IMG/VR virus record: IMGVR_UViG_3300028833_000074
Coordinates: 32,001 to 96,000 of that record
Reading direction: 5' to 3' (one strand)
Source of the DNA: a virus
Taxonomy: Duplodnaviria > Caudoviricetes
DNA: 64,000 nucleotides
A program made the translations under genes and the position numbers. This document shows positions 1 through 64,000 of the stretch, one piece after another. The notes under the pieces were generated by a model. The model ran no database searches, was not told where the DNA came from, and worked only from the letters and a program-made list of their open reading frames with translations. Numbering within the stretch: the stretch's first letter is position 1; every line of letters starts with the position of its first letter.

Positions 1-2
1 GC

Positions 3-3000
3 AAAAATGTCGTTATTGTTGGTGGCACAACTCAAGTTACTGTTTTTGATGCCAGCGGTAAACCAAATGATAATGTTACCATAAAGGTGAAAGTAACTGA
101 TACAAATAATGTTGCTGTGCCATCTGGATATTTAGATTATACTATTAGTGCGCCAGATATTGAAGATATTATTTTAACAGATAGAGAAATACATAATGGT
201 ATTGATGAAATTAATATCACTATCCCATCTAATATTATTATTGAAGATGACGATGTACGCATTTTAGACGTAACTGTAAATTATCATAATTTACAATCTA
301 ATAATATGACTGATGACACTTTATTTAATAATAGTCAAGGTGTTGGACATATTTATGTTAAAAAAGGTGACGTATTAATTCAAGATTCTATTTTATTTAA
401 TGCATCTGCATATGAGCCATTAGGTTTTTATGTAAAAGTTATTGATGCAAATACTGGAGAGCCTATACCGGAAGGACAAGTAACCATTACTATTCCACGC
501 CAAAATAATATTACTATAACAACTGACGTAGATGAAGATGGTGGAGCAAGATTATTATATAATCCTATTCAATTTACAGCCGATGAATGGAATAAATTAG
601 AACGTACACGTTTTATTATTTGCGATTCAGACCCACAAGCACTTGACAATAATAGTGAACCATTGTATAACGAGAATCATCCATATGAAATATATTACTC
701 ACAAGATAGTGACTTATATTATCTTTATGATTATACCGAAGATGAAGAACCTACTTGTGAACTTCTACAACGAATAGGTCGAGATAATTCTGTAAATTTA
801 CTTGATTTTTATATTGTAGATGGAGTTTTATATTATCAAAGTAATTATGATGACGATATAGAACATATCTATATAGATGAAGATGGTTATTTATATGCAA
901 GAGCAGCAAACGATTCATTAAGACAATATAATGAAGGAGTATTTGATATCATCATTGATTATAATGGAGGATATCAATACAAAAATCAATTTGCAGAAAG
1001 TAAAATAAAAATTTCTATACCACAAATTGATGTTGATATGCATTCATATAATATGAGTTATAATAATCCTATTAACGTCAAATCTTATATTACTGAATAC
1101 TCATGGGATATACATACGCCAACACAATGGATTCAAGAAGGTACTGTAAATTATTATATTGATGGTAAATTATTAGATTCTGCTAATGTTATTAATGGTT
1201 TGGCTATATTATCAACAAACAAGTTATTATCCATACCACATGGCAAACATTTATTAACTGCTGAATTTGTTGCAGACATGCCTACCTACACACATGTGCT
1301 ACTTAACATTGAACAAATTACGCCAATTATCGAACCACAATTTGATAGAATCTTCTCTAATAAAAAAAGTGAATTAGATGTTTACGTGAGAACACCAAAT
1401 AACTTTGAAGTTAGCGGTGATTTATCTGTTTATATTGATGATGTAGAAATAGGATATGTATTATTAACTGGCGAAGAGGATGGCCACGCACACTTTACCA
1501 TACAAATGCCAAATTTAGAGAATGAAGTACATATACTAAAGATTACATATAGCGGAAACGATTACATTCGTTCTCATGAGATAGAGCAAGTATTACGCCC
1601 AGAGCAACTTGAAGTAACTACAATATGTGAATCTCATATCATAACTACACCGGAAAATACTATACAAATACCAGTACAAATTACATCTCGTGATAACGAT
1701 AATATATCAGAAGGCTATGTTGCATTATTTAATATTGAAAATGACCAAGAAATTGCACGTACATTTATGACAAATAATCGTGGTATGCTTACATTAACTG
1801 CACCAAATGATTATGGCAATTATCAATATAGTGTGCAATATAAAAATGGCGTTAACTATAAAGATGATGAGTTTCACATTATTGATGTGCAAGTTATTGA
1901 AGGCCAAGAGATAGTATATGCTGATGGTAATACAGACCCAGAAAATACTGGACATTATATTGACCTTATAACTGCAATGCGTGCTGTAGTAAATAATGGA
2001 ACAGTATACTTAACTAATGAAGAAAAAAATACTGGTGTTATTAATAATGATTATTATTTCACCAAAGATGTCAATATTATTGGTACAAATGGGGCAAAAA
2101 TTACAAAAGATATGTCTGATTTAATCACTAATGAAGATGATATCAAGATGTATCATCAAGATGACTTTACAGATGAAGATTTTGCCCAAATGCATAAACT
2201 TGACTTTTTATCTAAAGCAAGTTTAAATACATCTGAATATCGTTTAATCAACAAGGATATATATTATATTAACAATAATGAACTTGTACCAGTTTATATT
2301 ATTGATGGTGATTTTTATTCAACTCTTAACATATCCAAAAAACATACAACAATCTATACCAATGGACATAATATCAATCTTCATAATATTATTTTTGAAA
2401 ACAATGACGTAGAAAATGACTTATTAATTTACAACAATGGCGTTCTTACAATTACATATTCAATTATCAATGACAATATTGCAATTGACAATTATGATAC
2501 ATTAACCATTAATCGAAGTTTAATGTATGGAAAATTAAGATTACCATCAAATAACGTTGATTTAAACAATAATTGGTGGGGGTCAAATGAAGCACCTTTC
2601 AATGTTGATAATCATATTATTTTATCAATATCTACATTAGAAACTCCACCAGTAATTAGTGAATCTATCAATGTTCAATTACAATTAATTGGCGCAAATG
2701 GTCGAGAATATTTATTACCAGCACCTTATTTCAAAATGTATGCAGATTCTGGTATTATTGCTCATGAATATGGTCAATTATCAAACTCTAAAATTATCAC
2801 ACAATATGATGATGCTGTTCAAGAAGGAAAAGTATATGGAGAAGTTGATAATCAAATTGTATCATTAGATGTATATGATTACGATAGAAAAACCGAAGTT
2901 ATATTAGAATCTATACATAAAGTGCCAACCAACCATCAAATTACCCTTAAGGCTATTGTGCAAAGTGTTGCCGATGTATTCTTCAAATTTGACGATAATA

Positions 3001-6000
3001 ATAATATTATCAAACAATCTAACTCTATCAATAATGGTTATGTAATTTTCTCATTAAACAACGAACGCATAGGCAAGGCATATGTCCAAGATGGCATTGC
3101 CGAATTGCCTACCTTCTTGTCTGCAAACGTATATTCATTAGGCGATGCTATCTTAAGCGCAAAATATATACCATCCGAATATTATTTTGCATCCGACAGC
3201 AACCAACATATCACCATTATTGATGATAATGAATACTGTTTTATGTCCACATTTGGTGACGACAACAACAATGGAACATTCAACGAACCCGTTCAAACGC
3301 TACAAAGAGCATGCGAATTAGACAAGAAAATTTTAATCAAAGATGGCATATACGAAGGCAATCACATTAGCATTGACAAGGAAACACACATTGAAGCATA
3401 TAATGATAATGTAACCTTTACAAACAATACTTTCATCAATAATGATGACTTATACATTACCGGCATTAATTTTAAAAATAACGATAATGTCATTTTTGAA
3501 AACCATGGCAGATTATATATCAATCAATGTATCTTCACAGACAATCAAGAGTATATTGTTGACAATAATGACGAAAGCATCACATCTATTGTTGATTCAG
3601 TTATCCTTGACAAAAATATAGTAACCGATTATAGCAAATTAAGCACAATGGAATATTGTTGGTTCGGAACAAACGAACCTAATGATAGCGAACAAGGTCC
3701 TATATTAGATGATTACACCATTAATAAGTATTATATTATGAGTGTAGAATCATCTAAAAACATTATTTATATAGGTTCTGTTGTGCGTTTGGTTGCAATG
3801 TTGCAAGATGTTTATGATAATGGCACGATATATCACAATAAAGAACGCCCATTGCCATTAAGAATTGCTTACTTTGAGACTGATGCCGGTTCACTTATGC
3901 CGCTTAAAGACTATACATATCACAAGCAAGCAACTACATTATTAAATACAAATGATAATCTTAACTCAAATAAAGTTATCTTAACAACACCAAAAAACAT
4001 CAACTATATCAATCAACCACTCAAATTGGAAATTTATGTCGATGAAGCAAATGGCTCACCAATACAAAATGGAACAATCACATTAAACATTAATGATGGC
4101 AACAAAACTATTGTACAACATCAAAAGGTCACCATTAATCATGGTATTGCTACATACATAAATGATTCAATTAACCTTACACAAGGTACATATAATTTAA
4201 CTTGTGTATATTATGACAATGCAACAACATATAAAGGTGCATATACTTTTGAAGTAAAGCGAGACGAAGTTCAATTTAATAATATTTACATAGATAATTA
4301 TGACCATATATATGAATTAACTTTTAACGCTGATGTAGTCACAAACTCTGGCAATATTGTCGAACAACAAGAAGTATATTGTTATATTGATGATGTCATG
4401 GCAACCAATACACTTACAAATCGTAATAAATTTATCATTAATAATGGCCAAGCATTATTTAACATGATATATAATGAGATACCAGCCGGTGTACATACCC
4501 TAACAATTACAAATGAAAATTGTTCATCCAGTTATGAAACCTTTAAATTTACAACTAAATTTACAGCATACGAAAAAGAAACAACAATACATTTTAATTA
4601 TAATGGCATTGAACAAAATGTACCAACTGATTTATTAATATCTGTTACCGATAACAATGCCAAAATTATTGATGGTGATATATCAATTTACATTAATGAT
4701 GAAATTGTTGAACAAGATAATCAAACTACATTTGCATTAAACAATGGCCAATATGTATTGCAAGATGTTCAATTAACACAAGGACAATATTCAATCGTAA
4801 TATATTATCATGGCGTAACAGATTATTATCAAGAATCTATTTTCGTTAAAAATGATTTTAACGTTGGTATACATGCTGTACACATTTCAAATGAAGGTCC
4901 AATAACAACATACATTGGTGACGAATATATTTTTGATTTTAACATACTTGATATTTACGATAATATTGTTGAAATCGGTATGGTAAATCTATATGTTAAT
5001 AATAACCTTATTAACGATACACCAATAAATATATCAGAAAATCATCATATCTCATATCCATTTGCAATATCATATTTATCTGCTGGCGTTCACAATTTAA
5101 CAGTTGAATATATTGATGATAGCAATGCATATTTGAATACCAATATATATTTAGATATGATTGTAAATAAAATCGATACTATCATTAGCATAGAACCGAT
5201 TGATAGTTATCCAAATGCTAATGTTAATGTCAATTATGATATTCATACCAATAGCAATAATATGGTTAATAGTGGAATTTTAATTGCTAAATTAGAAGAT
5301 AAAATTATTGGACAAGCACAAGTATCTGATATTATCAATCGTTATATTACATTAAATATACCTTTTAAGCCATCCGGCAATTATGATATTATATTTGAAT
5401 ATTATGATGCAGATAATAAATACGCTAATAATAGTATTACTGTACCTTTAATTATTAAAAATGGTAGCATTAATATTACTACTTCTCATGACAGTTATTA
5501 TCCAAATCAAGAGTTTCCTTTGGAAATTCGCATTACCGATGATAATGATGATGCTGTTAATTATGGATTTGTATCATTATATATTGATAATGTGCGAGAA
5601 TCAGACCCACTTCCAGTTAAATATGGTGAAGTTAGATATCCTTTATTATTAAAACAAATTCGAGATTATCCGATTACAATTGTATATGAAGGAAATGAAT
5701 ATTATCAAGAAACAACATATACACAAAACATTGCTGTAAACAATATACAAATTAGAGACATTAATATTGTTGAAGAATTAAAATCATTACCGGATACAAA
5801 ACATGATTATCATTTAACATTTACAACAATGGATGATTATAATGTTTATGATGGTATTATTGATTTTATATTTGATAGTGATGTAATACATAGTTATTAT
5901 ATACAAGAAAGCAATAAGGAATTTAATATTGCAATTCCAAATACATACATTGGTAATCATACACTTGAATTATTTTATCATGATTCAGAAATTTTCAGTA

Positions 6001-8165
6001 ATTATCACAAAAAATTTGTTTTTGAAATATTACCAAAAACACTTGAATTACATATGGATGATATCGATGTTACGTTGGATAATGATATCGATATTACATT
6101 ACAATTAAATGATATAACAAATGGCTTTATTAAATTTTATATTGGTGATGTTTATACAAATGATAATAACGAATACGAGTTAATTGATAATAACTTAAAA
6201 TTTATTGGCATTGAACAAATTACTGATACAATCATTACTTATTCATATCAATTACCATCAACATTATATTATAATAAATATTATATTAAAGCAGTTTTTG
6301 AAGGCAATAATCAATATGGCGCTTCTGAAACAACATGCTTATTAAATATTATACCACAAGAAACTGTTTTATCTATCCAATCTGATACATATACTGATGA
6401 TGAGTTCCAACGTCCTATTATTGAAGCGACATACCAAGAAACTATTGATATTATAGTTACGAGTAATATTGTAAGCCAAGAGCCTATTTATTTGTATATT
6501 AATAATAAATATATCGGTGAATTATTATTAAATAATTATGAAGGTTTATATCATCTCCCATTGCCAAAAGAATATGTCGAAGGCGAATATGAAATTAAAG
6601 CGGAATATTTAGGTAGTGCAGTTATAAAACCTCAAACAACTTATGCAACATTAAAAATTAATAAATTTACTCCAATCATTCAAACATTAGAATATAATGC
6701 ATATATTGGTGGAGAATTAACGTTAGATAATATTTTATTAGATAATAATAACATACCAATTTATCAAGGTTCTTTAGCATGCACATTAAATAATAATGAT
6801 ATTACAGTATATCCAAGCGTTAGCAAAACTATTACATTGGATAATAATTGCATTCATGATAGTGTGATTACATTAAAGTATGAACCATCAGAAAGTGATG
6901 TTAATAAATTTAACGCATTTGAACAAGATATCTCACTTATTATGAATAAAAATGATTTAAAAATTAATATGCATACTATTCCAGAAGTATATCGTGGTGA
7001 TATTTTTGATGTGCGTTTTGAAGTTACAAGTGAAACAACTACATTGCCAATTAATATTGATGGTTACATTAATGATGAAAACATCTCTATTATTGAAGGT
7101 ATATGCGAATCACAATTAAGTATTGATGTCGAAGAGACTTATAATCGTAGATATACTTTTACTATTAGCATCCCAGAAAATGATATTTTTAATACATTAG
7201 AATCATATCATTTTGATGTGATGTGTCGTAATTATCAAAAGGTTTATGTGGATTATGATACGACAAATAATCATAACATTAATAGTGGTCAAATGGCTCA
7301 TACCATTGAAAAAGGATTAGATTTAGTTGCAGATAATGGAACAATTTATCTATACTCTGATATTACCGATGAAAATATCATTATTGATAAGCGTGTACAT
7401 TTAACTACTGCAGATAATCAACCATGTGTTGAATTTAATCAAGTCCATATTAATAGTGATGCATCATTTAATTTATACAATGTTATTTGTAATAATACAA
7501 CCATACATACTACCAATGCTACATCAATTGATAATTGTAGTTTTATCAATAATGATGATACTGCTATATTAGTGGAGAATGGTGAGTTATATATCAATAA
7601 TACTTTATTCAATAATAACCATGCTACAAATGGTGCGTGTATTTATGTAAGCAATAAAAATAAAAATACAGAAATTACAAATTGTACTTTTACTAACAAT
7701 AGTGCAGATATTTATGGTGGTGCAATTTATTCTGATAAAGGTAATAATGTATTAATCAGTCATTGTATATTTAGACATAATAGCGCTACAAATGGTGCAT
7801 CTATCTATATTAATGGTAATGGTGTTATTTCTGAAAATAATTTTTATGAAAACAATGGTACATCTGAAATTATGATTATCGCTGGTATTATTGAAAGTAT
7901 GTTGAATTTATTCGATGGTAATATTTGCGCTTTTAAAAACAATGGATATATCACTTCTAATATGTGTTATTGGGGTACAAATGATATTATAGAGATTGAA
8001 GATGCATTGTACAATAATAATCTAAATAATAATCAAATCATCATTGACTCATGGTTAATTATGACAGATAACATTATTAATAAATATACCACAAAAGATG
8101 CTCCAGATATACAAACAACTATCAATACAATAAATTACATTGAGTTTGATGGGGGTTCTAAATAA
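3..8165 (+). CDS. Giant adhesin-like virion/tail protein (Ig-like repeats plus parallel beta-helix modules), 5'-truncated
   Basis: Frame is open from base 3, so the gene starts upstream of the window (>2700 aa). Repeated Ig-like strands ending in Y-x-G-N-x-x-Y; NNWWGSN/YCWFGTN/CYWGTN and FxNNxA..GGAIY motifs typical of methanogen adhesin-like proteins; GDDNNNGTFNEPVQTL module. Confidence 0.75.
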   Translation, partial: KNVVIVGGTTQVTVFDASGKPNDNVTIKVKVTDTNNVAVPSGYLDYTISAPDIEDIILTDREIHNGIDEINITIPSNIIIEDDDVRILDVTVNYHNLQSNNMTDDTLFNNSQGVGHIYVKKGDVLIQDSILFNASAYEPLGFYVKVIDANTGEPIPEGQVTITIPRQNNITITTDVDEDGGARLLYNPIQFTADEWNKLERTRFIICDSDPQALDNNSEPLYNENHPYEIYYSQDSDLYYLYDYTEDEEPTCELLQRIGRDNSVNLLDFYIVDGVLYYQSNYDDDIEHIYIDEDGYLYARAANDSLRQYNEGVFDIIIDYNGGYQYKNQFAESKIKISIPQIDVDMHSYNMSYNNPINVKSYITEYSWDIHTPTQWIQEGTVNYYIDGKLLDSANVINGLAILSTNKLLSIPHGKHLLTAEFVADMPTYTHVLLNIEQITPIIEPQFDRIFSNKKSELDVYVRTPNNFEVSGDLSVYIDDVEIGYVLLTGEEDGHAHFTIQMPNLENEVHILKITYSGNDYIRSHEIEQVLRPEQLEVTTICESHIITTPENTIQIPVQITSRDNDNISEGYVALFNIENDQEIARTFMTNNRGMLTLTAPNDYGNYQYSVQYKNGVNYKDDEFHIIDVQVIEGQEIVYADGNTDPENTGHYIDLITAMRAVVNNGTVYLTNEEKNTGVINNDYYFTKDVNIIGTNGAKITKDMSDLITNEDDIKMYHQDDFTDEDFAQMHKLDFLSKASLNTSEYRLINKDIYYINNNELVPVYIIDGDFYSTLNISKKHTTIYTNGHNINLHNIIFENNDVENDLLIYNNGVLTITYSIINDNIAIDNYDTLTINRSLMYGKLRLPSNNVDLNNNWWGSNEAPFNVDNHIILSISTLETPPVISESINVQLQLIGANGREYLLPAPYFKMYADSGIIAHEYGQLSNSKIITQYDDAVQEGKVYGEVDNQIVSLDVYDYDRKTEVILESIHKVPTNHQITLKAIVQSVADVFFKFDDNNNIIKQSNSINNGYVIFSLNNERIGKAYVQDGIAELPTFLSANVYSLGDAILSAKYIPSEYYFASDSNQHITIIDDNEYCFMSTFGDDNNNGTFNEPVQTLQRACELDKKILIKDGIYEGNHISIDKETHIEAYNDNVTFTNNTFINNDDLYITGINFKNNDNVIFENHGRLYINQCIFTDNQEYIVDNNDESITSIVDSVILDKNIVTDYSKLSTMEYCWFGTNEPNDSEQGPILDDYTINKYYIMSVESSKNIIYIGSVVRLVAMLQDVYDNGTIYHNKERPLPLRIAYFETDAGSLMPLKDYTYHKQATTLLNTNDNLNSNKVILTTPKNINYINQPLKLEIYVDEANGSPIQNGTITLNINDGNKTIVQHQKVTINHGIATYINDSINLTQGTYNLTCVYYDNATTYKGAYTFEVKRDEVQFNNIYIDNYDHIYELTFNADVVTNSGNIVEQQEVYCYIDDVMATNTLTNRNKFIINNGQALFNMIYNEIPAGVHTLTITNENCSSSYETFKFTTKFTAYEKETTIHFNYNGIEQNVPTDLLISVTDNNAKIIDGDISIYINDEIVEQDNQTTFALNNGQYVLQDVQLTQGQYSIVIYYHGVTDYYQESIFVKNDFNVGIHAVHISNEGPITTYIGDEYIFDFNILDIYDNIVEIGMVNLYVNNNLINDTPINISENHHISYPFAISYLSAGVHNLTVEYIDDSNAYLNTNIYLDMIVNKIDTIISIEPIDSYPNANVNVNYDIHTNSNNMVNSGILIAKLEDKIIGQAQVSDIINRYITLNIPFKPSGNYDIIFEYYDADNKYANNSITVPLIIKNGSINITTSHDSYYPNQEFPLEIRITDDNDDAVNYGFVSLYIDNVRESDPLPVKYGEVRYPLLLKQIRDYPITIVYEGNEYYQETTYTQNIAVNNIQIRDINIVEELKSLPDTKHDYHLTFTTMDDYNVYDGIIDFIFDSDVIHSYYIQESNKEFNIAIPNTYIGNHTLELFYHDSEIFSNYHKKFVFEILPKTLELHMDDIDVTLDNDIDITLQLNDITNGFIKFYIGDVYTNDNNEYELIDNNLKFIGIEQITDTIITYSYQLPSTLYYNKYYIKAVFEGNNQYGASETTCLLNIIPQETVLSIQSDTYTDDEFQRPIIEATYQETIDIIVTSNIVSQEPIYLYINNKYIGELLLNNYEGLYHLPLPKEYVEGEYEIKAEYLGSAVIKPQTTYATLKINKFTPIIQTLEYNAYIGGELTLDNILLDNNNIPIYQGSLACTLNNNDITVYPSVSKTITLDNNCIHDSVITLKYEPSESDVNKFNAFEQDISLIMNKNDLKINMHTIPEVYRGDIFDVRFEVTSETTTLPINIDGYINDENISIIEGICESQLSIDVEETYNRRYTFTISIPENDIFNTLESYHFDVMCRNYQKVYVDYDTTNNHNINSGQMAHTIEKGLDLVADNGTIYLYSDITDENIIIDKRVHLTTADNQPCVEFNQVHINSDASFNLYNVICNNTTIHTTNATSIDNCSFINNDDTAILVENGELYINNTLFNNNHATNGACIYVSNKNKNTEITNCTFTNNSADIYGGAIYSDKGNNVLISHCIFRHNSATNGASIYINGNGVISENNFYENNGTSEIMIIAGIIESMLNLFDGNICAFKNNGYITSNMCYWGTNDIIEIEDALYNNNLNNNQIIIDSWLIMTDNIINKYTTKDAPDIQTTINTINYIEFDGGSK

Positions 8166-9733
8166 TGACAACACATACAATTAAATTTACCGATACAGAT
8201 AATTATTTAAAAGCCACTATTGATAAACAAACACTTGATATTGATGTCAAAAAAATTATCAAATTACCTACATATATCAATGTATTAAACACATTAGATA
8301 CAGCACTAAATAATGATATACAAATAAAAGCATCATTATACGCAACAGACGATGAAGATACAATAAATATTATAAAAGGTAATGTATCTATTTCAATTTT
8401 AGACAAAAACATGTCACTATTATATCAACATATTGTCAGTTTTGATAAACAATATATTCTTGATAACATTGTTAATAATTTTGACTTTGGTGAATATTAT
8501 CTTAAAATTGAATACTTTGGCAATCAATACTATTTACCTTGTGAGTATTTAACATCTTTTACTATCAGTAAACGTTATATTAATTATAACATATTTGCGG
8601 ATAATGTTTATGGATATCCTAATGAAAATATAGATTTTACATTAAAATTATATGATTTTCAAACAAATCGACCGGTATCATGCGACATCAAATATACTAT
8701 TAATGGTCTTGAATATTTTACATCTACTGATGAATCCGGCATTGCAATATTACATGTTACAGTACCGGATATCAATCCAGATAAATGTCATCAATTTCTT
8801 AAACAAATACAAAATACACCACAAGAAATGACGACATATACCGAAGAAGAATATTATAATGATGAAGGCAACATTAGAATATTAAAGTCATTTAATGTTA
8901 TTTTTGATGATATGCAAATTGATGCTGACCATAAAGGATATATTTTTGATGATAATGAAGAAATATTGTGGTTTGACCAAGCATATTATAAAGATATGGA
9001 TGAAAATTATCTACCGGAATATGACCCAGATAACATTATTAATGATGAAATACCTACAAACAATAATCAATATCTTTATGGTTATCCAATAGAAATTGAG
9101 ATTATTGACGATATATACTATAGAGAAAACATTATACAATATATATATGCAAACAAAATTAATACGCAAATTGGTATTAGCATCATTAAAAATAATAATG
9201 GTATCACTACTATTGAAGGTAATATTATTGGCTCAAATAATACTGATGTTCAATATGGAATAATATCATTATCTATTAGAAATAATGATGTTGTATCAAG
9301 TATGGTTGATAAAAATGGGCATTTTATTTTAGAATGGGAAACTAATAATATTTTTGGAAACGAAAATAACAACATCGATAATTACACAGAATATAGTTAT
9401 GCCCTTAATAAACGCAATGTCAATCTAACAATAACGCAAGATAGCACCAATGAATATCAAGTTGGTCATACATTGCGATTTATAGCACAAGTAACCACAC
9501 AAGGTGATAACAAACCAATTGTTGATGGTATGGTATTTTTTACAATACATGATGTAAATAAAAATAATAATGAAATTTATCGCTTACCAACAGAACTAAA
9601 TAATAATGGGGAGGCTATGTTGCTATTTGATGTATCTACAGCCGGCAAATATTATGTGCAAGCACATTATTGTGGCATATTTGAATATCTTGATGCAGAT
9701 AGCGATACAATAAATTATACAATAACAAAATAG
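8165..9733 (+). CDS. Ig-like domain structural protein
   Basis: 522 aa, coupled by a TAATG overlap; YFGNQYY and AHYCG..EY Ig-repeat ends. Confidence 0.6.
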   Translation: MTTHTIKFTDTDNYLKATIDKQTLDIDVKKIIKLPTYINVLNTLDTALNNDIQIKASLYATDDEDTINIIKGNVSISILDKNMSLLYQHIVSFDKQYILDNIVNNFDFGEYYLKIEYFGNQYYLPCEYLTSFTISKRYINYNIFADNVYGYPNENIDFTLKLYDFQTNRPVSCDIKYTINGLEYFTSTDESGIAILHVTVPDINPDKCHQFLKQIQNTPQEMTTYTEEEYYNDEGNIRILKSFNVIFDDMQIDADHKGYIFDDNEEILWFDQAYYKDMDENYLPEYDPDNIINDEIPTNNNQYLYGYPIEIEIIDDIYYRENIIQYIYANKINTQIGISIIKNNNGITTIEGNIIGSNNTDVQYGIISLSIRNNDVVSSMVDKNGHFILEWETNNIFGNENNNIDNYTEYSYALNKRNVNLTITQDSTNEYQVGHTLRFIAQVTTQGDNKPIVDGMVFFTIHDVNKNNNEIYRLPTELNNNGEAMLLFDVSTAGKYYVQAHYCGIFEYLDADSDTINYTITK

Positions 9734-9740
9734 TGATACA

Positions 9741-10568
9741 ATGACATATCAAAAATCATTAGGAAGAGTAAAAGGAGACAGAGGTGCTATTTTAATTCCA
9801 ACAATAACCGATGAAGTAACACATTCTATCATTAGTTGGGAAGCAGATGACCATAAATACGATGGATTAGCGCCAGCACCAACCGAAATTAAACCATTAT
9901 ATTATATACCATATATGACAAATGATGGTATTTTATACTGGGGAACCAATAAAGATAAAGGTATTAATCAGACAACTGGTAGACCAATACCACCAGATAA
10001 TGTGACATTACCACCAGATACTAATTTAATAGGTCCAATGGGTCCTATTGGTAGTAGTAGCATAAGAATTGAAGTGGTTCATAATGAAAATCCTAACATT
10101 ACAGACCCTATACAAATTATCAAAGAAAATTGTAATGATATACAAGAAGGTAATATTTTTCTTGTTGGGGAGGAAGCATGGATATATGACGCACAATCTG
10201 ATACAAGTCATTTAAACGCCGAAAATAATGGACAACCAGTATATCATTATGATGACAATGCATTTTATCGCATTGAATCTCCAATAGATTTATCCAATTA
10301 TTATAATAAAACTGAAATGGATGAAAATTATTATAACAAAATGTGCATCAACAATAAATTAGGTGATATTGAAAATACACAACAAATTATTAAAAATGTT
10401 CTTAATAATATGGAAATAGATGCTGAAGACCCTAATGTATATGAATATGCAGACCTTAAACAACAAGTAACTGATATTTTGGATGAATTATTGGTGTTAA
10501 TGGATAGACTTAATGAAATACAAAACCAATTAGACAATATGCAAGGACAAGACTCAACAACACCATAG
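9741..10568 (+). CDS. Tail-fibre-associated protein
   Basis: LGRVKGDRG and GPMGPIG collagen-like stubs, DLSNYYNKTE fibre motif, C-terminal coiled coil. Confidence 0.55.
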   Translation: MTYQKSLGRVKGDRGAILIPTITDEVTHSIISWEADDHKYDGLAPAPTEIKPLYYIPYMTNDGILYWGTNKDKGINQTTGRPIPPDNVTLPPDTNLIGPMGPIGSSSIRIEVVHNENPNITDPIQIIKENCNDIQEGNIFLVGEEAWIYDAQSDTSHLNAENNGQPVYHYDDNAFYRIESPIDLSNYYNKTEMDENYYNKMCINNKLGDIENTQQIIKNVLNNMEIDAEDPNVYEYADLKQQVTDILDELLVLMDRLNEIQNQLDNMQGQDSTTP

Positions 10569-10578
10569 GTGACAAAAA

Positions 10579-11973
10579 ATGCCGGATGACTGTAGTGCTT
10601 TTAATAATATTATAGAAAATTATAATCAAATTTCACATGAATTTTATAATTTAAAAATGCTCCTTGTATTTAAATTACAAAATCATGGAGTAAGAGATGC
10701 AAGCATGAGTTTGTCTTTTGAGCAATTAATTCATATGGTACATAATATTCCATCTGTGTTATGCGATGTTGATGGCAATATCAAACCTACAAATGATATT
10801 TACCAAGATATACATTTAGATGATATTTCCAGATATAATCTTGAATTATATCAAAGAATTTTACATTATATTAAATGGTTAAAATACTATTTATTGTTAA
10901 AAGGTGTGCCAATTGAAGATGTTACCAATGCTCAAACATTAAGAGATTATATTGTTCTTATTCCTAAAATACTACGTATTAAAAGTACTATTTTTAATGC
11001 ACAATATAATCAATTAGATGAAAATGATGCACCTACAAACAAAATTTATGTTGGTAAGGATAATCCAATTGATATAACACTTATGAGTGAAGATTTTGAA
11101 GATATTAATGATGGATATATTATTGTAGAAGAAGATGGCGAAATCATTCAACGTACACAACCATCAAACAATATTGACACAAATCAATTACAAATAATGC
11201 TTGTACCTAAACAATTAGGCGAACATACATATACATTCTATTATGAAGGTACAGAACAATATCTTGAAAGCCGACATGTTGATTTAATATTAGATGTACA
11301 AAAAGGTATTGTACAAATTCATGTATCTATGACAAATATTACAGAAGAAAGTAATTATTATGATAGCGCTGATGCTGGATATATTAATGATAATTGGGAT
11401 ATAAATGTTACAACAACTACAGAAAACGATACACCAATTCCTAATGTACCTCTAACAATGATAGTGCATGATGATGTTAATCGTACATGGTCTATAACAA
11501 CAGATGAAACTGGATATTGCAATGTTAATAATGACATTAATATTGAACACTTCACATTACATAAATATAATAGCGATAATGATAATCAACCTATATCCAT
11601 TGAATTCCAATCTAATTTAATGAATGATAGTATGTTTCTTGTTGGTTATGTTAATTATTTAATTAATGTTTATCATTATCCTTATACATTTGAACAAGAC
11701 AATGAATACGTCGGTGCTTCATCTTATACTTTTACATTAAATTTTGTTGATGAATTATCTGGTTCACCAGATTCACAATATAATGACAAATATATCAATG
11801 TATCACTTATGGATAACGAGCAACTTTTACAAGTACATGATAGCAAATGTCAATATGAATATCCGGCATCATTAAATATCGGAGAATATACTGTAATATG
11901 GGATTTTGTTGCTGAAGATGAAGAGGAAATCGATTGGGATGATATGACAAATGGGGATGAATCAAATGGTTAA
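10579..11973 (+). CDS. Structural protein with Ig-like domains
   Basis: AGGTGA RBS; two L..xGV..(l)..L...I..I helical modules like those in the 17474 and 18505 proteins; YEGTEQY Ig end. Confidence 0.55.
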   Translation: MPDDCSAFNNIIENYNQISHEFYNLKMLLVFKLQNHGVRDASMSLSFEQLIHMVHNIPSVLCDVDGNIKPTNDIYQDIHLDDISRYNLELYQRILHYIKWLKYYLLLKGVPIEDVTNAQTLRDYIVLIPKILRIKSTIFNAQYNQLDENDAPTNKIYVGKDNPIDITLMSEDFEDINDGYIIVEEDGEIIQRTQPSNNIDTNQLQIMLVPKQLGEHTYTFYYEGTEQYLESRHVDLILDVQKGIVQIHVSMTNITEESNYYDSADAGYINDNWDINVTTTTENDTPIPNVPLTMIVHDDVNRTWSITTDETGYCNVNNDINIEHFTLHKYNSDNDNQPISIEFQSNLMNDSMFLVGYVNYLINVYHYPYTFEQDNEYVGASSYTFTLNFVDELSGSPDSQYNDKYINVSLMDNEQLLQVHDSKCQYEYPASLNIGEYTVIWDFVAEDEEEIDWDDMTNGDESNG

Positions 11974-13888
11974 CGAAAATACATTGACATTAATACAAAA
12001 TGCAATAATTAAATCTAATTTTAACATACCGGATACAGATACATTTTATCGTAATGATTATCCACAAATTCAATATTTACCTTTTGGTTCTGTTGATACA
12101 AACGATGCATTACGTTTATATGCAAAAAATATTGAATTTACTGATGATATAAATGACCCAACTTTTATAAAAACTTTAGCACGAGAAGGAACTACTGTAT
12201 ATACAAATCAAGATGGATATATAGAGTATCCAGAGTTTTTTCAATATATTACATCTGCGGAATTAACTATTCAATCACAATACGAAACTATTACTTATTC
12301 ATATACCATTTTAGTACCTTATAAAATTGTTGAATGGGGATATGATAGAAAAAGTCATATCACATATCGTATTACTGTACGTGATAAAGAACATTTTGAT
12401 TATAATAATATAGCACATTATTTTAATTTTAATCACGACGATACATTGCAATATACATACACTTCACCAATTGAATATGATGATAGTTATCAGTTTACAA
12501 TAACTGCTGACTTGCTTGATGAACCAAATTTTGAAGGAAGTAATACATTATATTGTAATATTAATAATTATACAACAGAATATCATTTTAATCTTTATAA
12601 TAGAATATTCAATATTAGTGCAACTCAATTACAATTAGGTGACAGTAACCTTATTGTCAAAACCAATGAGAATATGCATAATGTTACCATTGAGATACCA
12701 GAAACTGGCAATACATTTACCATCGATAATTTCGACTATAATACACCAAAAAATTTTGATATAGAAATACATAATGCCGGTTCATATCACATCAACTTCA
12801 ATGGTTATAGAGAAACAGAAGTAGAGGAATATATTGAAGAATCTTATATCATAAATGTACTTACTGAAGATTTACCTTTGGTTTTATGTGAATCATTAAT
12901 TGATGATATTCATATGGAGAATTATCAATATCAACAACCTATACTGCAGTTTACCGATAATATAACAGAGGATATGTGCCGTATGGTAGGTGGTAGTACT
13001 GGAACAATATCATACACATTAGAAAATGATACTTATACATGTACAACTCAAGGTTGGAGTGCAGTTGATAATATCGCTATTACGCATGCACAATTTATTG
13101 AAGATAATATATATATACCTTTTACTTTTAAAACAACCTTTATTTATCAAGGCGATGAGAATAGCGCTATTTATCTTAAAGATAATGAACATAATTTTAT
13201 TAAAATTACTATGTATCCAGAGGGTTGGGAAATAACAAAGTCATTTGAAAATTTTGGTTATAATGATGATGCACCAAGTGGTTTTAATGGAACATATGAA
13301 TGTAATGTACGTTGTTATGGGCGCAATATATCACATTCTACTTTAAGATTTTACCAAGAACCTTTTACAAATGCGCTACAACAAGGCGACCATGTCACAT
13401 TAAGTCTTGAATTAGAAGGACAAAATCTACAATGTTACTGTACTACACCAACAAAAGAATATTCCTATCAAATAAATATTGATTATATTGATGTATTTAG
13501 TGGGTTTGAGGCTGGTATAAATATTGGATATTTAGGTACCAAGGATAGACATGGTTATATTCATAAATTTTATGATGTTTTTTATACTAATCCACAAACT
13601 CTTAATCAAAATTACTATATTACGTTACAATCTTCTGAAAAAATAAAAATTACCAATAGAGTTCCAATAACATTATATATAGATAATCCACGAAATGTCT
13701 TTTATGAAGATGATTTTGTGCTTACACGTGGATTCTATTATTATTGTTTTATTAAAGAGATTAGTCAACTTACGCTATCATCTGGCTCGCACACAATTTA
13801 TGCATCTTTCGCCGGCGATGAACGTTTTAATCCTTTCTTGCTTTCAAAATCAATTACTATATATAATGATATTGAAGATGACACATAA
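11951..13888 (+). CDS. Beta-rich structural protein (start possibly at ATG 11966)
   Basis: 645 aa ORF in the structural operon; C-terminal Ig-like end FAGDERF. Confidence 0.5.
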   Translation: MGMNQMVNENTLTLIQNAIIKSNFNIPDTDTFYRNDYPQIQYLPFGSVDTNDALRLYAKNIEFTDDINDPTFIKTLAREGTTVYTNQDGYIEYPEFFQYITSAELTIQSQYETITYSYTILVPYKIVEWGYDRKSHITYRITVRDKEHFDYNNIAHYFNFNHDDTLQYTYTSPIEYDDSYQFTITADLLDEPNFEGSNTLYCNINNYTTEYHFNLYNRIFNISATQLQLGDSNLIVKTNENMHNVTIEIPETGNTFTIDNFDYNTPKNFDIEIHNAGSYHINFNGYRETEVEEYIEESYIINVLTEDLPLVLCESLIDDIHMENYQYQQPILQFTDNITEDMCRMVGGSTGTISYTLENDTYTCTTQGWSAVDNIAITHAQFIEDNIYIPFTFKTTFIYQGDENSAIYLKDNEHNFIKITMYPEGWEITKSFENFGYNDDAPSGFNGTYECNVRCYGRNISHSTLRFYQEPFTNALQQGDHVTLSLELEGQNLQCYCTTPTKEYSYQINIDYIDVFSGFEAGINIGYLGTKDRHGYIHKFYDVFYTNPQTLNQNYYITLQSSEKIKITNRVPITLYIDNPRNVFYEDDFVLTRGFYYYCFIKEISQLTLSSGSHTIYASFAGDERFNPFLLSKSITIYNDIEDDT

Positions 13889-13917
13889 CCTACACCAATA
13901 TCATAGGAGCGATAATA

Positions 13918-14778
13918 ATGACCGATGACAATATTCCTAAAGCAACCCCAACCCGAAAAATATTTACAAACTTTAGAACATATATGCATACATGGTTTCC
14001 TTTCAAGGAAGAAGTAGAAGAGACTATTTCAAACCTAACAGAATCCACAAGCAATACAATAACAAACTATGCGGAATCTATAGATGAAACATTATCAAAA
14101 AAAGCCAACAAGACAGAATTACCAACAGCATTAAGCCAATTAGAAAACGATAAATCTTTCATCACTAAAAATGATGTTCAAGATAATCTGAATTCTACCA
14201 ATACACAATTACCATTAAGCGCAAAACAAGGTAAAGTATTAAAGGCATATATTGATGACAAAATGAATAATTTACTTAATAAAACATATCCTATCGGTAG
14301 TATTTATATGTCAGTCAATAATACCAATCCTTCACAATTATTTGGTGGTAGTTGGGTACAATTACAAAATCGTTTTTTATTAGGCGCCGGTACAGAATAT
14401 AGCAATGGTACTTCCGGTGGAAGTAAAGACGCAGTTGTTGTATCACATACACATACGCAAAACCCACATACCCACACATCTGCATCACATAATCATGGTA
14501 CAATAAGTTCAGAACATAATAAATTTTTAACTTATAATGGTACTAATATTGTTGTTAATAGTACTACTAGAAAATGGCCAGCAGCGGATACCGATGCAAC
14601 TGTACATTATGTATATACACAAGATGAAAATACGAATATCACAGAACATCTTACAACTGGCTCTACTTCAATTACTATACAAAATAATACAGCAAGCAAT
14701 CAATATGCTGGTGAAGATGGTACCGGTAAAAATATGCCACCATATCTTGTTGTATATATGTGGAAACGAGTAGCATAA
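13918..14778 (+). CDS. Baseplate/short tail fibre protein with a gp10-C-like domain
   Basis: YPIGSIYMSVNNTNPSQLFGGSW..RFLLGAG, HTH repeats and the terminal NMPPYLVVYMWKRVA signature; LSAKQGKVL repeat. Confidence 0.8.
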   Translation: MTDDNIPKATPTRKIFTNFRTYMHTWFPFKEEVEETISNLTESTSNTITNYAESIDETLSKKANKTELPTALSQLENDKSFITKNDVQDNLNSTNTQLPLSAKQGKVLKAYIDDKMNNLLNKTYPIGSIYMSVNNTNPSQLFGGSWVQLQNRFLLGAGTEYSNGTSGGSKDAVVVSHTHTQNPHTHTSASHNHGTISSEHNKFLTYNGTNIVVNSTTRKWPAADTDATVHYVYTQDENTNITEHLTTGSTSITIQNNTASNQYAGEDGTGKNMPPYLVVYMWKRVA

Positions 14779-14789
14779 GGTGATAACAA

Positions 14790-16388
14790 ATGGCAACAAT
14801 CAATGATGTATACACACACTTAAAAACCCTAACAAAAAAATGGTTTTATGAAAAAACCGAAGTTGATACAAAATTAAGCAACAAAGTCGATAAAGAAACT
14901 GGCAAAGGTTTATCAACTGAAGATTATACTTCAACTGAAAAAACTAAATTAACCAATATTGAAAATGAAGCGAATAAAACTACTGTTGATGCAGCATTAT
15001 CTGATTCTTCCAGTAATCCGGTAAGAAATTCTGCAGTAACGACAGCAATTAATGGTAAGGCACCAACATCCCATGCATCCTCATCAAATACTTATGGATT
15101 AGGTACAACAACTAATTATGGTCACGTTAAAACCATTAATGGATTGACACAAGATTCTCATACAAATGGTACAGCATTAAGTGCATATCAAGGTAAAGTA
15201 CTTAATGATGCCATCGGTGGTAAAGTTGATAAAGTTGTCGGAAAAGGTCTATCAACAAACGATTTTACTGACACATATAAAAATAAAATCGACCAATTGG
15301 GTGAAGATTTAGATAGTATTAATTTAGACTGGGATAGTATTACTCAAAAACCAAGCAGTTACCCACCTACCGCTCACCAACATAATGCTTCTGATGTGCT
15401 TGAGAGTGACAATACCGATTATCAATTTTTAACTGTATCCGCTGGCACCACACAGCATCATCTTAATTTGGATATTGATAACGCACTTGATACATTAGAC
15501 ACAAACATTAGTAATATTAGCACAGATTGGGATGATATAGGAAATAAGCCTACCAATTTTACACCAGCAAGTCATACACATGGAAATATTAGTAATGATG
15601 GGAAAATAAGTGAAGTAAACATAAGTATAAGTTCAAATGATTACCCGGTTATCTGCAAAAATGATACAGGAGCAATAATAAAGGGTAGTGCATTATTTTC
15701 TACTAAAATAGTAAATTCAGATGCATTATCAAATATTAATTTGCCGAATAAGTCTATACAATCAGATATTAATGCTGCAATTGACACCAGTATTGGTTAT
15801 ATCAACACTTCACTCAATGACAAAGCAGATTCTTTACATACACATCCTCAATATTTAGAACGCCAGCAAATAAAGACTATAAATAACAATTCGCTCATTG
15901 GAGCTGGAAATATTGATTTAAATATACCTACATCTACAAGTGAATTAACAAATGATGGAGATAGTCAAGGTAATATATATTTAACCACCAGTGATGTTAT
16001 AGATGATTTGACATCTAATACTTCTAATGCCCCTTTAAGTGCAAAACAAGGAAAAGTGTTAAAAAGTTCAGTTGATAGTAAAGCAAATCAATCAGACCTT
16101 ACCGCCTTAACTTCTCGTGTTTCCAGTTTAGAAACTTCTGAATTCCAAATTGTATTCAAATCATCCAAAAATGCATTGCCAGCAACTGGTAGGGCGAATA
16201 CACTTTATTATGTGTCAAATAGTGGCTCTGGAGAGAATACATATGATGAATACACTTGGGTAGCAGCAGATAGCAAATATGAGTTAGTAGGTTCCAAAGA
16301 AATTGATTTAAGTGGTTATGTGCAAAAAACAAATTTAATAACCGAAATAGACACAATCATACAATCCCTTAATGCAATACAAGAATAG
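14790..16388 (+). CDS. Tail fibre protein
   Basis: KVDK..GKGLST.D, YGHVK, LSA(K/Y)QGKVL and HxH fibre repeats; C-terminal TLYYV..YDEYTW..YELVG..IDLSGY. Confidence 0.8.
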   Translation: MATINDVYTHLKTLTKKWFYEKTEVDTKLSNKVDKETGKGLSTEDYTSTEKTKLTNIENEANKTTVDAALSDSSSNPVRNSAVTTAINGKAPTSHASSSNTYGLGTTTNYGHVKTINGLTQDSHTNGTALSAYQGKVLNDAIGGKVDKVVGKGLSTNDFTDTYKNKIDQLGEDLDSINLDWDSITQKPSSYPPTAHQHNASDVLESDNTDYQFLTVSAGTTQHHLNLDIDNALDTLDTNISNISTDWDDIGNKPTNFTPASHTHGNISNDGKISEVNISISSNDYPVICKNDTGAIIKGSALFSTKIVNSDALSNINLPNKSIQSDINAAIDTSIGYINTSLNDKADSLHTHPQYLERQQIKTINNNSLIGAGNIDLNIPTSTSELTNDGDSQGNIYLTTSDVIDDLTSNTSNAPLSAKQGKVLKSSVDSKANQSDLTALTSRVSSLETSEFQIVFKSSKNALPATGRANTLYYVSNSGSGENTYDEYTWVAADSKYELVGSKEIDLSGYVQKTNLITEIDTIIQSLNAIQE

Positions 16389-16396
16389 GTGATACG

Positions 16397-17455
16397 ATGG
16401 CAAACATTCAAGATGTATATGGTCATCTGAAAACACTTACAAAAAAATGGTTTTATGACAAAACAGAAGTAGACAATAAATTAAACAATAAAGAAAGCAC
16501 TTCCAATAAAACAAGTTCTTGGAATTCAACCACAAACAATACAAGATATCCTACAGAAAAACTGGTGAAAGATAGTCTTGATGAAAAAGCAAACAGTACA
16601 CATACACATACAAAATCCCAAATCACAGATTTCCCAAATATTCCTAATGCTTCTTCTACCACTCCATCTGCCGACACAACATCTGGGTCTGTAGGAAATG
16701 GCACCACTTGGGCAAGGAGCAATCATACCCATCCAAAGAGTTTATTATATGCAGAAGCAGACCACACACACGATGATATTCAAAGTTTTGATGTTGTTTA
16801 TTTACCATTTTGTATAGAAGATGTGATAGCAAGTGGATATGCGACAAATTATGATGATGATGATATGGGGGGTGTATTACTCGATTATATACGTGGTGAG
16901 ATGAACATACTACCTACATTGAATAATCATACTATTTATTTAATTGTAAACAATTATAATCATATGGAAAATGGTTTTAGTAATATGAGTAAAAATGTTT
17001 TTAGAAAATTCATTTATATTGCAGAGAAATATGCATCAGATAACGCTAATATCACTTATGGTATGCAACAAACTGGAACAGAAGAGTATATGGAAGAAAT
17101 TAGTATCAGTTATGATGAAATCTCTGATATGTTAAGTAATAAGGCGGACAGTACACATACACATACAAAATCCCAAATCACAGATTTCCCAAATATTCCT
17201 AATGCTTCTTCTACCACTCCATCTGCCGACACAACATCTGGGTCTGTAGGAAATGGCACTACTTGGGCAAGGAGTAATCATACTCACCCAAAAAGTTCCT
17301 TGTATGCAGAGGCAAATCATACTCATAGTGAATATGTTAATCCTACAATCGTGGATAATTTAACTACAAATGATGCTACAAAAGTTTTATCTGCAAAACA
17401 AGGAAAAGTGTTAAATGGACTTATAGGTGATGCAATTGAGTATATTAACCAATAA
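16397..17455 (+). CDS. Tail fibre protein (N-terminus paralogous to the previous gene)
   Basis: MANIQDVYGHLKTLTKKWFYDKTEVD vs MATINDVYTHLKTLTKKWFYEKTEVD; HTHTKSQITDFP and WARSNHTHP repeats. Confidence 0.8.
   Translation: MANIQDVYGHLKTLTKKWFYDKTEVDNKLNNKESTSNKTSSWNSTTNNTRYPTEKLVKDSLDEKANSTHTHTKSQITDFPNIPNASSTTPSADTTSGSVGNGTTWARSNHTHPKSLLYAEADHTHDDIQSFDVVYLPFCIEDVIASGYATNYDDDDMGGVLLDYIRGEMNILPTLNNHTIYLIVNNYNHMENGFSNMSKNVFRKFIYIAEKYASDNANITYGMQQTGTEEYMEEISISYDEISDMLSNKADSTHTHTKSQITDFPNIPNASSTTPSADTTSGSVGNGTTWARSNHTHPKSSLYAEANHTHSEYVNPTIVDNLTTNDATKVLSAKQGKVLNGLIGDAIEYINQ
16593..17325 (+). repeat. Intragenic direct repeat of about 175 nt (copies start at 16593 and 17148)
   Basis: About 110 nt identical, then near-identical; copies are 555 nt apart (in frame). 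Confidence 0.95.
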
Positions 17456-17473
17456 TAATAGGAGAACAATATA

Positions 17474-18505
17474 ATGCCATCTTATAATTATAATTGGGAA
17501 ACATCTGATTTTAGTATGGGATTAGGTGAAACTGTAACTATTACATTAAGTTATATCAATAAAGGACAAAGTATCCCTATTTTTGAAGATGGTGTTCAAA
17601 TAGGTACAACAACAACAAACACTTACAATTATACTCCAACAAGTAATGGAACACATACTCTGCATTACTTTGATACTATTTATTGTGAACCTTTGACTGT
17701 TATTGTAACTGGTAACGATACTACAACCCTTAATGGTGCTTTAACAGAACTTGGGGAAACTTTGGCAGATAATCTTGAGAGTATGGGAGTAACTGCAAGT
17801 GCAGATGATGGATTGACAACATTAGCAGTAAAAATACTTAAAATAGGTAAAAATACACCAACACCATCTACTGTCATCTATGAAGATGATTGTAGTGTAG
17901 ACAATACAAACGATTATGGTAGCAGTATACCTTTAAGGAATGGGTCATCAACTATTGCTTATAATAGTAATGGATACTACACCATTACTAATAATAGTTC
18001 TAATTCAGAGAGTTTTATCCCCATAACTGAATTAACTGGACTTACTACTGATTTTACACTTGAATATGACTCCTATGTTCAACAAATAGGTGGTTCAAGT
18101 GGATTAGTAATTTATAATTCATCTACTGCTTGGGTTAAATTGACTGATGATGCAAGTAGTGATAAGAGATTGTGGCATGGTTATAATGATGGTAGTTTTC
18201 ACGAAACTGGTTTCTCTGGTACTGAAACATCATATCAGAAATGGGTTCATTACAAATATACTGTTCAAGATGGTGTTTTTACTATGAAAGTAACTTATAA
18301 TGATAATCAAATTGCTTTTTATGTTACACAAATACATTTTACAATAAATAGTAGTACAAAAATCGGTTTGGATAGCGAATGGGCTTCAAATACTGTTACA
18401 AGATATAAGAACATTATTGTTAAGACATTAGGTAGTGGTGATTGCAGTCAGTACACTACACAAATCAACAATGCAATTGCTTACATAAATGGAGATGGTA
18501 ACTAA
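17474..18505 (+). CDS. Putative receptor-binding/lectin-like fibre protein
   Basis: NDTTTL.G.L.E..L...GV module followed by a beta-sandwich-like region (FTLEYD..GLVI..WVHYKYTV). Confidence 0.55.
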   Translation: MPSYNYNWETSDFSMGLGETVTITLSYINKGQSIPIFEDGVQIGTTTTNTYNYTPTSNGTHTLHYFDTIYCEPLTVIVTGNDTTTLNGALTELGETLADNLESMGVTASADDGLTTLAVKILKIGKNTPTPSTVIYEDDCSVDNTNDYGSSIPLRNGSSTIAYNSNGYYTITNNSSNSESFIPITELTGLTTDFTLEYDSYVQQIGGSSGLVIYNSSTAWVKLTDDASSDKRLWHGYNDGSFHETGFSGTETSYQKWVHYKYTVQDGVFTMKVTYNDNQIAFYVTQIHFTINSSTKIGLDSEWASNTVTRYKNIIVKTLGSGDCSQYTTQINNAIAYINGDGN

Positions 18506-19308
18506 TGACTAATGACACAACAACTCTTCAAGGTAGCCTTGATGAAATGAAAGACCAGTTAATCTACGAATTAGGTGAAAAGGGAGTTACTACAAGTTAT
18601 GATTCTACTACTGGTTTGTTAGGTTTGATTAATAAGATTAGTGAGATTCAACAAGGGGGTGGTGGTCAAGAGATTGTTTCTTTTGATAATATCACAACAG
18701 AATTTAATTATACACAAAAAAGAGGGAATTATGGATTTAGTGTTAGTATTCCAAGTGGTGTTACAAGTTTAGGAAAAAATTGCTTTAATGGTTGTAGTGG
18801 TTTGACTAATGTTACTATCCCAAGTAGTGTTACAAGTATAGGAGATAGTTGTTTCCAAGGTTGTAGTAGTTTAACCAGTATTACTATTCCAAGTAGTGTT
18901 ACAAGTATAGGAGGTTTTTGTTTCTATAGTTGTAGTGGTTTGAATAGTATTACTATCCCAAATAGTGTTACAAGTATAGGGAATAGTTGTTTCTATAGTT
19001 GTAATGGTTTGAATAGTATTACTATCCCAAGTAGTATTACAAGTATAGGGAATAGTTGTTTCTATAGTTGTAAGGGTTTGAATAGTATTACTATCCCAAG
19101 TAGTGTTACAAGTATAGGAAGTAATTGTTTCAGAAATTGCACTAAACTTGTGGATTATCAATTATACTGGGAAACACCACCAGTAACTTGGTCTTCCAAC
19201 TTAATGCCAAATAACACAAACACATACTTCACTATACCTCAAGGAACAACTGCTAATTATGTAGCGAAAAGTTTCCCAAGTGGTAAACTTGTTGAAAGAA
19301 GTGGATAA
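18505..19308 (+). CDS. BspA/TpLRR-type leucine-rich repeat protein
   Basis: About six 23-aa repeats of I(T)IPSSVTSIGxxCFxxCxxL. Confidence 0.9.
   Translation: MTNDTTTLQGSLDEMKDQLIYELGEKGVTTSYDSTTGLLGLINKISEIQQGGGGQEIVSFDNITTEFNYTQKRGNYGFSVSIPSGVTSLGKNCFNGCSGLTNVTIPSSVTSIGDSCFQGCSSLTSITIPSSVTSIGGFCFYSCSGLNSITIPNSVTSIGNSCFYSCNGLNSITIPSSITSIGNSCFYSCKGLNSITIPSSVTSIGSNCFRNCTKLVDYQLYWETPPVTWSSNLMPNNTNTYFTIPQGTTANYVAKSFPSGKLVERSG
18745..19150 (+). repeat. 69-nt tandem repeats encoding the LRR units
   Basis: tactat(c/t)ccaa(g/a)tagt(g/a)ttacaagtatagg recurs every 69 nt. Confidence 0.9.
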
Positions 19309-19355
19309 TCCAACAATGCTGAAAAAAAATAAAAAACATTAGGAGAAAATAAAAA

Positions 19356-19664
19356 ATGAAAAAAGAAACAATATATAGTGGATTTGACATCTACTACAAT
19401 GATGAAATTTGCATTGCAGAAGTGGACACAAGCATATTGAATTTGGGCATTCAGAAAAACATCTGGTGTCCGACCGATGCCACCGATACTACTGTGCCAA
19501 AAGCATTAAGACCGAAGGTGCCAGTTACAGTACGTAATAATGGAACTGGACAGATATGGCTTCAATTGAAACCAAATGGATTTTTAGAAGCGTACTCAAC
19601 AAGAGATTGGGATGCGAATAAAGATATAAAAATTAAAGCAACATTAGTATGGAGAAAACAATAA
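19356..19664 (+). CDS. Small stand-alone fibre-tip-like beta domain protein
   Basis: AGGAG RBS; VPKALRPK resembles the LPxxxRP motif of fibre head domains. Confidence 0.45.
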   Translation: MKKETIYSGFDIYYNDEICIAEVDTSILNLGIQKNIWCPTDATDTTVPKALRPKVPVTVRNNGTGQIWLQLKPNGFLEAYSTRDWDANKDIKIKATLVWRKQ

Positions 19665-19689
19665 AATATTTTATTTTTGGAGTTACAAT

Positions 19690-19890
19690 ATGATTAAAGA
19701 AGTATTATTGGGATTGGGAATAATTGGAATCATTGTTTTATTTTGTTTGATTACTTTAATTCCTCTTATTTGTACAATTATTTTAGGCACGTATTTTGCA
19801 ACCACAATTGGATTAGAAGGCATAACTTGGTGGGCTTTTGTAATTATTTTTTATTTAATTATAGCGGGAATTTTAGGAGCGTTGACATAA
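19690..19890 (+). CDS. Small two-TM membrane protein (holin candidate)
   Basis: 66 aa, almost entirely hydrophobic, close to the endolysin. Confidence 0.45.
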   Translation: MIKEVLLGLGIIGIIVLFCLITLIPLICTIILGTYFATTIGLEGITWWAFVIIFYLIIAGILGALT

Positions 19891-19891
19891 T

Positions 19892-20764
19892 ATGAAAATA
19901 AAATTAATGTTATTGTTATTTATTTTATTTATGTGCATTGGTAGTGCATATGGTGGAAATAACACTACAGACATACCGAATCCCCAAATGTTAGAAGATA
20001 TCGGATTAAACACTACCATAGCATTAGAAAGTGGTGATAGTAACATAACATTCAGTAATAATATGACTGGTTACTGTATAGAATATCGTGAACATAGTGC
20101 AAATGCCAATGATACATTCTATATAGCAAATACATCAAAAACAATAAACAAGAATGATGGGTCTGATGTTAGCAATTATCTGAAAACATTTTTCATAAAA
20201 TTCTACAATCACACACTTCAAAATAACTTGACACATCGTGGGGAGCCAGTAAGTCAATCAATTTTTAATCAGCATATCATATGGCATTTCACAAATAATT
20301 TCACTTCACCAGTTACAGTCAACAGTTCTTGGTTAATAGATGGAATAATTAAAGAGTCGTTGAGAGAGAAGTTGAATGATAATGGTTATTATGATTATGA
20401 TAATGATACAAGGGCTTATTATAGTTTTGCTACTTTATTGGCAAGTTATGAAGAATACCAAAACTTTTTCGCTTATAATATTTATTTCACCGGTATTCCT
20501 TGTGACCATAATAACAACACCACCGATAATATTAATGAAACCATCAATGAAACAAACACAACCAACAGCAACACTACAGATAATCAAACAAACATTAACA
20601 ATACTACAGCACTTAACTTGAATATGCAAGAAAACAACAACACGTATACACTCAACAATGATAAATATATAGACTTGGTAAAACATAAAACTGGAAACAA
20701 TATCATAATATTGATAATAATCATAATATGTATACTCTGTATAAGTGCATTAACGAGAAAATGA
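19892..20764 (+). CDS. Secreted, membrane-anchored thioester-domain (TED)-like surface protein
   Basis: Signal peptide; GYCIE and NQHIIW motifs (cf. YC and TQxxIW); N/T-rich stalk; KTGN + TM helix + basic tail. Confidence 0.65.
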   Translation: MKIKLMLLLFILFMCIGSAYGGNNTTDIPNPQMLEDIGLNTTIALESGDSNITFSNNMTGYCIEYREHSANANDTFYIANTSKTINKNDGSDVSNYLKTFFIKFYNHTLQNNLTHRGEPVSQSIFNQHIIWHFTNNFTSPVTVNSSWLIDGIIKESLREKLNDNGYYDYDNDTRAYYSFATLLASYEEYQNFFAYNIYFTGIPCDHNNNTTDNINETINETNTTNSNTTDNQTNINNTTALNLNMQENNNTYTLNNDKYIDLVKHKTGNNIIILIIIIICILCISALTRK

Positions 20765-20775
20765 TAGATAAATAA

Positions 20776-21885
20776 GTGGATACTATGAAATCAACATTAA
20801 TTAAACAAGAAGCAAAAGAAATACAAGCATTCATTGAAAAAAACAAAGAATTGCCAAAAATCTGTACCATTAATGGTAATGAATACAGCATCTACAGCAC
20901 TTCTTACTTGATTGCAAAATTGCTTGACACCAAACAAAGTGACATCAAGCCGATAACTGTATCAGCACCATCAACAACAATCACGACAAAAATCAATGAA
21001 CAAGTCACATCCCCAGATTATAAGGATATGATTAAAAGATTTGTCCAATATGTTGAAGCCAACAAAAAGGTGCCGGCATACGTCACTACAGTCAAAAGCA
21101 AAACAAAAGTTGAATACAAATTATTTGTATATTGCATGTGTAAGATAATCAATTTTTACTATAAGAATTCTAATACCTTGCCATTGTATTGTGTATTTAA
21201 TGATGCGGATTTTAAAAAATCTGCAACCACTACAAAAACTACACAAAAAACAACAAAGACATCTACATCAGCAACAAAAAAAACAACAACAAAATCAAAA
21301 TGTAGCAACCCATACACATCATCACCACATTACACCTCAAATGGCTGTAATAAATTAGGACAATGCACCGGATGGTGGTGCGGTCCTCATTCCATTCACC
21401 AAGCAATACGCAAATTCGGTATCACAAAATATACCGAAAAACAAATTGCTGGATGGGCTGGTACCACAACTGCCGGAACTGGACATTCTGGCTTGAACAC
21501 AGCAATTGCAAAAATATCAAACATGAGCGGTAAAAAATTATCTGTACAATGGAAAAATTTCTCCGATATGGGTGCGAACAGCGCAGAACGTTTTGCTAAT
21601 ATCGCTAAATTAATTTGTAAAGACGATGTTGCAATTATCTGGCATATTGCATATATCAATGGGGGTAACAGTACAAGCGGCAAACACTTTGGACACTATG
21701 AATGCATTGACAAAATCAATACAGCAACCAAGTATGTAAGAGCGCTTAACTCATTAGGCGACAAAAAATCTGATGGCAGTTATGCTGGAAAACTACAAGA
21801 CAGACCATATGATGTTCAAGGATACTTTGCACGCAATACGCCAGGCGGACAGCCAGCATTATGTATCATTAAGGTGATAAAATGA
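20776..21885 (+). CDS. Pseudomurein endolysin (binding repeats + C39-like cysteine peptidase, PeiR-like); start probably ATG 20785
   Basis: N-terminal repeats (FIEKNKELPK, YVEANKKVPAYV), K/T linker, catalytic-type GQ..WCGPHS, GHY and LNSL motifs. Confidence 0.8.
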   Translation: MDTMKSTLIKQEAKEIQAFIEKNKELPKICTINGNEYSIYSTSYLIAKLLDTKQSDIKPITVSAPSTTITTKINEQVTSPDYKDMIKRFVQYVEANKKVPAYVTTVKSKTKVEYKLFVYCMCKIINFYYKNSNTLPLYCVFNDADFKKSATTTKTTQKTTKTSTSATKKTTTKSKCSNPYTSSPHYTSNGCNKLGQCTGWWCGPHSIHQAIRKFGITKYTEKQIAGWAGTTTAGTGHSGLNTAIAKISNMSGKKLSVQWKNFSDMGANSAERFANIAKLICKDDVAIIWHIAYINGGNSTSGKHFGHYECIDKINTATKYVRALNSLGDKKSDGSYAGKLQDRPYDVQGYFARNTPGGQPALCIIKVIK

Positions 21886-22055
21886 ATTATTTAGATATTT
21901 TACAAAAGATTAACAATATTTTATATAACATTTTTGGAGACAAAAAATTTGTTATCAATTTTCAAGTTTATATCAATCAAAAAAGATTTAAATTAAATAA
22001 AACTGATGCAACAGAGATTATTATTGAAGATGATGATGGAAAATTTGTGCAATAA
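21882..22055 (+). CDS. Small protein (57 aa) missing from the ORF track
   Basis: AGGTGA RBS and ATGA overlap with the endolysin stop; MNYLDILQKINNILYNIFG...GKFVQ. Confidence 0.65.
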   Translation: MNYLDILQKINNILYNIFGDKKFVINFQVYINQKRFKLNKTDATEIIIEDDDGKFVQ

Positions 22056-22072
22056 TTTCCATCTTTTTTTTT
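22035..22072 (+). terminator. Hairpin + oligo-T terminator
   Basis: GATGGAAA...TTTCCATC followed by a run of about 9 T. Confidence 0.65.
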
Positions 22073-22088
22073 CGACCATTTTCAACAT

Positions 22089-22096
22089 TTTATATA
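22089..22096 (+). promoter_or_regulatory. Archaeal TATA box
   Basis: TTTATATA about 40 nt upstream of ATG 22138. Confidence 0.55.
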
Positions 22097-22137
22097 TATT
22101 AGAATATAAATAATTTATCAAAAAAAGAGGTTTAAGG

Positions 22138-22983
22138 ATGACAGTAACAAGCACATTGGCAAAATTAAAAAATTATTTTATAAGTTGGCATACAAATAAT
22201 TATGACATCCTACACGAAATGACTGACCAAGTCACAAACCAAGCCCCAAATGGCAATAAAGCAGTTACAAGTAGAGCGGTGTATGATTATGTACTAAACC
22301 CACTTAATAAAAAAATAGGTAATAGCAGCAATTTACCATATGAAAATATTAATGAAACGCAATATGATAAAAAAAATATTACCTATAATATTCAAGAATT
22401 AAATAAAAAAATTAATCTTCTTAATACAGATTTAACAACAGTTACAAGTAATTTTAATGCACATAAAAACAATAAAGATGCAAACCATAGACATATGACT
22501 GAATCAGAATACTGGCAAAGCAAAATAGCAACATTTAGTGATAGTCATGATAGTGCAAGCACAAATTCCGGAGGCAATTCATATTACAAATGGCGTCGAA
22601 AGGGTATGTGGGCGCTATTAAGAATTCATGGTGTTCCTATTAAAAGTAACCTAAATACAACACAAACATATACGTTAAGTGCTAACAAGACAAGGAATCA
22701 ATGGACACCAGCACTCGCTACATTAGGCGCTTTTAGTTATGATGAAGTAAAATGGCTAACAATTACAAATACTTCAACATATCCGGGCTGGGCAATTGAA
22801 TATAAACCCAAATCAACATCAGCCACATATTTATACGCCAGCATTGTATATTTATGCGCCGACGCATATGTAAAAATTAATGATACAGCATATAAAATAT
22901 CTTGGAGAGACGCAACCGCTGACCATGGCGCTGGATATTGGATTGATGGACTTGATGGTGGTAAATGGGCTTCAGACGTTTAA
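22138..22983 (+). CDS. Fibre/receptor-binding-like protein
   Basis: AVTSRAVYDY fibre motif, coiled coil, C-terminal YKWRRKGMWALLRI head-like domain. Confidence 0.55.
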   Translation: MTVTSTLAKLKNYFISWHTNNYDILHEMTDQVTNQAPNGNKAVTSRAVYDYVLNPLNKKIGNSSNLPYENINETQYDKKNITYNIQELNKKINLLNTDLTTVTSNFNAHKNNKDANHRHMTESEYWQSKIATFSDSHDSASTNSGGNSYYKWRRKGMWALLRIHGVPIKSNLNTTQTYTLSANKTRNQWTPALATLGAFSYDEVKWLTITNTSTYPGWAIEYKPKSTSATYLYASIVYLCADAYVKINDTAYKISWRDATADHGAGYWIDGLDGGKWASDV

Positions 22984-22994
22984 TGGTGATAAAA

Positions 22995-24080
22995 ATGAGC
23001 AATCAAATAACAGAAAAAATCCTTAACCTTCGAGAAGAAATAGCAAAATATGTACCATTAATTGACCCCAAACCCCATACGCACAGCGTCAATGACCTTG
23101 ATGGTGTTGAAGGAGAATTAGTACCAACAAACCATGCATGGGATAAAGAAGAACACGAAAAATATGGTATTGCAAATCAAAATCATTATGGACACGTAGC
23201 CATCAGTAATGCTTTTACATCAGATGAAGATTATCAACAAAATACATCTACATATGAACGTAATAAAACAAATGCTGTTTCAGAAGAGGCAGTTAGAAAT
23301 TGGGTAATGCCATATATTGCAGAAAATTTTGGTATTTTTTGTTTAGATGAAGATGGCAATTTATATATTGAAACTATTGATATGGATATGAATTTAGAAC
23401 AACAAATAAGAGAAATAGTTTCTGATTATGATATCAATAGTAAATTAGAACAACATGTTATTACAAATCCTAAACCAACAAGTAATACTATCAATAATAT
23501 CACAGAAAATGGATATTATTTTTTAAATCCAAATGAAAATGAAGATTATTCTTTTACATGCAATAATGATGTCATTCATTACGAACGTGCTTTTATTATT
23601 GTTAAAAAACAATACACTCGCATTATACAATATGTATATGCCACTATGCCTAATAGTTTAAATAATTATCAACTAACTGGAGATATTTATGTCAGAATTG
23701 GTTCTGTGAATAATAATATTGTATCATGGAATAATAATTGGAAAATATTATATAAATCCTATGCTATACGCAGCAACGCCGGTGACCTTATCGATTCATT
23801 AGGGGATGGAGTAAGTGGTGTTGAATTATATGAGAATACTGCTGGCTACACATTCAAATGGAATCAAATAAAATATACACTTACTAAAGAAAATGGTATC
23901 TGGGCAACAGTATGTACCTTTAAAAACGCTTTGCCAATAGAAGATAATTTTATTTTTAGCAATATCATTAATAGCACAGATATTAAAATTTCATCTACCA
24001 AAGTAGAAATACGCTCTAAACAACGTCAAGGTACTGATATTAACGAAATTCATGAAACTCATTTTATACCAAGAAAATAG
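22995..24080 (+). CDS. Tail fibre protein with a knob-like domain
   Basis: GGTGA RBS before ATG 22995; HTH, YG..NHYGHV and INNITENGYY motifs. Confidence 0.6.
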   Translation: MSNQITEKILNLREEIAKYVPLIDPKPHTHSVNDLDGVEGELVPTNHAWDKEEHEKYGIANQNHYGHVAISNAFTSDEDYQQNTSTYERNKTNAVSEEAVRNWVMPYIAENFGIFCLDEDGNLYIETIDMDMNLEQQIREIVSDYDINSKLEQHVITNPKPTSNTINNITENGYYFLNPNENEDYSFTCNNDVIHYERAFIIVKKQYTRIIQYVYATMPNSLNNYQLTGDIYVRIGSVNNNIVSWNNNWKILYKSYAIRSNAGDLIDSLGDGVSGVELYENTAGYTFKWNQIKYTLTKENGIWATVCTFKNALPIEDNFIFSNIINSTDIKISSTKVEIRSKQRQGTDINEIHETHFIPRK

Positions 24081-24089
24081 AGGATAAAA

Positions 24090-26990
24090 ATGACAAATCC
24101 AACAATTGAGGCTACATTAAATTATCAAGAAAATTGTGATTATAAACAATCATCAACAACATGTGACATAACATTATCCAAACAAGATGTTATAATCACA
24201 GCAAATATTAGCGTAAGAGATTATAATCAACGTATTGTCAACACATCAACTGATGACTATTATTATAATGATGTATTACGTTTATTTATTACAATCACAG
24301 ACGCAAATAATAATGGCGTGCCTAATGGCTTTGTAAATGTATATTATGCAGAAAACGCCACAACAATATTAAATACAGAAAATTTAATTACTAAAACACC
24401 AATTCCAGTTGATGAACAAGGTAATGTAAGTGTATTATATCAACCACATCATAGTGGATATTTTATTGTGCAATACCATAACAGTCAAACATATAATGAT
24501 AAAACTGAATATTATCCGGTATTATTAAAAAAAATACCAACACTTTTAAATTTTTACGAAAATATACCACGCTTTGTACATTTAGAGGATACAGTATCAC
24601 TTAAAGTATCTGTACAAGATGTTTATGGTCAACCTTTAAACTATGGTATTGTTACATTTTTAAGTTATCAAATTGCTGACGCCACAGATGAAGATACAGA
24701 ACTATCATTAAGTGGTCAAGAAAAAGTTATTGGCAATCCAGTAATGGTTATCGATGGCGTCGCAGAAACAACATACTCACCAATACAATTATTGGAAGAA
24801 GATATATTACCAAAAGGTACAGAATTTATTAGGGCTGTTTTTAATTATGGTGAACGTAATGACAAATATGGTTCAGCCTATAAATATTATGCGCCAGATA
24901 GTTGTTGGACAAATATACCATTATTATATCCAAGTAATCTTACTATTGATGTTGTAACAATTAAAAACAATCAACTACAAAAAGTTACTATGTCAGATGG
25001 TGATATTATCATGAGTGATGGCTTTATCCATATTAAAAGCAATCAACATCTACATTTGCGCTTCGCTTTTACTAATAGTCGCAATGAACGTATTGCACTT
25101 GATAATAATTTAAAAGTATATTTTAATGTAAAAGGTACAGAAGATAAATTAATTATTGATAATATCACAGCAGATACTGAAACATATGTAAATCAATATC
25201 ATCAATATATTGATTATGACAAAGGATATGAAGCATCATATTATCCGGAAATTTATGGCGAAGAGAATATTTTTTTAAGTGATATTGGTAATATTCCAAC
25301 CGGTTATTATACTATTCAAGCATACATAAATAAAGGTGGACACACCATCTCTAAAGGACAATTAAAAGATATTGATGGACATGATGTTGATATAGAAGAT
25401 ATTTATTACTATGAGGCAGCCGAAAGTGAAAAATTATATCTTGCTGTTGATTTTGGCACACAAGATTATACAATTAATATTGACACAGAAACAATCAATG
25501 AAATTTATGGCATTAATACAATAGCAAAAGATATTCATAATCCAATTACTGCTACTATTGATATTGAAAAACAATATTACCCATACTTAAATAATCAACC
25601 ATGCGTATTTGTTATCCCAAAAATTAATAAAGAATATAAGGGTATTATCAAAATACAAAATAACCAATTAAAAGCAATATTGCAAGATACAATTATATTT
25701 ACATATGCTGATGATTATCCTATATATGTATATGTTAAAGGTAAAAGTTATACATATAATAATAATCAAATAACCTTTAGCGATGTATATAGTAATCCAA
25801 ATGATAATCATAATATGCCTATTTATATGTCTGCAAGATTTAATTTAGTACCACAAATTAATATTCGATATAATTCACAAATTTATAGTGGCGATGTCGA
25901 TATAGATATAAGTGTAGATAATATTTTTGATGAAAATTTAAATCTTGACACTATAATAGTATCAAAAAATAATTATACTTATACTGAATTAACTGATTCT
26001 TGTTCCTTAAACAAAAATCATCATACACACACAATACATATGTCAGATTTATCTGCTGGTGAATATCTTGTACAAACAAGAATCCAAAATCATAATTATA
26101 TATCAGAAACATTCACCATCTCAAAAGCCACATTAACAGCATATAACGATGTTCTTAATAATGTGCCAACTGGCAATATTCAAACAATAAAAATATATCT
26201 TAACACTAATAGCAATAAATTAACTGACTTAAATATAAATAAACTACATGTTGCGGTTAAATACGATAATATTGTCAATACATATAACATTGATAACAAC
26301 AATATAAGCATAAATAATACAAAAGATATAATAACATTTAATATGCCATTATATAATGAAGGTGAATATCAAATTAAGGTATTGTATGATGGTGATGAAA
26401 ATTTTGAAATATTAAATCCAACAACATATCCAATTGTTTTTAACACAAAAACAGTTTATGGCTCATTGCAAATTAATCGTTATGTTATTAAGCCATCACC
26501 TTCTGGTAATAATGAAGGCATAACCGATAATGATGAATTTGAAGATTATATTGATTTATTTATTAATTACAATGGTATTAACAATCAGTATATTATTGGT
26601 GAAATACAAGCAACAGATTATAGCAATAATAAATTATTTATCCCTTTTATATCAGATAAACAAGGTCATATACATCTATATAATCCAATTAATTCATATA
26701 CATGGCAATCATATAATAATTTTATTATCAACATTGACCCTACCAACACCTATATAATAAATGCTTTATTAAACTTTGATACCCCCCAAGAAGCAATTGA
26801 AAATTATTTTTATAATAATAATACAAAATATCGTTACAACAATACAAATATACCAATACAATTCGGTGCTGAAGACAATAATAATATATACTTTGCACAA
26901 ATTAAACAGCAATTAATCGCAAGTGGTAATAAAACATTATTTACAACTTATAAAAAACAAACACTAATGGAGACAAAAGATGAATCTTAA
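24090..26990 (+). CDS. Ig-like repeat structural protein
   Basis: 966 aa; Big-domain-like strands (VQDVYGQPLNYGIVTF, YDGDENF). Confidence 0.6.
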   Translation: MTNPTIEATLNYQENCDYKQSSTTCDITLSKQDVIITANISVRDYNQRIVNTSTDDYYYNDVLRLFITITDANNNGVPNGFVNVYYAENATTILNTENLITKTPIPVDEQGNVSVLYQPHHSGYFIVQYHNSQTYNDKTEYYPVLLKKIPTLLNFYENIPRFVHLEDTVSLKVSVQDVYGQPLNYGIVTFLSYQIADATDEDTELSLSGQEKVIGNPVMVIDGVAETTYSPIQLLEEDILPKGTEFIRAVFNYGERNDKYGSAYKYYAPDSCWTNIPLLYPSNLTIDVVTIKNNQLQKVTMSDGDIIMSDGFIHIKSNQHLHLRFAFTNSRNERIALDNNLKVYFNVKGTEDKLIIDNITADTETYVNQYHQYIDYDKGYEASYYPEIYGEENIFLSDIGNIPTGYYTIQAYINKGGHTISKGQLKDIDGHDVDIEDIYYYEAAESEKLYLAVDFGTQDYTINIDTETINEIYGINTIAKDIHNPITATIDIEKQYYPYLNNQPCVFVIPKINKEYKGIIKIQNNQLKAILQDTIIFTYADDYPIYVYVKGKSYTYNNNQITFSDVYSNPNDNHNMPIYMSARFNLVPQINIRYNSQIYSGDVDIDISVDNIFDENLNLDTIIVSKNNYTYTELTDSCSLNKNHHTHTIHMSDLSAGEYLVQTRIQNHNYISETFTISKATLTAYNDVLNNVPTGNIQTIKIYLNTNSNKLTDLNINKLHVAVKYDNIVNTYNIDNNNISINNTKDIITFNMPLYNEGEYQIKVLYDGDENFEILNPTTYPIVFNTKTVYGSLQINRYVIKPSPSGNNEGITDNDEFEDYIDLFINYNGINNQYIIGEIQATDYSNNKLFIPFISDKQGHIHLYNPINSYTWQSYNNFIINIDPTNTYIINALLNFDTPQEAIENYFYNNNTKYRYNNTNIPIQFGAEDNNNIYFAQIKQQLIASGNKTLFTTYKKQTLMETKDES

Positions 26991-29901
26991 CGACATTAAA
27001 GAATATCCCCATAAAATAAAAAAAATTTTAATTACAAATCCAAATCTTTATTCCATTAATGATTATATTACTATTAAAATATCATTGGATGATGTCCAAG
27101 ATGATGAAGTAATACGTTTTAGTTTAAAAGAAAACGACGATTTTGTCCACCATCAATCTATTGATGATGATTATTTTATTAGAATACCTAATAATTTAAA
27201 TACAATTACCACATTATATGCTCATTATTTTATTTATGATTTATATCAATATGAGGAAATTGAAGAAGTTTATTCTATTTATCCATTTCAAGATTTATTT
27301 GAAAAAAATCCTATCAATAAACAAGGAATTCCATATAAAATTCAAATTGAATCAAAAGGATATGACATGCAATTAGGTTCAGATAATAAGCCTTATATTC
27401 GCTCTTTATTAAATAATAGTATTGATAAATATAAAAACCCTAATTATAAAAATTATTATAATACCAATATTGAAGATAAAAGAGATATGACTATACAAGG
27501 TATGTTTCCATTGTCAAGTCGATATAGACCACCATATCAATATATCAATGCCCCTAATTTAACGACCGAAGCATTATGGCAAGCAACCGAAAATGATATA
27601 AATTGTACAAATAGAAGACAAATAACACCATATTGGGAGGCAAAGATTCATAGAACTGGATTAAGCCCATTAATATCAGACCAAATTGATGGAGAATACG
27701 CACCTATAAATGTTTTCCTAAATTATAACTATTTACCTACAACAACCGAATATCATCAACATTATTTTGGATTTGAAGGCAAACATTACCAAGATAATAA
27801 TCCAAACAAACCACACTTGACATTAAATTCAGATTTAAATATTTTTGAAGGTACTAACGTTAATACCATTAATAATTTTGGTAATAACAATAATTATCGT
27901 ATTATTAATGTCGGTAATCCTTTTGATGATACGTACAGCATGTTTGTAGACCATGAACATATTATTCAATTAGACTTGAATAATGCCATTTATACAAATT
28001 GTCAATTGAAATATAATAAATGTGACAAATATTGGACATATACACCATTGGGTAAAGGTCAAGCATCCTTAAATATAAAATTAGATAAAGAACATTTATA
28101 CACTTTAAAATATTATATTTATATACCACAAGATACTGAATGCGAACCGGATAGTTGCTATATTACAGTTAATGATAATAAAATACATGATGATTTTATT
28201 AAACAAGATAAAATTTTACGCAACCAATGGATTTATCATGAAGTACCTTTTGTTAGTCAAGGCGAAGATATCATCAACATTATTGGACCACAACATAATG
28301 ATGATAGTCATCAAATACATTTTATTTATTTAACGATTGAGGAATTTCAAGAATATAGCCCAACAATTAAATATGCATCAAATGGCTTACATATATCTGA
28401 AAAAAATAAAACTATTATACGCTCTACAAAAGGTGATGATAATTGCGTCAGTACACCAACGCCTACACATCATTCAATAACTCCAAAAACATTACCTAAT
28501 CCAAATGGTAAAATTTTATTTTCATTAGATAATGATATAGATATTTATTACGATAGATTCACGTCAGATATGTATTATTATCATCCAAGTACATATACAA
28601 ATATCATCAAATTAGAAAATAATTTATTATCTTGGACTAATGATAACGACTTATCATTAACATATTCATACGAAGATACGCCATCTCTCAATAATGATGA
28701 CACAACATCTTTAACAGCAGAATATCAAAATAAAATAGTATTTATTCAAGGTGTTAATAATAATTTTATTTTATATGCTACTGACTCATATAATAATATT
28801 GTTTCTTCTGGCGATGTAGAGTGCGCTATCATTAAGGATAAAGAATCAACGCCAGAAGCAGAAGAAATTGTTAAAAATTTAGGTACACGAAAAATTACTC
28901 AAAATGGTACAGTTTTCTTTGATAAAATTGATTTGCGTAATATACCGGTAGATGGTGATTATAGCAAATATTATTTACGAATTAAATATATTAATCCTTG
29001 TGACCAAAAAGTTATTTATGATTATAAAGCATTTTACATCGAACCACAAAGAATTCATTTGACACCTTTTGTGAATAATTCATGTAAAAATCATCAAGGC
29101 AATTTTATTCTTCAAAGTAATGATGATGGATTTGAAAAATTTGGATATAGCACACCTAATGGTTTTGTGATACATTATCCAGAAGAGGAATTGCCACTTA
29201 AGGTTTCTGTTTTTGTGCAAAATCAAAATGGTTCATTATTATCCGATTGCACATTAGATAATGGTATCGTTAATATCGGCTACTGTGAATTATCTATTGA
29301 TGATGAATTGAAACAAGTAAGTATTGTAGATATTAATGGTGAATGTGATTTTTATCTTGATATGGAAGATTTAACAAAATTATCACAAGTTGTTAAGATT
29401 GAATACTATAATAGATATTATGAAGCGATTGATTATATTTATTTTGATATTGTTTTCGATGAGCAAACAAAGTTAAAGCCTATTATTCCAATTAAAATTT
29501 TATTGTTTGATGAGAATGGAATAAGTTATGTTCATGAAAATGATATATTGACAGTTGATAAGGATGAATGTGTATTGATGGATATTGATACAGATAAGCA
29601 TAAACGTTTTAGATTTGAAATCTATGAACATAATACCCCAGTATTTAACAAGCGAACAGCAGAACGAGTTTTTGCGCAAAATTTTGCACAAATTAATGAG
29701 CAAGAATTGTTTTATATTGTTGGCTTATTGAATGATGCAAATATTAATTCACCAAATGAAGTAATTCCAAAAGCAAATATGCAAGCGACAACAAAATATT
29801 ATACTTTTGTCACGACTAATATGATGACAGACGCTGGTATCGTGATTGATGATTTATGGCGAGAATATCATAGAACATTACAAATTAACTTTACAAAATA
29901 A
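26980..29901 (+). CDS. Large beta-rich structural protein
   Basis: 973 aa ORF coupled within the structural operon. Confidence 0.5.
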   Translation: MNLNDIKEYPHKIKKILITNPNLYSINDYITIKISLDDVQDDEVIRFSLKENDDFVHHQSIDDDYFIRIPNNLNTITTLYAHYFIYDLYQYEEIEEVYSIYPFQDLFEKNPINKQGIPYKIQIESKGYDMQLGSDNKPYIRSLLNNSIDKYKNPNYKNYYNTNIEDKRDMTIQGMFPLSSRYRPPYQYINAPNLTTEALWQATENDINCTNRRQITPYWEAKIHRTGLSPLISDQIDGEYAPINVFLNYNYLPTTTEYHQHYFGFEGKHYQDNNPNKPHLTLNSDLNIFEGTNVNTINNFGNNNNYRIINVGNPFDDTYSMFVDHEHIIQLDLNNAIYTNCQLKYNKCDKYWTYTPLGKGQASLNIKLDKEHLYTLKYYIYIPQDTECEPDSCYITVNDNKIHDDFIKQDKILRNQWIYHEVPFVSQGEDIINIIGPQHNDDSHQIHFIYLTIEEFQEYSPTIKYASNGLHISEKNKTIIRSTKGDDNCVSTPTPTHHSITPKTLPNPNGKILFSLDNDIDIYYDRFTSDMYYYHPSTYTNIIKLENNLLSWTNDNDLSLTYSYEDTPSLNNDDTTSLTAEYQNKIVFIQGVNNNFILYATDSYNNIVSSGDVECAIIKDKESTPEAEEIVKNLGTRKITQNGTVFFDKIDLRNIPVDGDYSKYYLRIKYINPCDQKVIYDYKAFYIEPQRIHLTPFVNNSCKNHQGNFILQSNDDGFEKFGYSTPNGFVIHYPEEELPLKVSVFVQNQNGSLLSDCTLDNGIVNIGYCELSIDDELKQVSIVDINGECDFYLDMEDLTKLSQVVKIEYYNRYYEAIDYIYFDIVFDEQTKLKPIIPIKILLFDENGISYVHENDILTVDKDECVLMDIDTDKHKRFRFEIYEHNTPVFNKRTAERVFAQNFAQINEQELFYIVGLLNDANINSPNEVIPKANMQATTKYYTFVTTNMMTDAGIVIDDLWREYHRTLQINFTK

Positions 29902-29913
29902 AGAGGCACAACA

Positions 29914-32900
29914 ATGAATTATGTATATCCAACTAAAATTGAAGGTGTGGAAGGATGGTCCACAAAAACCAATACACAAAAAATGACTAATAAAAGTTAT
30001 TTATGTTCCAATAGTACAGCATTAGCCTATTGGGGAGTAAAAAATCCGACTTATAAAGGTCATCCATTACGTAATTGGCCAGATTCAGTCACAACCCCAT
30101 CTGGTTCATATTATAGACCAGAAGAAATTATTGCATCCGGTTTTGTTGTGCCAAATGCCCCAGATGAAGCATACGTTACCAGTATTGAATTAGAATATAA
30201 ATGGGAACAGATAGCATACTCATCATTAACTTCTTTTGGAAAATTTGATAATCCTATTATTACATTAAAGAAAAATGGTACAAAAATTGCAAACTTTACT
30301 GGTCACAAACCGGCTAATAATGGTAGATGCACCAATAATGGTAAAAATGTAGATAGTGCAAATTTAGCAACATTATATTCTCATAAAATTAATTTAGGTA
30401 ATCATAAAATTACCATTAAAGACCTTAAGAAAAATATCAAATTACATTTTCATCCTCAAAAAAACCAAGCAAGCAATCATTGTCGTATTGTGATGCAATT
30501 TTTAAGATTTAAAATTACTTATAAAGATATTGACCCAACTTTTAAAATAACGAATACATTATCTCATAAAGAACAAAAAGTAGATAAAACATATACTTAC
30601 AAAGTAACACTTAAAAGCACTAACAAAAGAGTGGCAAAAAATTTACCAGTTACTATTACTTTGCCGAAGAATACAACAGTTACAAAAGCATCAACAACAA
30701 CCGGTAGTGGCTCATACAAAGAAGGAACATGGACAATAAAAACCTTTAAAAAAGATACTGCTACATTAACACTCACTTGTAAAACGACAAAAGAAACATC
30801 AAAACAAACTTTTAAAGCAAGTTTTTCATTATATAATAAAGGTAATGCAAGCGCAAGTATGAAAATATCAAAAGAATCTGTGCCAGCACCATCACAACCA
30901 GATAAACCAGAACCAGAACCAGAACCAACTGTTATTAATTTTACTTTCACAACCAATGGTAAAAAACCATTAGTATATAAGGCTGTTGATAATAAACCAC
31001 TTACTATTAATGTCTCAATGATACGCAACAAAGTATCAGAAGAGAATGATGAAAAAATTATCATCAATACAGATGGATTAATCACCACTAATATCTGGCA
31101 AGGTATTAAAGATTTTAACATACAACAAGATAAAATAGACACAAGCAAATGGATTATTGATAATATTAAGACCAGTAATATTAATCTTTACGCTAATGTT
31201 GTTTTAGATACCCCAGATGAATATCACATGACAGCACTTCATACTGAAAGTAATCTTGATGATATAAAAAGAAATATTGATTTAACAGTCATGGAACAAG
31301 ATTTGCAAAAAGAATTTTTTAAATTACGTCTTGAAGATGGTTCAGATGTACGATATAATTCTTTAATTTTTACTGCTGGGGATGACTTAACAACACCAAT
31401 TACATATGATGTAGAAAATGTATCAAATCCTTTAATTGACAATATTACTATTATTGGTGAAACAAAACGCATTCCAACTCAACAAGCAAAATTTATTACT
31501 TTTGATATCAATATTGATATGCCAGAAGATAAAGTCTTTGAAAATGTTATTGCATACCTTGACGTTTATAATAATGAAGGTGAACAATGTGATGATATTA
31601 TTATTGGTGGCGATAAAAATATTACAGTTTATAATGGTTTAACAAATAAATATTGTATTATTAAAAAATTATATTCTAATCAAACTAATAAAATTAAATT
31701 GATTGTACAATCAGATATAGAACAAGAATGTATTTTAAAAATAAAACCTCTTAATTATGGTGACGAAAAATACACTAATGGTGAATGGCAAGCATCTCAT
31801 ATAATTTTTAAAGATATTCCAAATATTGAAATGAAAATAGAAGGTATTACTGAATTAACATATGTTGATGATAATGATGCCTATTTTTGTTTAAGATATA
31901 TTATTCAAAACAAATCTAATGTCGATGGTACTAATGTTAAATTCAAAATACAAGAACCACCAATCTTTAAACGAGATACATCACCACAAGGACATCGTTC
32001 ACCAACACTAACTGCTATTGACAGTAATACACACCCATCTTTTAATGAAAATAGTCGTATTCTTACTTTTCCACTTTTAGAAGCAAATAGCAGTAAATAT
32101 ATTTTAGAAATATGTTATAAAGCACAAAAAAAGGGTATTTACGATTTCATTATTAAAACATTAGATGATAAAAAATCAACTGAAGATGACCAATATGCTA
32201 ATATGTATCAACATAAATTGCTGGTAAACATTGACAGTAGCGTTGACGTCAGAACAACAGTTACCAACAATCATCCATATTTAGATGAAATTTTTGACTT
32301 TAAAATTTATGTTAAAAATTATTTTAAAAATCAAAATGAATTTATTTTTAATATTAAAGACATAGGTCAATATGAAAATGCGCATGAACAAAATCACTTT
32401 ATAATTGAAAATGTTGAATGTCAAGATGGCGTTTTTTACCCAAGTGATAATCAAAACCAACTTGGTATTTGGAAAATCACGAATATTAAAGCCGGAGACA
32501 TATTTGAATTAATATTATCTTTAAGACCAACTGATACAAAAATACATGTCATTGAAACAGAATTTATCGATACACAATTAAATAGACAAAAATATCGTAA
32601 TGAAATTGATGTATTAGAACCGAATAAAAAAATTGATTTCAACGTTTATCACGCAGTCAATCATAGCGATGAAGATATTGATTGTCAAAACTGTGACAAA
32701 TTGACAATTATATGTGATGATGATTTTATTAATCTTAATGATGACATATATTATATTTTTGAAATTACTAATAATAATAAAAATCCTATTAATTATATCA
32801 ATTTATATGCACGACTACCATCATCCTTCCTCAATAATGGTATCAAATGCTATAATAAAAATTATCCACCAAGTATTAATAGTAATAATTTAGTAAGTTT

Positions 32901-35900
32901 TCGTATTAATAGTATTGATGGCTGTCAAACTAAAAAATTCTGTATTAAAGTTACACCATCACAACAAGGTACATTCTTATCTAACTTTATGCTATCTACA
33001 CACAATGCACATGTATTACATCGTCAATTAAAATTAACTGTTGACTCTCACTATAATGCTCGTACAACTGAACATGAAATTACAATTTATAATTTTGAAA
33101 AAACTAATAGATATTTCAGACGTGAGATGGATAATCAAGGTAATTTATTCAAATTTTTTAACAAAGGAGATATTTCCAAAAGAACACTCGATATAGAAAA
33201 ACATAATGCTTCTAAAGTTGAAACATACAAAGGTAGCACCTTAAAAGATATTATCCAACAAATTAAGGATAATTCTAAATATGTTGAGCCAGAATTATTA
33301 AGAATAGGCAACAATCATTTAGCAACCAAATCATATGAAATGTATCCAAATGGGTTCATAAATCGTTTTGGATTGCTTAATTCAGAGGTTTTCCATTACG
33401 CCGGACAATTACCTACAACAAGTAATTTAGTAGATTATGCTATGCGTTGGGATGTAGATACATGGGATACTAAAGTATGGACTGGCAATGATTATCAAAA
33501 TGGTGTTTTTGACCTTACAATAGATTACGCTAAAATACCAACCAATTTCAACATTTTAGAATTAGATAACCCTATCGGTAATTTACAATCATTAGTAAAT
33601 CGAGTAAAACCATTTGGTACTAAAGCGATATGTTATTATTCAAATAGTATTAAACTTACATTAAAAATGGAATTAGATTTATTATCAACAACAATTGATA
33701 ATAATTTTTTATTTGATATTGAACTGGATAAATTAGGTATTATCACGTGGTACAATAGACATGATAATAGTATCTATACAACATATGATATACATTATTT
33801 TGAAAGTGAATTTGACGATATAAAAGTTAAAACACTCAACAATATGGGCAAAATTGATGTAAATGATGATTTAGAAACAAATATGACTTATAGTATTGAT
33901 ATATTCAAAGATAAAATGTCTCAACAATATATTCATGAATGCTATAATATTGTACAAAATTTATTATCAAGTAATATTGCAATTACAAAAGAAAAAAATA
34001 ATCTTAATTTGCCATTACAAAAAATCAATCGTAATTCTTATATCAATAAACTTTATGATGGCGATATATATGAATTCTATTTTAATGGAGATATTGAAAA
34101 TGAACAAATAGCCGGTATTTATATAGAAAATGATAGGGATATTATTGCTTGCTTGCGTCAACGCATCGACCCATTCATTAATCATTTTACCCTACAAGAG
34201 AATGATAACACAATCAGTAGCACAAATATTTCCAATCCATATAATTTCAGTATCCAAGTCCAATGCTGTACATTGCAAAATAATACCAAATATCGCATAT
34301 TGCACTTTTGGATATCAACTAACGACAGAAAATATCAATATTTAGGTTATTATTTTGTAACAAATTATAATGATATTGTTCTATATGTTAACAATAGCGC
34401 TGGTCTCCCAATTACATATACACAAACATCCACTAAAATTGATATAGAAGAAGAATATGATTTAACGAAAGATACACCAATTACCTTTTCTATTGATGAC
34501 AGCATTAAAAAAATCAACGAAACACACAATGATATTCATTTGCAGTCATCAGCATTAAAATGGGATAATATTAATAATCTTAACGCAAGCAATAAATATG
34601 CTATCGTCTATAATGATAGTAACGTGGATAAAGAATGTAAGGCTTCATCATTACAAACACCAAAAATCATGTTGCGATATGATAACATTAACATAGATGA
34701 TACAGATGAAATACAAAATATCTATGTCAATTTAAAAGCAAACGCCAATTATGATTTCATTAACAATACCACTATTAATATTCAAAAAGATGGTGACTAT
34801 TATTTACCAAATAATAATACCAGTCATAAGACATATTATCCAAATAACATTACAAATGTAAATCAAACATTTATATCTGCGTTAAACATTCAACAACCAA
34901 ATATTACTATATGTGGCAATTGTTTGCGTACAAGTTTAGGATATTATGATGAATGTCCATATTGTAATTCAAACAAAGTTTCACATTCAGATGAAAAAGA
35001 AGCAATTACTATATGTTATGAATGTAATTGGGTGTCAAATGGTTGGAATAATTATTGTCCACATTGTTTATCAAAGCATATTGAAAAAACCTTCGCTGAC
35101 TACAACAAAACATACTGCAACAAATGTCATACTTTACATGATAATTATTATTCAACATGTCCATCTTGTTTCTCAAAAGATGTTACATATCTACAAAATA
35201 ATGAAAAAATATACCAAATTTTTGATATTAATACACAAAATATTGAACCTATTATCATCAAAAGTAATATTAATAAAATTAATGTTTGCAATATAAAAAT
35301 ACCATTAAATAAACATACGAATGAACTTACTCAATTGAAAACATTATCTTTAATATTGACAACCACAAATCATAATGATGGAAAATATTATTATTGTCCG
35401 GATTGTGAAAGTGGTGGATTAGGTAATTATGATAAATGCCCTTATTGTAATAGTGTATCTATTGAAAATAATATCATTAATAATATTAATTTCGACATTT
35501 ATGCAACTGTCAATAATCAAACATCATTGCTTCAATCATATAATCAATTTACAGATACAAATAAGATATTTATTGATATATTAGATTTAGCAAAAACCAA
35601 TGCTAAAGAATATTTCACGCTATCTATATATGCAGAGAATCCATTTTATCAACAAAATAATAATGAGTTACATGCATTAAATATCGCCGAAGAATATCAA
35701 CAAGAAATACTAACAATTAATAATATAAATATTAGTATTGACAATATTGGTTTAGAATCCAAATATAAAAATGAACATGAATGGGAAAACTTAAATTCAT
35801 TATATGGACAACAACATCAAGGAGTAATATATCAGACAAATGAATATAATAATGATTATATTAATTTTTCTAACTTCAATATTGACGAAAAAAATTTAAA

Positions 35901-37215
35901 ACATTTATATTTGCATATTAATGGTATCAATAAAACGTTATCACATATACATGCAGATATAAAAATATCCGATAGCAAAGGACACACTTCATCAATAACA
36001 ATATACAACGTAGATAATGATTTATTTAATATACAAGAAGACATCTTGCCTTATATTAAAGATAAAAACGTTTCAATTCAAGTTAGATTTATTAATGCAA
36101 ATATTAATAAATATATCATTATTACCGATTGTTATTTAATCGCTGAAAAAGACAATAGTCACATTATTACACCATCATTATTGGAAGAAAATACCATTAT
36201 TAACCATTATGACAACAACTCTTATTTAATTTCAACCGAAAACCTCTGGCATCTTAACGATACCAAACCTTACTATTTGAGTGGTAGACAACTCCATAAT
36301 GGTTTATTATGCTATTTAGATTTTGGTAAATTAAATAGTGATGAATATATTAGATTATACGATATACAACTTGTAATTGAATATAAAAATAAATATGGTG
36401 TATTTATCACCGACAGTATTGATATATCTGACAATCCATTCCCAAAACAATTGCTCTCTGGAGATATTGTCAAAAATCAAGGTGAAAATTGGGGTGCAAT
36501 TAAGGTATCTGAAATAAGTTTAAATAATTTAGAATACGAAGTTAATATTAATACAGATAATGAAGATTTATTAAATTCATTGCCACTATTTAAAGCAATA
36601 TCACAATCTTTTATTGCCGATACAAGTAATATATATAAGATTGACTTTAAATATGATGGTCGAAGTGGTTATCCAAGTGAATATATCTATGTAGCGTTAT
36701 ACGATGACAATGGTAATACACCAGACAATTTAATCGCTCGTAAAAAAATCCAAACACCAAATGTTAGTAGCATTTTCAGTTTTGATTTTTACATTGATAA
36801 AATTAATGTTGGTGAAAAATATTGGATAATAATTGAAGATGACAACGCTGACAGATATAATCACCATAATTTTAAATATAATTTAAATAGCGATGTCGGT
36901 AATCTTATTATAACTGAAGAAAACAACTTCAGTACCAAATATGAAAATATGGCTTTAAGTTTTGCAATTGAAAGCAGTTATAATATTTCTGAATATCATG
37001 ATTTACCAGTTACATGGGAATTAGATACAGATATTGACAGCGATTTTAAGTTATATAATGCATTATATCGTTTTAATACAACATCATTGAGCAATGTATT
37101 TATTAAAGATTTATTAATCCGAAGTGGATATACAGAAACTGATGACGATTTTATTGATGAATCTTCAATAATAGATGTTGATGCTGATAATTTTGAAGAA
37201 GATGATAACTTATGA
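29914..37215 (+). CDS. Giant tail/baseplate protein with DUF11-like Ig domains and four zinc ribbons
   Basis: 2433 aa; DUF11-like units (TYTYKVTLKS..LP..GTWTI), PEPEPEP linker, four CxxC-x10-CPxC motifs. Confidence 0.65.
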   Translation: MNYVYPTKIEGVEGWSTKTNTQKMTNKSYLCSNSTALAYWGVKNPTYKGHPLRNWPDSVTTPSGSYYRPEEIIASGFVVPNAPDEAYVTSIELEYKWEQIAYSSLTSFGKFDNPIITLKKNGTKIANFTGHKPANNGRCTNNGKNVDSANLATLYSHKINLGNHKITIKDLKKNIKLHFHPQKNQASNHCRIVMQFLRFKITYKDIDPTFKITNTLSHKEQKVDKTYTYKVTLKSTNKRVAKNLPVTITLPKNTTVTKASTTTGSGSYKEGTWTIKTFKKDTATLTLTCKTTKETSKQTFKASFSLYNKGNASASMKISKESVPAPSQPDKPEPEPEPTVINFTFTTNGKKPLVYKAVDNKPLTINVSMIRNKVSEENDEKIIINTDGLITTNIWQGIKDFNIQQDKIDTSKWIIDNIKTSNINLYANVVLDTPDEYHMTALHTESNLDDIKRNIDLTVMEQDLQKEFFKLRLEDGSDVRYNSLIFTAGDDLTTPITYDVENVSNPLIDNITIIGETKRIPTQQAKFITFDINIDMPEDKVFENVIAYLDVYNNEGEQCDDIIIGGDKNITVYNGLTNKYCIIKKLYSNQTNKIKLIVQSDIEQECILKIKPLNYGDEKYTNGEWQASHIIFKDIPNIEMKIEGITELTYVDDNDAYFCLRYIIQNKSNVDGTNVKFKIQEPPIFKRDTSPQGHRSPTLTAIDSNTHPSFNENSRILTFPLLEANSSKYILEICYKAQKKGIYDFIIKTLDDKKSTEDDQYANMYQHKLLVNIDSSVDVRTTVTNNHPYLDEIFDFKIYVKNYFKNQNEFIFNIKDIGQYENAHEQNHFIIENVECQDGVFYPSDNQNQLGIWKITNIKAGDIFELILSLRPTDTKIHVIETEFIDTQLNRQKYRNEIDVLEPNKKIDFNVYHAVNHSDEDIDCQNCDKLTIICDDDFINLNDDIYYIFEITNNNKNPINYINLYARLPSSFLNNGIKCYNKNYPPSINSNNLVSFRINSIDGCQTKKFCIKVTPSQQGTFLSNFMLSTHNAHVLHRQLKLTVDSHYNARTTEHEITIYNFEKTNRYFRREMDNQGNLFKFFNKGDISKRTLDIEKHNASKVETYKGSTLKDIIQQIKDNSKYVEPELLRIGNNHLATKSYEMYPNGFINRFGLLNSEVFHYAGQLPTTSNLVDYAMRWDVDTWDTKVWTGNDYQNGVFDLTIDYAKIPTNFNILELDNPIGNLQSLVNRVKPFGTKAICYYSNSIKLTLKMELDLLSTTIDNNFLFDIELDKLGIITWYNRHDNSIYTTYDIHYFESEFDDIKVKTLNNMGKIDVNDDLETNMTYSIDIFKDKMSQQYIHECYNIVQNLLSSNIAITKEKNNLNLPLQKINRNSYINKLYDGDIYEFYFNGDIENEQIAGIYIENDRDIIACLRQRIDPFINHFTLQENDNTISSTNISNPYNFSIQVQCCTLQNNTKYRILHFWISTNDRKYQYLGYYFVTNYNDIVLYVNNSAGLPITYTQTSTKIDIEEEYDLTKDTPITFSIDDSIKKINETHNDIHLQSSALKWDNINNLNASNKYAIVYNDSNVDKECKASSLQTPKIMLRYDNINIDDTDEIQNIYVNLKANANYDFINNTTINIQKDGDYYLPNNNTSHKTYYPNNITNVNQTFISALNIQQPNITICGNCLRTSLGYYDECPYCNSNKVSHSDEKEAITICYECNWVSNGWNNYCPHCLSKHIEKTFADYNKTYCNKCHTLHDNYYSTCPSCFSKDVTYLQNNEKIYQIFDINTQNIEPIIIKSNINKINVCNIKIPLNKHTNELTQLKTLSLILTTTNHNDGKYYYCPDCESGGLGNYDKCPYCNSVSIENNIINNINFDIYATVNNQTSLLQSYNQFTDTNKIFIDILDLAKTNAKEYFTLSIYAENPFYQQNNNELHALNIAEEYQQEILTINNINISIDNIGLESKYKNEHEWENLNSLYGQQHQGVIYQTNEYNNDYINFSNFNIDEKNLKHLYLHINGINKTLSHIHADIKISDSKGHTSSITIYNVDNDLFNIQEDILPYIKDKNVSIQVRFINANINKYIIITDCYLIAEKDNSHIITPSLLEENTIINHYDNNSYLISTENLWHLNDTKPYYLSGRQLHNGLLCYLDFGKLNSDEYIRLYDIQLVIEYKNKYGVFITDSIDISDNPFPKQLLSGDIVKNQGENWGAIKVSEISLNNLEYEVNINTDNEDLLNSLPLFKAISQSFIADTSNIYKIDFKYDGRSGYPSEYIYVALYDDNGNTPDNLIARKKIQTPNVSSIFSFDFYIDKINVGEKYWIIIEDDNADRYNHHNFKYNLNSDVGNLIITEENNFSTKYENMALSFAIESSYNISEYHDLPVTWELDTDIDSDFKLYNALYRFNTTSLSNVFIKDLLIRSGYTETDDDFIDESSIIDVDADNFEEDDNL

Positions 37216-37373
37216 AACTAACAACAGAGGCAGAAATCAAACAAATTATTGAAATAGTAGACAAGGAAACTGGTCAAAAAAATTTTCTCATTGAAGAAGA
37301 TGGCGAATGGATACAAATAGCAAAAGAAAAATATTATCAAATATTACAAGGTGATAAAAATGGCGAACAATAA
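37212..37373 (+). CDS. Small protein (53 aa) missing from the ORF track
   Basis: ATGA overlap with the upstream stop; MKLTTEAEIKQIIEIVDKETG...; fills the intergenic gap. Confidence 0.6.
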   Translation: MKLTTEAEIKQIIEIVDKETGQKNFLIEEDGEWIQIAKEKYYQILQGDKNGEQ

Positions 37374-37776
37374 ATATATAACACCAGAAGGTAAAACAAA
37401 ACTTTTACAATTGGGTTTTCTTAATAATACAAGTGGAACATTTAGTTATCTTGCATTAGGTGGCGAAGGTAGTTCTGCAGCAATATCTAACGATAAAAAT
37501 CAATTTTCAGAAGTGACTGGAGATAATTATCATAGAGTTCAATTAGAACAAGAAGGAGAAATTAGAACAGACTCCCAGTCTATTACATTATCAGCATTTT
37601 TTGAAGATATGAATTATAACCCATCTCAAGGGGGAACTATTACTGAAATAGCAGTTGTAGACAATGACGAAAACTCTGGTGAATTAGATACATTTTTCGC
37701 TTTTGCAGATGTACCGGACATTGAAAAAAACGACAATATTAGTTTAAAATATTCTATTATTATATCCATTTTATAG
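37360..37776 (+). CDS. Tail-collar/baseplate fibre-attachment protein (DUF3751-like)
   Basis: ITPEGK..L, YLALG, E..YHRV, TITEIAVVD pattern; GGTGA RBS before ATG 37360. Confidence 0.65.
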   Translation: MANNKYITPEGKTKLLQLGFLNNTSGTFSYLALGGEGSSAAISNDKNQFSEVTGDNYHRVQLEQEGEIRTDSQSITLSAFFEDMNYNPSQGGTITEIAVVDNDENSGELDTFFAFADVPDIEKNDNISLKYSIIISIL

Positions 37777-37785
37777 GTGAATATT

Positions 37786-40700
37786 ATGCCATCTTATTAT
37801 AATCGTGTCAAAGGCACATTGGAAGTTGCCAAATTGGCACAATCTTCAGACATACATTTAATTCAATCAAGCATACAAGATGCTATTTCAAGTTTAATCG
37901 TTGATATGTTTGGACCGGCATATATATTAGGACAACAAGAAGATGACTTAAAACTTGTACCTACAGCGATTCACGTTGACCAATCTAATACATATTATGA
38001 CAATGAACAACAATGGATTTCTTGTTATGAACGATACTTACGTCAAAATATTAGCATTAATAAATCTTCAATTGAAAGTATTAAAGTACATATGAAAAAT
38101 GATTCAAACTTAACTATCCCAGTTTATGCTGAAATTAGGGATATTAATTTTGATTTTATTCAAGAATCAAACGCTATTTTAAATCCAACCGACGAAGATG
38201 GATATCAAGAAGTAGAATTTAATTTTAACTTACATCATTTAGGCGTTGGTCATTATTATTTTGTCATCAAACCTATTGATATTTCAACCGCCGACTTAAT
38301 CGTAAATGGTGACGAAACCGAATACGATAACATTAATGAAGATACATTCCTTATCAGATATGATAGGGGTGGAAATTATCGTGAAGGATTAGAAGCATCA
38401 TATAATGGGGTTGATTATCTTAATGCATATTTATTAGAAGACCAACTTGAAAGTGATGATGATTTTAACATAGTATTACACGAAAATAATTTTGATTTAT
38501 ATTTTGAACAAGTTTTTAGTTCCGGTAACACATATTTGATTACACCGGGCGCAGCAGTTGTACATGGACAAAAGGTTTACCCTATCGATACTCACGTTAC
38601 TATTGATGGTCCTTCTCCATTAGGCGATAGAACCGACCTTGTAACCTTATCACAAGAAGGTATTTTAAATGTGATTAAAGGTAAAGTATATACTGGTAGT
38701 TTGGAAAATAATCGCCCAAAAAGTGATAATGGTTTAAAGATTGCATACATTACAACCTTTAAAAATGGTGTATCACAATGGAGATGCCCTATATGTGGTA
38801 ATATTAATGATGGTAATATTAAAAAATGTTTAAAATGTAATGAGGGTGAATTATCCATATCCAACAAAATTCCACTTGTTGAACAAAATGATGATAATTA
38901 TATCACCAGACAAAGAGATGTATTAGAACGCCTACGTCGTTTAGAGAAAAAAATTGACTATCAAAGCGAATATAATTCTCCAACAAGAATTAAATATATT
39001 TGTACTACCGACCCTATTCTTACAGAAAATACAAGTACAAATTACCAAGGTGATGGAACATATGGTATGACAACCATTAAAAATTCTGATGGACAATCTA
39101 TTACCATACCACAAACAGATACAAATATCATACAATTAGCATGGTCTATTATCAAAAGAACATATACACGTTCATACATCGATAGTTATACAACAACATA
39201 CTCAACAAACAAAAAAACAGTTACAACAAAATATATTTTAGACGCAATGGATGTGGCTATACCATATAAAAAGCCAAAGAAAATGACGTCTGCTGATTAT
39301 TATATTCTTAATTTTGTATATAAAGACGAGTATGTTAATAGCACAAAAACATCATCTAAAACAGTTAATAATACTTTAAAAACCACAGAAACTACAACTA
39401 CTCGTAATAAAGGTGTCAGTAAGGTAGACATAAAACTTACATTAAAATATGGTAAAAAAGTGGTTTATGAAAATACGCATACAACAACAAATAGTGGTCA
39501 AATTAAAATTGATATCTATAAGACTTTTAACTTTTTAAAAGCCGGCGAATATACAATGACCGCTACATATACAGATGCTAACAAAACTAAACATAAAATT
39601 ACAAGTAAAATCACAATATATTCTGGTAGTTTTACATCTAAACTAAAGGAAAACAAACAAACTTTTAGCGTTAAACAAGTTGTTGAAACACAAACAGCAA
39701 ATGGAAAAACACCAAATTATAAGGATATCACATATGATATACCAGATGATATTATTGCCGGCAATGATTCATTTTATCTTGATGGAGTGTCAGTCGATAC
39801 AGACAATGGTAAGGTTTATATTGATAAGGTAAGCAATCCAAATGAAAAATATATCGTAAATACACCATTGGAAAAAAGCAAGCAATACACATCACAAGAA
39901 ATTACTTATCAAATAAGCAATAATACAAAATCATTAAACAGTCAATATCCAGTATTAAATCTTGTATTTGAAAAAGATACATTTGTACATAGTTTGACAC
40001 CATATATTAACACGTTTAAAAATATGAAAAACTTTGGTATCATTTTATTCCGCAATGATGAAGTTTTTAATTTAACTCAATCTAAACGTATTTCTTACCA
40101 AAAGAAACTTGAAAACGACCCAGTCTTTGAAAATGTTTATTCAAGTACCTTAATTAATATTGCACCAATTTCAACATCTAAAAATGGTAAACGTGTATTG
40201 AAAGAATATCATAAATTTATTGTAGACAAACAAATCCCAGAAGGTACATACTCATTGCTTGTTTATGGACAATTAGAATCTAATCAAAGTGAAGGTGCTA
40301 TTTATATTAATGAATATGAAACCATGAGACAAATTGATAAATATGGTACATCTACAAAATGTTTAGGTTCATGTAATCCTTCTGTTATCTATTTAGAAAG
40401 CAATAATGTCTCAAGCAGAAGTTGGGATTTAGTTATTGAACAACAAAATGATAAATACAAAGATAGTGGTATCTTAATTTCCAAACCATATTCAGTCGGA
40501 GCCAACATCAAAAGTTGTACAATAGATAAAAATACAAATATACCAAATGGATGTAGTTTATCTATTCAAGTATCTAACGATGGTGGAAGTAATTGGATTA
40601 CAATGGATAGCGAACATATTACTTTTCCGGGTTTAGGAACTAAATTTGCTTGGAAATTAATTTTAAAAGGTAATGGTGAATATTCACCAGAATTACTCTT

Positions 40701-42771
40701 TGATGAAACCAAAAAATATGCTATCAATTTTAACATTGCTACTGAAGAATATTACGTTGCTTATGAAGATTATCAAAGATGTTTAGAAACACCTTTAATT
40801 GATGCTAATTATGTCACACGTTTATTATTAAGCGATTATACACTTCAAAATCGTTTTAGCGAATGGGAATTTGCAAGAATCTTTATGGAAGACCCAGATA
40901 AAACAAGTAAAATTGATATCTTAACATCAAACTCAAGTACAAGTAATGTTCCAGCAACACAAAAAAAAGATAACTGGGATAGAAGCATTTTCTTCAATCA
41001 AATATTTGCAGATTTAACGCTTGATGACTTTAAACATACCTCTGTTGATTACAATAATTACGATGGCAATCTTGAATATGACGAGCATAATTATCGTTTT
41101 AAATATGAAACCGATAATAATTACAATTATCAAGCCGGTGAAGTAATTGCGACAGCAAATGACGCATTAAAATTTACTAATTACGACAATATTGATACAA
41201 GTAATTTTACTGTAGACAATCATTTAAATGATACTTATGCATATTATGGCAACGATGATGAAGGCAGTATTCATACTGGTATGCATATTGAAACAGCCCC
41301 ACACTATGGAAATAAATATATGCCGGATAACCCAAATAATGATACTATTTATTATAATTCAGCAGAAGATGCAACTTACGACCCACAAATGATTATTGCT
41401 GGTGTCGTATTTGATAATGGTTTTGATATTACCGATAACTATACCGGATTAAATATAGATATTATACCATATATTTATGGTAAAGATAGACCACAAAATG
41501 AAAATGGACAAAATATCTTACCAGCCGGTACACTTGAAATTGTTGTATCACTTAATGAATATGGATTAGTTGAAGATAGCACAGCAACATATGGAAAAGC
41601 ATACACAATTGATGTAGACCTTGTAAGTGGCGAACATAATAATATCTCTGTACCTAATATATATGATGATTTTTATGGATATCAAGATGTACGCTGTATA
41701 GGTATTAGAGTAAAAGATATTACACCAACCTTTGAAGATGACAACCATGTAACAAAAGAAATTACTACAACAATCAGAAATGATGGTACAAATGGTGACA
41801 GTATATGTATTGGTAATATCGTTTTAAGTGGATATAACGTCAGACACTATTTCCCAACTGATTCATATAAATGGGTTAGGGGAGAAGTTGATGGTGGTGT
41901 CACAAAAGATAGCGCATCAATACAAAATCAACAATCTTGTGCATATATTGAGTATGCTATCGGTACCAATAGTGCTGGAAATTACGCATCTTATCGATAT
42001 GGAAGATATTTATTGGATTCAACTGCAACCCCTTCAATTAGTAATACATTAAATAGTCAAGCCATTAAAATTTTCAATAAAAATAATACTTTTGTAACAA
42101 CTACATCTACAAACAATGCCAATAAGGCTGTACTATCCAATAAAAAAATTACAACCACTATTAATAACCAAGAATATACAAGTAGTTTATTAAGTTACCC
42201 TAATATGCTATTTAAATTTACTAATGCAGAAACCGGATATCTATTTTATATAGACACAGACTTCTCTTTAAGCCCATATGACCTCATTGATGTTAGATAT
42301 TATATGGATACAGAACAAGTTGAAGGTGGTAATGCATCTAATAATGGCGCTACCAATATCAATACTTGGGGTGGAAACACATGGCAAACAAATGGTCAAT
42401 TTAAAACCGGTGATATTATTATTGAGTTTTATGATAACAGAGACCATTTGAATACCGAGCCTATTGAAAGTTTCCCATTGCCAGCATGGGGTCAAGTGCA
42501 AACAAGAGCGCAACAAACTAATAAAGTTGTATCAGCATGGTTTAAAAAACGTAATGGTGGAAGAGTTAAACGTATTGTTTTGAGAAGAAATAATCCAACA
42601 CATGATGAACTTTATGATATACATTTACATATCGAAAGTATTCGTATGTTTAATTCAAAAACAATGCCAGCATTAGGACCACAACTACAAATGAGAATCT
42701 ATCCAAACAACATTGATAATTTAACTAATACAAAAATTAGAAAATTTGGTGTTGTTTATAGATTGGCATAG
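37786..42771 (+). CDS. Large baseplate/tail protein (DUF4815-like) with a RanBP2-type zinc finger
   Basis: AGGTGA RBS; PGAAVVHG..RTDLVTL..G and DVLERLRRLE..Y motifs; WRCPICGNINDGNIKKCLKC. Confidence 0.6.
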   Translation: MPSYYNRVKGTLEVAKLAQSSDIHLIQSSIQDAISSLIVDMFGPAYILGQQEDDLKLVPTAIHVDQSNTYYDNEQQWISCYERYLRQNISINKSSIESIKVHMKNDSNLTIPVYAEIRDINFDFIQESNAILNPTDEDGYQEVEFNFNLHHLGVGHYYFVIKPIDISTADLIVNGDETEYDNINEDTFLIRYDRGGNYREGLEASYNGVDYLNAYLLEDQLESDDDFNIVLHENNFDLYFEQVFSSGNTYLITPGAAVVHGQKVYPIDTHVTIDGPSPLGDRTDLVTLSQEGILNVIKGKVYTGSLENNRPKSDNGLKIAYITTFKNGVSQWRCPICGNINDGNIKKCLKCNEGELSISNKIPLVEQNDDNYITRQRDVLERLRRLEKKIDYQSEYNSPTRIKYICTTDPILTENTSTNYQGDGTYGMTTIKNSDGQSITIPQTDTNIIQLAWSIIKRTYTRSYIDSYTTTYSTNKKTVTTKYILDAMDVAIPYKKPKKMTSADYYILNFVYKDEYVNSTKTSSKTVNNTLKTTETTTTRNKGVSKVDIKLTLKYGKKVVYENTHTTTNSGQIKIDIYKTFNFLKAGEYTMTATYTDANKTKHKITSKITIYSGSFTSKLKENKQTFSVKQVVETQTANGKTPNYKDITYDIPDDIIAGNDSFYLDGVSVDTDNGKVYIDKVSNPNEKYIVNTPLEKSKQYTSQEITYQISNNTKSLNSQYPVLNLVFEKDTFVHSLTPYINTFKNMKNFGIILFRNDEVFNLTQSKRISYQKKLENDPVFENVYSSTLINIAPISTSKNGKRVLKEYHKFIVDKQIPEGTYSLLVYGQLESNQSEGAIYINEYETMRQIDKYGTSTKCLGSCNPSVIYLESNNVSSRSWDLVIEQQNDKYKDSGILISKPYSVGANIKSCTIDKNTNIPNGCSLSIQVSNDGGSNWITMDSEHITFPGLGTKFAWKLILKGNGEYSPELLFDETKKYAINFNIATEEYYVAYEDYQRCLETPLIDANYVTRLLLSDYTLQNRFSEWEFARIFMEDPDKTSKIDILTSNSSTSNVPATQKKDNWDRSIFFNQIFADLTLDDFKHTSVDYNNYDGNLEYDEHNYRFKYETDNNYNYQAGEVIATANDALKFTNYDNIDTSNFTVDNHLNDTYAYYGNDDEGSIHTGMHIETAPHYGNKYMPDNPNNDTIYYNSAEDATYDPQMIIAGVVFDNGFDITDNYTGLNIDIIPYIYGKDRPQNENGQNILPAGTLEIVVSLNEYGLVEDSTATYGKAYTIDVDLVSGEHNNISVPNIYDDFYGYQDVRCIGIRVKDITPTFEDDNHVTKEITTTIRNDGTNGDSICIGNIVLSGYNVRHYFPTDSYKWVRGEVDGGVTKDSASIQNQQSCAYIEYAIGTNSAGNYASYRYGRYLLDSTATPSISNTLNSQAIKIFNKNNTFVTTTSTNNANKAVLSNKKITTTINNQEYTSSLLSYPNMLFKFTNAETGYLFYIDTDFSLSPYDLIDVRYYMDTEQVEGGNASNNGATNINTWGGNTWQTNGQFKTGDIIIEFYDNRDHLNTEPIESFPLPAWGQVQTRAQQTNKVVSAWFKKRNGGRVKRIVLRRNNPTHDELYDIHLHIESIRMFNSKTMPALGPQLQMRIYPNNIDNLTNTKIRKFGVVYRLA

Positions 42772-42779
42772 GTGATAAA

Positions 42780-43196
42780 ATGGAAGAAGAATTTAGCGTA
42801 CAAATGGCTGATGAAGTTCAAGGCGTTGATTATAGAAGAGGTATCCAAGAATCATTAAATCAACAACAAAATGCTCAAATTGAAATCGTCAATCAAATCG
42901 GTGATAAAATTGATAACATCGCCGATTCTATTACTCCAGAAGTAGATTTAACTGAAGTAACCGACATGCTCAATGAATTGGATACAAATACTCTTGCAGC
43001 ACAGAATGAAGATATCATCATGATAGTGCAAGAACAACAAGATGTAATTAATGCTCTTGATGCTAAATTAGACGCAAGTAATACAGATGCAATTACCAGA
43101 CAAAATGATAATATTTTAGGAATAATTGAAGAACAAGGCAATAAAATTAGCACACTTGAATCTAAAATTGATTTAATTTTAGAAAAATTAGAATAA
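42780..43196 (+). CDS. Acidic coiled-coil protein
   Basis: AGGTGA RBS; heptad-rich with an internal repeat (QN(E/D)(D/N)I..I..EQ). Confidence 0.6.
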   Translation: MEEEFSVQMADEVQGVDYRRGIQESLNQQQNAQIEIVNQIGDKIDNIADSITPEVDLTEVTDMLNELDTNTLAAQNEDIIMIVQEQQDVINALDAKLDASNTDAITRQNDNILGIIEEQGNKISTLESKIDLILEKLE

Positions 43197-43206
43197 GGTG
43201 TTGTAA

Positions 43207-43791
43207 ATGGAAAATAATTTACGTAAGGAAATACATGATATGTCTGAAAAGATATATCGTTTGCAAGAAAAATCAGAAAAATTAACAAATGGCCAACGAT
43301 ATGCCGCCATTAACGAAATCGAAAAAAGCATTCAACCCTTACGTAGTGATTTACGCCATCTTGAGCATGAGTTATATTCTCAAAACTCCGATAAAAAAAT
43401 TATTGTTGAACAAATTGAAAAAATAGAAAGACAAATTAACGAGTTGGAAAATATTAAAAGTGACCTTATTACTCGTATTCATACAGAAACAGAGCATACC
43501 AGACAACAATTAAATGATAAAATTATCAACTACATGCGAGAGGAGTTAACTCCTCTTAAACAAGCAGTTGAAAGTAACAAGAACGAAGTAAACAAAATTT
43601 ACAATGAAATTTATGAATTAAAGATTGACATCAAAGAATCAGAATCAAAGAGAGAAATAAGAGATGCAGAAAAATTTGACCGATTTAAGTGGGTTATTAC
43701 CGCAGTAGTAGCCACTTTGGCCGCCATCTCTTCATTATCCCTTTGGCTTGAACCAAGTGTGAAAATGTTAGTACACATTTTCTTTGGTTAA
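43207..43791 (+). CDS. Coiled-coil protein with a C-terminal TM helix (XhlA/holin-like architecture)
   Basis: Long heptad region then KWVITAVVATLAAISSLSLWL; last gene of the + strand operon. Confidence 0.5.
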   Translation: MENNLRKEIHDMSEKIYRLQEKSEKLTNGQRYAAINEIEKSIQPLRSDLRHLEHELYSQNSDKKIIVEQIEKIERQINELENIKSDLITRIHTETEHTRQQLNDKIINYMREELTPLKQAVESNKNEVNKIYNEIYELKIDIKESESKREIRDAEKFDRFKWVITAVVATLAAISSLSLWLEPSVKMLVHIFFG

Positions 43792-43793
43792 AC

Positions 43794-44000
43794 TTACCAA
43801 TCTTTTAATGCTAATTTAACATCTTGGGCTTGGACAGTTTTTCTACCAGCGTGTTTTGCGTAAGTAGTAGCCTTTTGAGATACAGAGATAACATAATCTT
43901 CTGCAGCTTGACCCAAAATGTCAATTGCGTCTGTGCTTACTCTTTCTGCACCTACACCTTTAAGTAATCTTGCAGTTGGTGCTTTTGGATATTCACTCAT
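43794..44000 (-). CDS. Archaeal histone (HMfA/HMfB family), 68 aa
   Basis: MSEYPKAPTARLLKGVGAERVS...AKHAGRKTVQAQDVKLA aligns with the HMf consensus; GGAGG RBS before ATG 44000. Confidence 0.95.
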   Translation of the reverse strand: MSEYPKAPTARLLKGVGAERVSTDAIDILGQAAEDYVISVSQKATTYAKHAGRKTVQAQDVKLALKDW

Positions 44001-44090
44001 ATTTTTAGCCTCCATGTTTTTTTTATTTCGCACGAAACTTAAACGTTGTAATACAACATTTTAATCTCACACAATATAATATTAGCATAA

Positions 44091-44483
44091 TCAAGTATTT
44101 AAACTTTTCGATTTTATCCATATTTTATTCTGTTGACATAAATCGACAAACAACTTATATTCTTCATAAGTTAAATTATATTTTTCAAGGAAAATGGGTA
44201 AATCTACCAATAAAGAATGTAAAACACCCGGAAAATCATATAATGTAATTGATAAATTTTTCATTTTTTCCTTATCTATACCTTTAATTGGTATATTATG
44301 TTTTTTTAATTCATCTATGATAACTTTTTCATAATGCTCATTGCCATCCAATTGGAATAAGTATAAACTTTGCTGTTTTTTTGTACATTCACGACAATAA
44401 TATGATAAGCCATCCGGATTATTTCTATTTTTTGAAAAACAAGATTCATCTAAAATTCTTTTACAATTATTACATTTTTTCAT
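44091..44483 (-). CDS. Zinc-finger protein
   Basis: KKCNNC...F.KN...DGL..YCREC motif found at the N-termini of phage endonucleases; no nuclease domain follows. Confidence 0.6.
   Translation of the reverse strand: MKKCNNCKRILDESCFSKNRNNPDGLSYYCRECTKKQQSLYLFQLDGNEHYEKVIIDELKKHNIPIKGIDKEKMKNLSITLYDFPGVLHSLLVDLPIFLEKYNLTYEEYKLFVDLCQQNKIWIKSKSLNT
44096..44110 (-). promoter_or_regulatory. BRE-TATA promoter of the histone gene
   Basis: CGAAAAG-TTTAAATA on the minus strand, a canonical methanogen promoter. Confidence 0.8.
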
Positions 44484-44522
44484 TTTTTAATCACAAAAAA
44501 AAAATAAATAAAGGGATATATT

Positions 44523-44906
44523 TTAAAACCATGTTGTTAAAGTATATGGTGGATAATCTCCAACATAATATTTCCAATATGGTGGGCGATATGTGTATGT
44601 TTTAGTGGATGTATAATCTTTTTTTTCCTCTAATTCTTTTAAGATATCTTCAACCAATTGTTTGACATCTATAGTTGTATCGCATTCATCACAATCACAA
44701 TCACAATCACAATCACATGTATCATTATCTTTTGCTCTTTCATACTCGGCTTCTTGCTTAAGTTGTTCCCACGCTTCTTCTTTGATTCGTTTATGTTCTA
44801 ATATTTTTTTAATAAATTGAATTTCTTCTTCAATATGACTTAATCTTTCAATAAGATAATCATAGTCTCTGTCATCTTCATAATTAACATCACAACAATT
44901 ATTCAT
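44523..44906 (-). CDS. Hypothetical protein with a Cys-Asp repeat
   Basis: GGTGA RBS before ATG 44906; CDCDCDCDCDECD encoded by (TGTGAT)n. Confidence 0.6.
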   Translation of the reverse strand: MNNCCDVNYEDDRDYDYLIERLSHIEEEIQFIKKILEHKRIKEEAWEQLKQEAEYERAKDNDTCDCDCDCDCDECDTTIDVKQLVEDILKELEEKKDYTSTKTYTYRPPYWKYYVGDYPPYTLTTWF

Positions 44907-45150
44907 CTGTATCACCAGTTTTATTATTAAAATTTTCCAATAATTTATCATGTTCACGTAACCATTCGGTACAATAAACAAGATTACTAATTTTTTCCTC
45001 TTCATCATCTTCATTATGCAATACACCTTGTGCAAATGAAAAAAAAATTGATGAAGCCAATTTTTGTGAATCTAATATTTTTAAATTATCTGGTTTAGTA
45101 AACTCCTTGATAATTTCAATTAATATTAAATCAATGTCATCTTCATGCAT
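44899..45150 (-). CDS. Hypothetical protein
   Basis: 83 aa ORF coupled to the downstream gene. Confidence 0.6.
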   Translation of the reverse strand: MHEDDIDLILIEIIKEFTKPDNLKILDSQKLASSIFFSFAQGVLHNEDDEEEKISNLVYCTEWLREHDKLLENFNNKTGDTDE

Positions 45151-45174
45151 ATCAAAAACCTTTAAAAATTATCC

Positions 45175-45213
45175 AAAAAAAAATCCCCATTAAACATATA
45201 TTTAATGGGGATT
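45175..45213 (-). terminator. Hairpin + U-tract
   Basis: AATCCCCATTAAA-TATATG-TTTAATGGGGATT followed by a T run on the minus strand. Confidence 0.7.
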
Positions 45214-45287
45214 ATATTTAGTTATCAAGTTTGTCATGAGCCAAATGTTGAGAATAAAATATTCTACAATAATATATTTACAATCAT

Positions 45288-45304
45288 CATATATAAAGTT
45301 TTCG
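45288..45304 (-). promoter_or_regulatory. BRE-TATA promoter
   Basis: CGAAAAC-TTTATATATG. Confidence 0.8.
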
Positions 45305-45305
45305 A

Positions 45306-45557
45306 TTACTGAAACATCATATCAACATTTTCTTCTTGCTCATCATTTGGCTGTTGCAAATCATCCGCATAAACAATTTCTATATCAGATATATTTTGCT
45401 TATTAATAATAACAAACCTTTCTGTACCATCATCAACTGTATAACTTACACCCAAACAATCATCGTCTTCATAATCGATAAAGGCAAAATTATATAATGT
45501 ATCGTACGTAAGAACACGTACACATACTTTATTGACTTCATCTTTATTTACATTCAT
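45306..45557 (-). CDS. Small beta protein, possible Sm/Hfq-like fold
   Basis: VCVRVL...DYEDDDCLGV...FVIINKQNISDIEI resembles the Sm1/Sm2 pattern; start uncertain. Confidence 0.4.
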   Translation of the reverse strand: MNVNKDEVNKVCVRVLTYDTLYNFAFIDYEDDDCLGVSYTVDDGTERFVIINKQNISDIEIVYADDLQQPNDEQEENVDMMFQ

Positions 45558-45634
45558 ACCTTTTGATATCATTAAACTATAATTATTTGGCATAGTATCA
45601 TACAATATTTCTTTTTTGTTCTAATGTTTATAAA

Positions 45635-47656
45635 CTATTCGGTAAGTTTATGTCTATGACGCTGATTAAACTCTTCACGCTTGCCGGCATTGAATGTATT
45701 AATGCATAAATAATATCCGGTGATTCTGTCGAACAGTCTTAAATCTTTACTACCACAAATAGGACATACTTCAAGTTTATCATTAATTGTAAAACCACAC
45801 TCGGCGCAAAATGTAAAAACCTTACTATACGCCCAAAATATTGGATTACCAAATTCTAAAATACGTTGGTTTAATTTCCAAATGGCTTCTGCATCTGACC
45901 ATACTTCACCAGACCAAATATGAAGAATGTCACCACCAAGGGATAAGTGTGCAAATTTTCCAGCATTTTCAATATGCTTAATCCAATCCACACCACTTGA
46001 AACTGGGATATGATGGCTATTAGTAAGATAATAAGCGCCTTCCTTACCTTGAACCGGACATTGAGGATATTTTTCTCTATTTATTGTAGCAAATCTAAAA
46101 ACTGTAGATTCTGCTGGTGATGCAATCACACTCCAACGAAGACCATCTCTTTCAAAAAATTCTTGTTTTTTCTTGTTAATAAATTTAACAATTTGTACGC
46201 CCTCATCTTCGGCTTCAACAATATTTTTGCCAAATAATACTTCAAGACATTCATTTAAGCCAGCATATCCTAAAGTAATGGTTGTACGATTAATATCCCA
46301 GAGTGGCTCTTTTGTATCTTTATCGACTTGCAGTAAGAAATCTGATGTATGTTTATTATAGATAATATCTTTAACGACTTCTCTTCTATGTATTAAACTT
46401 TTGTAACAAATTTCACAAACATTATCTAATAATTCATAGAAATCATCGACATCACCATCAACTTCTAATGCCAATAAAGGAAGATTTATTGTGTTATACA
46501 TAAAATTACCAGTATTACAACAATCTTTGAAATAATCACCGGTATAATTCATAGGTAAAGAACTTCTGCAACCCATTGTGCTTCTTTCTAAATCAATACA
46601 ATTATTATAATAAATAGTTGGGTTATTCGCCCCAGTTTCATGGAGTATTTTGCAAGTTCCTTTATATTCATCCAAATCACCCTTACGAATGTTAAAGAGT
46701 ATATTTGGGAAACGATGATAAGCGTTTTGACCATCTTTATTGTTTGAAACTTCACAAACAGCCTTAAAGATTAGGTCTGCCTCTTCTTGATAGTCTTTAT
46801 ATGTTCCAATTGCAACTCCTTCAAAAGAAATTGCTGGCTCATCTGCTAAAACTGGTGGACAAGAAAGGTCTAATGCAATAGAAGAGAACAATACTTGGCC
46901 ACCACGACAAATAAGTGACATGTTACAGTTGAAAATGAATCCCTCAATTGCTTGTTTGATATCTCGGTAAGAGCGCCCCTTACAGAATGGTGATAATAAC
47001 GTATTGAAATTTACATAGCCTTGCCCCCCAGAAAAGACTGTAGCACCGGCCATCCATGCTTGAAGCATATGATTAAGTAATACTTCAAGAGATTTAGCCG
47101 GCTTTGCTACTGAACCCATTTCACCTTTACCATCTATTTTGAGTCCATTTTTAGCAAAAAATCTCAAATCATAGTTCATACAATTAGGTCTTGTCATATA
47201 GTACTCTAAATCATGAATGTGAATCAACCCTTCACGATGGGCTTCAGCACACTCTTCTGGCATCTTCAATAAAGCGTATTCCTTTGCTATAGAGTCGTAT
47301 GCATATTTGGCAATCATCTCTGGACTATAACCAATGTTAGCATTATCCTTACATCCATTTGCAATAAGGTCTTCAAACTCCTTAACACTCATACCAAGTT
47401 TACGATAGTGTTCTTCGGCTTCAAATTCTCTTTCTTGCAATAATTGTGATGATACTTCAGCACGAATTGCTGATGTAGAAATTTCAGCCATTCCATCTTT
47501 TTTTAATTTATAAAGTTTATTAGAAATTCTACGCTGAATTTTTTCGGCAAGTTTCTCATCAACATTAGTTTCGTCCATAATAGTCTGTGCAATCAAACGT
47601 GGTTTAAATTGCTCTTTACTTCCATCATTATGTATTACAATAATTTTTTCTGTCAT
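45635..47656 (-). CDS. nrdD: Anaerobic (class III) ribonucleoside-triphosphate reductase with ATP cone
   Basis: IHIHDL, PNC, SGGQ, MGCR, PAES, C-terminal CxxC..CPxC and RITGY glycyl-radical motif. Confidence 0.97.
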   Translation of the reverse strand: MTEKIIVIHNDGSKEQFKPRLIAQTIMDETNVDEKLAEKIQRRISNKLYKLKKDGMAEISTSAIRAEVSSQLLQEREFEAEEHYRKLGMSVKEFEDLIANGCKDNANIGYSPEMIAKYAYDSIAKEYALLKMPEECAEAHREGLIHIHDLEYYMTRPNCMNYDLRFFAKNGLKIDGKGEMGSVAKPAKSLEVLLNHMLQAWMAGATVFSGGQGYVNFNTLLSPFCKGRSYRDIKQAIEGFIFNCNMSLICRGGQVLFSSIALDLSCPPVLADEPAISFEGVAIGTYKDYQEEADLIFKAVCEVSNNKDGQNAYHRFPNILFNIRKGDLDEYKGTCKILHETGANNPTIYYNNCIDLERSTMGCRSSLPMNYTGDYFKDCCNTGNFMYNTINLPLLALEVDGDVDDFYELLDNVCEICYKSLIHRREVVKDIIYNKHTSDFLLQVDKDTKEPLWDINRTTITLGYAGLNECLEVLFGKNIVEAEDEGVQIVKFINKKKQEFFERDGLRWSVIASPAESTVFRFATINREKYPQCPVQGKEGAYYLTNSHHIPVSSGVDWIKHIENAGKFAHLSLGGDILHIWSGEVWSDAEAIWKLNQRILEFGNPIFWAYSKVFTFCAECGFTINDKLEVCPICGSKDLRLFDRITGYYLCINTFNAGKREEFNQRHRHKLTE

Positions 47657-47698
47657 GTTTTACAATCCTTTTTTATTCATTATGATGTATATTTTCTA

Positions 47699-47708
47699 TC
47701 ATATATAA
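47699..47708 (-). promoter_or_regulatory. TATA box upstream of nrdD
   Basis: TTTATATATG about 45 nt before the start. Confidence 0.7.
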
Positions 47709-47711
47709 AAA

Positions 47712-48362
47712 TCATATTCCATATACACCAACATTTAAACATAATTTGGTAAACATAATATCAAGTTCACTAATTTTTTTTTCAGAAATTTTACTTACAC
47801 GAATTATTTCTAATTTATTCATAATGTTATCTATATACACTTGTAATTTTATAATATAATTATCATCATCTTGCGTTAAATTCATTTCATCATCAATAAT
47901 TTTATAAATCTTATCAAAACTTTTAATTTCTACAAGCGTATTTTCAATTTCCTTATATTGAAAATCATTTGCACGTAATGATAAAATCATATTTTGTAAT
48001 TGACCAATGAATTTTTCAATAGGGGGATTGTCTATCACAAAAGAAATTATCTCATTAAACTCTTCGTTATCAGATGTAGCATTAATTAATAAATTATAAC
48101 ATGATGGTGAACCAATATTATAAATATAATATAAAATCACACCAAGTTCAATAAATATTACTTGATGTCCATCTATTTCCATTGTGATATCAGACTCTGG
48201 TTGCTTTACAAAAGATAAATAATTATTTAGCGAATTAATAAAAATACCATAAATATTATTATATTGCGTATAGCAACTTAAAACAACTACTTGCTTGTTA
48301 TCTTCAAAAGAATCAGCAATTAAACGTAATGTTTTATCATCAATAGGTTTATCTTCATTCAT
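47712..48362 (-). CDS. Hypothetical protein, possibly a degenerate nucleotidyltransferase-fold protein
   Basis: YGIFI...YLSF...EL...GSP..LL resembles YcgL/RlaP-type NTases but GS and DxD are missing. Confidence 0.35.
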   Translation of the reverse strand: MNEDKPIDDKTLRLIADSFEDNKQVVVLSCYTQYNNIYGIFINSLNNYLSFVKQPESDITMEIDGHQVIFIELGVILYYIYNIGSPSCYNLLINATSDNEEFNEIISFVIDNPPIEKFIGQLQNMILSLRANDFQYKEIENTLVEIKSFDKIYKIIDDEMNLTQDDDNYIIKLQVYIDNIMNKLEIIRVSKISEKKISELDIMFTKLCLNVGVYGI

Positions 48363-48864
48363 TATAATCCCCATCGTATTTTGTATCCACTCCTTGCGCT
48401 TGTAAATCAACTAATTGTGCAAATCTTGCACCTTTTTCAATGCAAAAATCTGTATTACGATGATTGATAATCAAAAAACTTAAATGTCCATCGAAACCAG
48501 CATCACCTAATGCTGTTTGTACAGACACGCCAGCACGCAACAAAGAAGAACGTGGCAAATAAAATTGCGCAGAGTCTGGAGCAATTTTAATTTTTTCTTT
48601 AGTAACCGCAATATAAGGTGTATTTGGTTGTAATGTATATACTTGCCTTAAACTACCTTTGACTTGTACAGTATTTGTATTAACATCGGTTTGTTGAGGT
48701 AAAACTTTAATATCTTTAAATAAACCATATATATGCATATTTGTATCTTCTATTGTTTTAATACAATCTAAAGTTAAATCAATACCAGTAGGTTGATATT
48801 GTTTATCATCCAGTCCATTATAACGTTCTCTTAAAATTAATTCACCATTAATCACTTGAATCAC
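48355..48864 (-). CDS. Trimeric dUTPase / dCTP deaminase family protein
   Basis: QPTGIDL, PRSSLLRAG, DAGFDG, GARFAQL, YDG.Y motifs. Confidence 0.9.
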   Translation of the reverse strand: MIQVINGELILRERYNGLDDKQYQPTGIDLTLDCIKTIEDTNMHIYGLFKDIKVLPQQTDVNTNTVQVKGSLRQVYTLQPNTPYIAVTKEKIKIAPDSAQFYLPRSSLLRAGVSVQTALGDAGFDGHLSFLIINHRNTDFCIEKGARFAQLVDLQAQGVDTKYDGDYNE

Positions 48865-49060
48865 CTAATTTTAATATTTTTCCTTGAGAAATATCCATAA
48901 AAATTTCAGTAGGTAATATTTCTCTCACTTCATAATTTTGTTTTATTGCTTTATCAATATCATCAACACTAATAATACCTATAAACTCATCATGTTCATA
49001 GATTAACAAAAAATTTTTCCACAACTCCCATACACTAATTCCTAATAAATCTTTATACAT
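48848..49060 (-). CDS. Hypothetical protein
   Basis: GGAGG RBS, coupled to both neighbours. Confidence 0.55.
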   Translation of the reverse strand: MYKDLLGISVWELWKNFLLIYEHDEFIGIISVDDIDKAIKQNYEVREILPTEIFMDISQGKILKLGDSSD

Positions 49061-49712
49061 TTTCTTCCTCCGCAACACGTTTGAAATTTGCGTAAACATC
49101 TTTAGCAAACACAATTGATGTTTTCTTTAAGGCCATCAAATGTAATCTTTTCTTATTATATGTTGGATTTTTATATTTATATTGCGTTTTATAATAACGA
49201 TATAATTCTGCAAACTCATCATCGTTTGCAATTAATTTACTCGTACATCGTATGATTGCTTTTTTTAAATCTTCACAGTAATCAATAGGGTCTTGTTTTT
49301 TATTGGCAACAATCTGCCCCCTACTGTATTTCTTAATTTTAGAATAATAATTTTTATTTCTTACAACTGGAGATAAACCAGCATATGATAAAAAATGCTT
49401 ACGATTTTGAAAACGCTGAATGTCACCTATCTCGACAATAAGTTCGGCAGCATCATATAAATTAATATAAGGTACTTTGCGTAAAAAACTCATATATTCT
49501 TCTGAAAAAAATAAAATATTTTGTATTTCATCTCTTAACATTTGCAAAGGACTATCAAAAGGTAATATACTAATATTTTCAAGCCTATTATATCTTGATG
49601 ATGATATATCACCAAAACTTATTAAACGATGTTTATTACTCTTTTGTGCATTAAAAACAGTTTTATTCGTGTTAAATAATATTGATAAAACTTTACGCTC
49701 ACTTGAATCCAT
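49053..49712 (-). CDS. IS110/Nop-domain protein lacking the RuvC domain (TasA-like)
   Basis: VPYINLYDAAELIVEIGDIQRFQNRKHFLSYAGLSP matches the IS116/IS110/IS902 (Transposase_20) motif; C-terminal LY..YK..Y...HLMALKK; no DEDD domain and no catalytic SG loop. Confidence 0.75.
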   Translation of the reverse strand: MDSSERKVLSILFNTNKTVFNAQKSNKHRLISFGDISSSRYNRLENISILPFDSPLQMLRDEIQNILFFSEEYMSFLRKVPYINLYDAAELIVEIGDIQRFQNRKHFLSYAGLSPVVRNKNYYSKIKKYSRGQIVANKKQDPIDYCEDLKKAIIRCTSKLIANDDEFAELYRYYKTQYKYKNPTYNKKRLHLMALKKTSIVFAKDVYANFKRVAEEENV

Positions 49713-49716
49713 TGTT

Positions 49717-50343
49717 TCACATCCTTAAAATATTATTTTTGGCTTTTTTAGATAAACGTGGTATTTTATCTAATTCATCTTCAGTTGCTGTTAATACTTT
49801 GCTTGGTTTTTTAAAATTTTTCAATAATGTGCGAGCAGTTTGTTTTCCTACACCATCAATACCAATTAAAACATTAATAAAAGCATTGGAATCTTTTTTT
49901 CTTACAATAGGATATTCTAATGGTTCTGTAGATTTATCAATATTATTAATAATTGATGAAATGCAAGAAACAAATTGTTTAAAGTTACTTGCAACAAATA
50001 CTGGGGTTTTATAACGAATCATCAACGACGCAATATTTCCAAATTTTTCATTATTTGTTTGTTGTGTCACATATTGTTCGTTCATTTTAAAATCATCATA
50101 AATAATAATAAATGAAAAAGGCGTTAATTCTTTCATTTGCAAAGCCTCTTTCTGAATTTGTCTATTTCGACAAGATGTGATAAAATCTTGAATTGTTTTC
50201 GTCTCAATTAATATATCTTTTTTACCTTCTTGTAAAATTGCAATATCACCAGAAATTAAACGTTCTACTTTCAAATCTGGAAAATAATTACGTAATTTTG
50301 CAATACGTTCATCATCTTCTCTATCATCAACAAGAATATGCAT
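49717..50343 (-). CDS. ERCC4/XPF (Hef-like) structure-specific nuclease with HhH
   Basis: VDDRE, GDI, IETKT..DF and IDGVG..TA HhH motifs. Confidence 0.9.
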   Translation of the reverse strand: MHILVDDREDDERIAKLRNYFPDLKVERLISGDIAILQEGKKDILIETKTIQDFITSCRNRQIQKEALQMKELTPFSFIIIYDDFKMNEQYVTQQTNNEKFGNIASLMIRYKTPVFVASNFKQFVSCISSIINNIDKSTEPLEYPIVRKKDSNAFINVLIGIDGVGKQTARTLLKNFKKPSKVLTATEDELDKIPRLSKKAKNNILRM

Positions 50344-50351
50344 ATAATCAC

Positions 50352-51281
50352 CTATAAATATAAATTAGCGCCACAACAATCAGATGAATTACAAATACCA
50401 TTACACTTTTGTGATTCACAACTTGAAAACAATATATCTTCTCTACCAAATAGATAGGAAACTTGATGTTCTTCTTCTACACAATGTTGAAATTTTTCAT
50501 CAGATAAATGATTTCGCAAAATCTCAACAACTTCTTCTTCAGTATATCCATCATCACGTAAATATATAATTAATTCACGACGCTCATGATATCCTAAATT
50601 TGCATTAGATAGAAGATAATCAATACAAGGTGGAAACTTGGCACTAAAATGAATATCATTCAATATAACTTCGTGTTTAGTTGTGATAATATCTTCATCC
50701 AATGGCAACAAAGAAACATAATCTTGACCGATAATATAATCGGCATGTCCATTGTATGATTTTGCCATTTGACAAATGTCTTCGTAAGATAATTCACATA
50801 ATTGATGATATTCAATTGGTATGCAATATAAACCAGTTTTTAAATTTTTAGTGCCAAGTATACGAGAAACTCTACGAGTATCTCCAACAACAGATGGGTC
50901 CGAATATGTGTTGGTTCTCCGATGTAAATTTTTTACCCACTTTTTTATCGCCAATTTAGGTTGTTTTAATTGTTCGTTATGAGTTAAAATAAAAATATGA
51001 AAGCCTCGACCACTAAAACGAATATAAAATTTTACACCCAAATCGTAAAGATAAAACGCAACCTTACGTACATCATCATAGAACTTTAAATCTGTATCAT
51101 AATCAAAATCAAGAAAAATTTTATCAATATAAGCATTTGGTGCTATTGGTTCTCCAACATAAGAATATACAGATTGATAAATATTTTTTTTTCCATTATA
51201 TAATGCAATAAATTTATCAATATCAGCATCATCTGTAATTGTTATTCTTATTTTGGGAATAAAAATTTCTTTAACCATCAT
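50352..51281 (-). CDS. Archaeo-eukaryotic primase, PriS fused to a PriL-like C-terminal domain
   Basis: FLDFD, FSGRGFH, D..V.DTRRVSR motifs; C-terminal FPPCI..HERR..SC...C..C. Confidence 0.85.
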   Translation of the reverse strand: MMVKEIFIPKIRITITDDADIDKFIALYNGKKNIYQSVYSYVGEPIAPNAYIDKIFLDFDYDTDLKFYDDVRKVAFYLYDLGVKFYIRFSGRGFHIFILTHNEQLKQPKLAIKKWVKNLHRRTNTYSDPSVVGDTRRVSRILGTKNLKTGLYCIPIEYHQLCELSYEDICQMAKSYNGHADYIIGQDYVSLLPLDEDIITTKHEVILNDIHFSAKFPPCIDYLLSNANLGYHERRELIIYLRDDGYTEEEVVEILRNHLSDEKFQHCVEEEHQVSYLFGREDILFSSCESQKCNGICNSSDCCGANLYL

Positions 51282-51667
51282 TCTAACATCTCGATATAAT
51301 GTTCAAATTCATTGTCTAAAACCATTTCGGCTAATTTAATCGCAAATTGACATCCGGGGTCAAGCATTAGGCCACTATTATAATCAATCACATAAAATGG
51401 CCATTCGGTACATGCATCGAATCTCGTTTCATATTCATTACATGTTTTACCATTAAAATATTGACAATCAATTGTGCGACAACAATCACCACATTGCTTA
51501 CAAAATTCTGGATGTTCTTGCACCATATTATATGTGAAATAAGAATCTGGTGCTTGTAATAAAACTGTTTCAATAATATCTGCTACCATTTCATCCCCTA
51601 TATTAGGATATTTAAGTGTGTATTTGTCTAACATTTTTTTTATAAATTTTAAATGATTAATAGGCAT
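51278..51667 (-). CDS. YkgJ-family CxxCxxCC metal-cluster protein
   Basis: CKQCGDCC, CQYF, C..YETR..C..WPF. Confidence 0.85.
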   Translation of the reverse strand: MPINHLKFIKKMLDKYTLKYPNIGDEMVADIIETVLLQAPDSYFTYNMVQEHPEFCKQCGDCCRTIDCQYFNGKTCNEYETRFDACTEWPFYVIDYNSGLMLDPGCQFAIKLAEMVLDNEFEHYIEMLE

Positions 51668-52383
51668 TAAAAACCACCTTCTTCTTCACACACTTCTTTA
51701 TAAGCACAATAATCACATAAGAATTGCCTTTCTGCATAAAAATTTTCTTCTTTAATTTCTTCTCGAATAAAGTTTAATAATTCAATAGTGGCTTCTTCAT
51801 CTGCATGCGTAACAAAAGAACCCTTCTCTTGTGATTCGCAAAAATTAACGAATTTCATGCCACCATCTTTAGTGAATACAATGCCAGCAGATATAACCTT
51901 TTTGTTAGGAAATTCTTTTTCAACTAATAATTTATAATAAGTCAATTCTAACCGATAATTTTTAATAGGTTTACTTTTACCGGTTTTATAATCAATAATG
52001 ATTAAATCGCCAAACTCATCTTCTAAAATTAAATCACATAATCCAGAAAAATTAATATCTTCATTATATAAATATTCCTCTGCACTAAATACTGTATATG
52101 TTTCTTTTTCATCATGAAAAACTTCATCATAAAAACGTGCTAAATTAAATAAATGTGTTTTAAGATTAAATTTAGAACCACTTTCATTATATATTTTTAT
52201 TAATTGTTCATAAAAATCTCCATCTATATCGATATTTTTAATAAATGTTTCCGCAATATTATGTACATCAGTACCTAATTGCATAAATTCATTAGGTTGT
52301 TGTTTAAGTTTATCTATATACATATATTTAAATTCTCTACGACATTTTAAAAAACTATTGACAGCACTTTTACTTAACTTCAT
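51667..52383 (-). CDS. PD-(D/E)XK Cas4/RecB-like exonuclease
   Basis: S.S....CRR, GTDVH, G.CDLI, IIDYKTG, CDYCAYKEVC. Confidence 0.9.
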   Translation of the reverse strand: MKLSKSAVNSFLKCRREFKYMYIDKLKQQPNEFMQLGTDVHNIAETFIKNIDIDGDFYEQLIKIYNESGSKFNLKTHLFNLARFYDEVFHDEKETYTVFSAEEYLYNEDINFSGLCDLILEDEFGDLIIIDYKTGKSKPIKNYRLELTYYKLLVEKEFPNKKVISAGIVFTKDGGMKFVNFCESQEKGSFVTHADEEATIELLNFIREEIKEENFYAERQFLCDYCAYKEVCEEEGGF

Positions 52384-52838
52384 AATATCTCTCCCTCTTC
52401 ATCAATTAATTCCCATACAATCTCTGCCGATATCCAATCTTCAAAATAACCTAAATTAATATAATGACTATGATAATACAATCTAAAAGGTTTATTGCGC
52501 TTTTGATTGATATGACTAATGTATTTAATTTTAGATGTATCCCATAAATCATATTTACGCAAGCCACCATCAGAATTATACTGATAATCACCACCCTTGG
52601 TAAAATTATATTCTGGTGAATATAAATCAATATAATATCGTTCTTTGTCATTCAATTCCGAAACAGCACATTCACATTCAACACGTAATTGATATCGAAT
52701 GGGGTCATCTTGTATTAATATATCAATTGGTTGACGCCCATGTGCATGATTTCTGTGTCTTTTATAAATATTACGACTTTGCCCAATATACAAAACCTTC
52801 ATTGTTTTTATATCAACATACGAATATATACCAATCAT
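52380..52838 (-). CDS. GIY-YIG homing-type endonuclease
   Basis: GIY..YIGQS..R..H, E..YI, YNFTKGG. Confidence 0.9.
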   Translation of the reverse strand: MIGIYSYVDIKTMKVLYIGQSRNIYKRHRNHAHGRQPIDILIQDDPIRYQLRVECECAVSELNDKERYYIDLYSPEYNFTKGGDYQYNSDGGLRKYDLWDTSKIKYISHINQKRNKPFRLYYHSHYINLGYFEDWISAEIVWELIDEEGEIL

Positions 52839-52872
52839 TCAATAACTTTAAAAAATCAATATGGGATTTTAT

Positions 52873-53592
52873 TTATATTCTTATTTGTCTAACATTATTT
52901 ATAAATGTTTCACTATCATTTGTTTGATACTCAACAAACATTCCAGTCATGATATCTCTTGGAATATCATTATAAGCATTTTGACAAGTAATATAATTTT
53001 TTACATTTTCTGGAGTACGCAATGACAAGCGTAAACATTTAGTACCCTTTTTAGATGTAAAATATGTTGCTTGTTTCACTAAAGCAATATCATTGTCGTA
53101 TTCATATGGATTGGCTTCGGTAATAGTTTCTTCAGCAATACCATTAATATAATTTGCTTCTAATACAAAACTATCATCTACACTAAAGTCAATCATGAAA
53201 TGCATATACAATCGCCCACCATATGAATGACAATTAATGATAATAACATGCCCAGTTTCAAAATATTTACCATAACGATGCACCAAAACCTCGCTACAAG
53301 AAACACTTTGATTTACATCCTTATTTTGAATATGCAAAATGGTGTATCCTTTTTTATTATCAACATCAATAATAATGCCCTTGACATATAACTCTTCTGT
53401 GTCATCTTCAATATCATTAAGGTCAGTAAGCAAATCATCATAAGGTGTTTCGATATTATCAATATATTCTTCCCTAATTGAAAAAGATAATGCAGAAAAT
53501 TCTTTAGCAAGAACATCTTTTTTAGAGTAATATTGATTTTCATTTTTAAAATAATTAATTAAGTCTGTCCTTTTTTTAATAATATCTTCCAT
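52873..53592 (-). CDS. OB-fold protein, probably the C-terminal part of the split DnaE
   Basis: KEFSALSFS (cf. EKE.LG.Y.S) then VKGIIIDVDNKKG OB strand; directly follows the polymerase core. Confidence 0.6.
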   Translation of the reverse strand: MEDIIKKRTDLINYFKNENQYYSKKDVLAKEFSALSFSIREEYIDNIETPYDDLLTDLNDIEDDTEELYVKGIIIDVDNKKGYTILHIQNKDVNQSVSCSEVLVHRYGKYFETGHVIIINCHSYGGRLYMHFMIDFSVDDSFVLEANYINGIAEETITEANPYEYDNDIALVKQATYFTSKKGTKCLRLSLRTPENVKNYITCQNAYNDIPRDIMTGMFVEYQTNDSETFINNVRQIRI

Positions 53593-53596
53593 AATA

Positions 53597-55387
53597 TCAC
53601 ATCAATGTTGTTTGTTTGTATTGATTTTCATGAACGATTGGGATATCATCAAAAGCACCAGCCCATATTAATGATTCTCTAACTCTTTTGTTACATGCAC
53701 GTGGAGCAATACGTAAACAAAAGTCTTCAAATGATAAAAATTTACCCTTTTTACGTTCTCGTAAGATTGCTTGAGATATTTTATTAGATACATTAGCAAC
53801 CAAATTTAAGCCCATATAAATTTTATTATCAGCAATAATTGTATTTGCTTCACTAATATTAATATTTGGTCCACATAATTCCGCATCACTTTCTTTTATC
53901 ATATTTAAAATCTCTACACGTTTTTCTTCTTCTTTAGTATTTTGGAGCATTGCAATTGCAAATTCCAAAGGATAATAAGTTTTCAACCATGCAGATTGAT
54001 AAGACACAGCAGAATATGAATAACAATGTGCTTTGTTGAAAGAATATTCAGAAGCATTTTCAATATCTGACCACAATTTCTCTGCCACTTCTTTTTGAAC
54101 ATTATTATCTATACAACCTTGTATAAATTTAGGTTTATATAAGTCAAAGGCTTCTTTTTTCTTTTTGGATACTGCTCTACGTAAATTATCTGTGTCAAGG
54201 TCAGACATACCGGCAAGTTGATTAGCCACTTGCATAATATTTTCTTGATATATCATAAGACCGAATGTATCACCAAGAATATCTTGTAAACGTGGGTCTG
54301 CATATGTAACTTCTTTCCTACCAAATTTATAATCACAATAAAGGTCTAAATAACCACTATTTCTTGCTCCGGGCCTAATAAGTGCAATAACATCCATTAA
54401 TTCGTTAAAATTATCTGGATGTATTTGCTTTGTACCAGATATACCAGCACCTTGTTCTAATTGAAAAATACCCATTGTATTACGATTGATTGTTTCAAAA
54501 ACTTTTGGGTCATCAAAATCATAAGGCAAATGAACATCATCATCAATTAATTCTAAAGTGTCCTTATGAATATCTAATACTGCCACACCAAGACAGTCAT
54601 TCTTTAGAAAACCCATCGCTTCACATTCACTACCATCATTAGAGATAACATCCTTACCAGTTACTGATATAGTTGAACAATAATTATCAATATCACCATC
54701 AAGAATTATCATACCACCGGCATGCACCCCATATGATTTAGTCAAACCGACAAGGTCATCAATATAATCTCTAACTTCAGTATGTTCATTTAAAAAATCC
54801 ATAACTTTAACATTATCATGATAATCTTCATTAGGTGCTAAATAAGATGTAACCTTGTTAACAACTTGAAAGTCAATACCTTGTCTTGCTGATAAATCCT
54901 TGATTAGCATTTTAGGTGTAAATTTTAATTTTGTTATCATTTGCCCAGTACATTCTTCACCATATATATCACGAATATATTGTAAGGCTTCATCTCTTTG
55001 TGATGAAGCAAAATCTGAATCTATATCCGGTAATGATGTCATTACTCTTGTTTTATTTAGAAAACGAGAAAATGATAATCCAAAGCCTTTGGGTGGAAGT
55101 TTAGTAATGTTTAATGCATAACAAACCACACTACCTACTGCAGAACCCCTACCGGCACTTCTAATAATACCTTTATCATCCAAGTAAGCAAGAATATAAG
55201 CAGTATTTAAAAAAAAGTTTTCCAAACCACAATCAAATATTACATTCAATTCATATTCTAATTGTGATTGGTACCATTCATCATCGCCAACACCTTTAAT
55301 GCGTAAACCACGTTGGCACATTTGTTTGATAAAATTTTTGTTATCTTCTTCAAAATCAAAAAAAGTTTGTTGCGCATCTCTTATCAT
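53597..55387 (-). CDS. dnaE: DNA polymerase III alpha (family C) catalytic core
   Basis: GRGSAVGS, PDIDSDF, HAGG, KNDCLG, GIFQLE, ALIRPG, YQE, YSFNKAH, AGAFD. Confidence 0.95.
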   Translation of the reverse strand: MIRDAQQTFFDFEEDNKNFIKQMCQRGLRIKGVGDDEWYQSQLEYELNVIFDCGLENFFLNTAYILAYLDDKGIIRSAGRGSAVGSVVCYALNITKLPPKGFGLSFSRFLNKTRVMTSLPDIDSDFASSQRDEALQYIRDIYGEECTGQMITKLKFTPKMLIKDLSARQGIDFQVVNKVTSYLAPNEDYHDNVKVMDFLNEHTEVRDYIDDLVGLTKSYGVHAGGMIILDGDIDNYCSTISVTGKDVISNDGSECEAMGFLKNDCLGVAVLDIHKDTLELIDDDVHLPYDFDDPKVFETINRNTMGIFQLEQGAGISGTKQIHPDNFNELMDVIALIRPGARNSGYLDLYCDYKFGRKEVTYADPRLQDILGDTFGLMIYQENIMQVANQLAGMSDLDTDNLRRAVSKKKKEAFDLYKPKFIQGCIDNNVQKEVAEKLWSDIENASEYSFNKAHCYSYSAVSYQSAWLKTYYPLEFAIAMLQNTKEEEKRVEILNMIKESDAELCGPNINISEANTIIADNKIYMGLNLVANVSNKISQAILRERKKGKFLSFEDFCLRIAPRACNKRVRESLIWAGAFDDIPIVHENQYKQTTLM

Positions 55388-55396
55388 ACTATCCCC

Positions 55397-56335
55397 CTAA
55401 TAAATTTTATTGCAAAATATTTTTTTAAATTTTTTATGTTGAGTAAAATTTGGAATAATTCTTTCATATTCTGGCATCTCAAAATAGCATTTTTCTGCAA
55501 TTTTATGTGTATTGTCAATGCAAGTTTGTATCAACTTGTCATCTTCTAATCCACTTTGATGCGCAAATTGATATGAATAGTCACTATTGCCTAAAATATT
55601 ACTAATTAATGTTTCGTTAATTTCGCTCTCTGGCTTTTTCCAATTGATAGATTGTATTTTCCTTCTTAATTTTCTGTCTTCATCCAATAGGACATGACTA
55701 TCAAAGGTATTAATAATGTATTTTGCATCTGTATCTTCATATAATTCTACCAATTTATTGTTTAAATAATTTTGAACCGGCAATCCAGTTTTATCATCAA
55801 TGTATGTTGGGTGATATTGCAATTCAACTGCAACATTGTCTTTTCCAAAGTAATCTAATAATTTATTGAAAAAATCATATGCTATATCATCTTTTTGATT
55901 TAAAAAGCATTGATTGATGTAAGAAAGTGAGCAAGCAGTTGATACAAAAATGCCTTCTGGATTGGTATTAAATAAAACTGGATGTGGCAATAAAGGTTTG
56001 TAATAAAAATGCTGTTTAACTGATAATCTTTGCATTTTTCTAATACTTTTAGCACCTCGCTCATTCATAGCCAACAAGACTAAATGATATCGTGTTTGAC
56101 CTTGTGGCTTACCCATCATAGTTTTACAATAAAATTCATTTCCAAACAATGGTTTAACATTGGTATCTTTACATGCTTCCTTTAGGGCATACCAATTCGC
56201 AAGACTACCATGGTCTGTAACTGCTACATATTCTTGCTCATAAATTTGAATTTGATTAATTAATTCTGGCACTTTAATGACAGAATCACCTACAGATGCA
56301 TCAGTATGTAAATGTAAATTTACGAAATTATCCAT
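55397..56335 (-). CDS. Stand-alone PHP domain of DNA polymerase III alpha
   Basis: HLHTD.S..D, TDHG, GNE, HLVLLA, TAC, ELQ.H, DSH metal ligands intact. Confidence 0.92.
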   Translation of the reverse strand: MDNFVNLHLHTDASVGDSVIKVPELINQIQIYEQEYVAVTDHGSLANWYALKEACKDTNVKPLFGNEFYCKTMMGKPQGQTRYHLVLLAMNERGAKSIRKMQRLSVKQHFYYKPLLPHPVLFNTNPEGIFVSTACSLSYINQCFLNQKDDIAYDFFNKLLDYFGKDNVAVELQYHPTYIDDKTGLPVQNYLNNKLVELYEDTDAKYIINTFDSHVLLDEDRKLRRKIQSINWKKPESEINETLISNILGNSDYSYQFAHQSGLEDDKLIQTCIDNTHKIAEKCYFEMPEYERIIPNFTQHKKFKKIFCNKIY

Positions 56336-56344
56336 ACTCTCACC

Positions 56345-56545
56345 TTAAAATTTGGCTATATCTTTAATCCCAAATAAAATATCTGGTTCCGGAAAATCAA
56401 TACAAGTAATTTCATTATTGATATCTCGATGAACTACAATGCCATATTTAGCAGTTTCAACTGTAACCGAATTTTTACTTGGGATTTTATATATAGACCA
56501 TATATCATTTGTTTGATTATATATAATATCGTACTTTTGCATCAT
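56345..56545 (-). CDS. Hypothetical protein
   Basis: 66 aa, coupled to neighbours. Confidence 0.55.
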   Translation of the reverse strand: MMQKYDIIYNQTNDIWSIYKIPSKNSVTVETAKYGIVVHRDINNEITCIDFPEPDILFGIKDIAKF

Positions 56546-57423
56546 TTTTTATTCCCTTTAGCATTTGCTTTTGGGAATATTAAATCATACACTTTATCAT
56601 ATTGTAAATCAATTGTTTCTTCTTTATTATTTGCGCTCATAAATACTTGTTTTTTACCAACAGAGAAGATATTAGACCTATCTTTTCTAATAGTTGCAAC
56701 ATAATCTTCTACATTAACATCTTCTACACTTGGTATTTTTTCGATTGTTAATCTCATAGAACATTCATCTATAAGTCTTTGTTTAACAGAAGATAAATCC
56801 TTACCTTGCTCTACAAGTTCTGGTATAAAATCAGAATGAGTTACATAAATGACCGGAGTATCAAGACTCATGAATGCTGAAGTACATTCTCTAAAAAATT
56901 TATTTCTAATTTTCCATACACTTAATTGTGCGCCTTGGTCAGCATCAAGATTCTTTTCTAATCTCATTCTTGCTTCAGCATATTCAAGTAAAAATGAAAC
57001 ACCATCAAGAATAACACCCTTAACATGAATATCTTGTTCTAATGCTTGTCTAACTGCTTCGGCTGCAGATGTAACATTATTAACAATAGTTTCTTCATCC
57101 TTAACAGTTGCACCTTTCTCATTTTCGGTAAAAGCATCTGGATTATATATTCTAATATTACCAGATTGATATTCATCTAAATAAAATGATTGAATGATTT
57201 CTTCACCGCTATTATCAACACTAATATAAACAATAATTTCATCATCCTTTAAATCATAAGTTAATAAATAAAGTGCTAAAGAAGTTTTACCAGTACCATT
57301 CTCACCACTTAATAATATTTTCTTATTAATTTTATCATTTATCTTTTGTTTTTTTGCATCAAAAATTTGTCCAAAAATCTCATCCTTCATTGATTCTTTT
57401 GGTTTACGTGTTTTCTCTCCCAT
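56542..57423 (-). CDS. AAA_24/Sak4-like P-loop ATPase (recombination/annealing)
   Basis: Walker A GENGTGKT, Walker B VILDG, YVTH. Confidence 0.75.
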   Translation of the reverse strand: MGEKTRKPKESMKDEIFGQIFDAKKQKINDKINKKILLSGENGTGKTSLALYLLTYDLKDDEIIVYISVDNSGEEIIQSFYLDEYQSGNIRIYNPDAFTENEKGATVKDEETIVNNVTSAAEAVRQALEQDIHVKGVILDGVSFLLEYAEARMRLEKNLDADQGAQLSVWKIRNKFFRECTSAFMSLDTPVIYVTHSDFIPELVEQGKDLSSVKQRLIDECSMRLTIEKIPSVEDVNVEDYVATIRKDRSNIFSVGKKQVFMSANNKEETIDLQYDKVYDLIFPKANAKGNKK

Positions 57424-57424
57424 A

Positions 57425-57628
57425 TTACGAATTCCCATAGTTTTCCACCTCTTTCATTAATTTTAATAGTCTTGTTTCTTTCTGTTCTATAATAGTTTTA
57501 AGTTTAATTTTCACAAAGATATCTGAAATGTTATTATAATCTTGCACCAGAATCTTGATATCATTAGTCAGAGTTGTCATCTGTCTGTGCAACTCTTGTG
57601 AATAAGGACTTTCGCTCAACATAATCAT
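57425..57628 (-). CDS. Hypothetical coiled-coil protein
   Basis: Short ORF packed in the operon; start uncertain. Confidence 0.45.
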   Translation of the reverse strand: MIMLSESPYSQELHRQMTTLTNDIKILVQDYNNISDIFVKIKLKTIIEQKETRLLKLMKEVENYGNS

Positions 57629-57788
57629 CTGTAATTGTATTCAGTTCATCAATAATAATCCCCTTTGTAATGATATGTCTCGCTACGACTAAATCATTTT
57701 CAAGAATTTGAATTCGAGAACGCACTTCTCGAGTGCGTATCTCAAATAAAGTATAAGGGTTTGATAAATCTTCTGGGGTATATCCCAT
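57564..57788 (-). CDS. Hypothetical coiled-coil protein
   Basis: TAATG coupling to the upstream gene. Confidence 0.55.
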   Translation of the reverse strand: MGYTPEDLSNPYTLFEIRTREVRSRIQILENDLVVARHIITKGIIIDELNTITDDYVERKSLFTRVAQTDDNSD

Positions 57789-58747
57789 TATAAATCATCC
57801 TCAATTGGTAAAAATCCACCACAATTGTACCTTAAAGTACCATCTCTACGTGGTGTAACATTCATAAATAAGATACCATCAATACCATCGGTAATGTTTA
57901 ATCCAGCAAAAGATGTTGGATGCACCCATACGATAAAGTCATCATCTTCTGTTTCAAAGTTGATTGAGATATCTCTTGTTGGGTCTTCATTAGGGAAGAT
58001 ATCCATACAAGTTGCTCTAACACCAATAAAAGCGTTTTTATCGTATTTTTTATCTTCAAGGTATTTTAATCCATCAATCATACTGTCAAATATGATATCT
58101 CCAAAGAATTGTTCAACATATCCAAGATAAATTTTAACTGCATCTTCATCATATGCATCTACATCTTCAAGAACAGTTGCCCCATTGAAATAAAGAATGT
58201 TTGCGTTTTTAACAAGTTGACCAGATTTTTTACCTTCTTTAAAAGTAAATTTGGATTCTTTACAAACCGGTAATACTTTGTCCATTGCATAACTACCGAT
58301 TGATACATCTCTTGCGACAATACCTTCATCGGTTTGGAAGATACCTACAGCACTACCATAAATTGCTTTCTTATCAATGACTTCACCTTTACTAAATCCT
58401 TGGGTATGAATATATTCGCCTTGTTCATTAGCCATACCCTTTTTGATAGCATTTTCAAGACCATTTTCCTTGACATATCTGTCTACTTGGTTCCAAGCAT
58501 AAAGATTGTATTCTTGGTCTGGGAATCTCATGATAATGAAACCATCCATTCTTTGACCAGATTGCACTAATCTTCTTAAACTACCACGTGTTTTTCTCAA
58601 AGAACGAATTATTTTCTTGTTTTCATCCATGTCTTCTGGCATACCTTCAAAAATTTCTTGATAGATTCTTTCCATTTCTGATTCATTTATACCATGTTTT
58701 TCCGCAAATTCTTGATTTTTTTGTTTCTCTGTGTCAATACTACTCAT
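57788..58747 (-). CDS. Putative ssDNA-binding (OB-fold) protein
   Basis: GGAGG RBS; first gene of the replication operon, near the Sak4-like ATPase; beta-rich C-terminal half, acidic end. Function inferred from context. Confidence 0.4.
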   Translation of the reverse strand: MSSIDTEKQKNQEFAEKHGINESEMERIYQEIFEGMPEDMDENKKIIRSLRKTRGSLRRLVQSGQRMDGFIIMRFPDQEYNLYAWNQVDRYVKENGLENAIKKGMANEQGEYIHTQGFSKGEVIDKKAIYGSAVGIFQTDEGIVARDVSIGSYAMDKVLPVCKESKFTFKEGKKSGQLVKNANILYFNGATVLEDVDAYDEDAVKIYLGYVEQFFGDIIFDSMIDGLKYLEDKKYDKNAFIGVRATCMDIFPNEDPTRDISINFETEDDDFIVWVHPTSFAGLNITDGIDGILFMNVTPRRDGTLRYNCGGFLPIEDDL

Positions 58748-58797
58748 AAATTTTACCTCCTTTAAAATTGATTGACATATTAATATATCCACTTAAT

Positions 58798-58825
58798 CAT
58801 ATATAAATGTTGTGGTTTATATATG
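58798..58825. promoter_or_regulatory. Divergent pair of TATA boxes
   Basis: TTTATATATG on minus (58807-58798) and on plus (58816-58825). Confidence 0.8.
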
Positions 58826-58845
58826 TTAGAAAAACAAGTATTATT

Positions 58846-59442
58846 ATGGATAGCAGAGAAAACTTTTATATTAATAATTATGCTTTTTTTGGGTCTACAA
58901 CGCAAAAACATTGTGGATTAAGCAATCAAGAAAGCAAGGCTATCAAGGAAAAATATAAGAAAAGAGGAGTATATATGCTACCGATACGAAGAATGGCAGA
59001 AGATAAATTACCAAGTAAAAATGGTAAGCAAACAGAATTTAGTGCCATCACTTTCGCAGTATCAAGTTTGGATATTGAAGACCAAGAAAAAATTATTGAA
59101 TTGGCAAAAAATATGCCAGAACCGGAGTCTTTAATTGACCAAAGCATAGCAATCCAACAATATAGAGTTAAAGTGGGATTGCAAAATGAATATGACCAAG
59201 GCAGATTGCTTGATACAACTGAAACAGCAATCAGTAATTTAATTAATATGATTCAAGCAAAAAAAACTATATCTGATGGTCAAGAAGTTAATCTTAATGT
59301 GAAAAGCACAATATCTTCATTGATTGATGAAATTGATGACGAAGAGAAAGAAGATATAATTAATATTGATATTGATGAAATTAATCGCAAAGAAGCGCTC
59401 AAAGAATTAAGATTAAAAGATATTGATAACATTAAAGAATGA
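58846..59442 (+). CDS. Helical protein, possible terminase small subunit
   Basis: ATG about 22 nt after the TATA box (leaderless); helical core then DGQEVNLNV and an acidic tail, a TerS-like layout. Confidence 0.4.
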   Translation: MDSRENFYINNYAFFGSTTQKHCGLSNQESKAIKEKYKKRGVYMLPIRRMAEDKLPSKNGKQTEFSAITFAVSSLDIEDQEKIIELAKNMPEPESLIDQSIAIQQYRVKVGLQNEYDQGRLLDTTETAISNLINMIQAKKTISDGQEVNLNVKSTISSLIDEIDDEEKEDIINIDIDEINRKEALKELRLKDIDNIKE

Positions 59443-59451
59443 GGCGATAAC

Positions 59452-59736
59452 ATGGCTGATAATGAGGAAATTTCTAAAGAAGAATTTATAAATGAAATGG
59501 AAAAATTTGAAAAAGAAACAGCACGTAAAATTTTAGAATTAATGGAAAATGAACAATATATGTTACCGGTAACTGTATTAGGATTAATTAGTATTGTACG
59601 TGCATTAATTGAAAATTTTGGAAACGAAGCATTAAGAGAAGAAGCAACTCATTTCCTTAATTTAGATACAAGCAAATTACACGAAATGTCATCTGATATT
59701 CCAGAAGCGGATGATATTGTTAAAGAAGAAGAATAA
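59452..59736 (+). CDS. Hypothetical acidic protein
   Basis: GAGG RBS, 94 aa. Confidence 0.6.
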   Translation: MADNEEISKEEFINEMEKFEKETARKILELMENEQYMLPVTVLGLISIVRALIENFGNEALREEATHFLNLDTSKLHEMSSDIPEADDIVKEEE

Positions 59737-59738
59737 AT

Positions 59739-59766
59739 AAAAAAAAGCCCACCTAAAAAGGTGGGC
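59739..59766 (-). terminator. Hairpin + U-tract between convergent units
   Basis: GCCCACC-loop-GGTGGGC with an A8 run on its left (U-tract on minus). Confidence 0.75.
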
Positions 59767-59787
59767 CAAAAAGGAATAACAAATGAG

Positions 59788-60003
59788 TTAACATGATTTA
59801 ATAACTTGTAAACTTGTTTTAAATTGATAAGTATCAATTAATTGTCTATTAAAAATTTTATATTTATGAACAATATATAAATTATCTTTTTTTGTAATAA
59901 TATAAGCAATATTATTATCCTTATAATATATTAATTCATATTTATCAATAGTATCAAAATCATCTTTTTTTAAACTACGATTAAAAACTATCATTGTACA
60001 CAC
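59788..60003 (-). CDS. Hypothetical protein
   Basis: 71 aa ORF downstream of the tRNA cluster. Confidence 0.4.
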   Translation of the reverse strand: MCTMIVFNRSLKKDDFDTIDKYELIYYKDNNIAYIITKKDNLYIVHKYKIFNRQLIDTYQFKTSLQVIKSC

Positions 60004-60013
60004 ATCTTATCAA

Positions 60014-60086
60014 AGCTACATGAGAGACTTGAACTCTCGACATCCAGATTACAAGTCTGGCGGTCTACCAACTAACCTAATGTAGC
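60014..60086 (-). tRNA. tRNA-Thr(UGU)
   Basis: GCTACAT/ATGTAGC acceptor, CCAGA-CTTGTAA-TCTGG anticodon arm, GAGAG-TTCAAGT-CTCTC T arm, U73, no encoded CCA. Confidence 0.95.
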
Positions 60087-60100
60087 ATAGGTGGTGTTAA

Positions 60101-60177
60101 TTTTACTTCTTAACCCAAGAAGACTTTTTATGACTCTTATATACGAATGTGGGGGTAAAAATATATAAGTCTTGTCA
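60101..60177 (-). ncRNA. Structured RNA motif, copy 1
   Basis: TGACAAGA-CTTATATA[loop]TATATAAG-AGTCA-TAAAAAGT-CTTCTT[loop]AAGAAG-TAAAA. Confidence 0.65.
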
Positions 60178-60198
60178 GTAGGACGATATTATGAGTCT

Positions 60199-60270
60199 TT
60201 TTACTTCTCTACTTCAGAAGACTTTTAACGACTCTTATAGTAAAACATAAAAAAACTATAAGTCTTGTCA
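60199..60270 (-). ncRNA. Structured RNA motif, copy 2
   Basis: TGACAAGA-CTTATAG[loop]CTATAAG-AGTCG-TTAAAAGT-CTTCT[loop]AGAAG-TAAAA; compensatory change relative to copy 1. Confidence 0.65.
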
Positions 60271-60310
60271 AGGAGTTAAAAAATTACAATTTGCAATGAA
60301 GTGAAAATTT

Positions 60311-60400
60311 ATAAGCCCCGATTACATAATCCCAAAAAATTAAATCATGATAACTTATTATTATATCCTTTCGGATAACGAGGCTTATTATATCATGATT
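60311..60400 (-). ncRNA. Candidate pseudoknotted RNA with a GAAA tetraloop
   Basis: Interleaved 10-bp stems AATCATGATA/TATCATGATT and ATAAGCCTCG/CGGGGCTTAT; TATCC-GAAA-GGATA. Confidence 0.5.
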
Positions 60401-60403
60401 AAG

Positions 60404-60475
60404 TCAGTATAAGTGGATTTGCACCACTATCTCCCACCACGTGTATTGGGTGTTTTACTATTAAACTATATACTG
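60404..60475 (-). ncRNA. tRNA-like cloverleaf with a non-canonical anticodon arm
   Basis: CAGTATA/TATACTG acceptor, GTTT/AAAC D stem, AGTGG-TGCAAAT-CCACT T arm; CCCA-ATACACGTGG-TGGG has no 7-nt loop or U33. Confidence 0.75.
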
Positions 60476-60476
60476 A

Positions 60477-60567
60477 TTATGTCGAATGGGGAAAGGAAAT
60501 GATTTAATGATTAGTACACCTAACAATTGTGCATAGTAAACGAAGGTAAAAAACCCATTCGACATAA
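60477..60567 (-). ncRNA. Candidate RNA: 14-bp closing stem with a large internal loop
   Basis: Perfect TTATGTCGAATGGG/CCCATTCGACATAA; inner TGCAC/GTGTA hairpin. Confidence 0.55.
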
Positions 60568-60608
60568 CGACAGTTGAATTCGAGAAATGGAGAAATAACA
60601 TGCTCCAA

Positions 60609-60681
60609 AGCCACAGACCGGAATCGAACCGGCACTCTACGACTTACGAAGTCGTCGCATTGCCAATTATGCTACTGTGGC
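60609..60681 (-). tRNA. tRNA-Thr(CGU)
   Basis: GCCACAG/CTGTGGC acceptor, ACGAC-TTCGTAA-GTCGT anticodon arm, GCCGG-TTCGATT-CCGGT T arm, U73, no CCA. Confidence 0.95.
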
Positions 60682-60691
60682 GGACAAAGGC

Positions 60692-61021
60692 TTAAACACC
60701 TTCATCCCCAATCATGTCATCAAAGGCATGTTCATCATTACCAGCAATATATCTTGTTCCAGCAGTAATTATACCATCAGTAATTTGTGGAGCAGTATAC
60801 GCTGTAATAGCGGCCACATACCAATTACTGAATAATTCTGGTTGAGAATAGGATAAAGCAATTGCTGCTAATACACCTACAATAATAGTTGTAATTGAAC
60901 CAAGATTAAAACTAATCTCTTTTCCATTACGATAAAATGTAGGCAATACAAAACTACCTTTCATAATGACCAGTCTAAAGATTATTGCAATAATTATTGC
61001 AACATAAATAGTACTATTCAA
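60692..61021 (-). CDS. Small multi-TM membrane protein (holin-like)
   Basis: GGAGGA RBS before TTG 61021; two to three hydrophobic helices and an acidic tail. Confidence 0.55.
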   Translation of the reverse strand: MNSTIYVAIIIAIIFRLVIMKGSFVLPTFYRNGKEISFNLGSITTIIVGVLAAIALSYSQPELFSNWYVAAITAYTAPQITDGIITAGTRYIAGNDEHAFDDMIGDEGV

Positions 61022-61047
61022 AATAGTTCCTCCTACGTATGCTATAT

Positions 61048-61065
61048 ACATATATAACTTTTCTT
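61048..61065 (-). promoter_or_regulatory. BRE-TATA promoter upstream of the membrane gene and RNA cluster
   Basis: AAGAAAAG-TTATATATG. Confidence 0.65.
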
Positions 61066-61069
61066 ATAT

Positions 61070-61375
61070 TTAAATATTTTGGTTTTTTAACTCATCACAA
61101 TCAAATTTCAAATTAGCAAAATTACCATCAATATTCAAAGTGACATGCATAGTATTATTATCATCAATAATAATGTTTTCAACTTGAATGTTATTAATAT
61201 TATGGCATCCGCCTAATCTTTGCAATAGATTAGGAAAAAGTATAGATGCCAATTCATTGTTAATAAATTCAAATTCAATACCACTTTTTAATCTAACAAT
61301 CTTGCTGTTATTTTGATTATATTCTTTATGACAAACGATAAATAAATCGTCATCAATAATATCAGTTTGTAACAT
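61070..61375 (-). CDS. Hypothetical protein
   Basis: 101 aa, coupled to the upstream gene. Confidence 0.55.
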   Translation of the reverse strand: MLQTDIIDDDLFIVCHKEYNQNNSKIVRLKSGIEFEFINNELASILFPNLLQRLGGCHNINNIQVENIIIDDNNTMHVTLNIDGNFANLKFDCDELKNQNI

Positions 61376-61742
61376 TATATACCTTCAAAATATAACTATA
61401 TTGACTTGGTTCTTCGATACTATTATCTTGTAGGATAAAATTATATGTTTCATTAGTTTTAATTTGGTCATATAATATTTTGGCATCACCGCTACCATCA
61501 TCTAAAATACAAAAAGTATCGCCATCTTCTGTCGCAATAAGATAATAATTCGATTCATGACTATGACTATAAATCTTATTAATGACAAGGTCTTGTTCTT
61601 CTCGAATATGTTTATTGGTAAAGGCTTCATCTGTTAACATTATACCAAAATATAAACCTACAAAAATAATGCTAAATATCACACAAAAGCCAATGCAATA
61701 TTTATATTTTGTCAGAAATTGCATTATTTTTTCGTGCTGCAT
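61362..61742 (-). CDS. Membrane-anchored hypothetical protein
   Basis: N-terminal TM helix (CIGFCVIFSIIFVGLYFGIML) then a small beta domain; start uncertain. Confidence 0.55.
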   Translation of the reverse strand: MQHEKIMQFLTKYKYCIGFCVIFSIIFVGLYFGIMLTDEAFTNKHIREEQDLVINKIYSHSHESNYYLIATEDGDTFCILDDGSGDAKILYDQIKTNETYNFILQDNSIEEPSQYSYILKVYNVTN

Positions 61743-62385
61743 TTTTCTCACGCTCCAATCTTGCTTGTTCACAAGTAGAACATTCACTTTTTTTATCAAA
61801 ATCAAAATTAATAACAAATTTTAATTCTTGTTTTAAATCCGCATCAAGTTGTTGTACACGTTTATTAAACTCTTCTAATACCATGTTCTCTAAATGTGTC
61901 TCTTCGGCGTCCTTAAAAAAGGTTAAATGATATACAACTTCTTCATCACCATTAATATAATAATTATACCTAATATCTTTTAATATTGTAGTAAAATTAT
62001 TTTGAATATCATATAAAATATCCATAATAGGTTGATATTTTTTAGAGAGTTGTAAATAATTAATCTCATTTGATACTAATGATTCAAATAAATCTTGAGT
62101 GTGGAATAGCCATAACACTTCATTGCCATTCCAATATTTAAAACGAAATTTATCATTCCTAATATCAATTGTTAAAGATTGTATATTATCAAATTCATCA
62201 ATATTTTCTGCTCTTATAGAATCATCATACATTAAAACAAGATTAGTTATAAAACCATTTGTATTTAAATAATTTAAAATTTCGGTTATCTTCTTTATTC
62301 TACCTTCACAGCATAAAAAAGCGCAAATACGTAACTCGATAAGAACCATATTAGCATTATACTCTTGAATAAAATACTTATTCAT
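61702..62385 (-). CDS. Hypothetical protein
   Basis: GAGGA RBS before ATG 62385; C-terminal CSTC. Confidence 0.6.
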   Translation of the reverse strand: MNKYFIQEYNANMVLIELRICAFLCCEGRIKKITEILNYLNTNGFITNLVLMYDDSIRAENIDEFDNIQSLTIDIRNDKFRFKYWNGNEVLWLFHTQDLFESLVSNEINYLQLSKKYQPIMDILYDIQNNFTTILKDIRYNYYINGDEEVVYHLTFFKDAEETHLENMVLEEFNKRVQQLDADLKQELKFVINFDFDKKSECSTCEQARLEREKNAARKNNAISDKI

Positions 62386-62515
62386 TTTCTTCCTCTGATA
62401 ATATGTCACGAGCCATTAATGCACCCGGATATAAAATGCTTATCATATAGTTATTAAAAGATTGTACATACTCTTGTTGCATATTTGGATTTAATATTTT
62501 AGAATGGTTTATCAT
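62378..62515 (-). CDS. Small protein (45 aa) missing from the ORF track
   Basis: GGAG RBS; MINHSKILNPNMQQEY...EEENE overlaps the next start. Confidence 0.5.
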   Translation of the reverse strand: MINHSKILNPNMQQEYVQSFNNYMISILYPGALMARDILSEEENE

Positions 62516-62564
62516 TTTACACGCTCCATATTGTATATATGTATATATAATTTCATTATACTAT

Positions 62565-62975
62565 TTATATGTTACCATTCCCATGATATAAATTTGTTTT
62601 TCTAAAATATTTTAAGGGATGAAGCAAATGTAATGGAACATCATAAACTTCATGCAAAAAAATATAATATGTTTTGCGTTTCCATTTAGGATATATTACC
62701 TTCCATTCTTCTACTTGATTGTAATAAAATCGCTTACGTCTTAAACTTTGCTTATGCAATTCTTGGCTTTGCAATGTTAAAAGTCGTTTGATTTCTAAAC
62801 GTAACGAATTCATCTCTCGATATTCTTGTATAGATAAAGGATATTTTAAATTGTAATATCGTGATTTAAAATGTAATATTTTCCGATTAATTTCTTTTTC
62901 TCGTTCATAAAATATTTGATTACGACGTGGTCCTCTTTTTTTACCATGATTACCTTTCTTATATCTTTTACCCAT
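62565..62975 (-). CDS. Highly basic hypothetical protein
   Basis: K/R-rich 136 aa (MGKRYKKGNHGKKRGPRR). Confidence 0.55.
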   Translation of the reverse strand: MGKRYKKGNHGKKRGPRRNQIFYEREKEINRKILHFKSRYYNLKYPLSIQEYREMNSLRLEIKRLLTLQSQELHKQSLRRKRFYYNQVEEWKVIYPKWKRKTYYIFLHEVYDVPLHLLHPLKYFRKTNLYHGNGNI

Positions 62976-63138
62976 TTTTAGACATCTCTTTATCTAATTC
63001 ACGATTGCTTTTTTGCATACAAGATTTAAATCTCTTGCAATCACCGGCTTCGCATTCGATAATAGGGATATCTTTATCTCTTTTTAAGCAAAAACATATA
63101 TTATTCTTTAATTTTTCAAGTGTATTCTTTTTTACCAT
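62968..63138 (-). CDS. Small Cys-rich protein (56 aa) missing from the ORF track
   Basis: GGTGA RBS; MVKKNTL..CFC..C....C.....C; fills the gap with coupled ends. Confidence 0.55.
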   Translation of the reverse strand: MVKKNTLEKLKNNICFCLKRDKDIPIIECEAGDCKRFKSCMQKSNRELDKEMSKNG

Positions 63139-63389
63139 TTTGTCACCCCATATTTTTGAATTTTAATAATTGCATTATACATATAATCAATATTACGTTG
63201 ATTAGTAAAAACTGTAAAAGAATCTTGATTAATCTGAACATCTTCTTTTCTTACGCCACCTTGACCAATATCAATCTCTTCACCATCCATCATATAAACT
63301 GTGATGAGTGGGTATTTAGATAATAAGCCGGAGAAATAAGAAGACATACTACTTTCGTTAATAAGTGATAATAAGTCTTCTTCAGACAT
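63132..63389 (-). CDS. Small beta protein, possible Sm/SH3-like fold
   Basis: ITVYMMDGEEI...YMYNAIIKI resembles the Hfq/Sm strand pattern. Confidence 0.4.
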   Translation of the reverse strand: MSEEDLLSLINESSMSSYFSGLLSKYPLITVYMMDGEEIDIGQGGVRKEDVQINQDSFTVFTNQRNIDYMYNAIIKIQKYGVTKW

Positions 63390-63708
63390 CGCTATCATCC
63401 ACCCATGTATAATAAAATGCCACATGAAATCTGCTGTCTAATCCATATTTATATAATTTATACAATTGCTCATTGGGTACTTTATCATATACATACTTTG
63501 GATGACTATCAAAATGCATGATATTATAATAATCTCTATATTGATACTCGGTCTCTTGAGAAATTTCTTTTAAAATTTCAAATTCATCATCACTTATATG
63601 AATTTCTCTATCGCATAATTCAATATTATGTCTTGACATTTTACTTAAATGATTAATCTGTATTTGATGATTTAAAATTAACTTTAGTATATACATAAAA
63701 TCACCCAA
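63382..63708 (-). CDS. Hypothetical protein
   Basis: Coupled ORF. Confidence 0.5.
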   Translation of the reverse strand: MGDFMYILKLILNHQIQINHLSKMSRHNIELCDREIHISDDEFEILKEISQETEYQYRDYYNIMHFDSHPKYVYDKVPNEQLYKLYKYGLDSRFHVAFYYTWVDDSDV

Positions 63709-63988
63709 ATATCACATCTTTAATAATCTGATTAAACTGTTCCATTGTAATATTATCATTGAAATGCATCTGTGATAAATGATGCACCATTGCAACAGTT
63801 CTATATAAGTCACCATCATTATTGATATGGATATCAATTTCAGATTCCGGTGGTAACATAATAAGACGTGCTAATCGCTCAATATACTCATCTGTATCAT
63901 ATAATGTTCTTGAAATTAATACTGTACAAGTAGATACATCATCATCAATATCACAAGTCAATTTAATAAAATTCTTGACATCCAACAC
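63701..63988 (-). CDS. Hypothetical protein
   Basis: Coupled ORF at the window edge. Confidence 0.5.
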   Translation of the reverse strand: MLDVKNFIKLTCDIDDDVSTCTVLISRTLYDTDEYIERLARLIMLPPESEIDIHINNDGDLYRTVAMVHHLSQMHFNDNITMEQFNQIIKDVIFG

Positions 63989-64000
63989 ACCTAATTCATC

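Follow-up and report, generated by a model that had tools for sequence, protein, structure and literature searches.

What does a small, nuclease-less Nop-domain protein do in the replication operon of a virus of methanogens? The question is raised by a gene at 49053 to 49712 (minus strand) of the window, a stretch of 64,000 nucleotides from the viral record IMGVR_UViG_3300028833_000074. Described in 2025 (Faure et al. 2025, PMC12045711), TIGR-Tas systems include a nuclease-less form, TasA, whose natural role is still being worked out. The original prediction, made from the letters of the sequence, was that this gene is a domesticated IS110 transposase that has become a nuclease-less, RNA-guided binder of the TasA type, perhaps working with a neighboring ERCC4 or Cas4-like nuclease on guides supplied in trans.

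The gene and its junctions

The open reading frame is intact, begins with ATG, and encodes 219 amino acids, including the C-terminal motif of IS110 proteins (AAELIVEIGDIQRF...SYAGLSP), as originally described. It is present in a single copy in the complete 152-kb genome, within a replication module at 45635 to 56335 (minus strand) composed of PHP, PolIII-alpha, ORF239, GIY-YIG, PD-(D/E)XK, a Cys-rich ORF, primase, ERCC4, the Tas-like gene, a small ORF, dUTPase, ORF232, and NrdD. The ERCC4 gene (49717 to 50343, minus strand) encodes a nuclease with (HhH)2 of the short archaeal XPF type, recognized by PF02732, HHH_5, and Aeropyrum XPF (2BGW/2BHN). Its stop codon lies 4 nt from the Tas-like ATG, and an AGGATG motif falls within the final ERCC4 codons.

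Tight coupling had been predicted on both sides of the gene; it holds on the ERCC4 side, but 188 nt separate the Tas-like gene from dUTPase. That interval holds a small variable ORF of ~70 amino acids (48848 to 49060, minus strand) whose ATG at 49060 overlaps the Tas-like stop codon. The closest relative (L018) has a called 67-amino-acid homolog of the small ORF, L019 has none called, and the remaining relatives among the compared loci lack it; its dN/dS is 0.45. The 188-nt stretch, which has no significant RNA structure (fold z of -0.30) and is occupied by this variable ORF, was rejected as an RNA locus. Junctions of 4 nt on one side and an overlap on the other leave no room for insertion sequence ends, in agreement with the earlier reading.

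Fold and family of the Tas-like protein

The gene product is a complete nuclease-less solo Nop-type domain with the architecture of TasA; this is the fold by which guide RNAs are held in TIGR-Tas systems. Pfam PF02371 (Transposase_20) matches residues 77 to 119 with an E value of 2.5e-8 and 34.6 bits (cutoff, 21.3 bits). As had been predicted, a DEDD/RuvC domain (PF01548) has no match in the 219-residue protein, and the catalytic Ser loop of IS110 (consensus 'r.SGss', after the AGL.P motif) has no counterpart in the family alignment. What had been taken for a short helical N terminus is a full antiparallel Nop coiled coil (codons 3 to 68; 49509 to 49706, minus strand), with which the protein begins. 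The AlphaFold (AF2) model has a pLDDT of 88.7 overall and above 90 in the two coiled-coil helices (residues 3 to 32 and 38 to 68), which align to TasR starting at residue 2. The C-terminal Nop/Transposase_20 domain follows (codons 71 to 218; 49059 to 49502, minus strand).

The NCBIfam Tas model NF052498 (TIGR_Tas_endo) matches residues 73 to 209 over model positions 69 to 213 of 215 (E value, 1e-10), and 56 of 56 family members match it over almost its full length. The window protein scores 42 bits and the family maximum is 82 bits, both under the curated cutoff of 100 bits, against 81 to 214 bits for nine array-adjacent Tas proteins, six of which exceed 100. The IS110 model NF033542 (cutoff, 140 bits) gives the window protein 35 bits over residues 58 to 118 only, compared with 100 to 217 bits for true IS110 proteins, and deep members of the family match the Tas model only. 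A profile of the family matches TasR (9MTY) at 5e-16 over positions 26 to 210 and IS621 at only 0.035, and the family HMM detects array-adjacent Tas proteins with E values as low as 1e-25. A profile was needed to detect TasR; phmmer with the single protein found no matches in the PDB.

Structural comparison leads to the same relatives. Foldseek ranks TasR first (E value, 1.8e-6), and VIA Z scores are 19.2 for TasR (191 residues, rmsd 3.0, model residues 2 to 218), 16.8 for TasH, and 15.0 for the IS110-type ISCro4 against a background of ~9, while Nop5 (1NT2) reaches 8.3 over 147 residues, inside the coiled-coil/helical background. The comparison with IS621, TasA/TasR, and Nop5 that had been proposed as a check thus places TasR nearest and upholds the assignment to a nuclease-less, TasA-type protein.

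At the residue level, Arg29 matches the Tas and IS110 consensus 'nri', and the Tas pattern recurs in the C-terminal helices (P183, A194, F202, and an aromatic residue at 207). No residues extend past the last helix, versus 16 to 40 in the nine array-associated dual-repeat Tas proteins, and alignment with these nine shows that the C-terminal Y/H extension for tigRNA processing is absent. A Lys-rich beta-hairpin insertion (codons 116 to 146; 49275 to 49367, minus strand), modeled with strands at 116 to 135 and a pLDDT of 50 to 70, aligns to 'VDNGKVQKRKKG' of TasR at the wedge-loop position and is deleted in a short subfamily of 190 to 194 residues (P0093, P0099, and P0108). The Gly hairpin common to Tas and IS110 (GxGP/PGIG) is replaced throughout the viral family by a near-invariant I-Y-D, so nucleic-acid binding may differ from that of Tas.

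Conservation, synteny, and hosts

Selection and synteny in related viruses had been suggested as checks on the original prediction. The Tas-like gene is under strong purifying selection (dN/dS, 0.08 and 0.14), on a par with PolIII-alpha and NrdD, and at the larger distance compared its product is the best conserved of the replication module. The gene was found in all related viruses examined, the order of the module is kept in 15 loci and in PhiF1, synteny extends to relatives at 24 to 39% identity, and the length of the protein is uniform in more than 86 clusters of the family. On these observations the clade is a fixed core replication-module gene of DnaE-encoding tailed viruses of Methanobacteriales in every case examined.

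PhiF1 (MK994522), an isolated Methanobacterium virus, carries a family member, ORF53 (E value of 7.6e-11 to the family HMM), in a module of DnaE, PD-(D/E)XK, ORF55, ERCC4, ORF53, and NrdD. ORF53 shares family and module with the window protein but is very divergent, belongs to a virus of a thermophile host, and is separated from ERCC4 by an unannotated small HTH ORF. It was located only through its ERCC4 neighbor and the family HMM, and tblastn of deposited phages with the window protein or P0096 gave no match. Some relatives carry Bacilli and Clostridia MAG labels that clash with the host evidence; these are probably misbinned viral contigs.

Association with an ERCC4/XPF nuclease gene

Each of the 22 related loci having upstream sequence, down to ~24% identity and including PhiF1, has an ERCC4/XPF nuclease gene upstream in the same orientation. 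The spacing is 0 to 7 nt in 15 of them, and most of the others have one small HTH ORF between the two genes. In the close family, insertions flank the pair on either side and never fall within it. ERCC4 occurs without the Tas-like gene in Drs3 and vir249; the Tas-like gene without ERCC4 was never seen in the sample.

This adjacency is the strongest contextual signal for a partner, and from gene order the Tas-like protein probably partners the ERCC4 nuclease, as the original prediction had suggested, although adjacency in a conserved operon can arise from coexpression alone. The alternative link, to the Cas4-like nuclease, lacks specific support because two genes always separate it from the Tas-like gene. 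The ERCC4 protein retains the catalytic D/E/K/D positions, with ERK changed to ETK; the close-family signature is E-(T/V/I/L)-K in place of ERK, and nuclease activity may therefore be altered. Contigs from RNA libraries span the ERCC4/Tas junction and cover the module evenly, a weak sign of a link, since such contigs cannot exclude DNA or show small RNAs. A weak search for longer forms found no fused ERCC4-Nop protein.

Search for arrays and other guides

No dual-repeat TIGR array (box C-N9-box D, ~36-nt period) was found in the complete 152-kb genome, in 20 related loci, or in PhiF1 by detectors that succeeded on 10 of 10 genuine TIGR-Tas loci, whose arrays all lay no more than ~450 nt from tas. 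For the dual-repeat type, the observation that no array is adjacent to the gene holds across the whole genome, and the suggestion of guides beyond the window yielded no such array there. A stem-loop scan in which the TIGRFinder criteria were reimplemented (stem, CNA-N9-YG, loop, CNA-N9-YG, stem), run without a positive control, returned one unit genome-wide, against an expectation of ~1; PhiF1 and most relatives had none. Among motif-agnostic stem-loop units in the genome, no box pair was enriched. A box C/D sRNA scan of the virus genome gave two matches with two substitutions each, both of them artifacts of Asp-codon runs on the sense strand inside genes. The Tas-like gene shows no depression of dS and hence no sign of an RNA within it.

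The one canonical stem-loop unit (51483 to 51514, plus strand; fold z of -0.83) lies 1.8 kb from the Tas-like gene, within the Cys-rich ORF in antisense orientation. Only the closest (87%) relative retains it, with one compensatory pair produced by two synonymous changes, and boxes and stem are lost in every other relative; we rejected it as a by-product of Cys codons that is not conserved beyond the closest relative.

The two loci originally put forward as guides in trans proved to be of other kinds. That at 45.2 kb is an intrinsic terminator downstream of NrdD, formed by a hairpin with a T9 run after it (45174 to 45214, minus strand), read directly as a 22-nt inverted repeat with 86% complementarity. 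That at 60.1 to 60.6 kb is a tRNA island bounded by two tRNA-Thr genes and without dual-spacer/box anatomy. It contains two related hairpin units of ~95 nt each with loops of 15 to 18 nt, too short to accommodate dual spacers; nothing in the genome is complementary to the GC-rich loop, and the AT-rich loop has a single genomic match of 13 nt, at chance level. Also set aside were ~15 intergenic elements at 134 to 147 kb of the genome, which are tRNA-like (acceptor stem and canonical T arm) rather than tigRNAs, a 69-bp tandem repeat at 18738 to 19131, which lies inside a BspA-type LRR gene, and repeats at 3.6 to 5.5 kb of PhiF1, which are perfect 13-nt iterons with no spacers. RNA guidance of the Tas-like protein is hypothetical, and if it does use an RNA guide, that guide is probably not a TIGR array.

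These results bear most directly on the idea that the gene belongs to an ordinary TIGR-TasA system, in which it would be an RNA-guided DNA binder or transcriptional repressor whose tigRNAs, probably of the stem-loop type, lie elsewhere or have boxes that the scans missed. The likeness to TasA is considerable (Faure et al. 2025, PMC12045711; Xu et al. 2026, 10.64898/2026.09.09.750476): both are virus-encoded solo Nop domains of ~220 residues, with a coiled coil, a C-terminal domain with Tas-type helices, and no nuclease, and Tas proteins adjacent to arrays are picked up by the family HMM. Stem-loop binders typically lack a C-terminal Y/H loop (Xu et al. 2026, 10.64898/2026.09.09.750476), as the viral protein does, and theirs is the class of array for which our scan ran uncontrolled; no more than 6,685 arrays were detected for 20,096 tas loci, and the position of arrays can be flexible; and the unit at 51.48 kb does show a compensatory stem change. 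Against this stand a complete genome, related loci, and a complete PhiF1 without dual-repeat arrays, a count of stem-loop units at expectation with no enriched box pair, the restriction of that lone antisense unit to the closest relative, and the undepressed dS. Unlike known accessory TIGR loci, the gene is a deeply vertical part of the core replication module and is always paired with an ERCC4 gene; its family forms a separate clade below the NCBIfam Tas cutoff and has I-Y-D at the Gly hairpin. We consider an ordinary TIGR-TasA system unlikely.

A further parallel is the arrayless compact TasR branch reported from densely packed viral genomes, for which an alternative guide source was left open (Xu et al. 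2026, 10.64898/2026.09.09.750476). Both are groups of Tas-family proteins in dense viral genomes with no detectable array, but in the TasR branch RuvC is present and the coiled coil is absent, the reverse of the viral protein.

Proposed role

The best explanation, and one that we hold to be somewhat probable, is that the gene encodes an arrayless Tas-family protein of the replication module that acts as the substrate-selecting partner of the ERCC4 nuclease. The coiled coil of TasR is an element for dimerization and duplex docking (PMC12045711), and by analogy the viral protein would form a TasR-like coiled-coil homodimer. A structured or hybrid nucleic acid would be bound on the Nop surface, where the C-terminal domain, with its Lys-rich, wedge-like insertion, is the putative RNA/DNA-binding part, and the protein would serve, without catalysis of its own, to select substrates for ERCC4 among viral replication or recombination intermediates. 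Such an arrangement would repeat the pairing of nuclease and Nop domain seen in TasR (RuvC), TasH (HNH), and IS110 (DEDD), with the nuclease here in a separate, translationally coupled gene. TasR (9MTY) and TasH (9W04 and 21KL) are the best matches to the Nop part, but their RuvC and HNH domains are fused to it, whereas the viral nuclease is of the ERCC4/XPF superfamily, is a separate polypeptide, and is tied to the Nop protein by gene order; moreover, no tigRNA was found for the viral protein.

A more specific proposal, to our minds doubtful, is an arrayless Tas system of two genes, where a solo Nop dimer with a non-array RNA would direct the separate XPF/ERCC4 nuclease to replicating viral DNA. 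Among the candidate RNAs are viral transcripts, RNA from primers or R-loops, and a structured RNA present in one copy. If this were true, ERCC4 would join RuvC, HNH, and DEDD as the fourth nuclease partner of a Nop domain and would be the first to act in trans, and in archaeal viruses an RNA-guided module would serve replication as a core function instead of defense or mobility.

In our reading the gene represents a new kind of Tas-family member, one that has no array and belongs to a replication module. Three properties of the clade, namely, a complete genome in which no array was found, conservation like that of the viral polymerase, and constant coupling to an XPF-type nuclease, point to a role in replication or recombination and not in conflict between elements. 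Because PhiF1 of Methanothermobacter, which carries a member of the clade, can be cultured, the question is directly testable, and the occurrence of the clade in archaeal viruses bears on the proposed evolutionary link among TasA, IS110, and the archaeal-eukaryotic box C/D protein Nop5.

The lack of any guide found would also fit a guide-independent architectural protein that binds or bends DNA, for example at an origin or on concatemers, having kept the Nop fold and lost its use of RNA, with no need of ERCC4. TasR bends DNA by 180 degrees (PMC12045711), the conserved Gly hairpin has become I-Y-D, the short subfamily has no wedge insertion, and the small HTH protein encoded next to the gene in deep relatives could provide sequence recognition. 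Such a role leaves the invariant ERCC4 adjacency unexplained, and conservation extends to Arg29 and to the RNA-contacting C-terminal helices of Tas type; we regard it as quite unlikely.

It is very improbable that the protein is a viral mimic of Nop5 that subverts rRNA or tRNA modification by binding box C/D sRNAs of the host or L7Ae-bound kink turns. The archaeal host has box C/D machinery and the Nop domain is common to Nop5, but Tas and IS110 are far closer structurally (Z scores of 15 to 19) than Nop5, whose score is indistinguishable from background helices. In the AF2 model no residues lie upstream of the coiled coil, which leaves the protein without a fibrillarin-binding N-terminal domain; the gene context is replication, not RNA metabolism, and the virus offers no box C/D-like match beyond the Asp-codon artifacts.

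Relation to IS110

A tree sampling IS110, dual-repeat Tas, and the viral family, with stem-loop-clade Tas and Nop5 left out, separated IS110 from Tas plus the viral family with support of 96/95. The viral family formed its own clade (support, 90/97) and grouped with array-associated dual-repeat Tas; on this sequence evidence it is a distinct, deep clade beside them. The description of the gene as a domesticated IS110 is unsupported because the family is not nested in IS110 and groups with array-associated Tas. Nesting as a recent truncation, an outcome against which the original prediction was to be checked, was not found in the tree.

The protein does share with IS110 recombinases (IS621, 8WT6; ISCro4, 9T56) a coiled coil, a Transposase_20 domain, and the RF...YAGL.P motif, but it has neither their DEDD domain nor their catalytic Ser-Gly loop, and its gene is single copy and fixed in position in 22 loci, with no noncoding flank for a bridge RNA. 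Despite the PF02371 match and the database names, the chance that the gene is a decaying remnant of an IS110 transposase, recently truncated and functionless, is negligible, this reading being already refuted by the dN/dS of 0.08 to 0.14, the uniform length across more than 86 clusters, synteny fixed down to 24% identity, the tree, and junctions with no space for IS ends. Those names are 'IS110 family transposase' for the family and 'transposase 20 superfamily-like' for the PhiF1 member; genes of this clade are consequently now misannotated as IS110 or 'transposase 20' proteins.

Gene and protein

The Tas-like gene, a 219-aa ORF at 49053..49712 (-) that includes the motif quoted in the original prediction, is present in a single copy in the whole 152,284-bp virus record, which is rated 100% complete and of which the window is positions 32001-96000. 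Its protein matched PF02371 (Transposase_20) at aa 77-119, over the curated Pfam threshold, and the same Pfam search detected no DEDD domain, in agreement with the predicted lack of RuvC/DEDD. In NCBIfam, the IS110 model covered just aa 58-118, and the TIGR-Tas effector model NF052498 matched below its cut-off (E 1e-10, 42 bits) at aa 73-209, corresponding to model positions 69-213 of 215. Upstream, the stop codon of the XPF-type ERCC4-(HhH)2 nuclease gene (ERCC4; 49717..50343 (-)) lies 4 nt ahead of the Tas-like ATG, with an AGGATG motif within the last ERCC4 codons; downstream, a small ORF begins with an ATG that overlaps the Tas-like stop codon. These junctions leave no room for IS ends, as anticipated, and place the small ORF, not dUTPase, directly beside the gene.

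Homologues form more than 86 clusters (48-100% identity, all 188-232 aa), several of them on 140-155 kb contigs. In an exhaustive search the next-nearest relatives were likewise short (190-260 aa), and full-length IS110 proteins entered only near E 5e-4. A profile of 56 family members matched the TasR chain of 9MTY, the TaTasR-tigRNA-DNA complex (Faure et al., PMC12045711), at E 5e-16 over positions 26-210, and IS621 at E 0.035 over the N-terminal half only. All 56 members matched the Tas model; true IS110 proteins scored 100-217 bits on the IS110 model, and deep members of the viral family matched the Tas model only, at no more than 82 bits.

In the confident AlphaFold model (pLDDT 88.7, pTM 0.81), residues 3-32 and 38-68 form two long helices, the C-terminal domain is helical, and a Lys-rich beta-hairpin at 116-146 is poorly ordered. 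What had been read as a short helical N terminus is the coiled coil. TasR was the top Foldseek match (E 1.8e-6) and led in VIA-align (Z 19.2; 191 residues, model 2-218), followed by TasH (Z 16.8) and ISCro4 (Z 15.0). The background from coiled coils was near 9, and Nop5 reached Z 8.3. The entire protein is therefore one solo Nop-type domain of TasA architecture, and the prediction of a nuclease-less TasA-like protein holds.

Relationship to Tas and IS110

As positive controls, genuine dual-repeat arrays were retrieved from the viral collection by the published CCA-N9-UG-N4 periodicity. The family HMM recognized 10 ORFs neighboring these arrays, with E values down to 1e-25. Since array-adjacent Tas proteins scored 81-214 bits on NF052498 versus 38-82 bits for the viral family, the latter is, judged by profile scores, the more divergent group. 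A Nop-domain tree of IS110, dual-repeat Tas and viral family sequences split IS110 from all others (support 96/95), with the viral family in one clade (90/97) and array-associated Tas proteins in another (87/91). The placement of the viral family outside IS110 in this tree rejects a recent truncation of an IS110 transposase and equally the proposed domestication of an IS110 element; the protein is a solo Nop protein of TasA type and belongs to a deep clade of its own.

Column comparisons showed that the viral family keeps the Tas pattern in its C-terminal helices and the coiled-coil Arg29 conserved across Tas and IS110. It differs from both in having a near-invariant I-Y-D where they share a Gly hairpin, from IS110 in the absence of the Ser-Gly loop, and from dual-repeat Tas proteins in the absence of their 16-40-residue C-terminal extension, the location of the Y/H processing loop (Xu et al., 10.64898/2026.09.09.750476).

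Replication module and ERCC4 nuclease

The gene order PHP, PolIII-alpha, ORF239, PD-(D/E)XK, Cys-rich ORF, primase, ERCC4, Tas-like, dUTPase, NrdD was kept in all loci with enough flank, in relatives at 24-39% identity, and in the isolated Methanobacterium virus PhiF1 (MK994522), whose ORF53, annotated as a "transposase 20 superfamily-like protein," belongs to the viral family (E 7.6e-11). The Tas-like dN/dS (0.08 against an 87% relative, 0.14 against a 73% relative) was similar to those of PolIII-alpha (0.07) and NrdD (0.05), values that indicate strong purifying selection. Its dS showed no depression, evidence against an RNA hidden within the reading frame.

Within this fixed position the gene is invariantly coupled to the XPF-type nuclease gene: a same-strand ERCC4 lay directly upstream in 22/22 loci that extend far enough upstream, about 18 of which are independent, at 0-7 nt in 15 of the 22. 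In the deepest lineages the gap is filled by one small helix-turn-helix ORF (about 68-86 aa, its HTH followed by a G-R-x-x-G motif), unannotated in PhiF1 (4128-4343) and found in other deep relatives (loci L011, 5740-6000; L013, 5752-6000; L020, 9736-9996; L021, 559-765); the window's own genome has no counterpart. Insertions flank the pair on either side and in the close family never fall within it. Smaller Methanobacteriales viruses such as Drs3 and vir249 carry ERCC4 and lack the Tas-like gene; the reverse was never seen in the sampled loci. The nuclease resembles short archaeal XPF and conserves the acidic and Lys catalytic positions; its signature (aa 47-49) is ETK in place of ERK, the close family having E-(T/V/I/L)-K and deep relatives retaining ERK. 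RNA-library contigs from two runs of one study, a type of contig in which small RNAs are not visible, span the ERCC4/Tas junction.

Compared with window 50343-53600, loci L003, L005-L008, and L019-L021 mark a hotspot of variable insertions between conserved module genes (DNA methylases, GIY-YIG/NUMOD homing endonucleases, thymidylate synthase); NrdD of L021 carries an intein.

Search for guide RNAs

The scans used the defining TIGR features described by Faure et al. (PMC12045711) and Xu et al. (10.64898/2026.09.09.750476). Dual-repeat arrays were sought by periodic k-mers and by motif-agnostic box C-N9-box D chains; these scans, which recovered the arrays in 10/10 true loci, found none in the genome, related loci, or PhiF1, extending to the whole genome the earlier remark that none is adjacent. 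Re-implemented TIGRFinder criteria yielded one stem-loop unit in the entire genome, close to the chance expectation of about one, and a motif-agnostic stem-loop version found no enriched box pair. In these scans, whose positive controls covered dual-repeat arrays only, the Tas-like gene has no TIGR array.

The sole stem-loop unit, at 51483-51514 (+) (9-bp stem, CAA-N9-TG twice, 4-nt loop), was rejected as a guide: it is antisense in Cys codons of the Cys-rich ORF, its fold is unremarkable, and it is conserved only in the closest relative, where two synonymous changes turn a G-C stem pair into C-G; all other relatives have lost it. Of the guide sources originally suggested, that at 45.2 kb is a terminator and that at 60.1-60.6 kb a tRNA island whose hairpins have neither dual-spacer anatomy nor targets. 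Also excluded were tRNA-like intergenic elements, box C/D-like matches, and the 188-nt stretch 3' of the gene.

In PhiF1, a perfect 13-nt iteron (AGTATTACTGAGG and variants) recurs in three clusters (3621-3748, 4842-4926, and 5470-5543) within a stretch mostly devoid of ORFs; the clusters resemble a replication origin rather than an RNA array.

Proposed role

We propose that the Tas-like protein may dimerize like TasR, bind structured or hybrid nucleic acid, and join the ERCC4 nuclease in acting on intermediates of replication or recombination, which would make a nuclease-plus-Nop unit with the nuclease supplied in trans. Guidance by RNA, though possible, is unsupported. ERCC4/XPF and Tas genes in replication modules go unmentioned in both Faure et al. 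(PMC12045711) and Xu et al. (10.64898/2026.09.09.750476). [quoted passage not shown] PhiF1 offers a practical experimental route to this clade.

Host and other genome features

The predicted methanogen host is supported by two proteins encoded in the window, an archaeal histone and one with a pseudomurein-binding repeat, and by the confinement of ERCC4 homologues to Methanobacteriales viruses. A 69-bp tandem repeat at 18738-19131 (+) lies within a BspA-type leucine-rich-repeat gene, next to the pseudomurein-binding repeat protein (20776-21885 (+)). Whole-virus-sized contigs of this lineage (L017, JAGAIU010000011.1, 146,781 bp; protein P0026) are deposited as "Clostridia bacterium" or "Bacilli bacterium" MAG contigs; such labels probably reflect mis-binned viral contigs.

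In the tRNA island, an unannotated tRNA-like element at 60395-60470 (-), between two tRNA-Thr genes, combines a 7-nt acceptor-like stem (CAGTATA...TATACTG) with a T-arm-like GGTGCAAATCCAC, and drew no call from ARAGORN or Rfam. Two units at 60095-60278 (-) and 60477-60567, each about 95 nt long, are related to one another; both have a 9-10-bp stem enclosing a variable 15-18-nt loop and a second small hairpin. They are adjoined by a perfect 14-bp inverted repeat with a 63-nt separation. RNA libraries contained an exact 174-nt contig at 60134-60307 and a higher-depth contig across 60107-61000. Intergenic regions beyond the window, between 134 and 147 kb of the genome (102-115 kb in window coordinates), hold about 15 elements, each 125-160 nt long and with an acceptor-like stem and canonical T arm, after which come a hairpin and ATATAAT with an RBS. 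An AC(G/A)ATGACT loop is conserved in one subtype.

Follow-up and report, generated by a model that had tools for sequence, protein, structure and literature searches.

A DnaE-type family C polymerase divided among three adjacent genes in a tailed virus most likely infecting Methanobacteriales

Introduction

Family C polymerases are a hallmark of bacterial replication. Single-chain DnaE enzymes (Taq and E. coli Pol III alpha, M. tuberculosis (Mtb) DnaE1, and those of Streptomyces, Bacillus, and Brevibacillus phages) carry in one polypeptide of 1000-1200 aa (1126 aa in phage Sundance, 1032 aa in Thrax5) the PHP domain, the palm, thumb, and fingers, the HhH domain, and the OB domain, in that order. 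In the DnaE of Mycobacterium and Thermus, an intact PHP site gives intrinsic 3'-5' proofreading. The E. coli Pol III core (alpha, epsilon, and theta) has a degenerate PHP domain, to which a DnaQ-fold proofreader subunit binds. Cyanobacteria encode DnaE-n and DnaE-c in separate genes with split-intein halves, and the products are spliced into one chain.

Two surveys found family C polymerases only in bacteriophages (PMC3201878, PMC4889955). We found no description of a DnaE in archaeal or methanogen viruses in the literature; a methanogen-virus compendium could mention one. A DnaE with a separate PHP ORF in an archaeal virus is already public in the record of PhiF1, an isolated Methanothermobacter virus (Methanobacterium virus, MK994522, ORF58 and ORF57). 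In PhiF1, PHP is encoded upstream of the core, with a uracil-DNA glycosylase (UDG) domain fused ahead of it; the PHP and core ORFs, which are in different frames, share 80 nt. The core and the C-terminal OB region form one 1176-aa protein. Judged from its sequence and an alignment, an insert of ~350 residues, about the size of an intein, lies in the core at the GRG motif.

Here we describe a DnaE of the same subfamily in a 64,000-nt stretch (the window) of a ~152-kb tailed virus. Unlike PhiF1, the window has no UDG and no intein; it has a third break, and its core ends in a conserved tail.

Results

The polymerase occupies three adjacent genes on the minus strand of the window:

55397..56335, minus strand: gene 1, stand-alone PHP subunit (312 aa), candidate 3'-5' exonuclease/proofreader (Pfam, PHROG, ligand alignment)
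53597..55387, minus strand: gene 2, DnaE catalytic core (596 aa) with palm, thumb, fingers, and HhH domain (Pfam, phmmer)
52873..53592, minus strand: gene 3, DnaE C-terminal subunit (239 aa), N-terminal helices and two OB-like barrels (model, fold search, family profile)

A first-pass annotation had read this locus as a DnaE-type polymerase split into three genes, each with its own ribosome-binding site and none with an intein, and these points are borne out. In place of the usual single polypeptide we found three ORFs, each with a start and a stop of its own, an arrangement kept in relatives. The ORFs are separated by gaps of 9 nt (PHP/core) and 4 nt (core/C-term); PHP and core lie in the same frame with TAG and two codons between them, and the core and C-terminal ORFs lie in different frames. 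Shine-Dalgarno-like sequences precede gene 1 (AGGTGA) and gene 2 (GGGGGA), with a weaker site before gene 3. A scan for sigma-70 promoters performed no better than shuffles (55 versus 49). No intein or HINT family in Pfam matched any of the three proteins. Pfam did find inteins in the relatives P0062 and P0071, and the precomputed Pfam domains hold one in P0167, so the method is able to detect inteins in this DnaE subfamily. The annotation had also placed the breaks at domain linkers, which held in part: they fall at domain boundaries, but the core/C-term break is probably not at a free linker, because the N-terminal helices of the gene 3 product are packed on the HhH domain in our complex model (see below).

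The product of gene 2 matches DNA_pol3_alpha (PF07733, 4e-50), DNA_pol3_finger (PF17657, 7e-40), and HHH_6 (PF14579, 3e-20) in Pfam, and aligns with residues 387-945 of Taq Pol III alpha (phmmer, 1e-86). The palm aspartates D121, D123, and D264, which the annotation had called intact, line up with the PDIDTDF and KMD motifs of Taq. As judged by this alignment, gene 2 holds a complete polymerase active site. A scan of genome contigs for the polymerase matched only DnaE genes of Acidobacteria MAGs.

Gene 1 encodes a PHP protein (Pfam PF02811, 6e-28) that also matches phrog_405 (positions 42-339). All nine PHP metal ligands (H8, H10, D17, H42, E67, H84, C135, D212, and H214), likewise claimed to be intact, align with those of our two references, Taq Pol III alpha and G. 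kaustophilus PolC. By analogy with the Mtb and Thermus enzymes, the intact site suggests intrinsic proofreading.

Gene 3 had no match in Pfam, in PHROG, or by tblastn against 50,697 phage records, and only its fold and the profile built from its family reveal what it is. The AlphaFold model (pLDDT 88.6) contains helices and two beta-barrels, and fold searches with it retrieved tandem-OB proteins. Other OB folds tied with the top VIA match, which was to M. tuberculosis DnaE1 in its OB domain (7pu7_A 990-1099; Z 12.2, rmsd 2.4, 96 aligned). The family profile matched only the extreme C-termini of DnaE-type proteins (1e-16 to 1e-27), and the proteins matched carry DNA_pol3_alpha, finger, and HHH_6 domains. 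There are 31 stand-alone homologues of 190-258 aa. Profile and model together show gene 3 to be a homologue of the DnaE C-terminal OB region. It differs from the bacterial region in having a second OB-like barrel, and no sequence similarity between the two is detectable. With palm, fingers, HhH, PHP, and OB parts all recognized, the assignment to family C, DnaE type, stands.

The genes around the polymerase are:

57788..58792, minus strand: RPA-like multi-OB protein (334 aa), candidate single-strand DNA-binding protein (model, Foldseek)
56542..57438, minus strand: RecA/KaiC-like ATPase, Sak4-like (PF06745, 1e-7; phrog_124 Sak4-like, 3e-11)
52380..52838, minus strand: GIY-YIG protein (152 aa), probable homing-type endonuclease adjoining the split polymerase (weak Pfam GIY-YIG match, 1e-3, below the curated cut-off)
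51667..52383, minus strand: PD-(D/E)XK (Cas4-like) nuclease (PF12705, 9e-24; position as PhiF1 ORF56)
50352..51281, minus strand: AEP-type primase with PriL-like C-terminal part (309 aa; PF04104, 8.5e-7; phrog_16345 primase)
49717..50343, minus strand: ERCC4-HhH nuclease (208 aa; PF02732, 2e-9; HHH_5, 1e-7; position as PhiF1 ORF54)

The archaeal-type primase and ERCC4 nuclease that had been reported beside the polymerase were thus both recovered; the primase is 39% identical to PhiF1 ORF55 (1e-65), with DFD and FSGRGFH motifs visible. The 334-aa protein had no Pfam or PHROG match, and an ESM Atlas search gave no informative cluster. Its model (319-aa form, pLDDT 91) retrieved an archaeal RPA filament, Teb1 AB, and RPA70 as top Foldseek matches. 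The position homologous to that of the GIY-YIG gene holds a PF01541 protein in the related loci L009/L013; in L007 a GIY-YIG gene lies elsewhere, and in L016 it is absent.

The arrangement is common to more than 100 related virus sequences, and we therefore regard it as real, functional, and unusual. The core stands alone in 119 of the 120 closest listed clusters, at ~575-610 aa and on contigs of up to 158 kb; when P0002 is counted with these 120 closest listed 90% clusters (121 sequences, the set used for core size and for the tail counts below), 119 cores measure 575-610 aa. The order PHP, core, zero to three inserted genes, C-terminal gene, and PD-(D/E)XK nuclease onward was found in 10/10 related loci inspected (L004, L007/8, L009/13, L011, L012, L014, L015, and L016), and PHP is its own gene in every one of them and in PhiF1. 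Inserts at the core/C-term break consist of a methyltransferase or small genes. The small inserted ORFs do not form one family, being alike only in L004 and L007. Values of dN/dS are 0.030 for the core, 0.032 for PHP (versus L014), and 0.068 for gene 3, that is, 0.03-0.07 at a dS of 0.19-0.29, which indicates strong purifying selection on all three pieces.

L003 is a natural fused form that aligns across the core/C-term break, and the three-part clade (99% SH-aLRT) is nested among core+C-term forms in our tree. The DnaE subfamily has fully fused, two-part, and three-part versions, of which the last is conserved over a large clade of ~145-158-kb virus contigs under strong purifying selection. 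A quick rooted tree suggests that the PHP break preceded the core/OB break, because the former is common to PhiF1 and to relatives with a core protein lacking PHP. The core/OB break would have arisen at the base of the ~150-kb clade, the order of events being read from the same tree, with an apparent re-fusion in one lineage (L003).

We hypothesized that the three products are subunits of one enzyme. The alternative is that no stable heterotrimer forms, with the core acting as a minimal polymerase, PHP as a nuclease or phosphoesterase in its own right, and the OB protein as a free ssDNA-binding or accessory factor. Such independence would fit the up to 3.6 kb of genes that relatives tolerate between core and C-term, and the separate RPA-like protein, given which the OB functions may be distributed. 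We nevertheless consider it unlikely, since the same subfamily has fused homologues of every part, the gene order is strictly kept, and the stop/start junctions in relatives overlap (ATGA and TAATG types), which suggests coupled translation. A complex model of core and C-term also argues for assembly: it scored 0.64, versus 0.00 for the best of three controls, with at least 95% contact agreement between runs, a partner pLDDT of at least 86, and a large interface. Of 80 solved complexes, 58 reach the score mark applied, as do 2 of 110 mismatched pairs. Solved single-chain DnaE structures exist, and the pass of the core/C-term model may partly reflect likeness to them. The expectation that the pieces assemble is supported by the fused homologues and, for core plus C-term, by the model.

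We next consider the host, for which one further gene serves as a marker:

20776..21885, plus strand: lysin with pseudomurein-binding repeat (PF09373 PMBR, 1.6e-9), host marker

If the host were bacterial, the locus would be an ordinary phage DnaE merely split, and its 'archaeal' features would be archaeo-eukaryotic-type genes common in phages. This reading draws on the confinement of family C polymerases to bacteriophages in the two surveys cited above, on the frequency of AEP primases in phages, and on the tblastn matches of the core, which are mostly phages of Actinobacteria and Firmicutes at ~33% identity. A search of the virus genome for Peptidase_C71 gave no match, but control genomes gave no match either, which leaves the negative uninformative. 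Several lines of evidence make a bacterial host improbable. The lysin PMBR scores 37.8 bits against a Pfam cut-off of 24.9, the lysin matches a pseudomurein endoisopeptidase family (phrog_37889, 1e-4), and the only phage-database match of its catalytic half is Caudoviricetes sp. vir080, whose recorded host belongs to Methanobacteriales. Moreover, the whole replication module is colinear with that of PhiF1 (identities 37-39%), where polymerase genes are followed in the same order by PD-(D/E)XK, AEP primase homologue, ERCC4, Transposase_20-like, and NrdD genes, and where the highest identities are found (36.7% for the core and 28% for PHP, the best in the phage database, and 39% for the primase). 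From the lysin domain and synteny, the host is most likely a pseudomurein-walled methanogen (Methanobacteriales), as the earlier description of an archaeal virus had implied. A low G+C content and relatives from the ruminant gut point to Methanobrevibacter or Methanosphaera.

That the breaks are artefactual or bypassed, by assembly or sequencing error, pseudogene decay, or stop read-through or recoding into one protein, is very improbable: the window, L014, L015, and L003 do have PHP and core in the same frame with one stop codon and two codons between, but two other samples, assembled independently (L014 and L015), have the very same junction DNA, PHP/core frames differ in six relatives (1-4-nt overlaps or an 11-nt gap; three different stop codons), the core/C-term frames differ in the window with whole genes between them in relatives, the dN/dS values exclude decay, and long ORFs elsewhere in the virus genome read through under the standard code. 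Assembly error, a concern of the first-pass annotation, is thereby set aside, the gene order in relatives being the same. The differing frames and stop codons also rule out read-through or recoding as a general mechanism; for the window genome alone, read-through between PHP and core may be conceivable, as they share a frame.

The split core carries one further conserved feature:

53600..53647, minus strand: core C-terminal tail (residues 581-596, ending QTTLM), candidate clamp-binding (PIP-like or beta-motif-like) peptide (motif, conservation)

The tail ends exactly in Q-x-x-[LFIM]-[IVMLC] in 106 of the 121 sequences, and a few divergent members have longer PIP-like tails (e.g., QTTLGFF and VTLDDF). 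Fused homologues have no such tail; the peptide is specific to split cores. The confident contacts listed for the modelled interface of core and C-term do not include residues 586-596, and no other viral protein among the real genes ends in a Q-x-x-L-h motif. The position of the E. coli peptide QADMF, after the HhH domain, matches the location of the tail (PMC3201878). Searches for PCNA_N, DNA_pol3_beta, and DNA_pol3_beta_3 gave no match in the virus genome, which has no recognizable clamp, though a divergent one may be present. Two ORFs were rejected as clamp candidates: the 334-aa ORF has the RPA-like fold described above, and a 232-aa ORF (47712-48410) has no family match and no likeness to PhiF1 ORF52. 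Motif shape and conservation suggest that the tail is possibly clamp-binding. The free Q-x-x-L-[IVM] end would then recruit a sliding clamp; as the virus lacks a recognizable clamp gene, this would probably be the PCNA of the host.

Discussion

We consider it likely that the three genes encode the subunits of one functional family C (DnaE-type) replicative polymerase in a ~152-kb tailed virus, whose hosts are most likely Methanobacteriales. The Asp triad and the nine PHP ligands are the same as in single-chain DnaE and the domain order is kept, but three polypeptides take the place of one. The cyanobacterial enzyme also has separate genes; the window differs in that no intein matched and the breaks lie at domain boundaries, and for these two reasons reassembly of the three pieces would have to be non-covalent. 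The gene 3 product is predicted to dock on the HhH domain of the core through its N-terminal helices and first OB barrel, and the OB piece may hold the single-stranded template. By analogy with single-chain DnaE, PHP would dock on the palm, and as a separate protein it could supply 3'-5' proofreading. The E. coli Pol III core likewise has a separate proofreading subunit, whereas the detached subunit here would be the PHP domain itself. The polymerase would work with the AEP primase, the RPA-like protein, an SF3-like helicase candidate, and the ERCC4 and PD-(D/E)XK nucleases; DnaE and its neighbours may thus form a mixed replisome of bacterial and archaeal types.

The novelty of the locus is narrower than first thought: DnaE with a separate PHP was already present in PhiF1, but the third break is new, as are the genes between core and C-term in relatives and the conserved tail peptide. 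A tentative proposal, about which we are more doubtful than confident, links these features. The break after HhH would have made a free core peptide, by which a family C polymerase hooks onto host archaeal PCNA, and the three-subunit architecture would be an adaptation to that. If true, the PCNA hook would be a hybrid, arisen in nature, of two cellular replication systems that are otherwise separate.

The ~150-kb viruses form a large clade, not described before, that relies on a DnaE cut into PHP, core, and OB subunits. This clade most likely infects gut and rumen methanogens and is thus relevant to enteric methane. One enzyme that occurs naturally in fused, two-part, and three-part form offers a ready-made system for studying what each domain contributes to DnaE, and it also bears on whether a detached PHP still proofreads and on how a bacterial-type polymerase may achieve processivity in an archaeal cell with PCNA rather than a beta clamp.

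Three consecutive genes encode the polymerase

The first-pass annotation had described a DnaE split into three genes. We found three consecutive ORFs with the corresponding domains in the window (G+C 26-33%), which covers bases 32001-96000 of a 152,284-bp IMG/VR record rated complete by CheckV, and their junctions are repeated in independent assemblies:

55397-56335, minus strand: gene 1, PHP (312 aa; Pfam PHP, 6e-28)
53597-55387, minus strand: gene 2, DnaE core (596 aa; Pfam DNA_pol3_alpha, DNA_pol3_finger and HHH_6)
52873-53592, minus strand: gene 3, C-terminal piece (239 aa)

The spacers are 9 nt between genes 1 and 2 and 4 nt between genes 2 and 3. On PHROG 405 (DNA polymerase, 1190 positions), gene 1 spans positions 42-339 and gene 2 spans 334-938; the two spans are continuous, so nothing is lost at the first cut. 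Each of the nine metal ligands of PHP has its aligned counterpart both in Taq Pol III alpha and in PolC of G. kaustophilus, and all three palm aspartates align with Taq, in agreement with the claim that both sets of residues are intact. The reported lack of intein motifs also holds, as no Pfam intein family matched any of the three pieces. We therefore confirm the original observation, and its interpretation as a chimeric replisome of an archaeal virus is supported by the results below.

Gene 3 is a detached DnaE C-terminal domain

Gene 3 had no match in Pfam, PHROG or the phage database. A search of 5.8 billion proteins identified 31 homologues (190-258 aa, identity down to 43%) on contigs of up to 156 kb. 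An AlphaFold model built from the homologue alignment (pLDDT 88.6) contains three N-terminal helices and two beta-barrels. The Foldseek matches of this model have OB folds in tandem, among them HIN domains, Taq SSB and RPA. A fold search independent of Foldseek gave M. tuberculosis DnaE1, in its OB domain, as top match (7pu7_A 990-1099; Z 12.2, rmsd 2.4 Å, 96 aligned residues), tied with other OB folds.

Among 1.84 billion representatives, the gene 3 family profile matched stand-alone proteins of ~240 aa and the extreme C-termini of longer proteins. By Pfam, the longer matches are DnaE in several forms, including intein-bearing ones: core and C-terminal part without PHP (about 800-817 aa), PHP, core and C-terminal part (1128 aa), and UDG, PHP, core and C-terminal part (1271 aa). 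In L003, a locus from a 60%-identical relative, core and C-terminal part are one 830-aa protein whose sequence is continuous across the break seen in the window. Because the profile matches DnaE C-termini and L003 spans the break, we conclude that gene 3 is this DnaE subfamily's C-terminal domain, encoded on its own.

The split is conserved among related viruses

We compared ten related loci from independent assemblies. The PHP gene is separate in all of them, and the C-terminal gene is separate in all but L003. Among the 120 closest 90%-identity core clusters in the matches listed, 118 have cores of 575-610 aa; the remaining two are one fused 830-aa form and one stand-alone core with an intein. 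Many of these clusters come from contigs of 143-158 kb, and STEW19 and XIEF21 in the names of related contigs suggest what we take to be ruminant-gut data sets. In two loci from other samples, L014 and L015, the junction DNA is the same as in the window, and dN/dS against L014 (dS 0.19-0.29) is 0.032, 0.030 and 0.068 for genes 1, 2 and 3, respectively. The three-gene arrangement is genuine and, on these data, functional.

In the window, PHP and core are in-frame with each other, separated only by TAG GGG GAT AGT (55388-55399, minus strand), an arrangement that stop read-through could bridge. The shared frame also occurs in L014, L015 and L003 but not in six other relatives, where the two frames differ, the genes overlap (ATGA or TAATG type) or lie 11 nt apart, and the stop codon varies. 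This variation in frame and stop codon rules out read-through as a general mechanism.

Core and C-terminal piece are predicted to bind

Modelled as two chains, core and C-terminal piece scored 0.64, compared with 0.00 for the best of three controls; in the benchmark, 58 of 80 solved complexes reached the mark, and so did 2 of 110 mismatched pairs. At least 95% of contacts are shared between runs, with partner pLDDT of at least 86. The model supports, rather than shows, the proposed interaction. This pass may partly reflect likeness to solved single-chain DnaE structures, although at the sequence level no similarity of gene 3 to them is detectable. The modelled interface joins the HhH domain (core residues 487-585) to residues 4-39 and 75-94 of gene 3, which would place the second break inside a packed unit, without a free linker. 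Hence this model does not support the claim of a domain linker for the second break.

Stand-alone cores carry a conserved tail following the AGAFD helix, a feature outside the earlier observation and absent from fused homologues. The exact C-terminal end is Q-x-x-[LFIM]-[IVMLC] in 106 of 121 sequences (P0002 and the 120 listed clusters), with QTTLM in the window; a few divergent cores have longer, PIP-box-like endings (e.g., QTTLGFF, VTLDDF, VTLDSF). None of the confident contacts listed for the modelled interface involves core residues 586-596. In E. coli Pol III alpha, the position corresponding to the tail holds the internal beta-clamp motif, 920-QADMF-924 (PMC3201878). We detected no PCNA or beta-clamp family in the virus genome, and no Q-x-x-L-type C-terminal motif on its other proteins. 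Judged by its sequence, the core tail is a candidate recruiter of host PCNA.

The second break is an insertion hot spot

We built a quick maximum-likelihood tree (short search, rooted on two Acidobacteria DnaE genes), in which rooting and event order are provisional. The three-part forms make up one clade (99% SH-aLRT) nested among core-plus-C-terminal forms, and fully fused forms fall in sister clades. The fused L003 protein (L003:6001-8493), which lacks the tail, lies inside the three-part clade (92%), and this nesting suggests a secondary re-fusion of two genes.

Relatives carry zero to three extra genes between core and C-terminal gene:

L009:6822-7004: 60-aa ORF
L004:5310-7051: small ORF and cytosine methyltransferase
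L007:4342-7008: small ORF and two methyltransferases
L012:3389-6980: two small ORFs and an intein-bearing methyltransferase

The methyltransferases are cytosine-5 DNA methyltransferases, one of them intein-interrupted; the small ORFs do not form one family, and only those of L004 and L007 resemble each other. Such varied insertions mark this break as a hot spot. In the window, a small GIY-YIG-like gene (52380-52838, minus strand) directly follows gene 3; its homologue in relatives is elsewhere in the module or missing, as expected of a mobile homing endonuclease.

Replisome neighbours and host

The neighbouring genes encode an AEP primase with a PriL-like part, an ERCC4-HhH nuclease, a PD-(D/E)XK nuclease, a Sak4-like ATPase, an RPA-like protein and NrdD, bearing out a mixed replisome with an archaeal-type primase and ERCC4 nuclease. 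Genes described in more detail below are:

57788-58792, minus strand: RPA-like protein (334 aa; 319 aa in relatives, which start 15 residues later)
49053-49712, minus strand: Transposase_20 (IS110 C-terminal) protein without a recognisable catalytic domain
genome 117993-120203 (L018:1993-4203), minus strand: DUF5906 (SF3/D5-type NTPase) protein, 736 aa
20776-21885, plus strand: lysin, 369 aa

The RPA-like protein is conserved and has no family match. Its model (pLDDT 91) consists of helices and several OB barrels, with an archaeal RPA filament, Teb1 and RPA70 as best fold matches; hence it is probably the RPA-type SSB of the virus. We had considered this ORF as a clamp and rejected it on its RPA likeness. 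The Transposase_20 protein is conserved at this position in PhiF1 (ORF53) and in all relatives, and appears to be a constant component of the replication module. A candidate for the replicative helicase is the DUF5906 protein, whose gene lies well away from the polymerase module.

From PHP through core, PD-(D/E)XK, primase, ERCC4 and Transposase_20-like genes to NrdD, the module has the same gene order as in Methanobacterium virus PhiF1, an isolate that infects Methanothermobacter. The PhiF1 core has the highest identity to the window's core in the phage database (36.7%), PhiF1 ORF55 is 39% identical to the primase, and PhiF1 ORF61 is weakly similar to the RPA-like protein (3e-4). The lysin has a pseudomurein-binding repeat above the Pfam cut-off and a weak pseudomurein-endoisopeptidase PHROG match; the sole match of its catalytic half is Caudoviricetes sp. 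vir080, with Methanobacteriales as recorded host. Together, the lysin repeat and the colinear module support an archaeal host. We note that the catalytic half is C39-like or endoisopeptidase-like, unlike the canonical Peptidase_C71 found in PeiW and PeiP.

The virus also encodes:

genome 109818-110702 (L017:13818-14702), minus strand: choloylglycine hydrolase family protein, bile-salt-hydrolase-like (PF02275, 2.5e-42)
3-8165, 29914-37215 and 37777-42771, plus strand: giant structural or adhesin-like proteins (2720, 2433 and 1664 aa) with DUF11, TackOD1 and Ig-like matches
18505-19308: BspA-type LRR protein

Discussion

Surveys of 2011 and 2016 reported C-family polymerases in bacteriophages only (PMC3201878, PMC4889955). 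The cultured bacteriophage DnaE genes that we examined are single genes, in contrast to the three in the window. The PhiF1 GenBank record (2019) has two ORFs annotated 'DnaE superfamily': ORF58 comprises UDG and PHP, and ORF57 a core, with an intein-sized insert as read from the sequence, fused to the C-terminal part. These two ORFs share 80 nt that are read in different frames (L001:5423-10217), which may point to a frameshift in PhiF1 or to a wrongly annotated ORF57 start; in P0056, a 1271-aa metagenomic relative, all parts are fused. Given these separate ORFs, a DnaE with detached PHP in an archaeal virus is already on record, and we found no paper discussing one in the literature searched, the coverage of which is incomplete. 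Features that appear to be new are the break between core and C-terminal gene, how large and how conserved the clade is, the genes inserted at that break, and the conserved tail of stand-alone cores.

Follow-up and report, generated by a model that had tools for sequence, protein, structure and literature searches.

We found that three kinds of folded RNA, encoded together with tRNA genes in a virus of archaea, keep their folds in related viruses through paired changes, and we therefore conclude that they are real and new viral RNAs. They lie on the minus strand of the window, the 64,000-nt stretch of DNA that we analyzed, which is part of a virus genome of 152 kb. The relatives are metagenome viruses of about 150 kb and are given here by lineage (L004 and so on). 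A preliminary description of this DNA had listed a pseudoknot candidate, an RNA with a 14-bp stem and two copies of a repeated motif, and had called these RNAs unrecognized. All of these elements are present, and compensatory changes were found among the relatives in all three non-tRNA RNA types. Rfam, at its gathering threshold and at E <= 10, gives only tRNA in the island and in the relatives, and at E <= 10 the interval 60297-60403 produced only noise, ribozymes and riboswitches included. The pseudoknotted, closed-stem and two-hairpin RNAs are thus structured viral RNAs outside the catalogued families. The reading that we consider somewhat probable is that the region is a hypervariable island of tRNAs and small RNAs within an archaeal-virus operon, and that tRNA-type cuts release discrete RNAs from it.

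On the minus strand, the unit is ordered as a TATA box, a 109-aa membrane ORF, the RNA island, a 68-aa ORF and a terminator. The promoter and terminator previously placed at about 61055 and about 59750 were borne out. The TATA-like box TTATATAT (61050-61057, minus strand) is the likely archaeal promoter of the unit, and its position is conserved in relatives; in L004, L007, L013, L017 and L039-L041, (T)TATATATA precedes the membrane ORF's Shine-Dalgarno sequence by ~30 nt. Most lineages compared have a TATA-like box; L014 has a looser AT-rich stretch in its stead. The terminator, as read from the sequence, is a GGCCCACC/GGTGGGC hairpin followed by T8 (59739-59767, minus strand). L004, L007 and L014 have an equivalent hairpin and T-run 3' of the 68-aa ORF.

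The first gene of the unit, the membrane ORF (60692-61021, minus strand), has a TTG start after AGGAGG; the ATG at 61051 falls within the TATA box. It has 175 homologues, many on contigs of 130-157 kb, and had no match in Pfam or PHROG. The last gene, the 68-aa ORF (59788-59994, minus strand), is kept in all relatives, and the mean column identity in an alignment of nine sequences is 68%. Its AlphaFold model (pLDDT 91) has a beta sheet and a C-terminal helix. This model had no match in the PDB and no recognizable RNA-binding or nucleic-acid-binding fold, and on the strength of the PDB search we rejected an RNA-binding fold for this protein. The region had been read as a pure noncoding RNA cassette; it is an mRNA operon in which two small ORFs flank the RNAs. 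Neither protein gene (60692-61021 and 59788-59994) appeared in the earlier account. Small ORFs that overlap the spacers (60461-60601 and 60504-60635) were rejected as coding sequences because relatives show indels that are not multiples of three, together with paired changes. A link to bridge RNAs through an IS110-type Transposase_20 protein (49053-49712) was unsupported: it is 10 kb off and its domain is partial.

The host is an archaeon. Domain searches identified archaea-specific viral genes for a histone (PF00808, 54 bits), PriL (PF04104) and ERCC4, and the tRNA-Thr genes of L017-L019 and L020 are interrupted after position 37 by bulge-helix-bulge (BHB) introns, whose helix shows compensatory changes between L017 and L020. 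We assign the host on the basis of these genes and of the introns, which need the archaeal splicing endonuclease. Taken as a whole, the best explanation, which we hold to be somewhat probable, is a tailed virus of a methanogen-like host in a gut or rumen setting. Methanogens dominate methane production in the rumen and the human gut. A rumen virome preprint describes lytic Methanobrevibacter virus clades that carry NrdD. In our search for a host with NrdD, all matches were to MAGs that carry the labels Bacilli, Erysipelotrichaceae or Clostridiales. These matches look like mis-binned virus contigs, and contigs in such bins could be re-labelled as probable archaeal-virus DNA. Relatives L004 and L005 were retrieved via the DnaE core protein; the neighboring 334-aa ORF, used as a query, found no relatives, and BLAST searches of GenBank phages with the island region and with the cloverleaf gave nothing meaningful. 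Flanking proteins are just 55-86% identical across the compared lineages.

Two tRNA-Thr genes and a tRNA-like cloverleaf are on the minus strand, as previously described. tRNA-Thr(CGU) (60609-60681) and tRNA-Thr(UGU) (60014-60086) were identified by both ARAGORN and Rfam (67.1 and 70.6 bits, respectively). The cloverleaf (60404-60475) scored 50.4 bits with the Rfam tRNA model and was not called by ARAGORN. All three scores exceed the gathering threshold of that model (RF00005, 29 bits), and these are its only matches in the 152-kb genome. ACA, the codon read by tRNA-Thr(UGU), accounts for 52% of the Thr codons of the long ORFs. We took a decoding tRNA to have a 5-bp anticodon stem, a 7-nt loop with U33, G18G19 in the D loop and U54-U55-C56 in the T loop. 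Both tRNA-Thr genes have these features and the cloverleaf does not: its anticodon arm has 4 bp and a 10-nt loop (AUACACGUGG), its D loop is AAUAGUA and its T loop is UGCAAAU. It is a candidate for an aberrant tRNA or a t-element. Among the relatives it occurs only in the near-identical L008-L010, and neither BLAST against GenBank phages nor an exact-pattern scan of IMG/VR for its T arm and acceptor found others. Because it is confined to near-identical genomes, the comparison gives no support for its selective maintenance. Folded as single sequences, the cloverleaf and the repeat copies were predicted to be no more stable than shuffled controls (z = -0.55 to -1.0).

The pseudoknotted RNA is ~90 nt long and of the H-type (60311-60400, minus strand), with helices P1, P2 and P3 and a pseudoknot (PK) helix. 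P1 has 10 bp (60391-60400 with 60343-60352), P2 is at 60364-60377 and P3 is at 60320-60331. The PK helix has 9 bp (60379-60387 with 60311-60319), and its strands are AAGCCUCG and CGGGGCUU. In an alignment of 15 distinct sequences, 97.6% of cells were paired, and two-sided changes were found in 6 of the 10 pairs of P1 and 4 of the 5 pairs of P2. The PK helix is invariant except for a U-G/U-A exchange and, because its sequence is invariant, shows no two-sided covariation. The alignment has 44 invariant columns, mostly in the junctions; the stems covary and the loops vary. The junction sequence stays invariant amid diverging surrounding DNA, and a U-tract followed by GGG is conserved between two of the helices. 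Every relative has one copy per genome, including L004, which has no tRNA genes. A scan of 185,579 prokaryote genomes did not recover the pseudoknot pattern. The assignment to the minus strand held up: the covariance model gives 84-113 bits on the sense strand, against a maximum of 27 bits for the antisense, and the G-U pairs suit the minus strand only. A GAAA tetraloop, which had been cited for the same strand, is present in the window but is not conserved in the relatives.

The closed-stem RNA (60477-60567, minus strand) has a 14-bp stem around C/U-rich single strands, with a conserved AAAUCAUUUCCUUUCC. Its predicted fold has an energy of -21.7 kcal/mol (z = -3.9). The stem is 100% paired in four sequences, with three pairs altered on both sides; among the relatives this RNA is found in L007, L011 and L012 only. 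A single nucleotide separates its end from the cloverleaf, and 3 nt lie between the cloverleaf and P1 of the pseudoknotted RNA, in agreement with the spacing first noted. A short hairpin (GGAG...CUCC; 60589-60606, minus strand) starts 2 nt past the 3' end of tRNA-Thr(CGU). As judged by inspection, a hairpin of different sequence is at the equivalent post-tRNA spot in L007, L011, L013, L014, L017 and L038-L041, and in every lineage each tRNA or tRNA run has a hairpin 2 nt downstream. The ends of the island elements abut tRNA or tRNA-like units, with closed stems at the would-be RNase P and tRNase Z ends. A weak hairpin followed by U6 (60278-60297, minus strand), read from the sequence, is a possible partial terminator after the pseudoknotted RNA, and L012 has a comparable hairpin and U-run.

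Two known kinds of archaeal RNA processing or RNA class were considered and rejected for the island. BHB-mediated excision of the spacers would call for two 3-nt bulges on opposite strands with a 4-bp helix between them. Neither P1 (10 bp) nor the 14-bp stem has any interruption, and matches in the island were at chance level in a lax scan that recovers the true intron of L017. For C/D box sRNAs we looked for a C box (RUGAUGA) and a D box (CUGA) near the ends; there is no UGAUGA in 60000-60700 (minus strand), and CUGA words vary among relatives.

The two-hairpin motif occurs twice. Copy 1 (60184-60273, minus strand) reads GACAAGAC, stem A, GAGUCNUWAAAAG, stem B, GUAAA; copy 2 (60087-60180, minus strand) has the loop ACCCCCACAUUCG and the tail ACACCACCU. 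The covariance model R2 scores them at 97.5 and 97.8 bits, respectively. Across eight copies, two-sided changes were found in 5 of 7 pairs of stem A and 2 of 5 pairs of stem B, and the L007 orthologue of copy 2 has kept both stems around a loop that is 40 nt larger. The motif was found only in the window, L007, L012 and L014, and an exact-pattern scan of IMG/VR for it returned nothing. For copy 1, we rejected an outer GAGUC/GACUC helix enclosing stem B, since neither L007 nor the copy-2 sequences preserve it. We also rejected TTGACA of copy 1 as a bacterial -35 element, given that the copy-2 sequences do not preserve this word and that the virus has an archaeal host.

The content of the island differs greatly between lineages. 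At the syntenic position in L004, the 688-nt gap is reduced to about 180 nt, with the pseudoknotted RNA alone inside. The tRNA content of the site differs by lineage (none, Thr, Thr+Met+Thr, Thr-Cys-Gln-Tyr and others), and it also varies across L007-L042. L007, L011 and L012 have no tRNA-like unit, so the closed-stem RNA and the pseudoknotted RNA are contiguous there, and in L014 the two-hairpin motif sits past the small ORF. Punctuation by tRNAs, proposed earlier for this cluster, is therefore not a conserved feature: L004 is free of tRNAs yet has the pseudoknotted RNA, and three lineages do without the tRNA-like unit. Because tRNA content varies by lineage, we conclude that the tRNAs are mobile additions to a fixed RNA core and that they do not organize the island. 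In most lineages the pseudoknotted RNA is 20-45 nt upstream of the small ORF, a position that fits a cis-acting leader equally well.

We propose the following for how the island might work. The pseudoknotted RNA would be the fixed core, present once in each member of the virus family, around which lineages would have gained and lost tRNA genes, the closed-stem RNA and one or two copies of the two-hairpin motif. The entire unit would be made as a single transcript. Host RNase P and tRNase Z would cut it at both tRNA-Thr and at the cloverleaf, which has kept its acceptor and T arms and does not decode and so could serve to signal processing (a 't-element'). It is plausible that these two enzymes release discrete RNAs. 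The spacer RNAs would be freed with a stem closing their ends: a hairpin begins 2 nt past the tRNA, the 14-bp stem stops 1 nt short of the cloverleaf, and P1 begins 3 nt beyond it. Such ends should withstand exonucleases. The freed RNAs would most likely act alone. They might bind protein, for example through the U-tract and GGG of the pseudoknotted RNA, or their C/U-rich single strands might pair with purine-rich ribosome-binding regions. In clade B, the C-rich CACCUCC and CUCCCUCC occur at fixed distances upstream of the pseudoknot and almost nowhere else in the loci, and in sister lineages the C-rich RNA has a near copy of the 16S rRNA 3' end (GGAUNUCACCUCCU). The 64-kb window lacks exact copies of clade B's anti-Shine-Dalgarno-like words, and GGAGG is rare in the genome (25 copies in 152 kb); for these reasons the idea of base pairing is weak here.

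The structured elements could instead be cis-acting parts of the mRNA, with the pseudoknot as a leader through which the 68-aa ORF is regulated in its translation or stability, perhaps by autoregulation, and the other hairpins as protection for mRNA ends once the tRNAs are excised. We regard this as possible, although we would not expect it. The pseudoknot is 20-45 nt before the ORF in L004, L013, L014, L017, L020, L026, L033, L040 and L041, and is the same distance upstream of an inserted 49-aa ORF in L038 and L039; an A/U-rich stretch follows it; the minimal locus, L004, consists of the membrane ORF, the pseudoknot and the ORF; the 68-aa ORF is as universal as the pseudoknotted RNA; and the two-hairpin motif of L014 is in the 3' UTR. 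However, in the window and in L007 the pseudoknot has a tRNA and the repeats between it and the ORF, a tRNA directly follows it in L031 and the two-hairpin motif does so in L012, and excision of the tRNAs would uncouple pseudoknot and ORF. In addition, the pseudoknot does not overlap the ribosome-binding site of the 68-aa ORF, and the modelled product has no recognizable RNA-binding fold.

It is rather unlikely that the pseudoknotted RNA is catalytic or senses a ligand, either as a new self-cleaving ribozyme that assists in processing the tRNA transcript or as a riboswitch that gates read-through at the U-rich tract downstream. HDV-like theta ribozymes adjoin tRNAs of gut phages, with a proposed role in processing tRNA transcripts, and are a precedent (PMC10879173). 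The strand order here (P1 5', PK 5', hairpin, P1 3', hairpin, PK 3') is that of a nested double pseudoknot, as in HDV-like ribozymes (P1-P2-P3-P1'-P4-P2'). The 44 invariant columns in the junctions, the covarying stems and the variable loops are typical of such RNAs, tRNAs are frequent neighbors, and many lineages have a U-rich tract downstream. An invariant C immediately precedes the 3' pseudoknot strand, and the catalytic cytosine of theta ribozymes is at the first position of J4/2 (PMC10879173). However, this C (60320) could form a pair within P3 or with G60379, the predicted structure shows it paired, and no junction is left free. The HDV/theta core has a 3-bp P3 that runs directly into the P1 3' strand and an L3 that forms P1.1 with J1/4. 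In contrast, the inner hairpin here has 4-7 bp and a variable loop (GAAA, AUUU, GCAA, UUU and others) with no CC for P1.1, which cannot form, and a conserved 12-nt junction lies before the P1 3' strand. On these P3, L3 and P1.1 features we rejected membership among HDV-like ribozymes. No Rfam ribozyme or riboswitch model, HDV-type included, matches, the host differs in being archaeal, and L004 has no tRNA to process. Very unlikely, in our estimate, is that the spacers have no function and are filler and the decaying remains of tRNAs in a fast-changing island, with stems that arose by chance or recent duplication. Quick tRNA turnover would fit, as would the cloverleaf, which resembles a damaged tRNA without conserved relatives, and for the cloverleaf alone this is possible. 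For the pseudoknot, the stem RNA and the repeated motif it is largely refuted by two-sided compensatory changes in three independent elements, between genomes whose flanking proteins are only 55-86% identical, and by pseudoknot junctions that stay invariant while neighboring DNA diverges. We find it hardest to credit that the conserved element works as DNA (a promoter, an origin or a recombination site for tRNA insertion). The invariant junctions contain TATAAT and ATAATAA words, and either side of the pseudoknot is a hotspot of tRNA gain and loss. Yet on the opposite strand the G-U pairs of P1 and the PK helix would become A-C mismatches, the score of the sense strand is four times that of the antisense strand, and the covariation preserves pairing rather than sequence.

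A bolder form of our proposal, which we think doubtful, is that the pseudoknotted RNA is a new functional class, universal in large gut and rumen methanogen viruses, and that its C-rich partners reprogram host translation. If so, the pseudoknotted RNA could be a ribozyme, a sensor of a ligand or protein, or a scaffold for a viral RNP, and the C-rich RNAs would act in trans by masking ribosome-binding sites. Apart from this, the island provides three unrecognized RNA motifs with comparative support, one of which marks a whole family of viruses of about 150 kb and has a covariance model that can be used to search any virome. The site illustrates how tRNA genes enter and leave a viral operon around a fixed RNA, and it may be a simple system in which to test tRNA-shaped elements as punctuation for small-RNA release in archaea. 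To our knowledge, hardly any noncoding RNAs have been described from archaeal viruses, and we know of none from viruses of methanogens.

Several known systems resemble parts of the island. In MHV68 tRNA-miRNA units and in MALAT1 mascRNA, tRNA-shaped modules recruit RNase P and RNase Z and thereby free an adjoining noncoding RNA. These eukaryotic systems belong to another domain of life, with other polymerases and downstream pathways, and there is no homology to the island. In Haloferax, a tRNA-like 't-element' steers tRNase Z to the 5S rRNA precursor. The cloverleaf (60404-60475) may be similar in being a tRNA shape that does not decode and a proposed cut site that would free a neighboring RNA. 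The Haloferax element is part of a host rRNA operon, whereas the cloverleaf is viral, lineage-specific and only a predicted cut site. A pseudoknot in the leader of T4 gene 32 mRNA nucleates autoregulation, and the viruses described here also have a pseudoknot and an A/U-rich unstructured stretch upstream of a small viral gene. Unlike in gene 32, the pseudoknot in the window is parted from the ORF by the repeats and a tRNA, and the ORF product has no recognized nucleic-acid-binding fold.

The closest analogue of the island RNAs is the pair RNAC and RNAD from the tRNA region of T4, which tRNA-processing enzymes set free. Both (species 1 and 2) are small and stable and share their transcripts with the tRNAs of that region (PMC3014915). 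As in T4, RNAs other than tRNAs and with no assigned role are interspersed with viral tRNA genes, all on one strand. A single TATA-like box and a single terminator flank the unit in the window, which would be transcribed as one. There is no relation in sequence or structure to the RNAs of T4, a bacterial virus; the island RNAs are within an mRNA operon, and the archaeal RNase P and tRNase Z would be expected to act on them. In addition, and unlike RNAC and RNAD, the core RNA of the island is conserved even in the absence of any tRNA.

We found that the pseudoknot RNA (60311-60400, minus strand) is the fixed core of a site whose tRNA content varies. Contigs with homologues of the membrane ORF (109 aa, 60692-61021, minus strand, just upstream of the cluster) and a pattern scan of metagenomes supplied ~20 independent versions of this site. 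The membrane ORF has 175 homologues, many of them on contigs of 130-157 kb. A search of GenBank phages for relatives of the region yielded nothing similar. Each version of the site has a single copy of the pseudoknot RNA. This includes L004, an IMG/VR contig reached through the DnaE core gene that shares 14 collinear genes with the window, with protein identities of 28-71% (the lowest is 27.5%). Where the window has a gap of 688 nt, L004 has ~180 nt, and the pseudoknot RNA is all that this stretch contains. L004 has no tRNA at the site. Other related loci have Thr(CGU) alone (L014), Thr(CGU), Met and Thr(UGU) (L007), Thr, Cys, Gln and Tyr (L013), Thr with an intron plus Gln (L017 and L020), Thr, Gln and Trp (L031), or Arg, Thr, Ser and Tyr (L033). 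In all lineages, a hairpin of 4-8 bp lies 2 nt 3' of every tRNA or tRNA run, constant in position and variable in sequence between lineages. A stretch of ~190 nt between tRNA-Gln and tRNA-Tyr (L038:1165-1350 and L039:2093-2280) has ends with long-range complementarity (AUACCUUG...CAAGGUAU) and no Rfam match, and may be one more structured RNA of this lineage's island.

The fold of the pseudoknot RNA was evaluated with 15 distinct sequences. Standard pairs made up 97.6% of pair cells, compared to ~40% with slid partners. Two-sided changes occurred in 6 of 10 pairs of P1 and 4 of 5 pairs of the inner hairpin P2; P3 is short and variable. In the long-range helix, UAAGCCUC/G(G/A)GGCUUA, the only variation is U-G versus U-A. 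Judging from these sequences, the pseudoknot helix is thus backed by conserved complementarity and not by two-sided covariation. The junctions are also invariant; they are UAUAAUAAGCCUCGUU, AUAAUAAUAAGUUA and a U-tract with GGG after it. G-U pairs and a four-fold difference in score confirmed the earlier assignment of this RNA to the minus strand.

The parent IMG/VR record is 152,284 bp and rated complete; the window is bases 32001-96000 and has a G+C content of 26-33%. Genome-wide there were only three matches to the tRNA model: tRNA-Thr(CGU) (60609-60681) and tRNA-Thr(UGU) (60014-60086), each detected by both ARAGORN and Rfam, and the cloverleaf (60404-60475), all on the minus strand. The cloverleaf scored 50.4 bits with permissive filters and was not called by ARAGORN. 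It has complete acceptor, D and T stems, but its anticodon arm has 4 bp and a 10-nt loop, its D loop lacks GG, and its T loop is UGCAAAU. It was found in the near-identical genomes L008-L010 and nowhere else that relatives were sought. ACG accounts for 3.6% of the Thr codons of the virus versus 52% for ACA, yet the virus encodes tRNA-Thr(CGU). Many archaea lack tRNAs with CNN anticodons, so the host may be without its own tRNA-Thr(CGU). In a crude scan, minihelices of an acceptor stem and T arm appeared outside the window, at ~140880 and 143147 (minus strand) of the whole record. If these are real, tRNA-shaped punctuation would be a general habit of the virus.

The remaining elements of the island lie between these three units, also on the minus strand. 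They are a short hairpin 2 nt 3' of tRNA-Thr(CGU), the stem RNA (60477-60567, 91 nt, with a perfect 14-bp closing stem and a fold z of -3.9), the pseudoknot RNA, a weak hairpin with U6, and two copies of a ~90-nt two-hairpin motif (60184-60273 and 60087-60180). No Rfam family besides tRNA matched the island, even at E <= 10. The spacing claimed in the preliminary description was correct: 1 nt separates the stem RNA from the cloverleaf, and 3 nt separate the cloverleaf from P1 of the pseudoknot RNA. The two-hairpin motif consists of GACAAGAC, stem A, GAGUCNUWAAAAG, stem B and GUAAA. There are two copies in the window, two in L007, one in L014 (placed after the small ORF), and at least one in L012, whose contig ends within that copy. 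In a small alignment (8 copies, 4 lineages), 98.9% of cells were paired, with two-sided changes in 5 of 7 pairs of stem A and 2 of 5 of stem B. Relatives of the stem RNA are in L007, L011 and L012; in this small alignment (4 sequences), pairing is 100%, three pairs have changed on both sides, and the strand AAAUCAUUUCCUUUCC is conserved. Neither element has further copies elsewhere in the genome.

In most lineages compared, the Shine-Dalgarno sequence of the membrane ORF is preceded at ~30 nt by a (T)TATATATA box (61050-61057 in the window); based on this position, the TTG at 61021 is likely the start codon. A hairpin and T-run follow the 68-aa small ORF (59788-59994, minus strand) in the window, L004, L007 and L014. 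Given the conserved box at one end and the terminator-type hairpin at the other, the cluster lies inside a short operon that also contains two genes for small proteins, and is not a stand-alone cassette of noncoding RNAs. The conserved product of the small ORF was modeled with high confidence (pLDDT 91); the model shows a small beta sheet and a C-terminal helix, and the protein matched neither a PDB structure nor any Pfam or PHROG family.

The main rival explanation is that the pseudoknot is a cis-acting leader of the small ORF. Most lineages are consistent with a leader, but the window, L007 and L031, in which a tRNA intervenes, are not; in L012 the repeat motif is next after the pseudoknot, before the contig end. 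Our best guess is that the pseudoknot RNA binds a protein, because its junctions are invariant and a U-tract plus GGG lies between helices. The C/U-rich single strands might act by base pairing. Islands of sister lineages (L017, L020, L031, L038, L039 and L041) contain GGAU(U/A)UCACCUCCU, nearly the 3' end of 16S rRNA with the anti-Shine-Dalgarno, downstream of the first tRNA with a hairpin on each side and ~240-510 nt upstream of the pseudoknot. CUCCCUCC is likewise at a fixed distance upstream of the pseudoknot in sister lineages, and AACCACAGAACUCCCUCCAAUUCC is ~70-105 nt upstream in L013, L017, L020, L026, L029, L031 and L038-L041. GGAU(U/A)UCACCUCCU, CUCCCUCC and AACCACAGAACUCCCUCCAAUUCC are almost absent outside the island in those loci. 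The window, by contrast, has C-rich strands of different sequence, and its genome contains few GGAGG words.

Viral genes, a tRNA intron and a rumen virome preprint all indicate that the host is archaeal. Genes for an archaeal histone (PF00808, 54 bits; 43794-44033), a PriL-type primase subunit (50352-51281) and an ERCC4 nuclease (49717-50343) lie in the window, all on the minus strand. Next to these archaeal-type genes, three separate genes (52873-56335, minus strand) encode the PHP, core and OB parts of a DnaE polymerase of bacterial type, an unusual combination in a virus of archaea. A 219-aa protein (49053-49712, minus strand), ~10 kb from the island, has only the C-terminal domain of Transposase_20 (IS110/IS116/IS902). 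The tRNA-Thr(UGU) of L017 (2882-2987, plus strand), L018, L019 and L020 (6098-6202, minus strand) has an insert of ~31 nt directly after position 37. The insert folds as a textbook bulge-helix-bulge, with a 4-bp helix (CUUG/CAAG) and a 3-nt bulge on each side, and its removal restores the loop CUUGUAA. The intron helix has compensatory changes between the L017-L019 lineage and L020. This viral tRNA requires the archaeal splicing endonuclease of the host to remove the intron. The preprint describes lytic Methanobrevibacter virus clades with NrdD and dUTPase (10.1101/2023.03.20.532305), and the window encodes NrdD; we can only infer the host genus. NrdD relatives (61-75% identity) or the whole island are also on contigs deposited as Bacilli, Erysipelotrichaceae and Clostridiales MAGs (L035, L036 and L037, which are JAZNQD010000043.1, CADAMI010000001.1 and SFKS01000002.1; and L018, JAFWKU010000001.1). 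These contigs are probably mis-binned archaeal-virus DNA.

In the most likely scheme, the whole unit would be made as a single transcript, from which RNase P and tRNase Z would excise the tRNAs, with further cuts at the cloverleaf. Stems closing the new ends would then let the spacer RNAs persist. The pseudoknot RNA has the same strand order as HDV-like ribozymes but is missing their defining P3/L3/P1.1 core, and no ribozyme model matched it; for both reasons we rejected assignment to that class. The closest precedent for the proposed release of spacer RNAs is RNAC and RNAD of phage T4, which originate in the tRNA region of that virus (PMC3014915).
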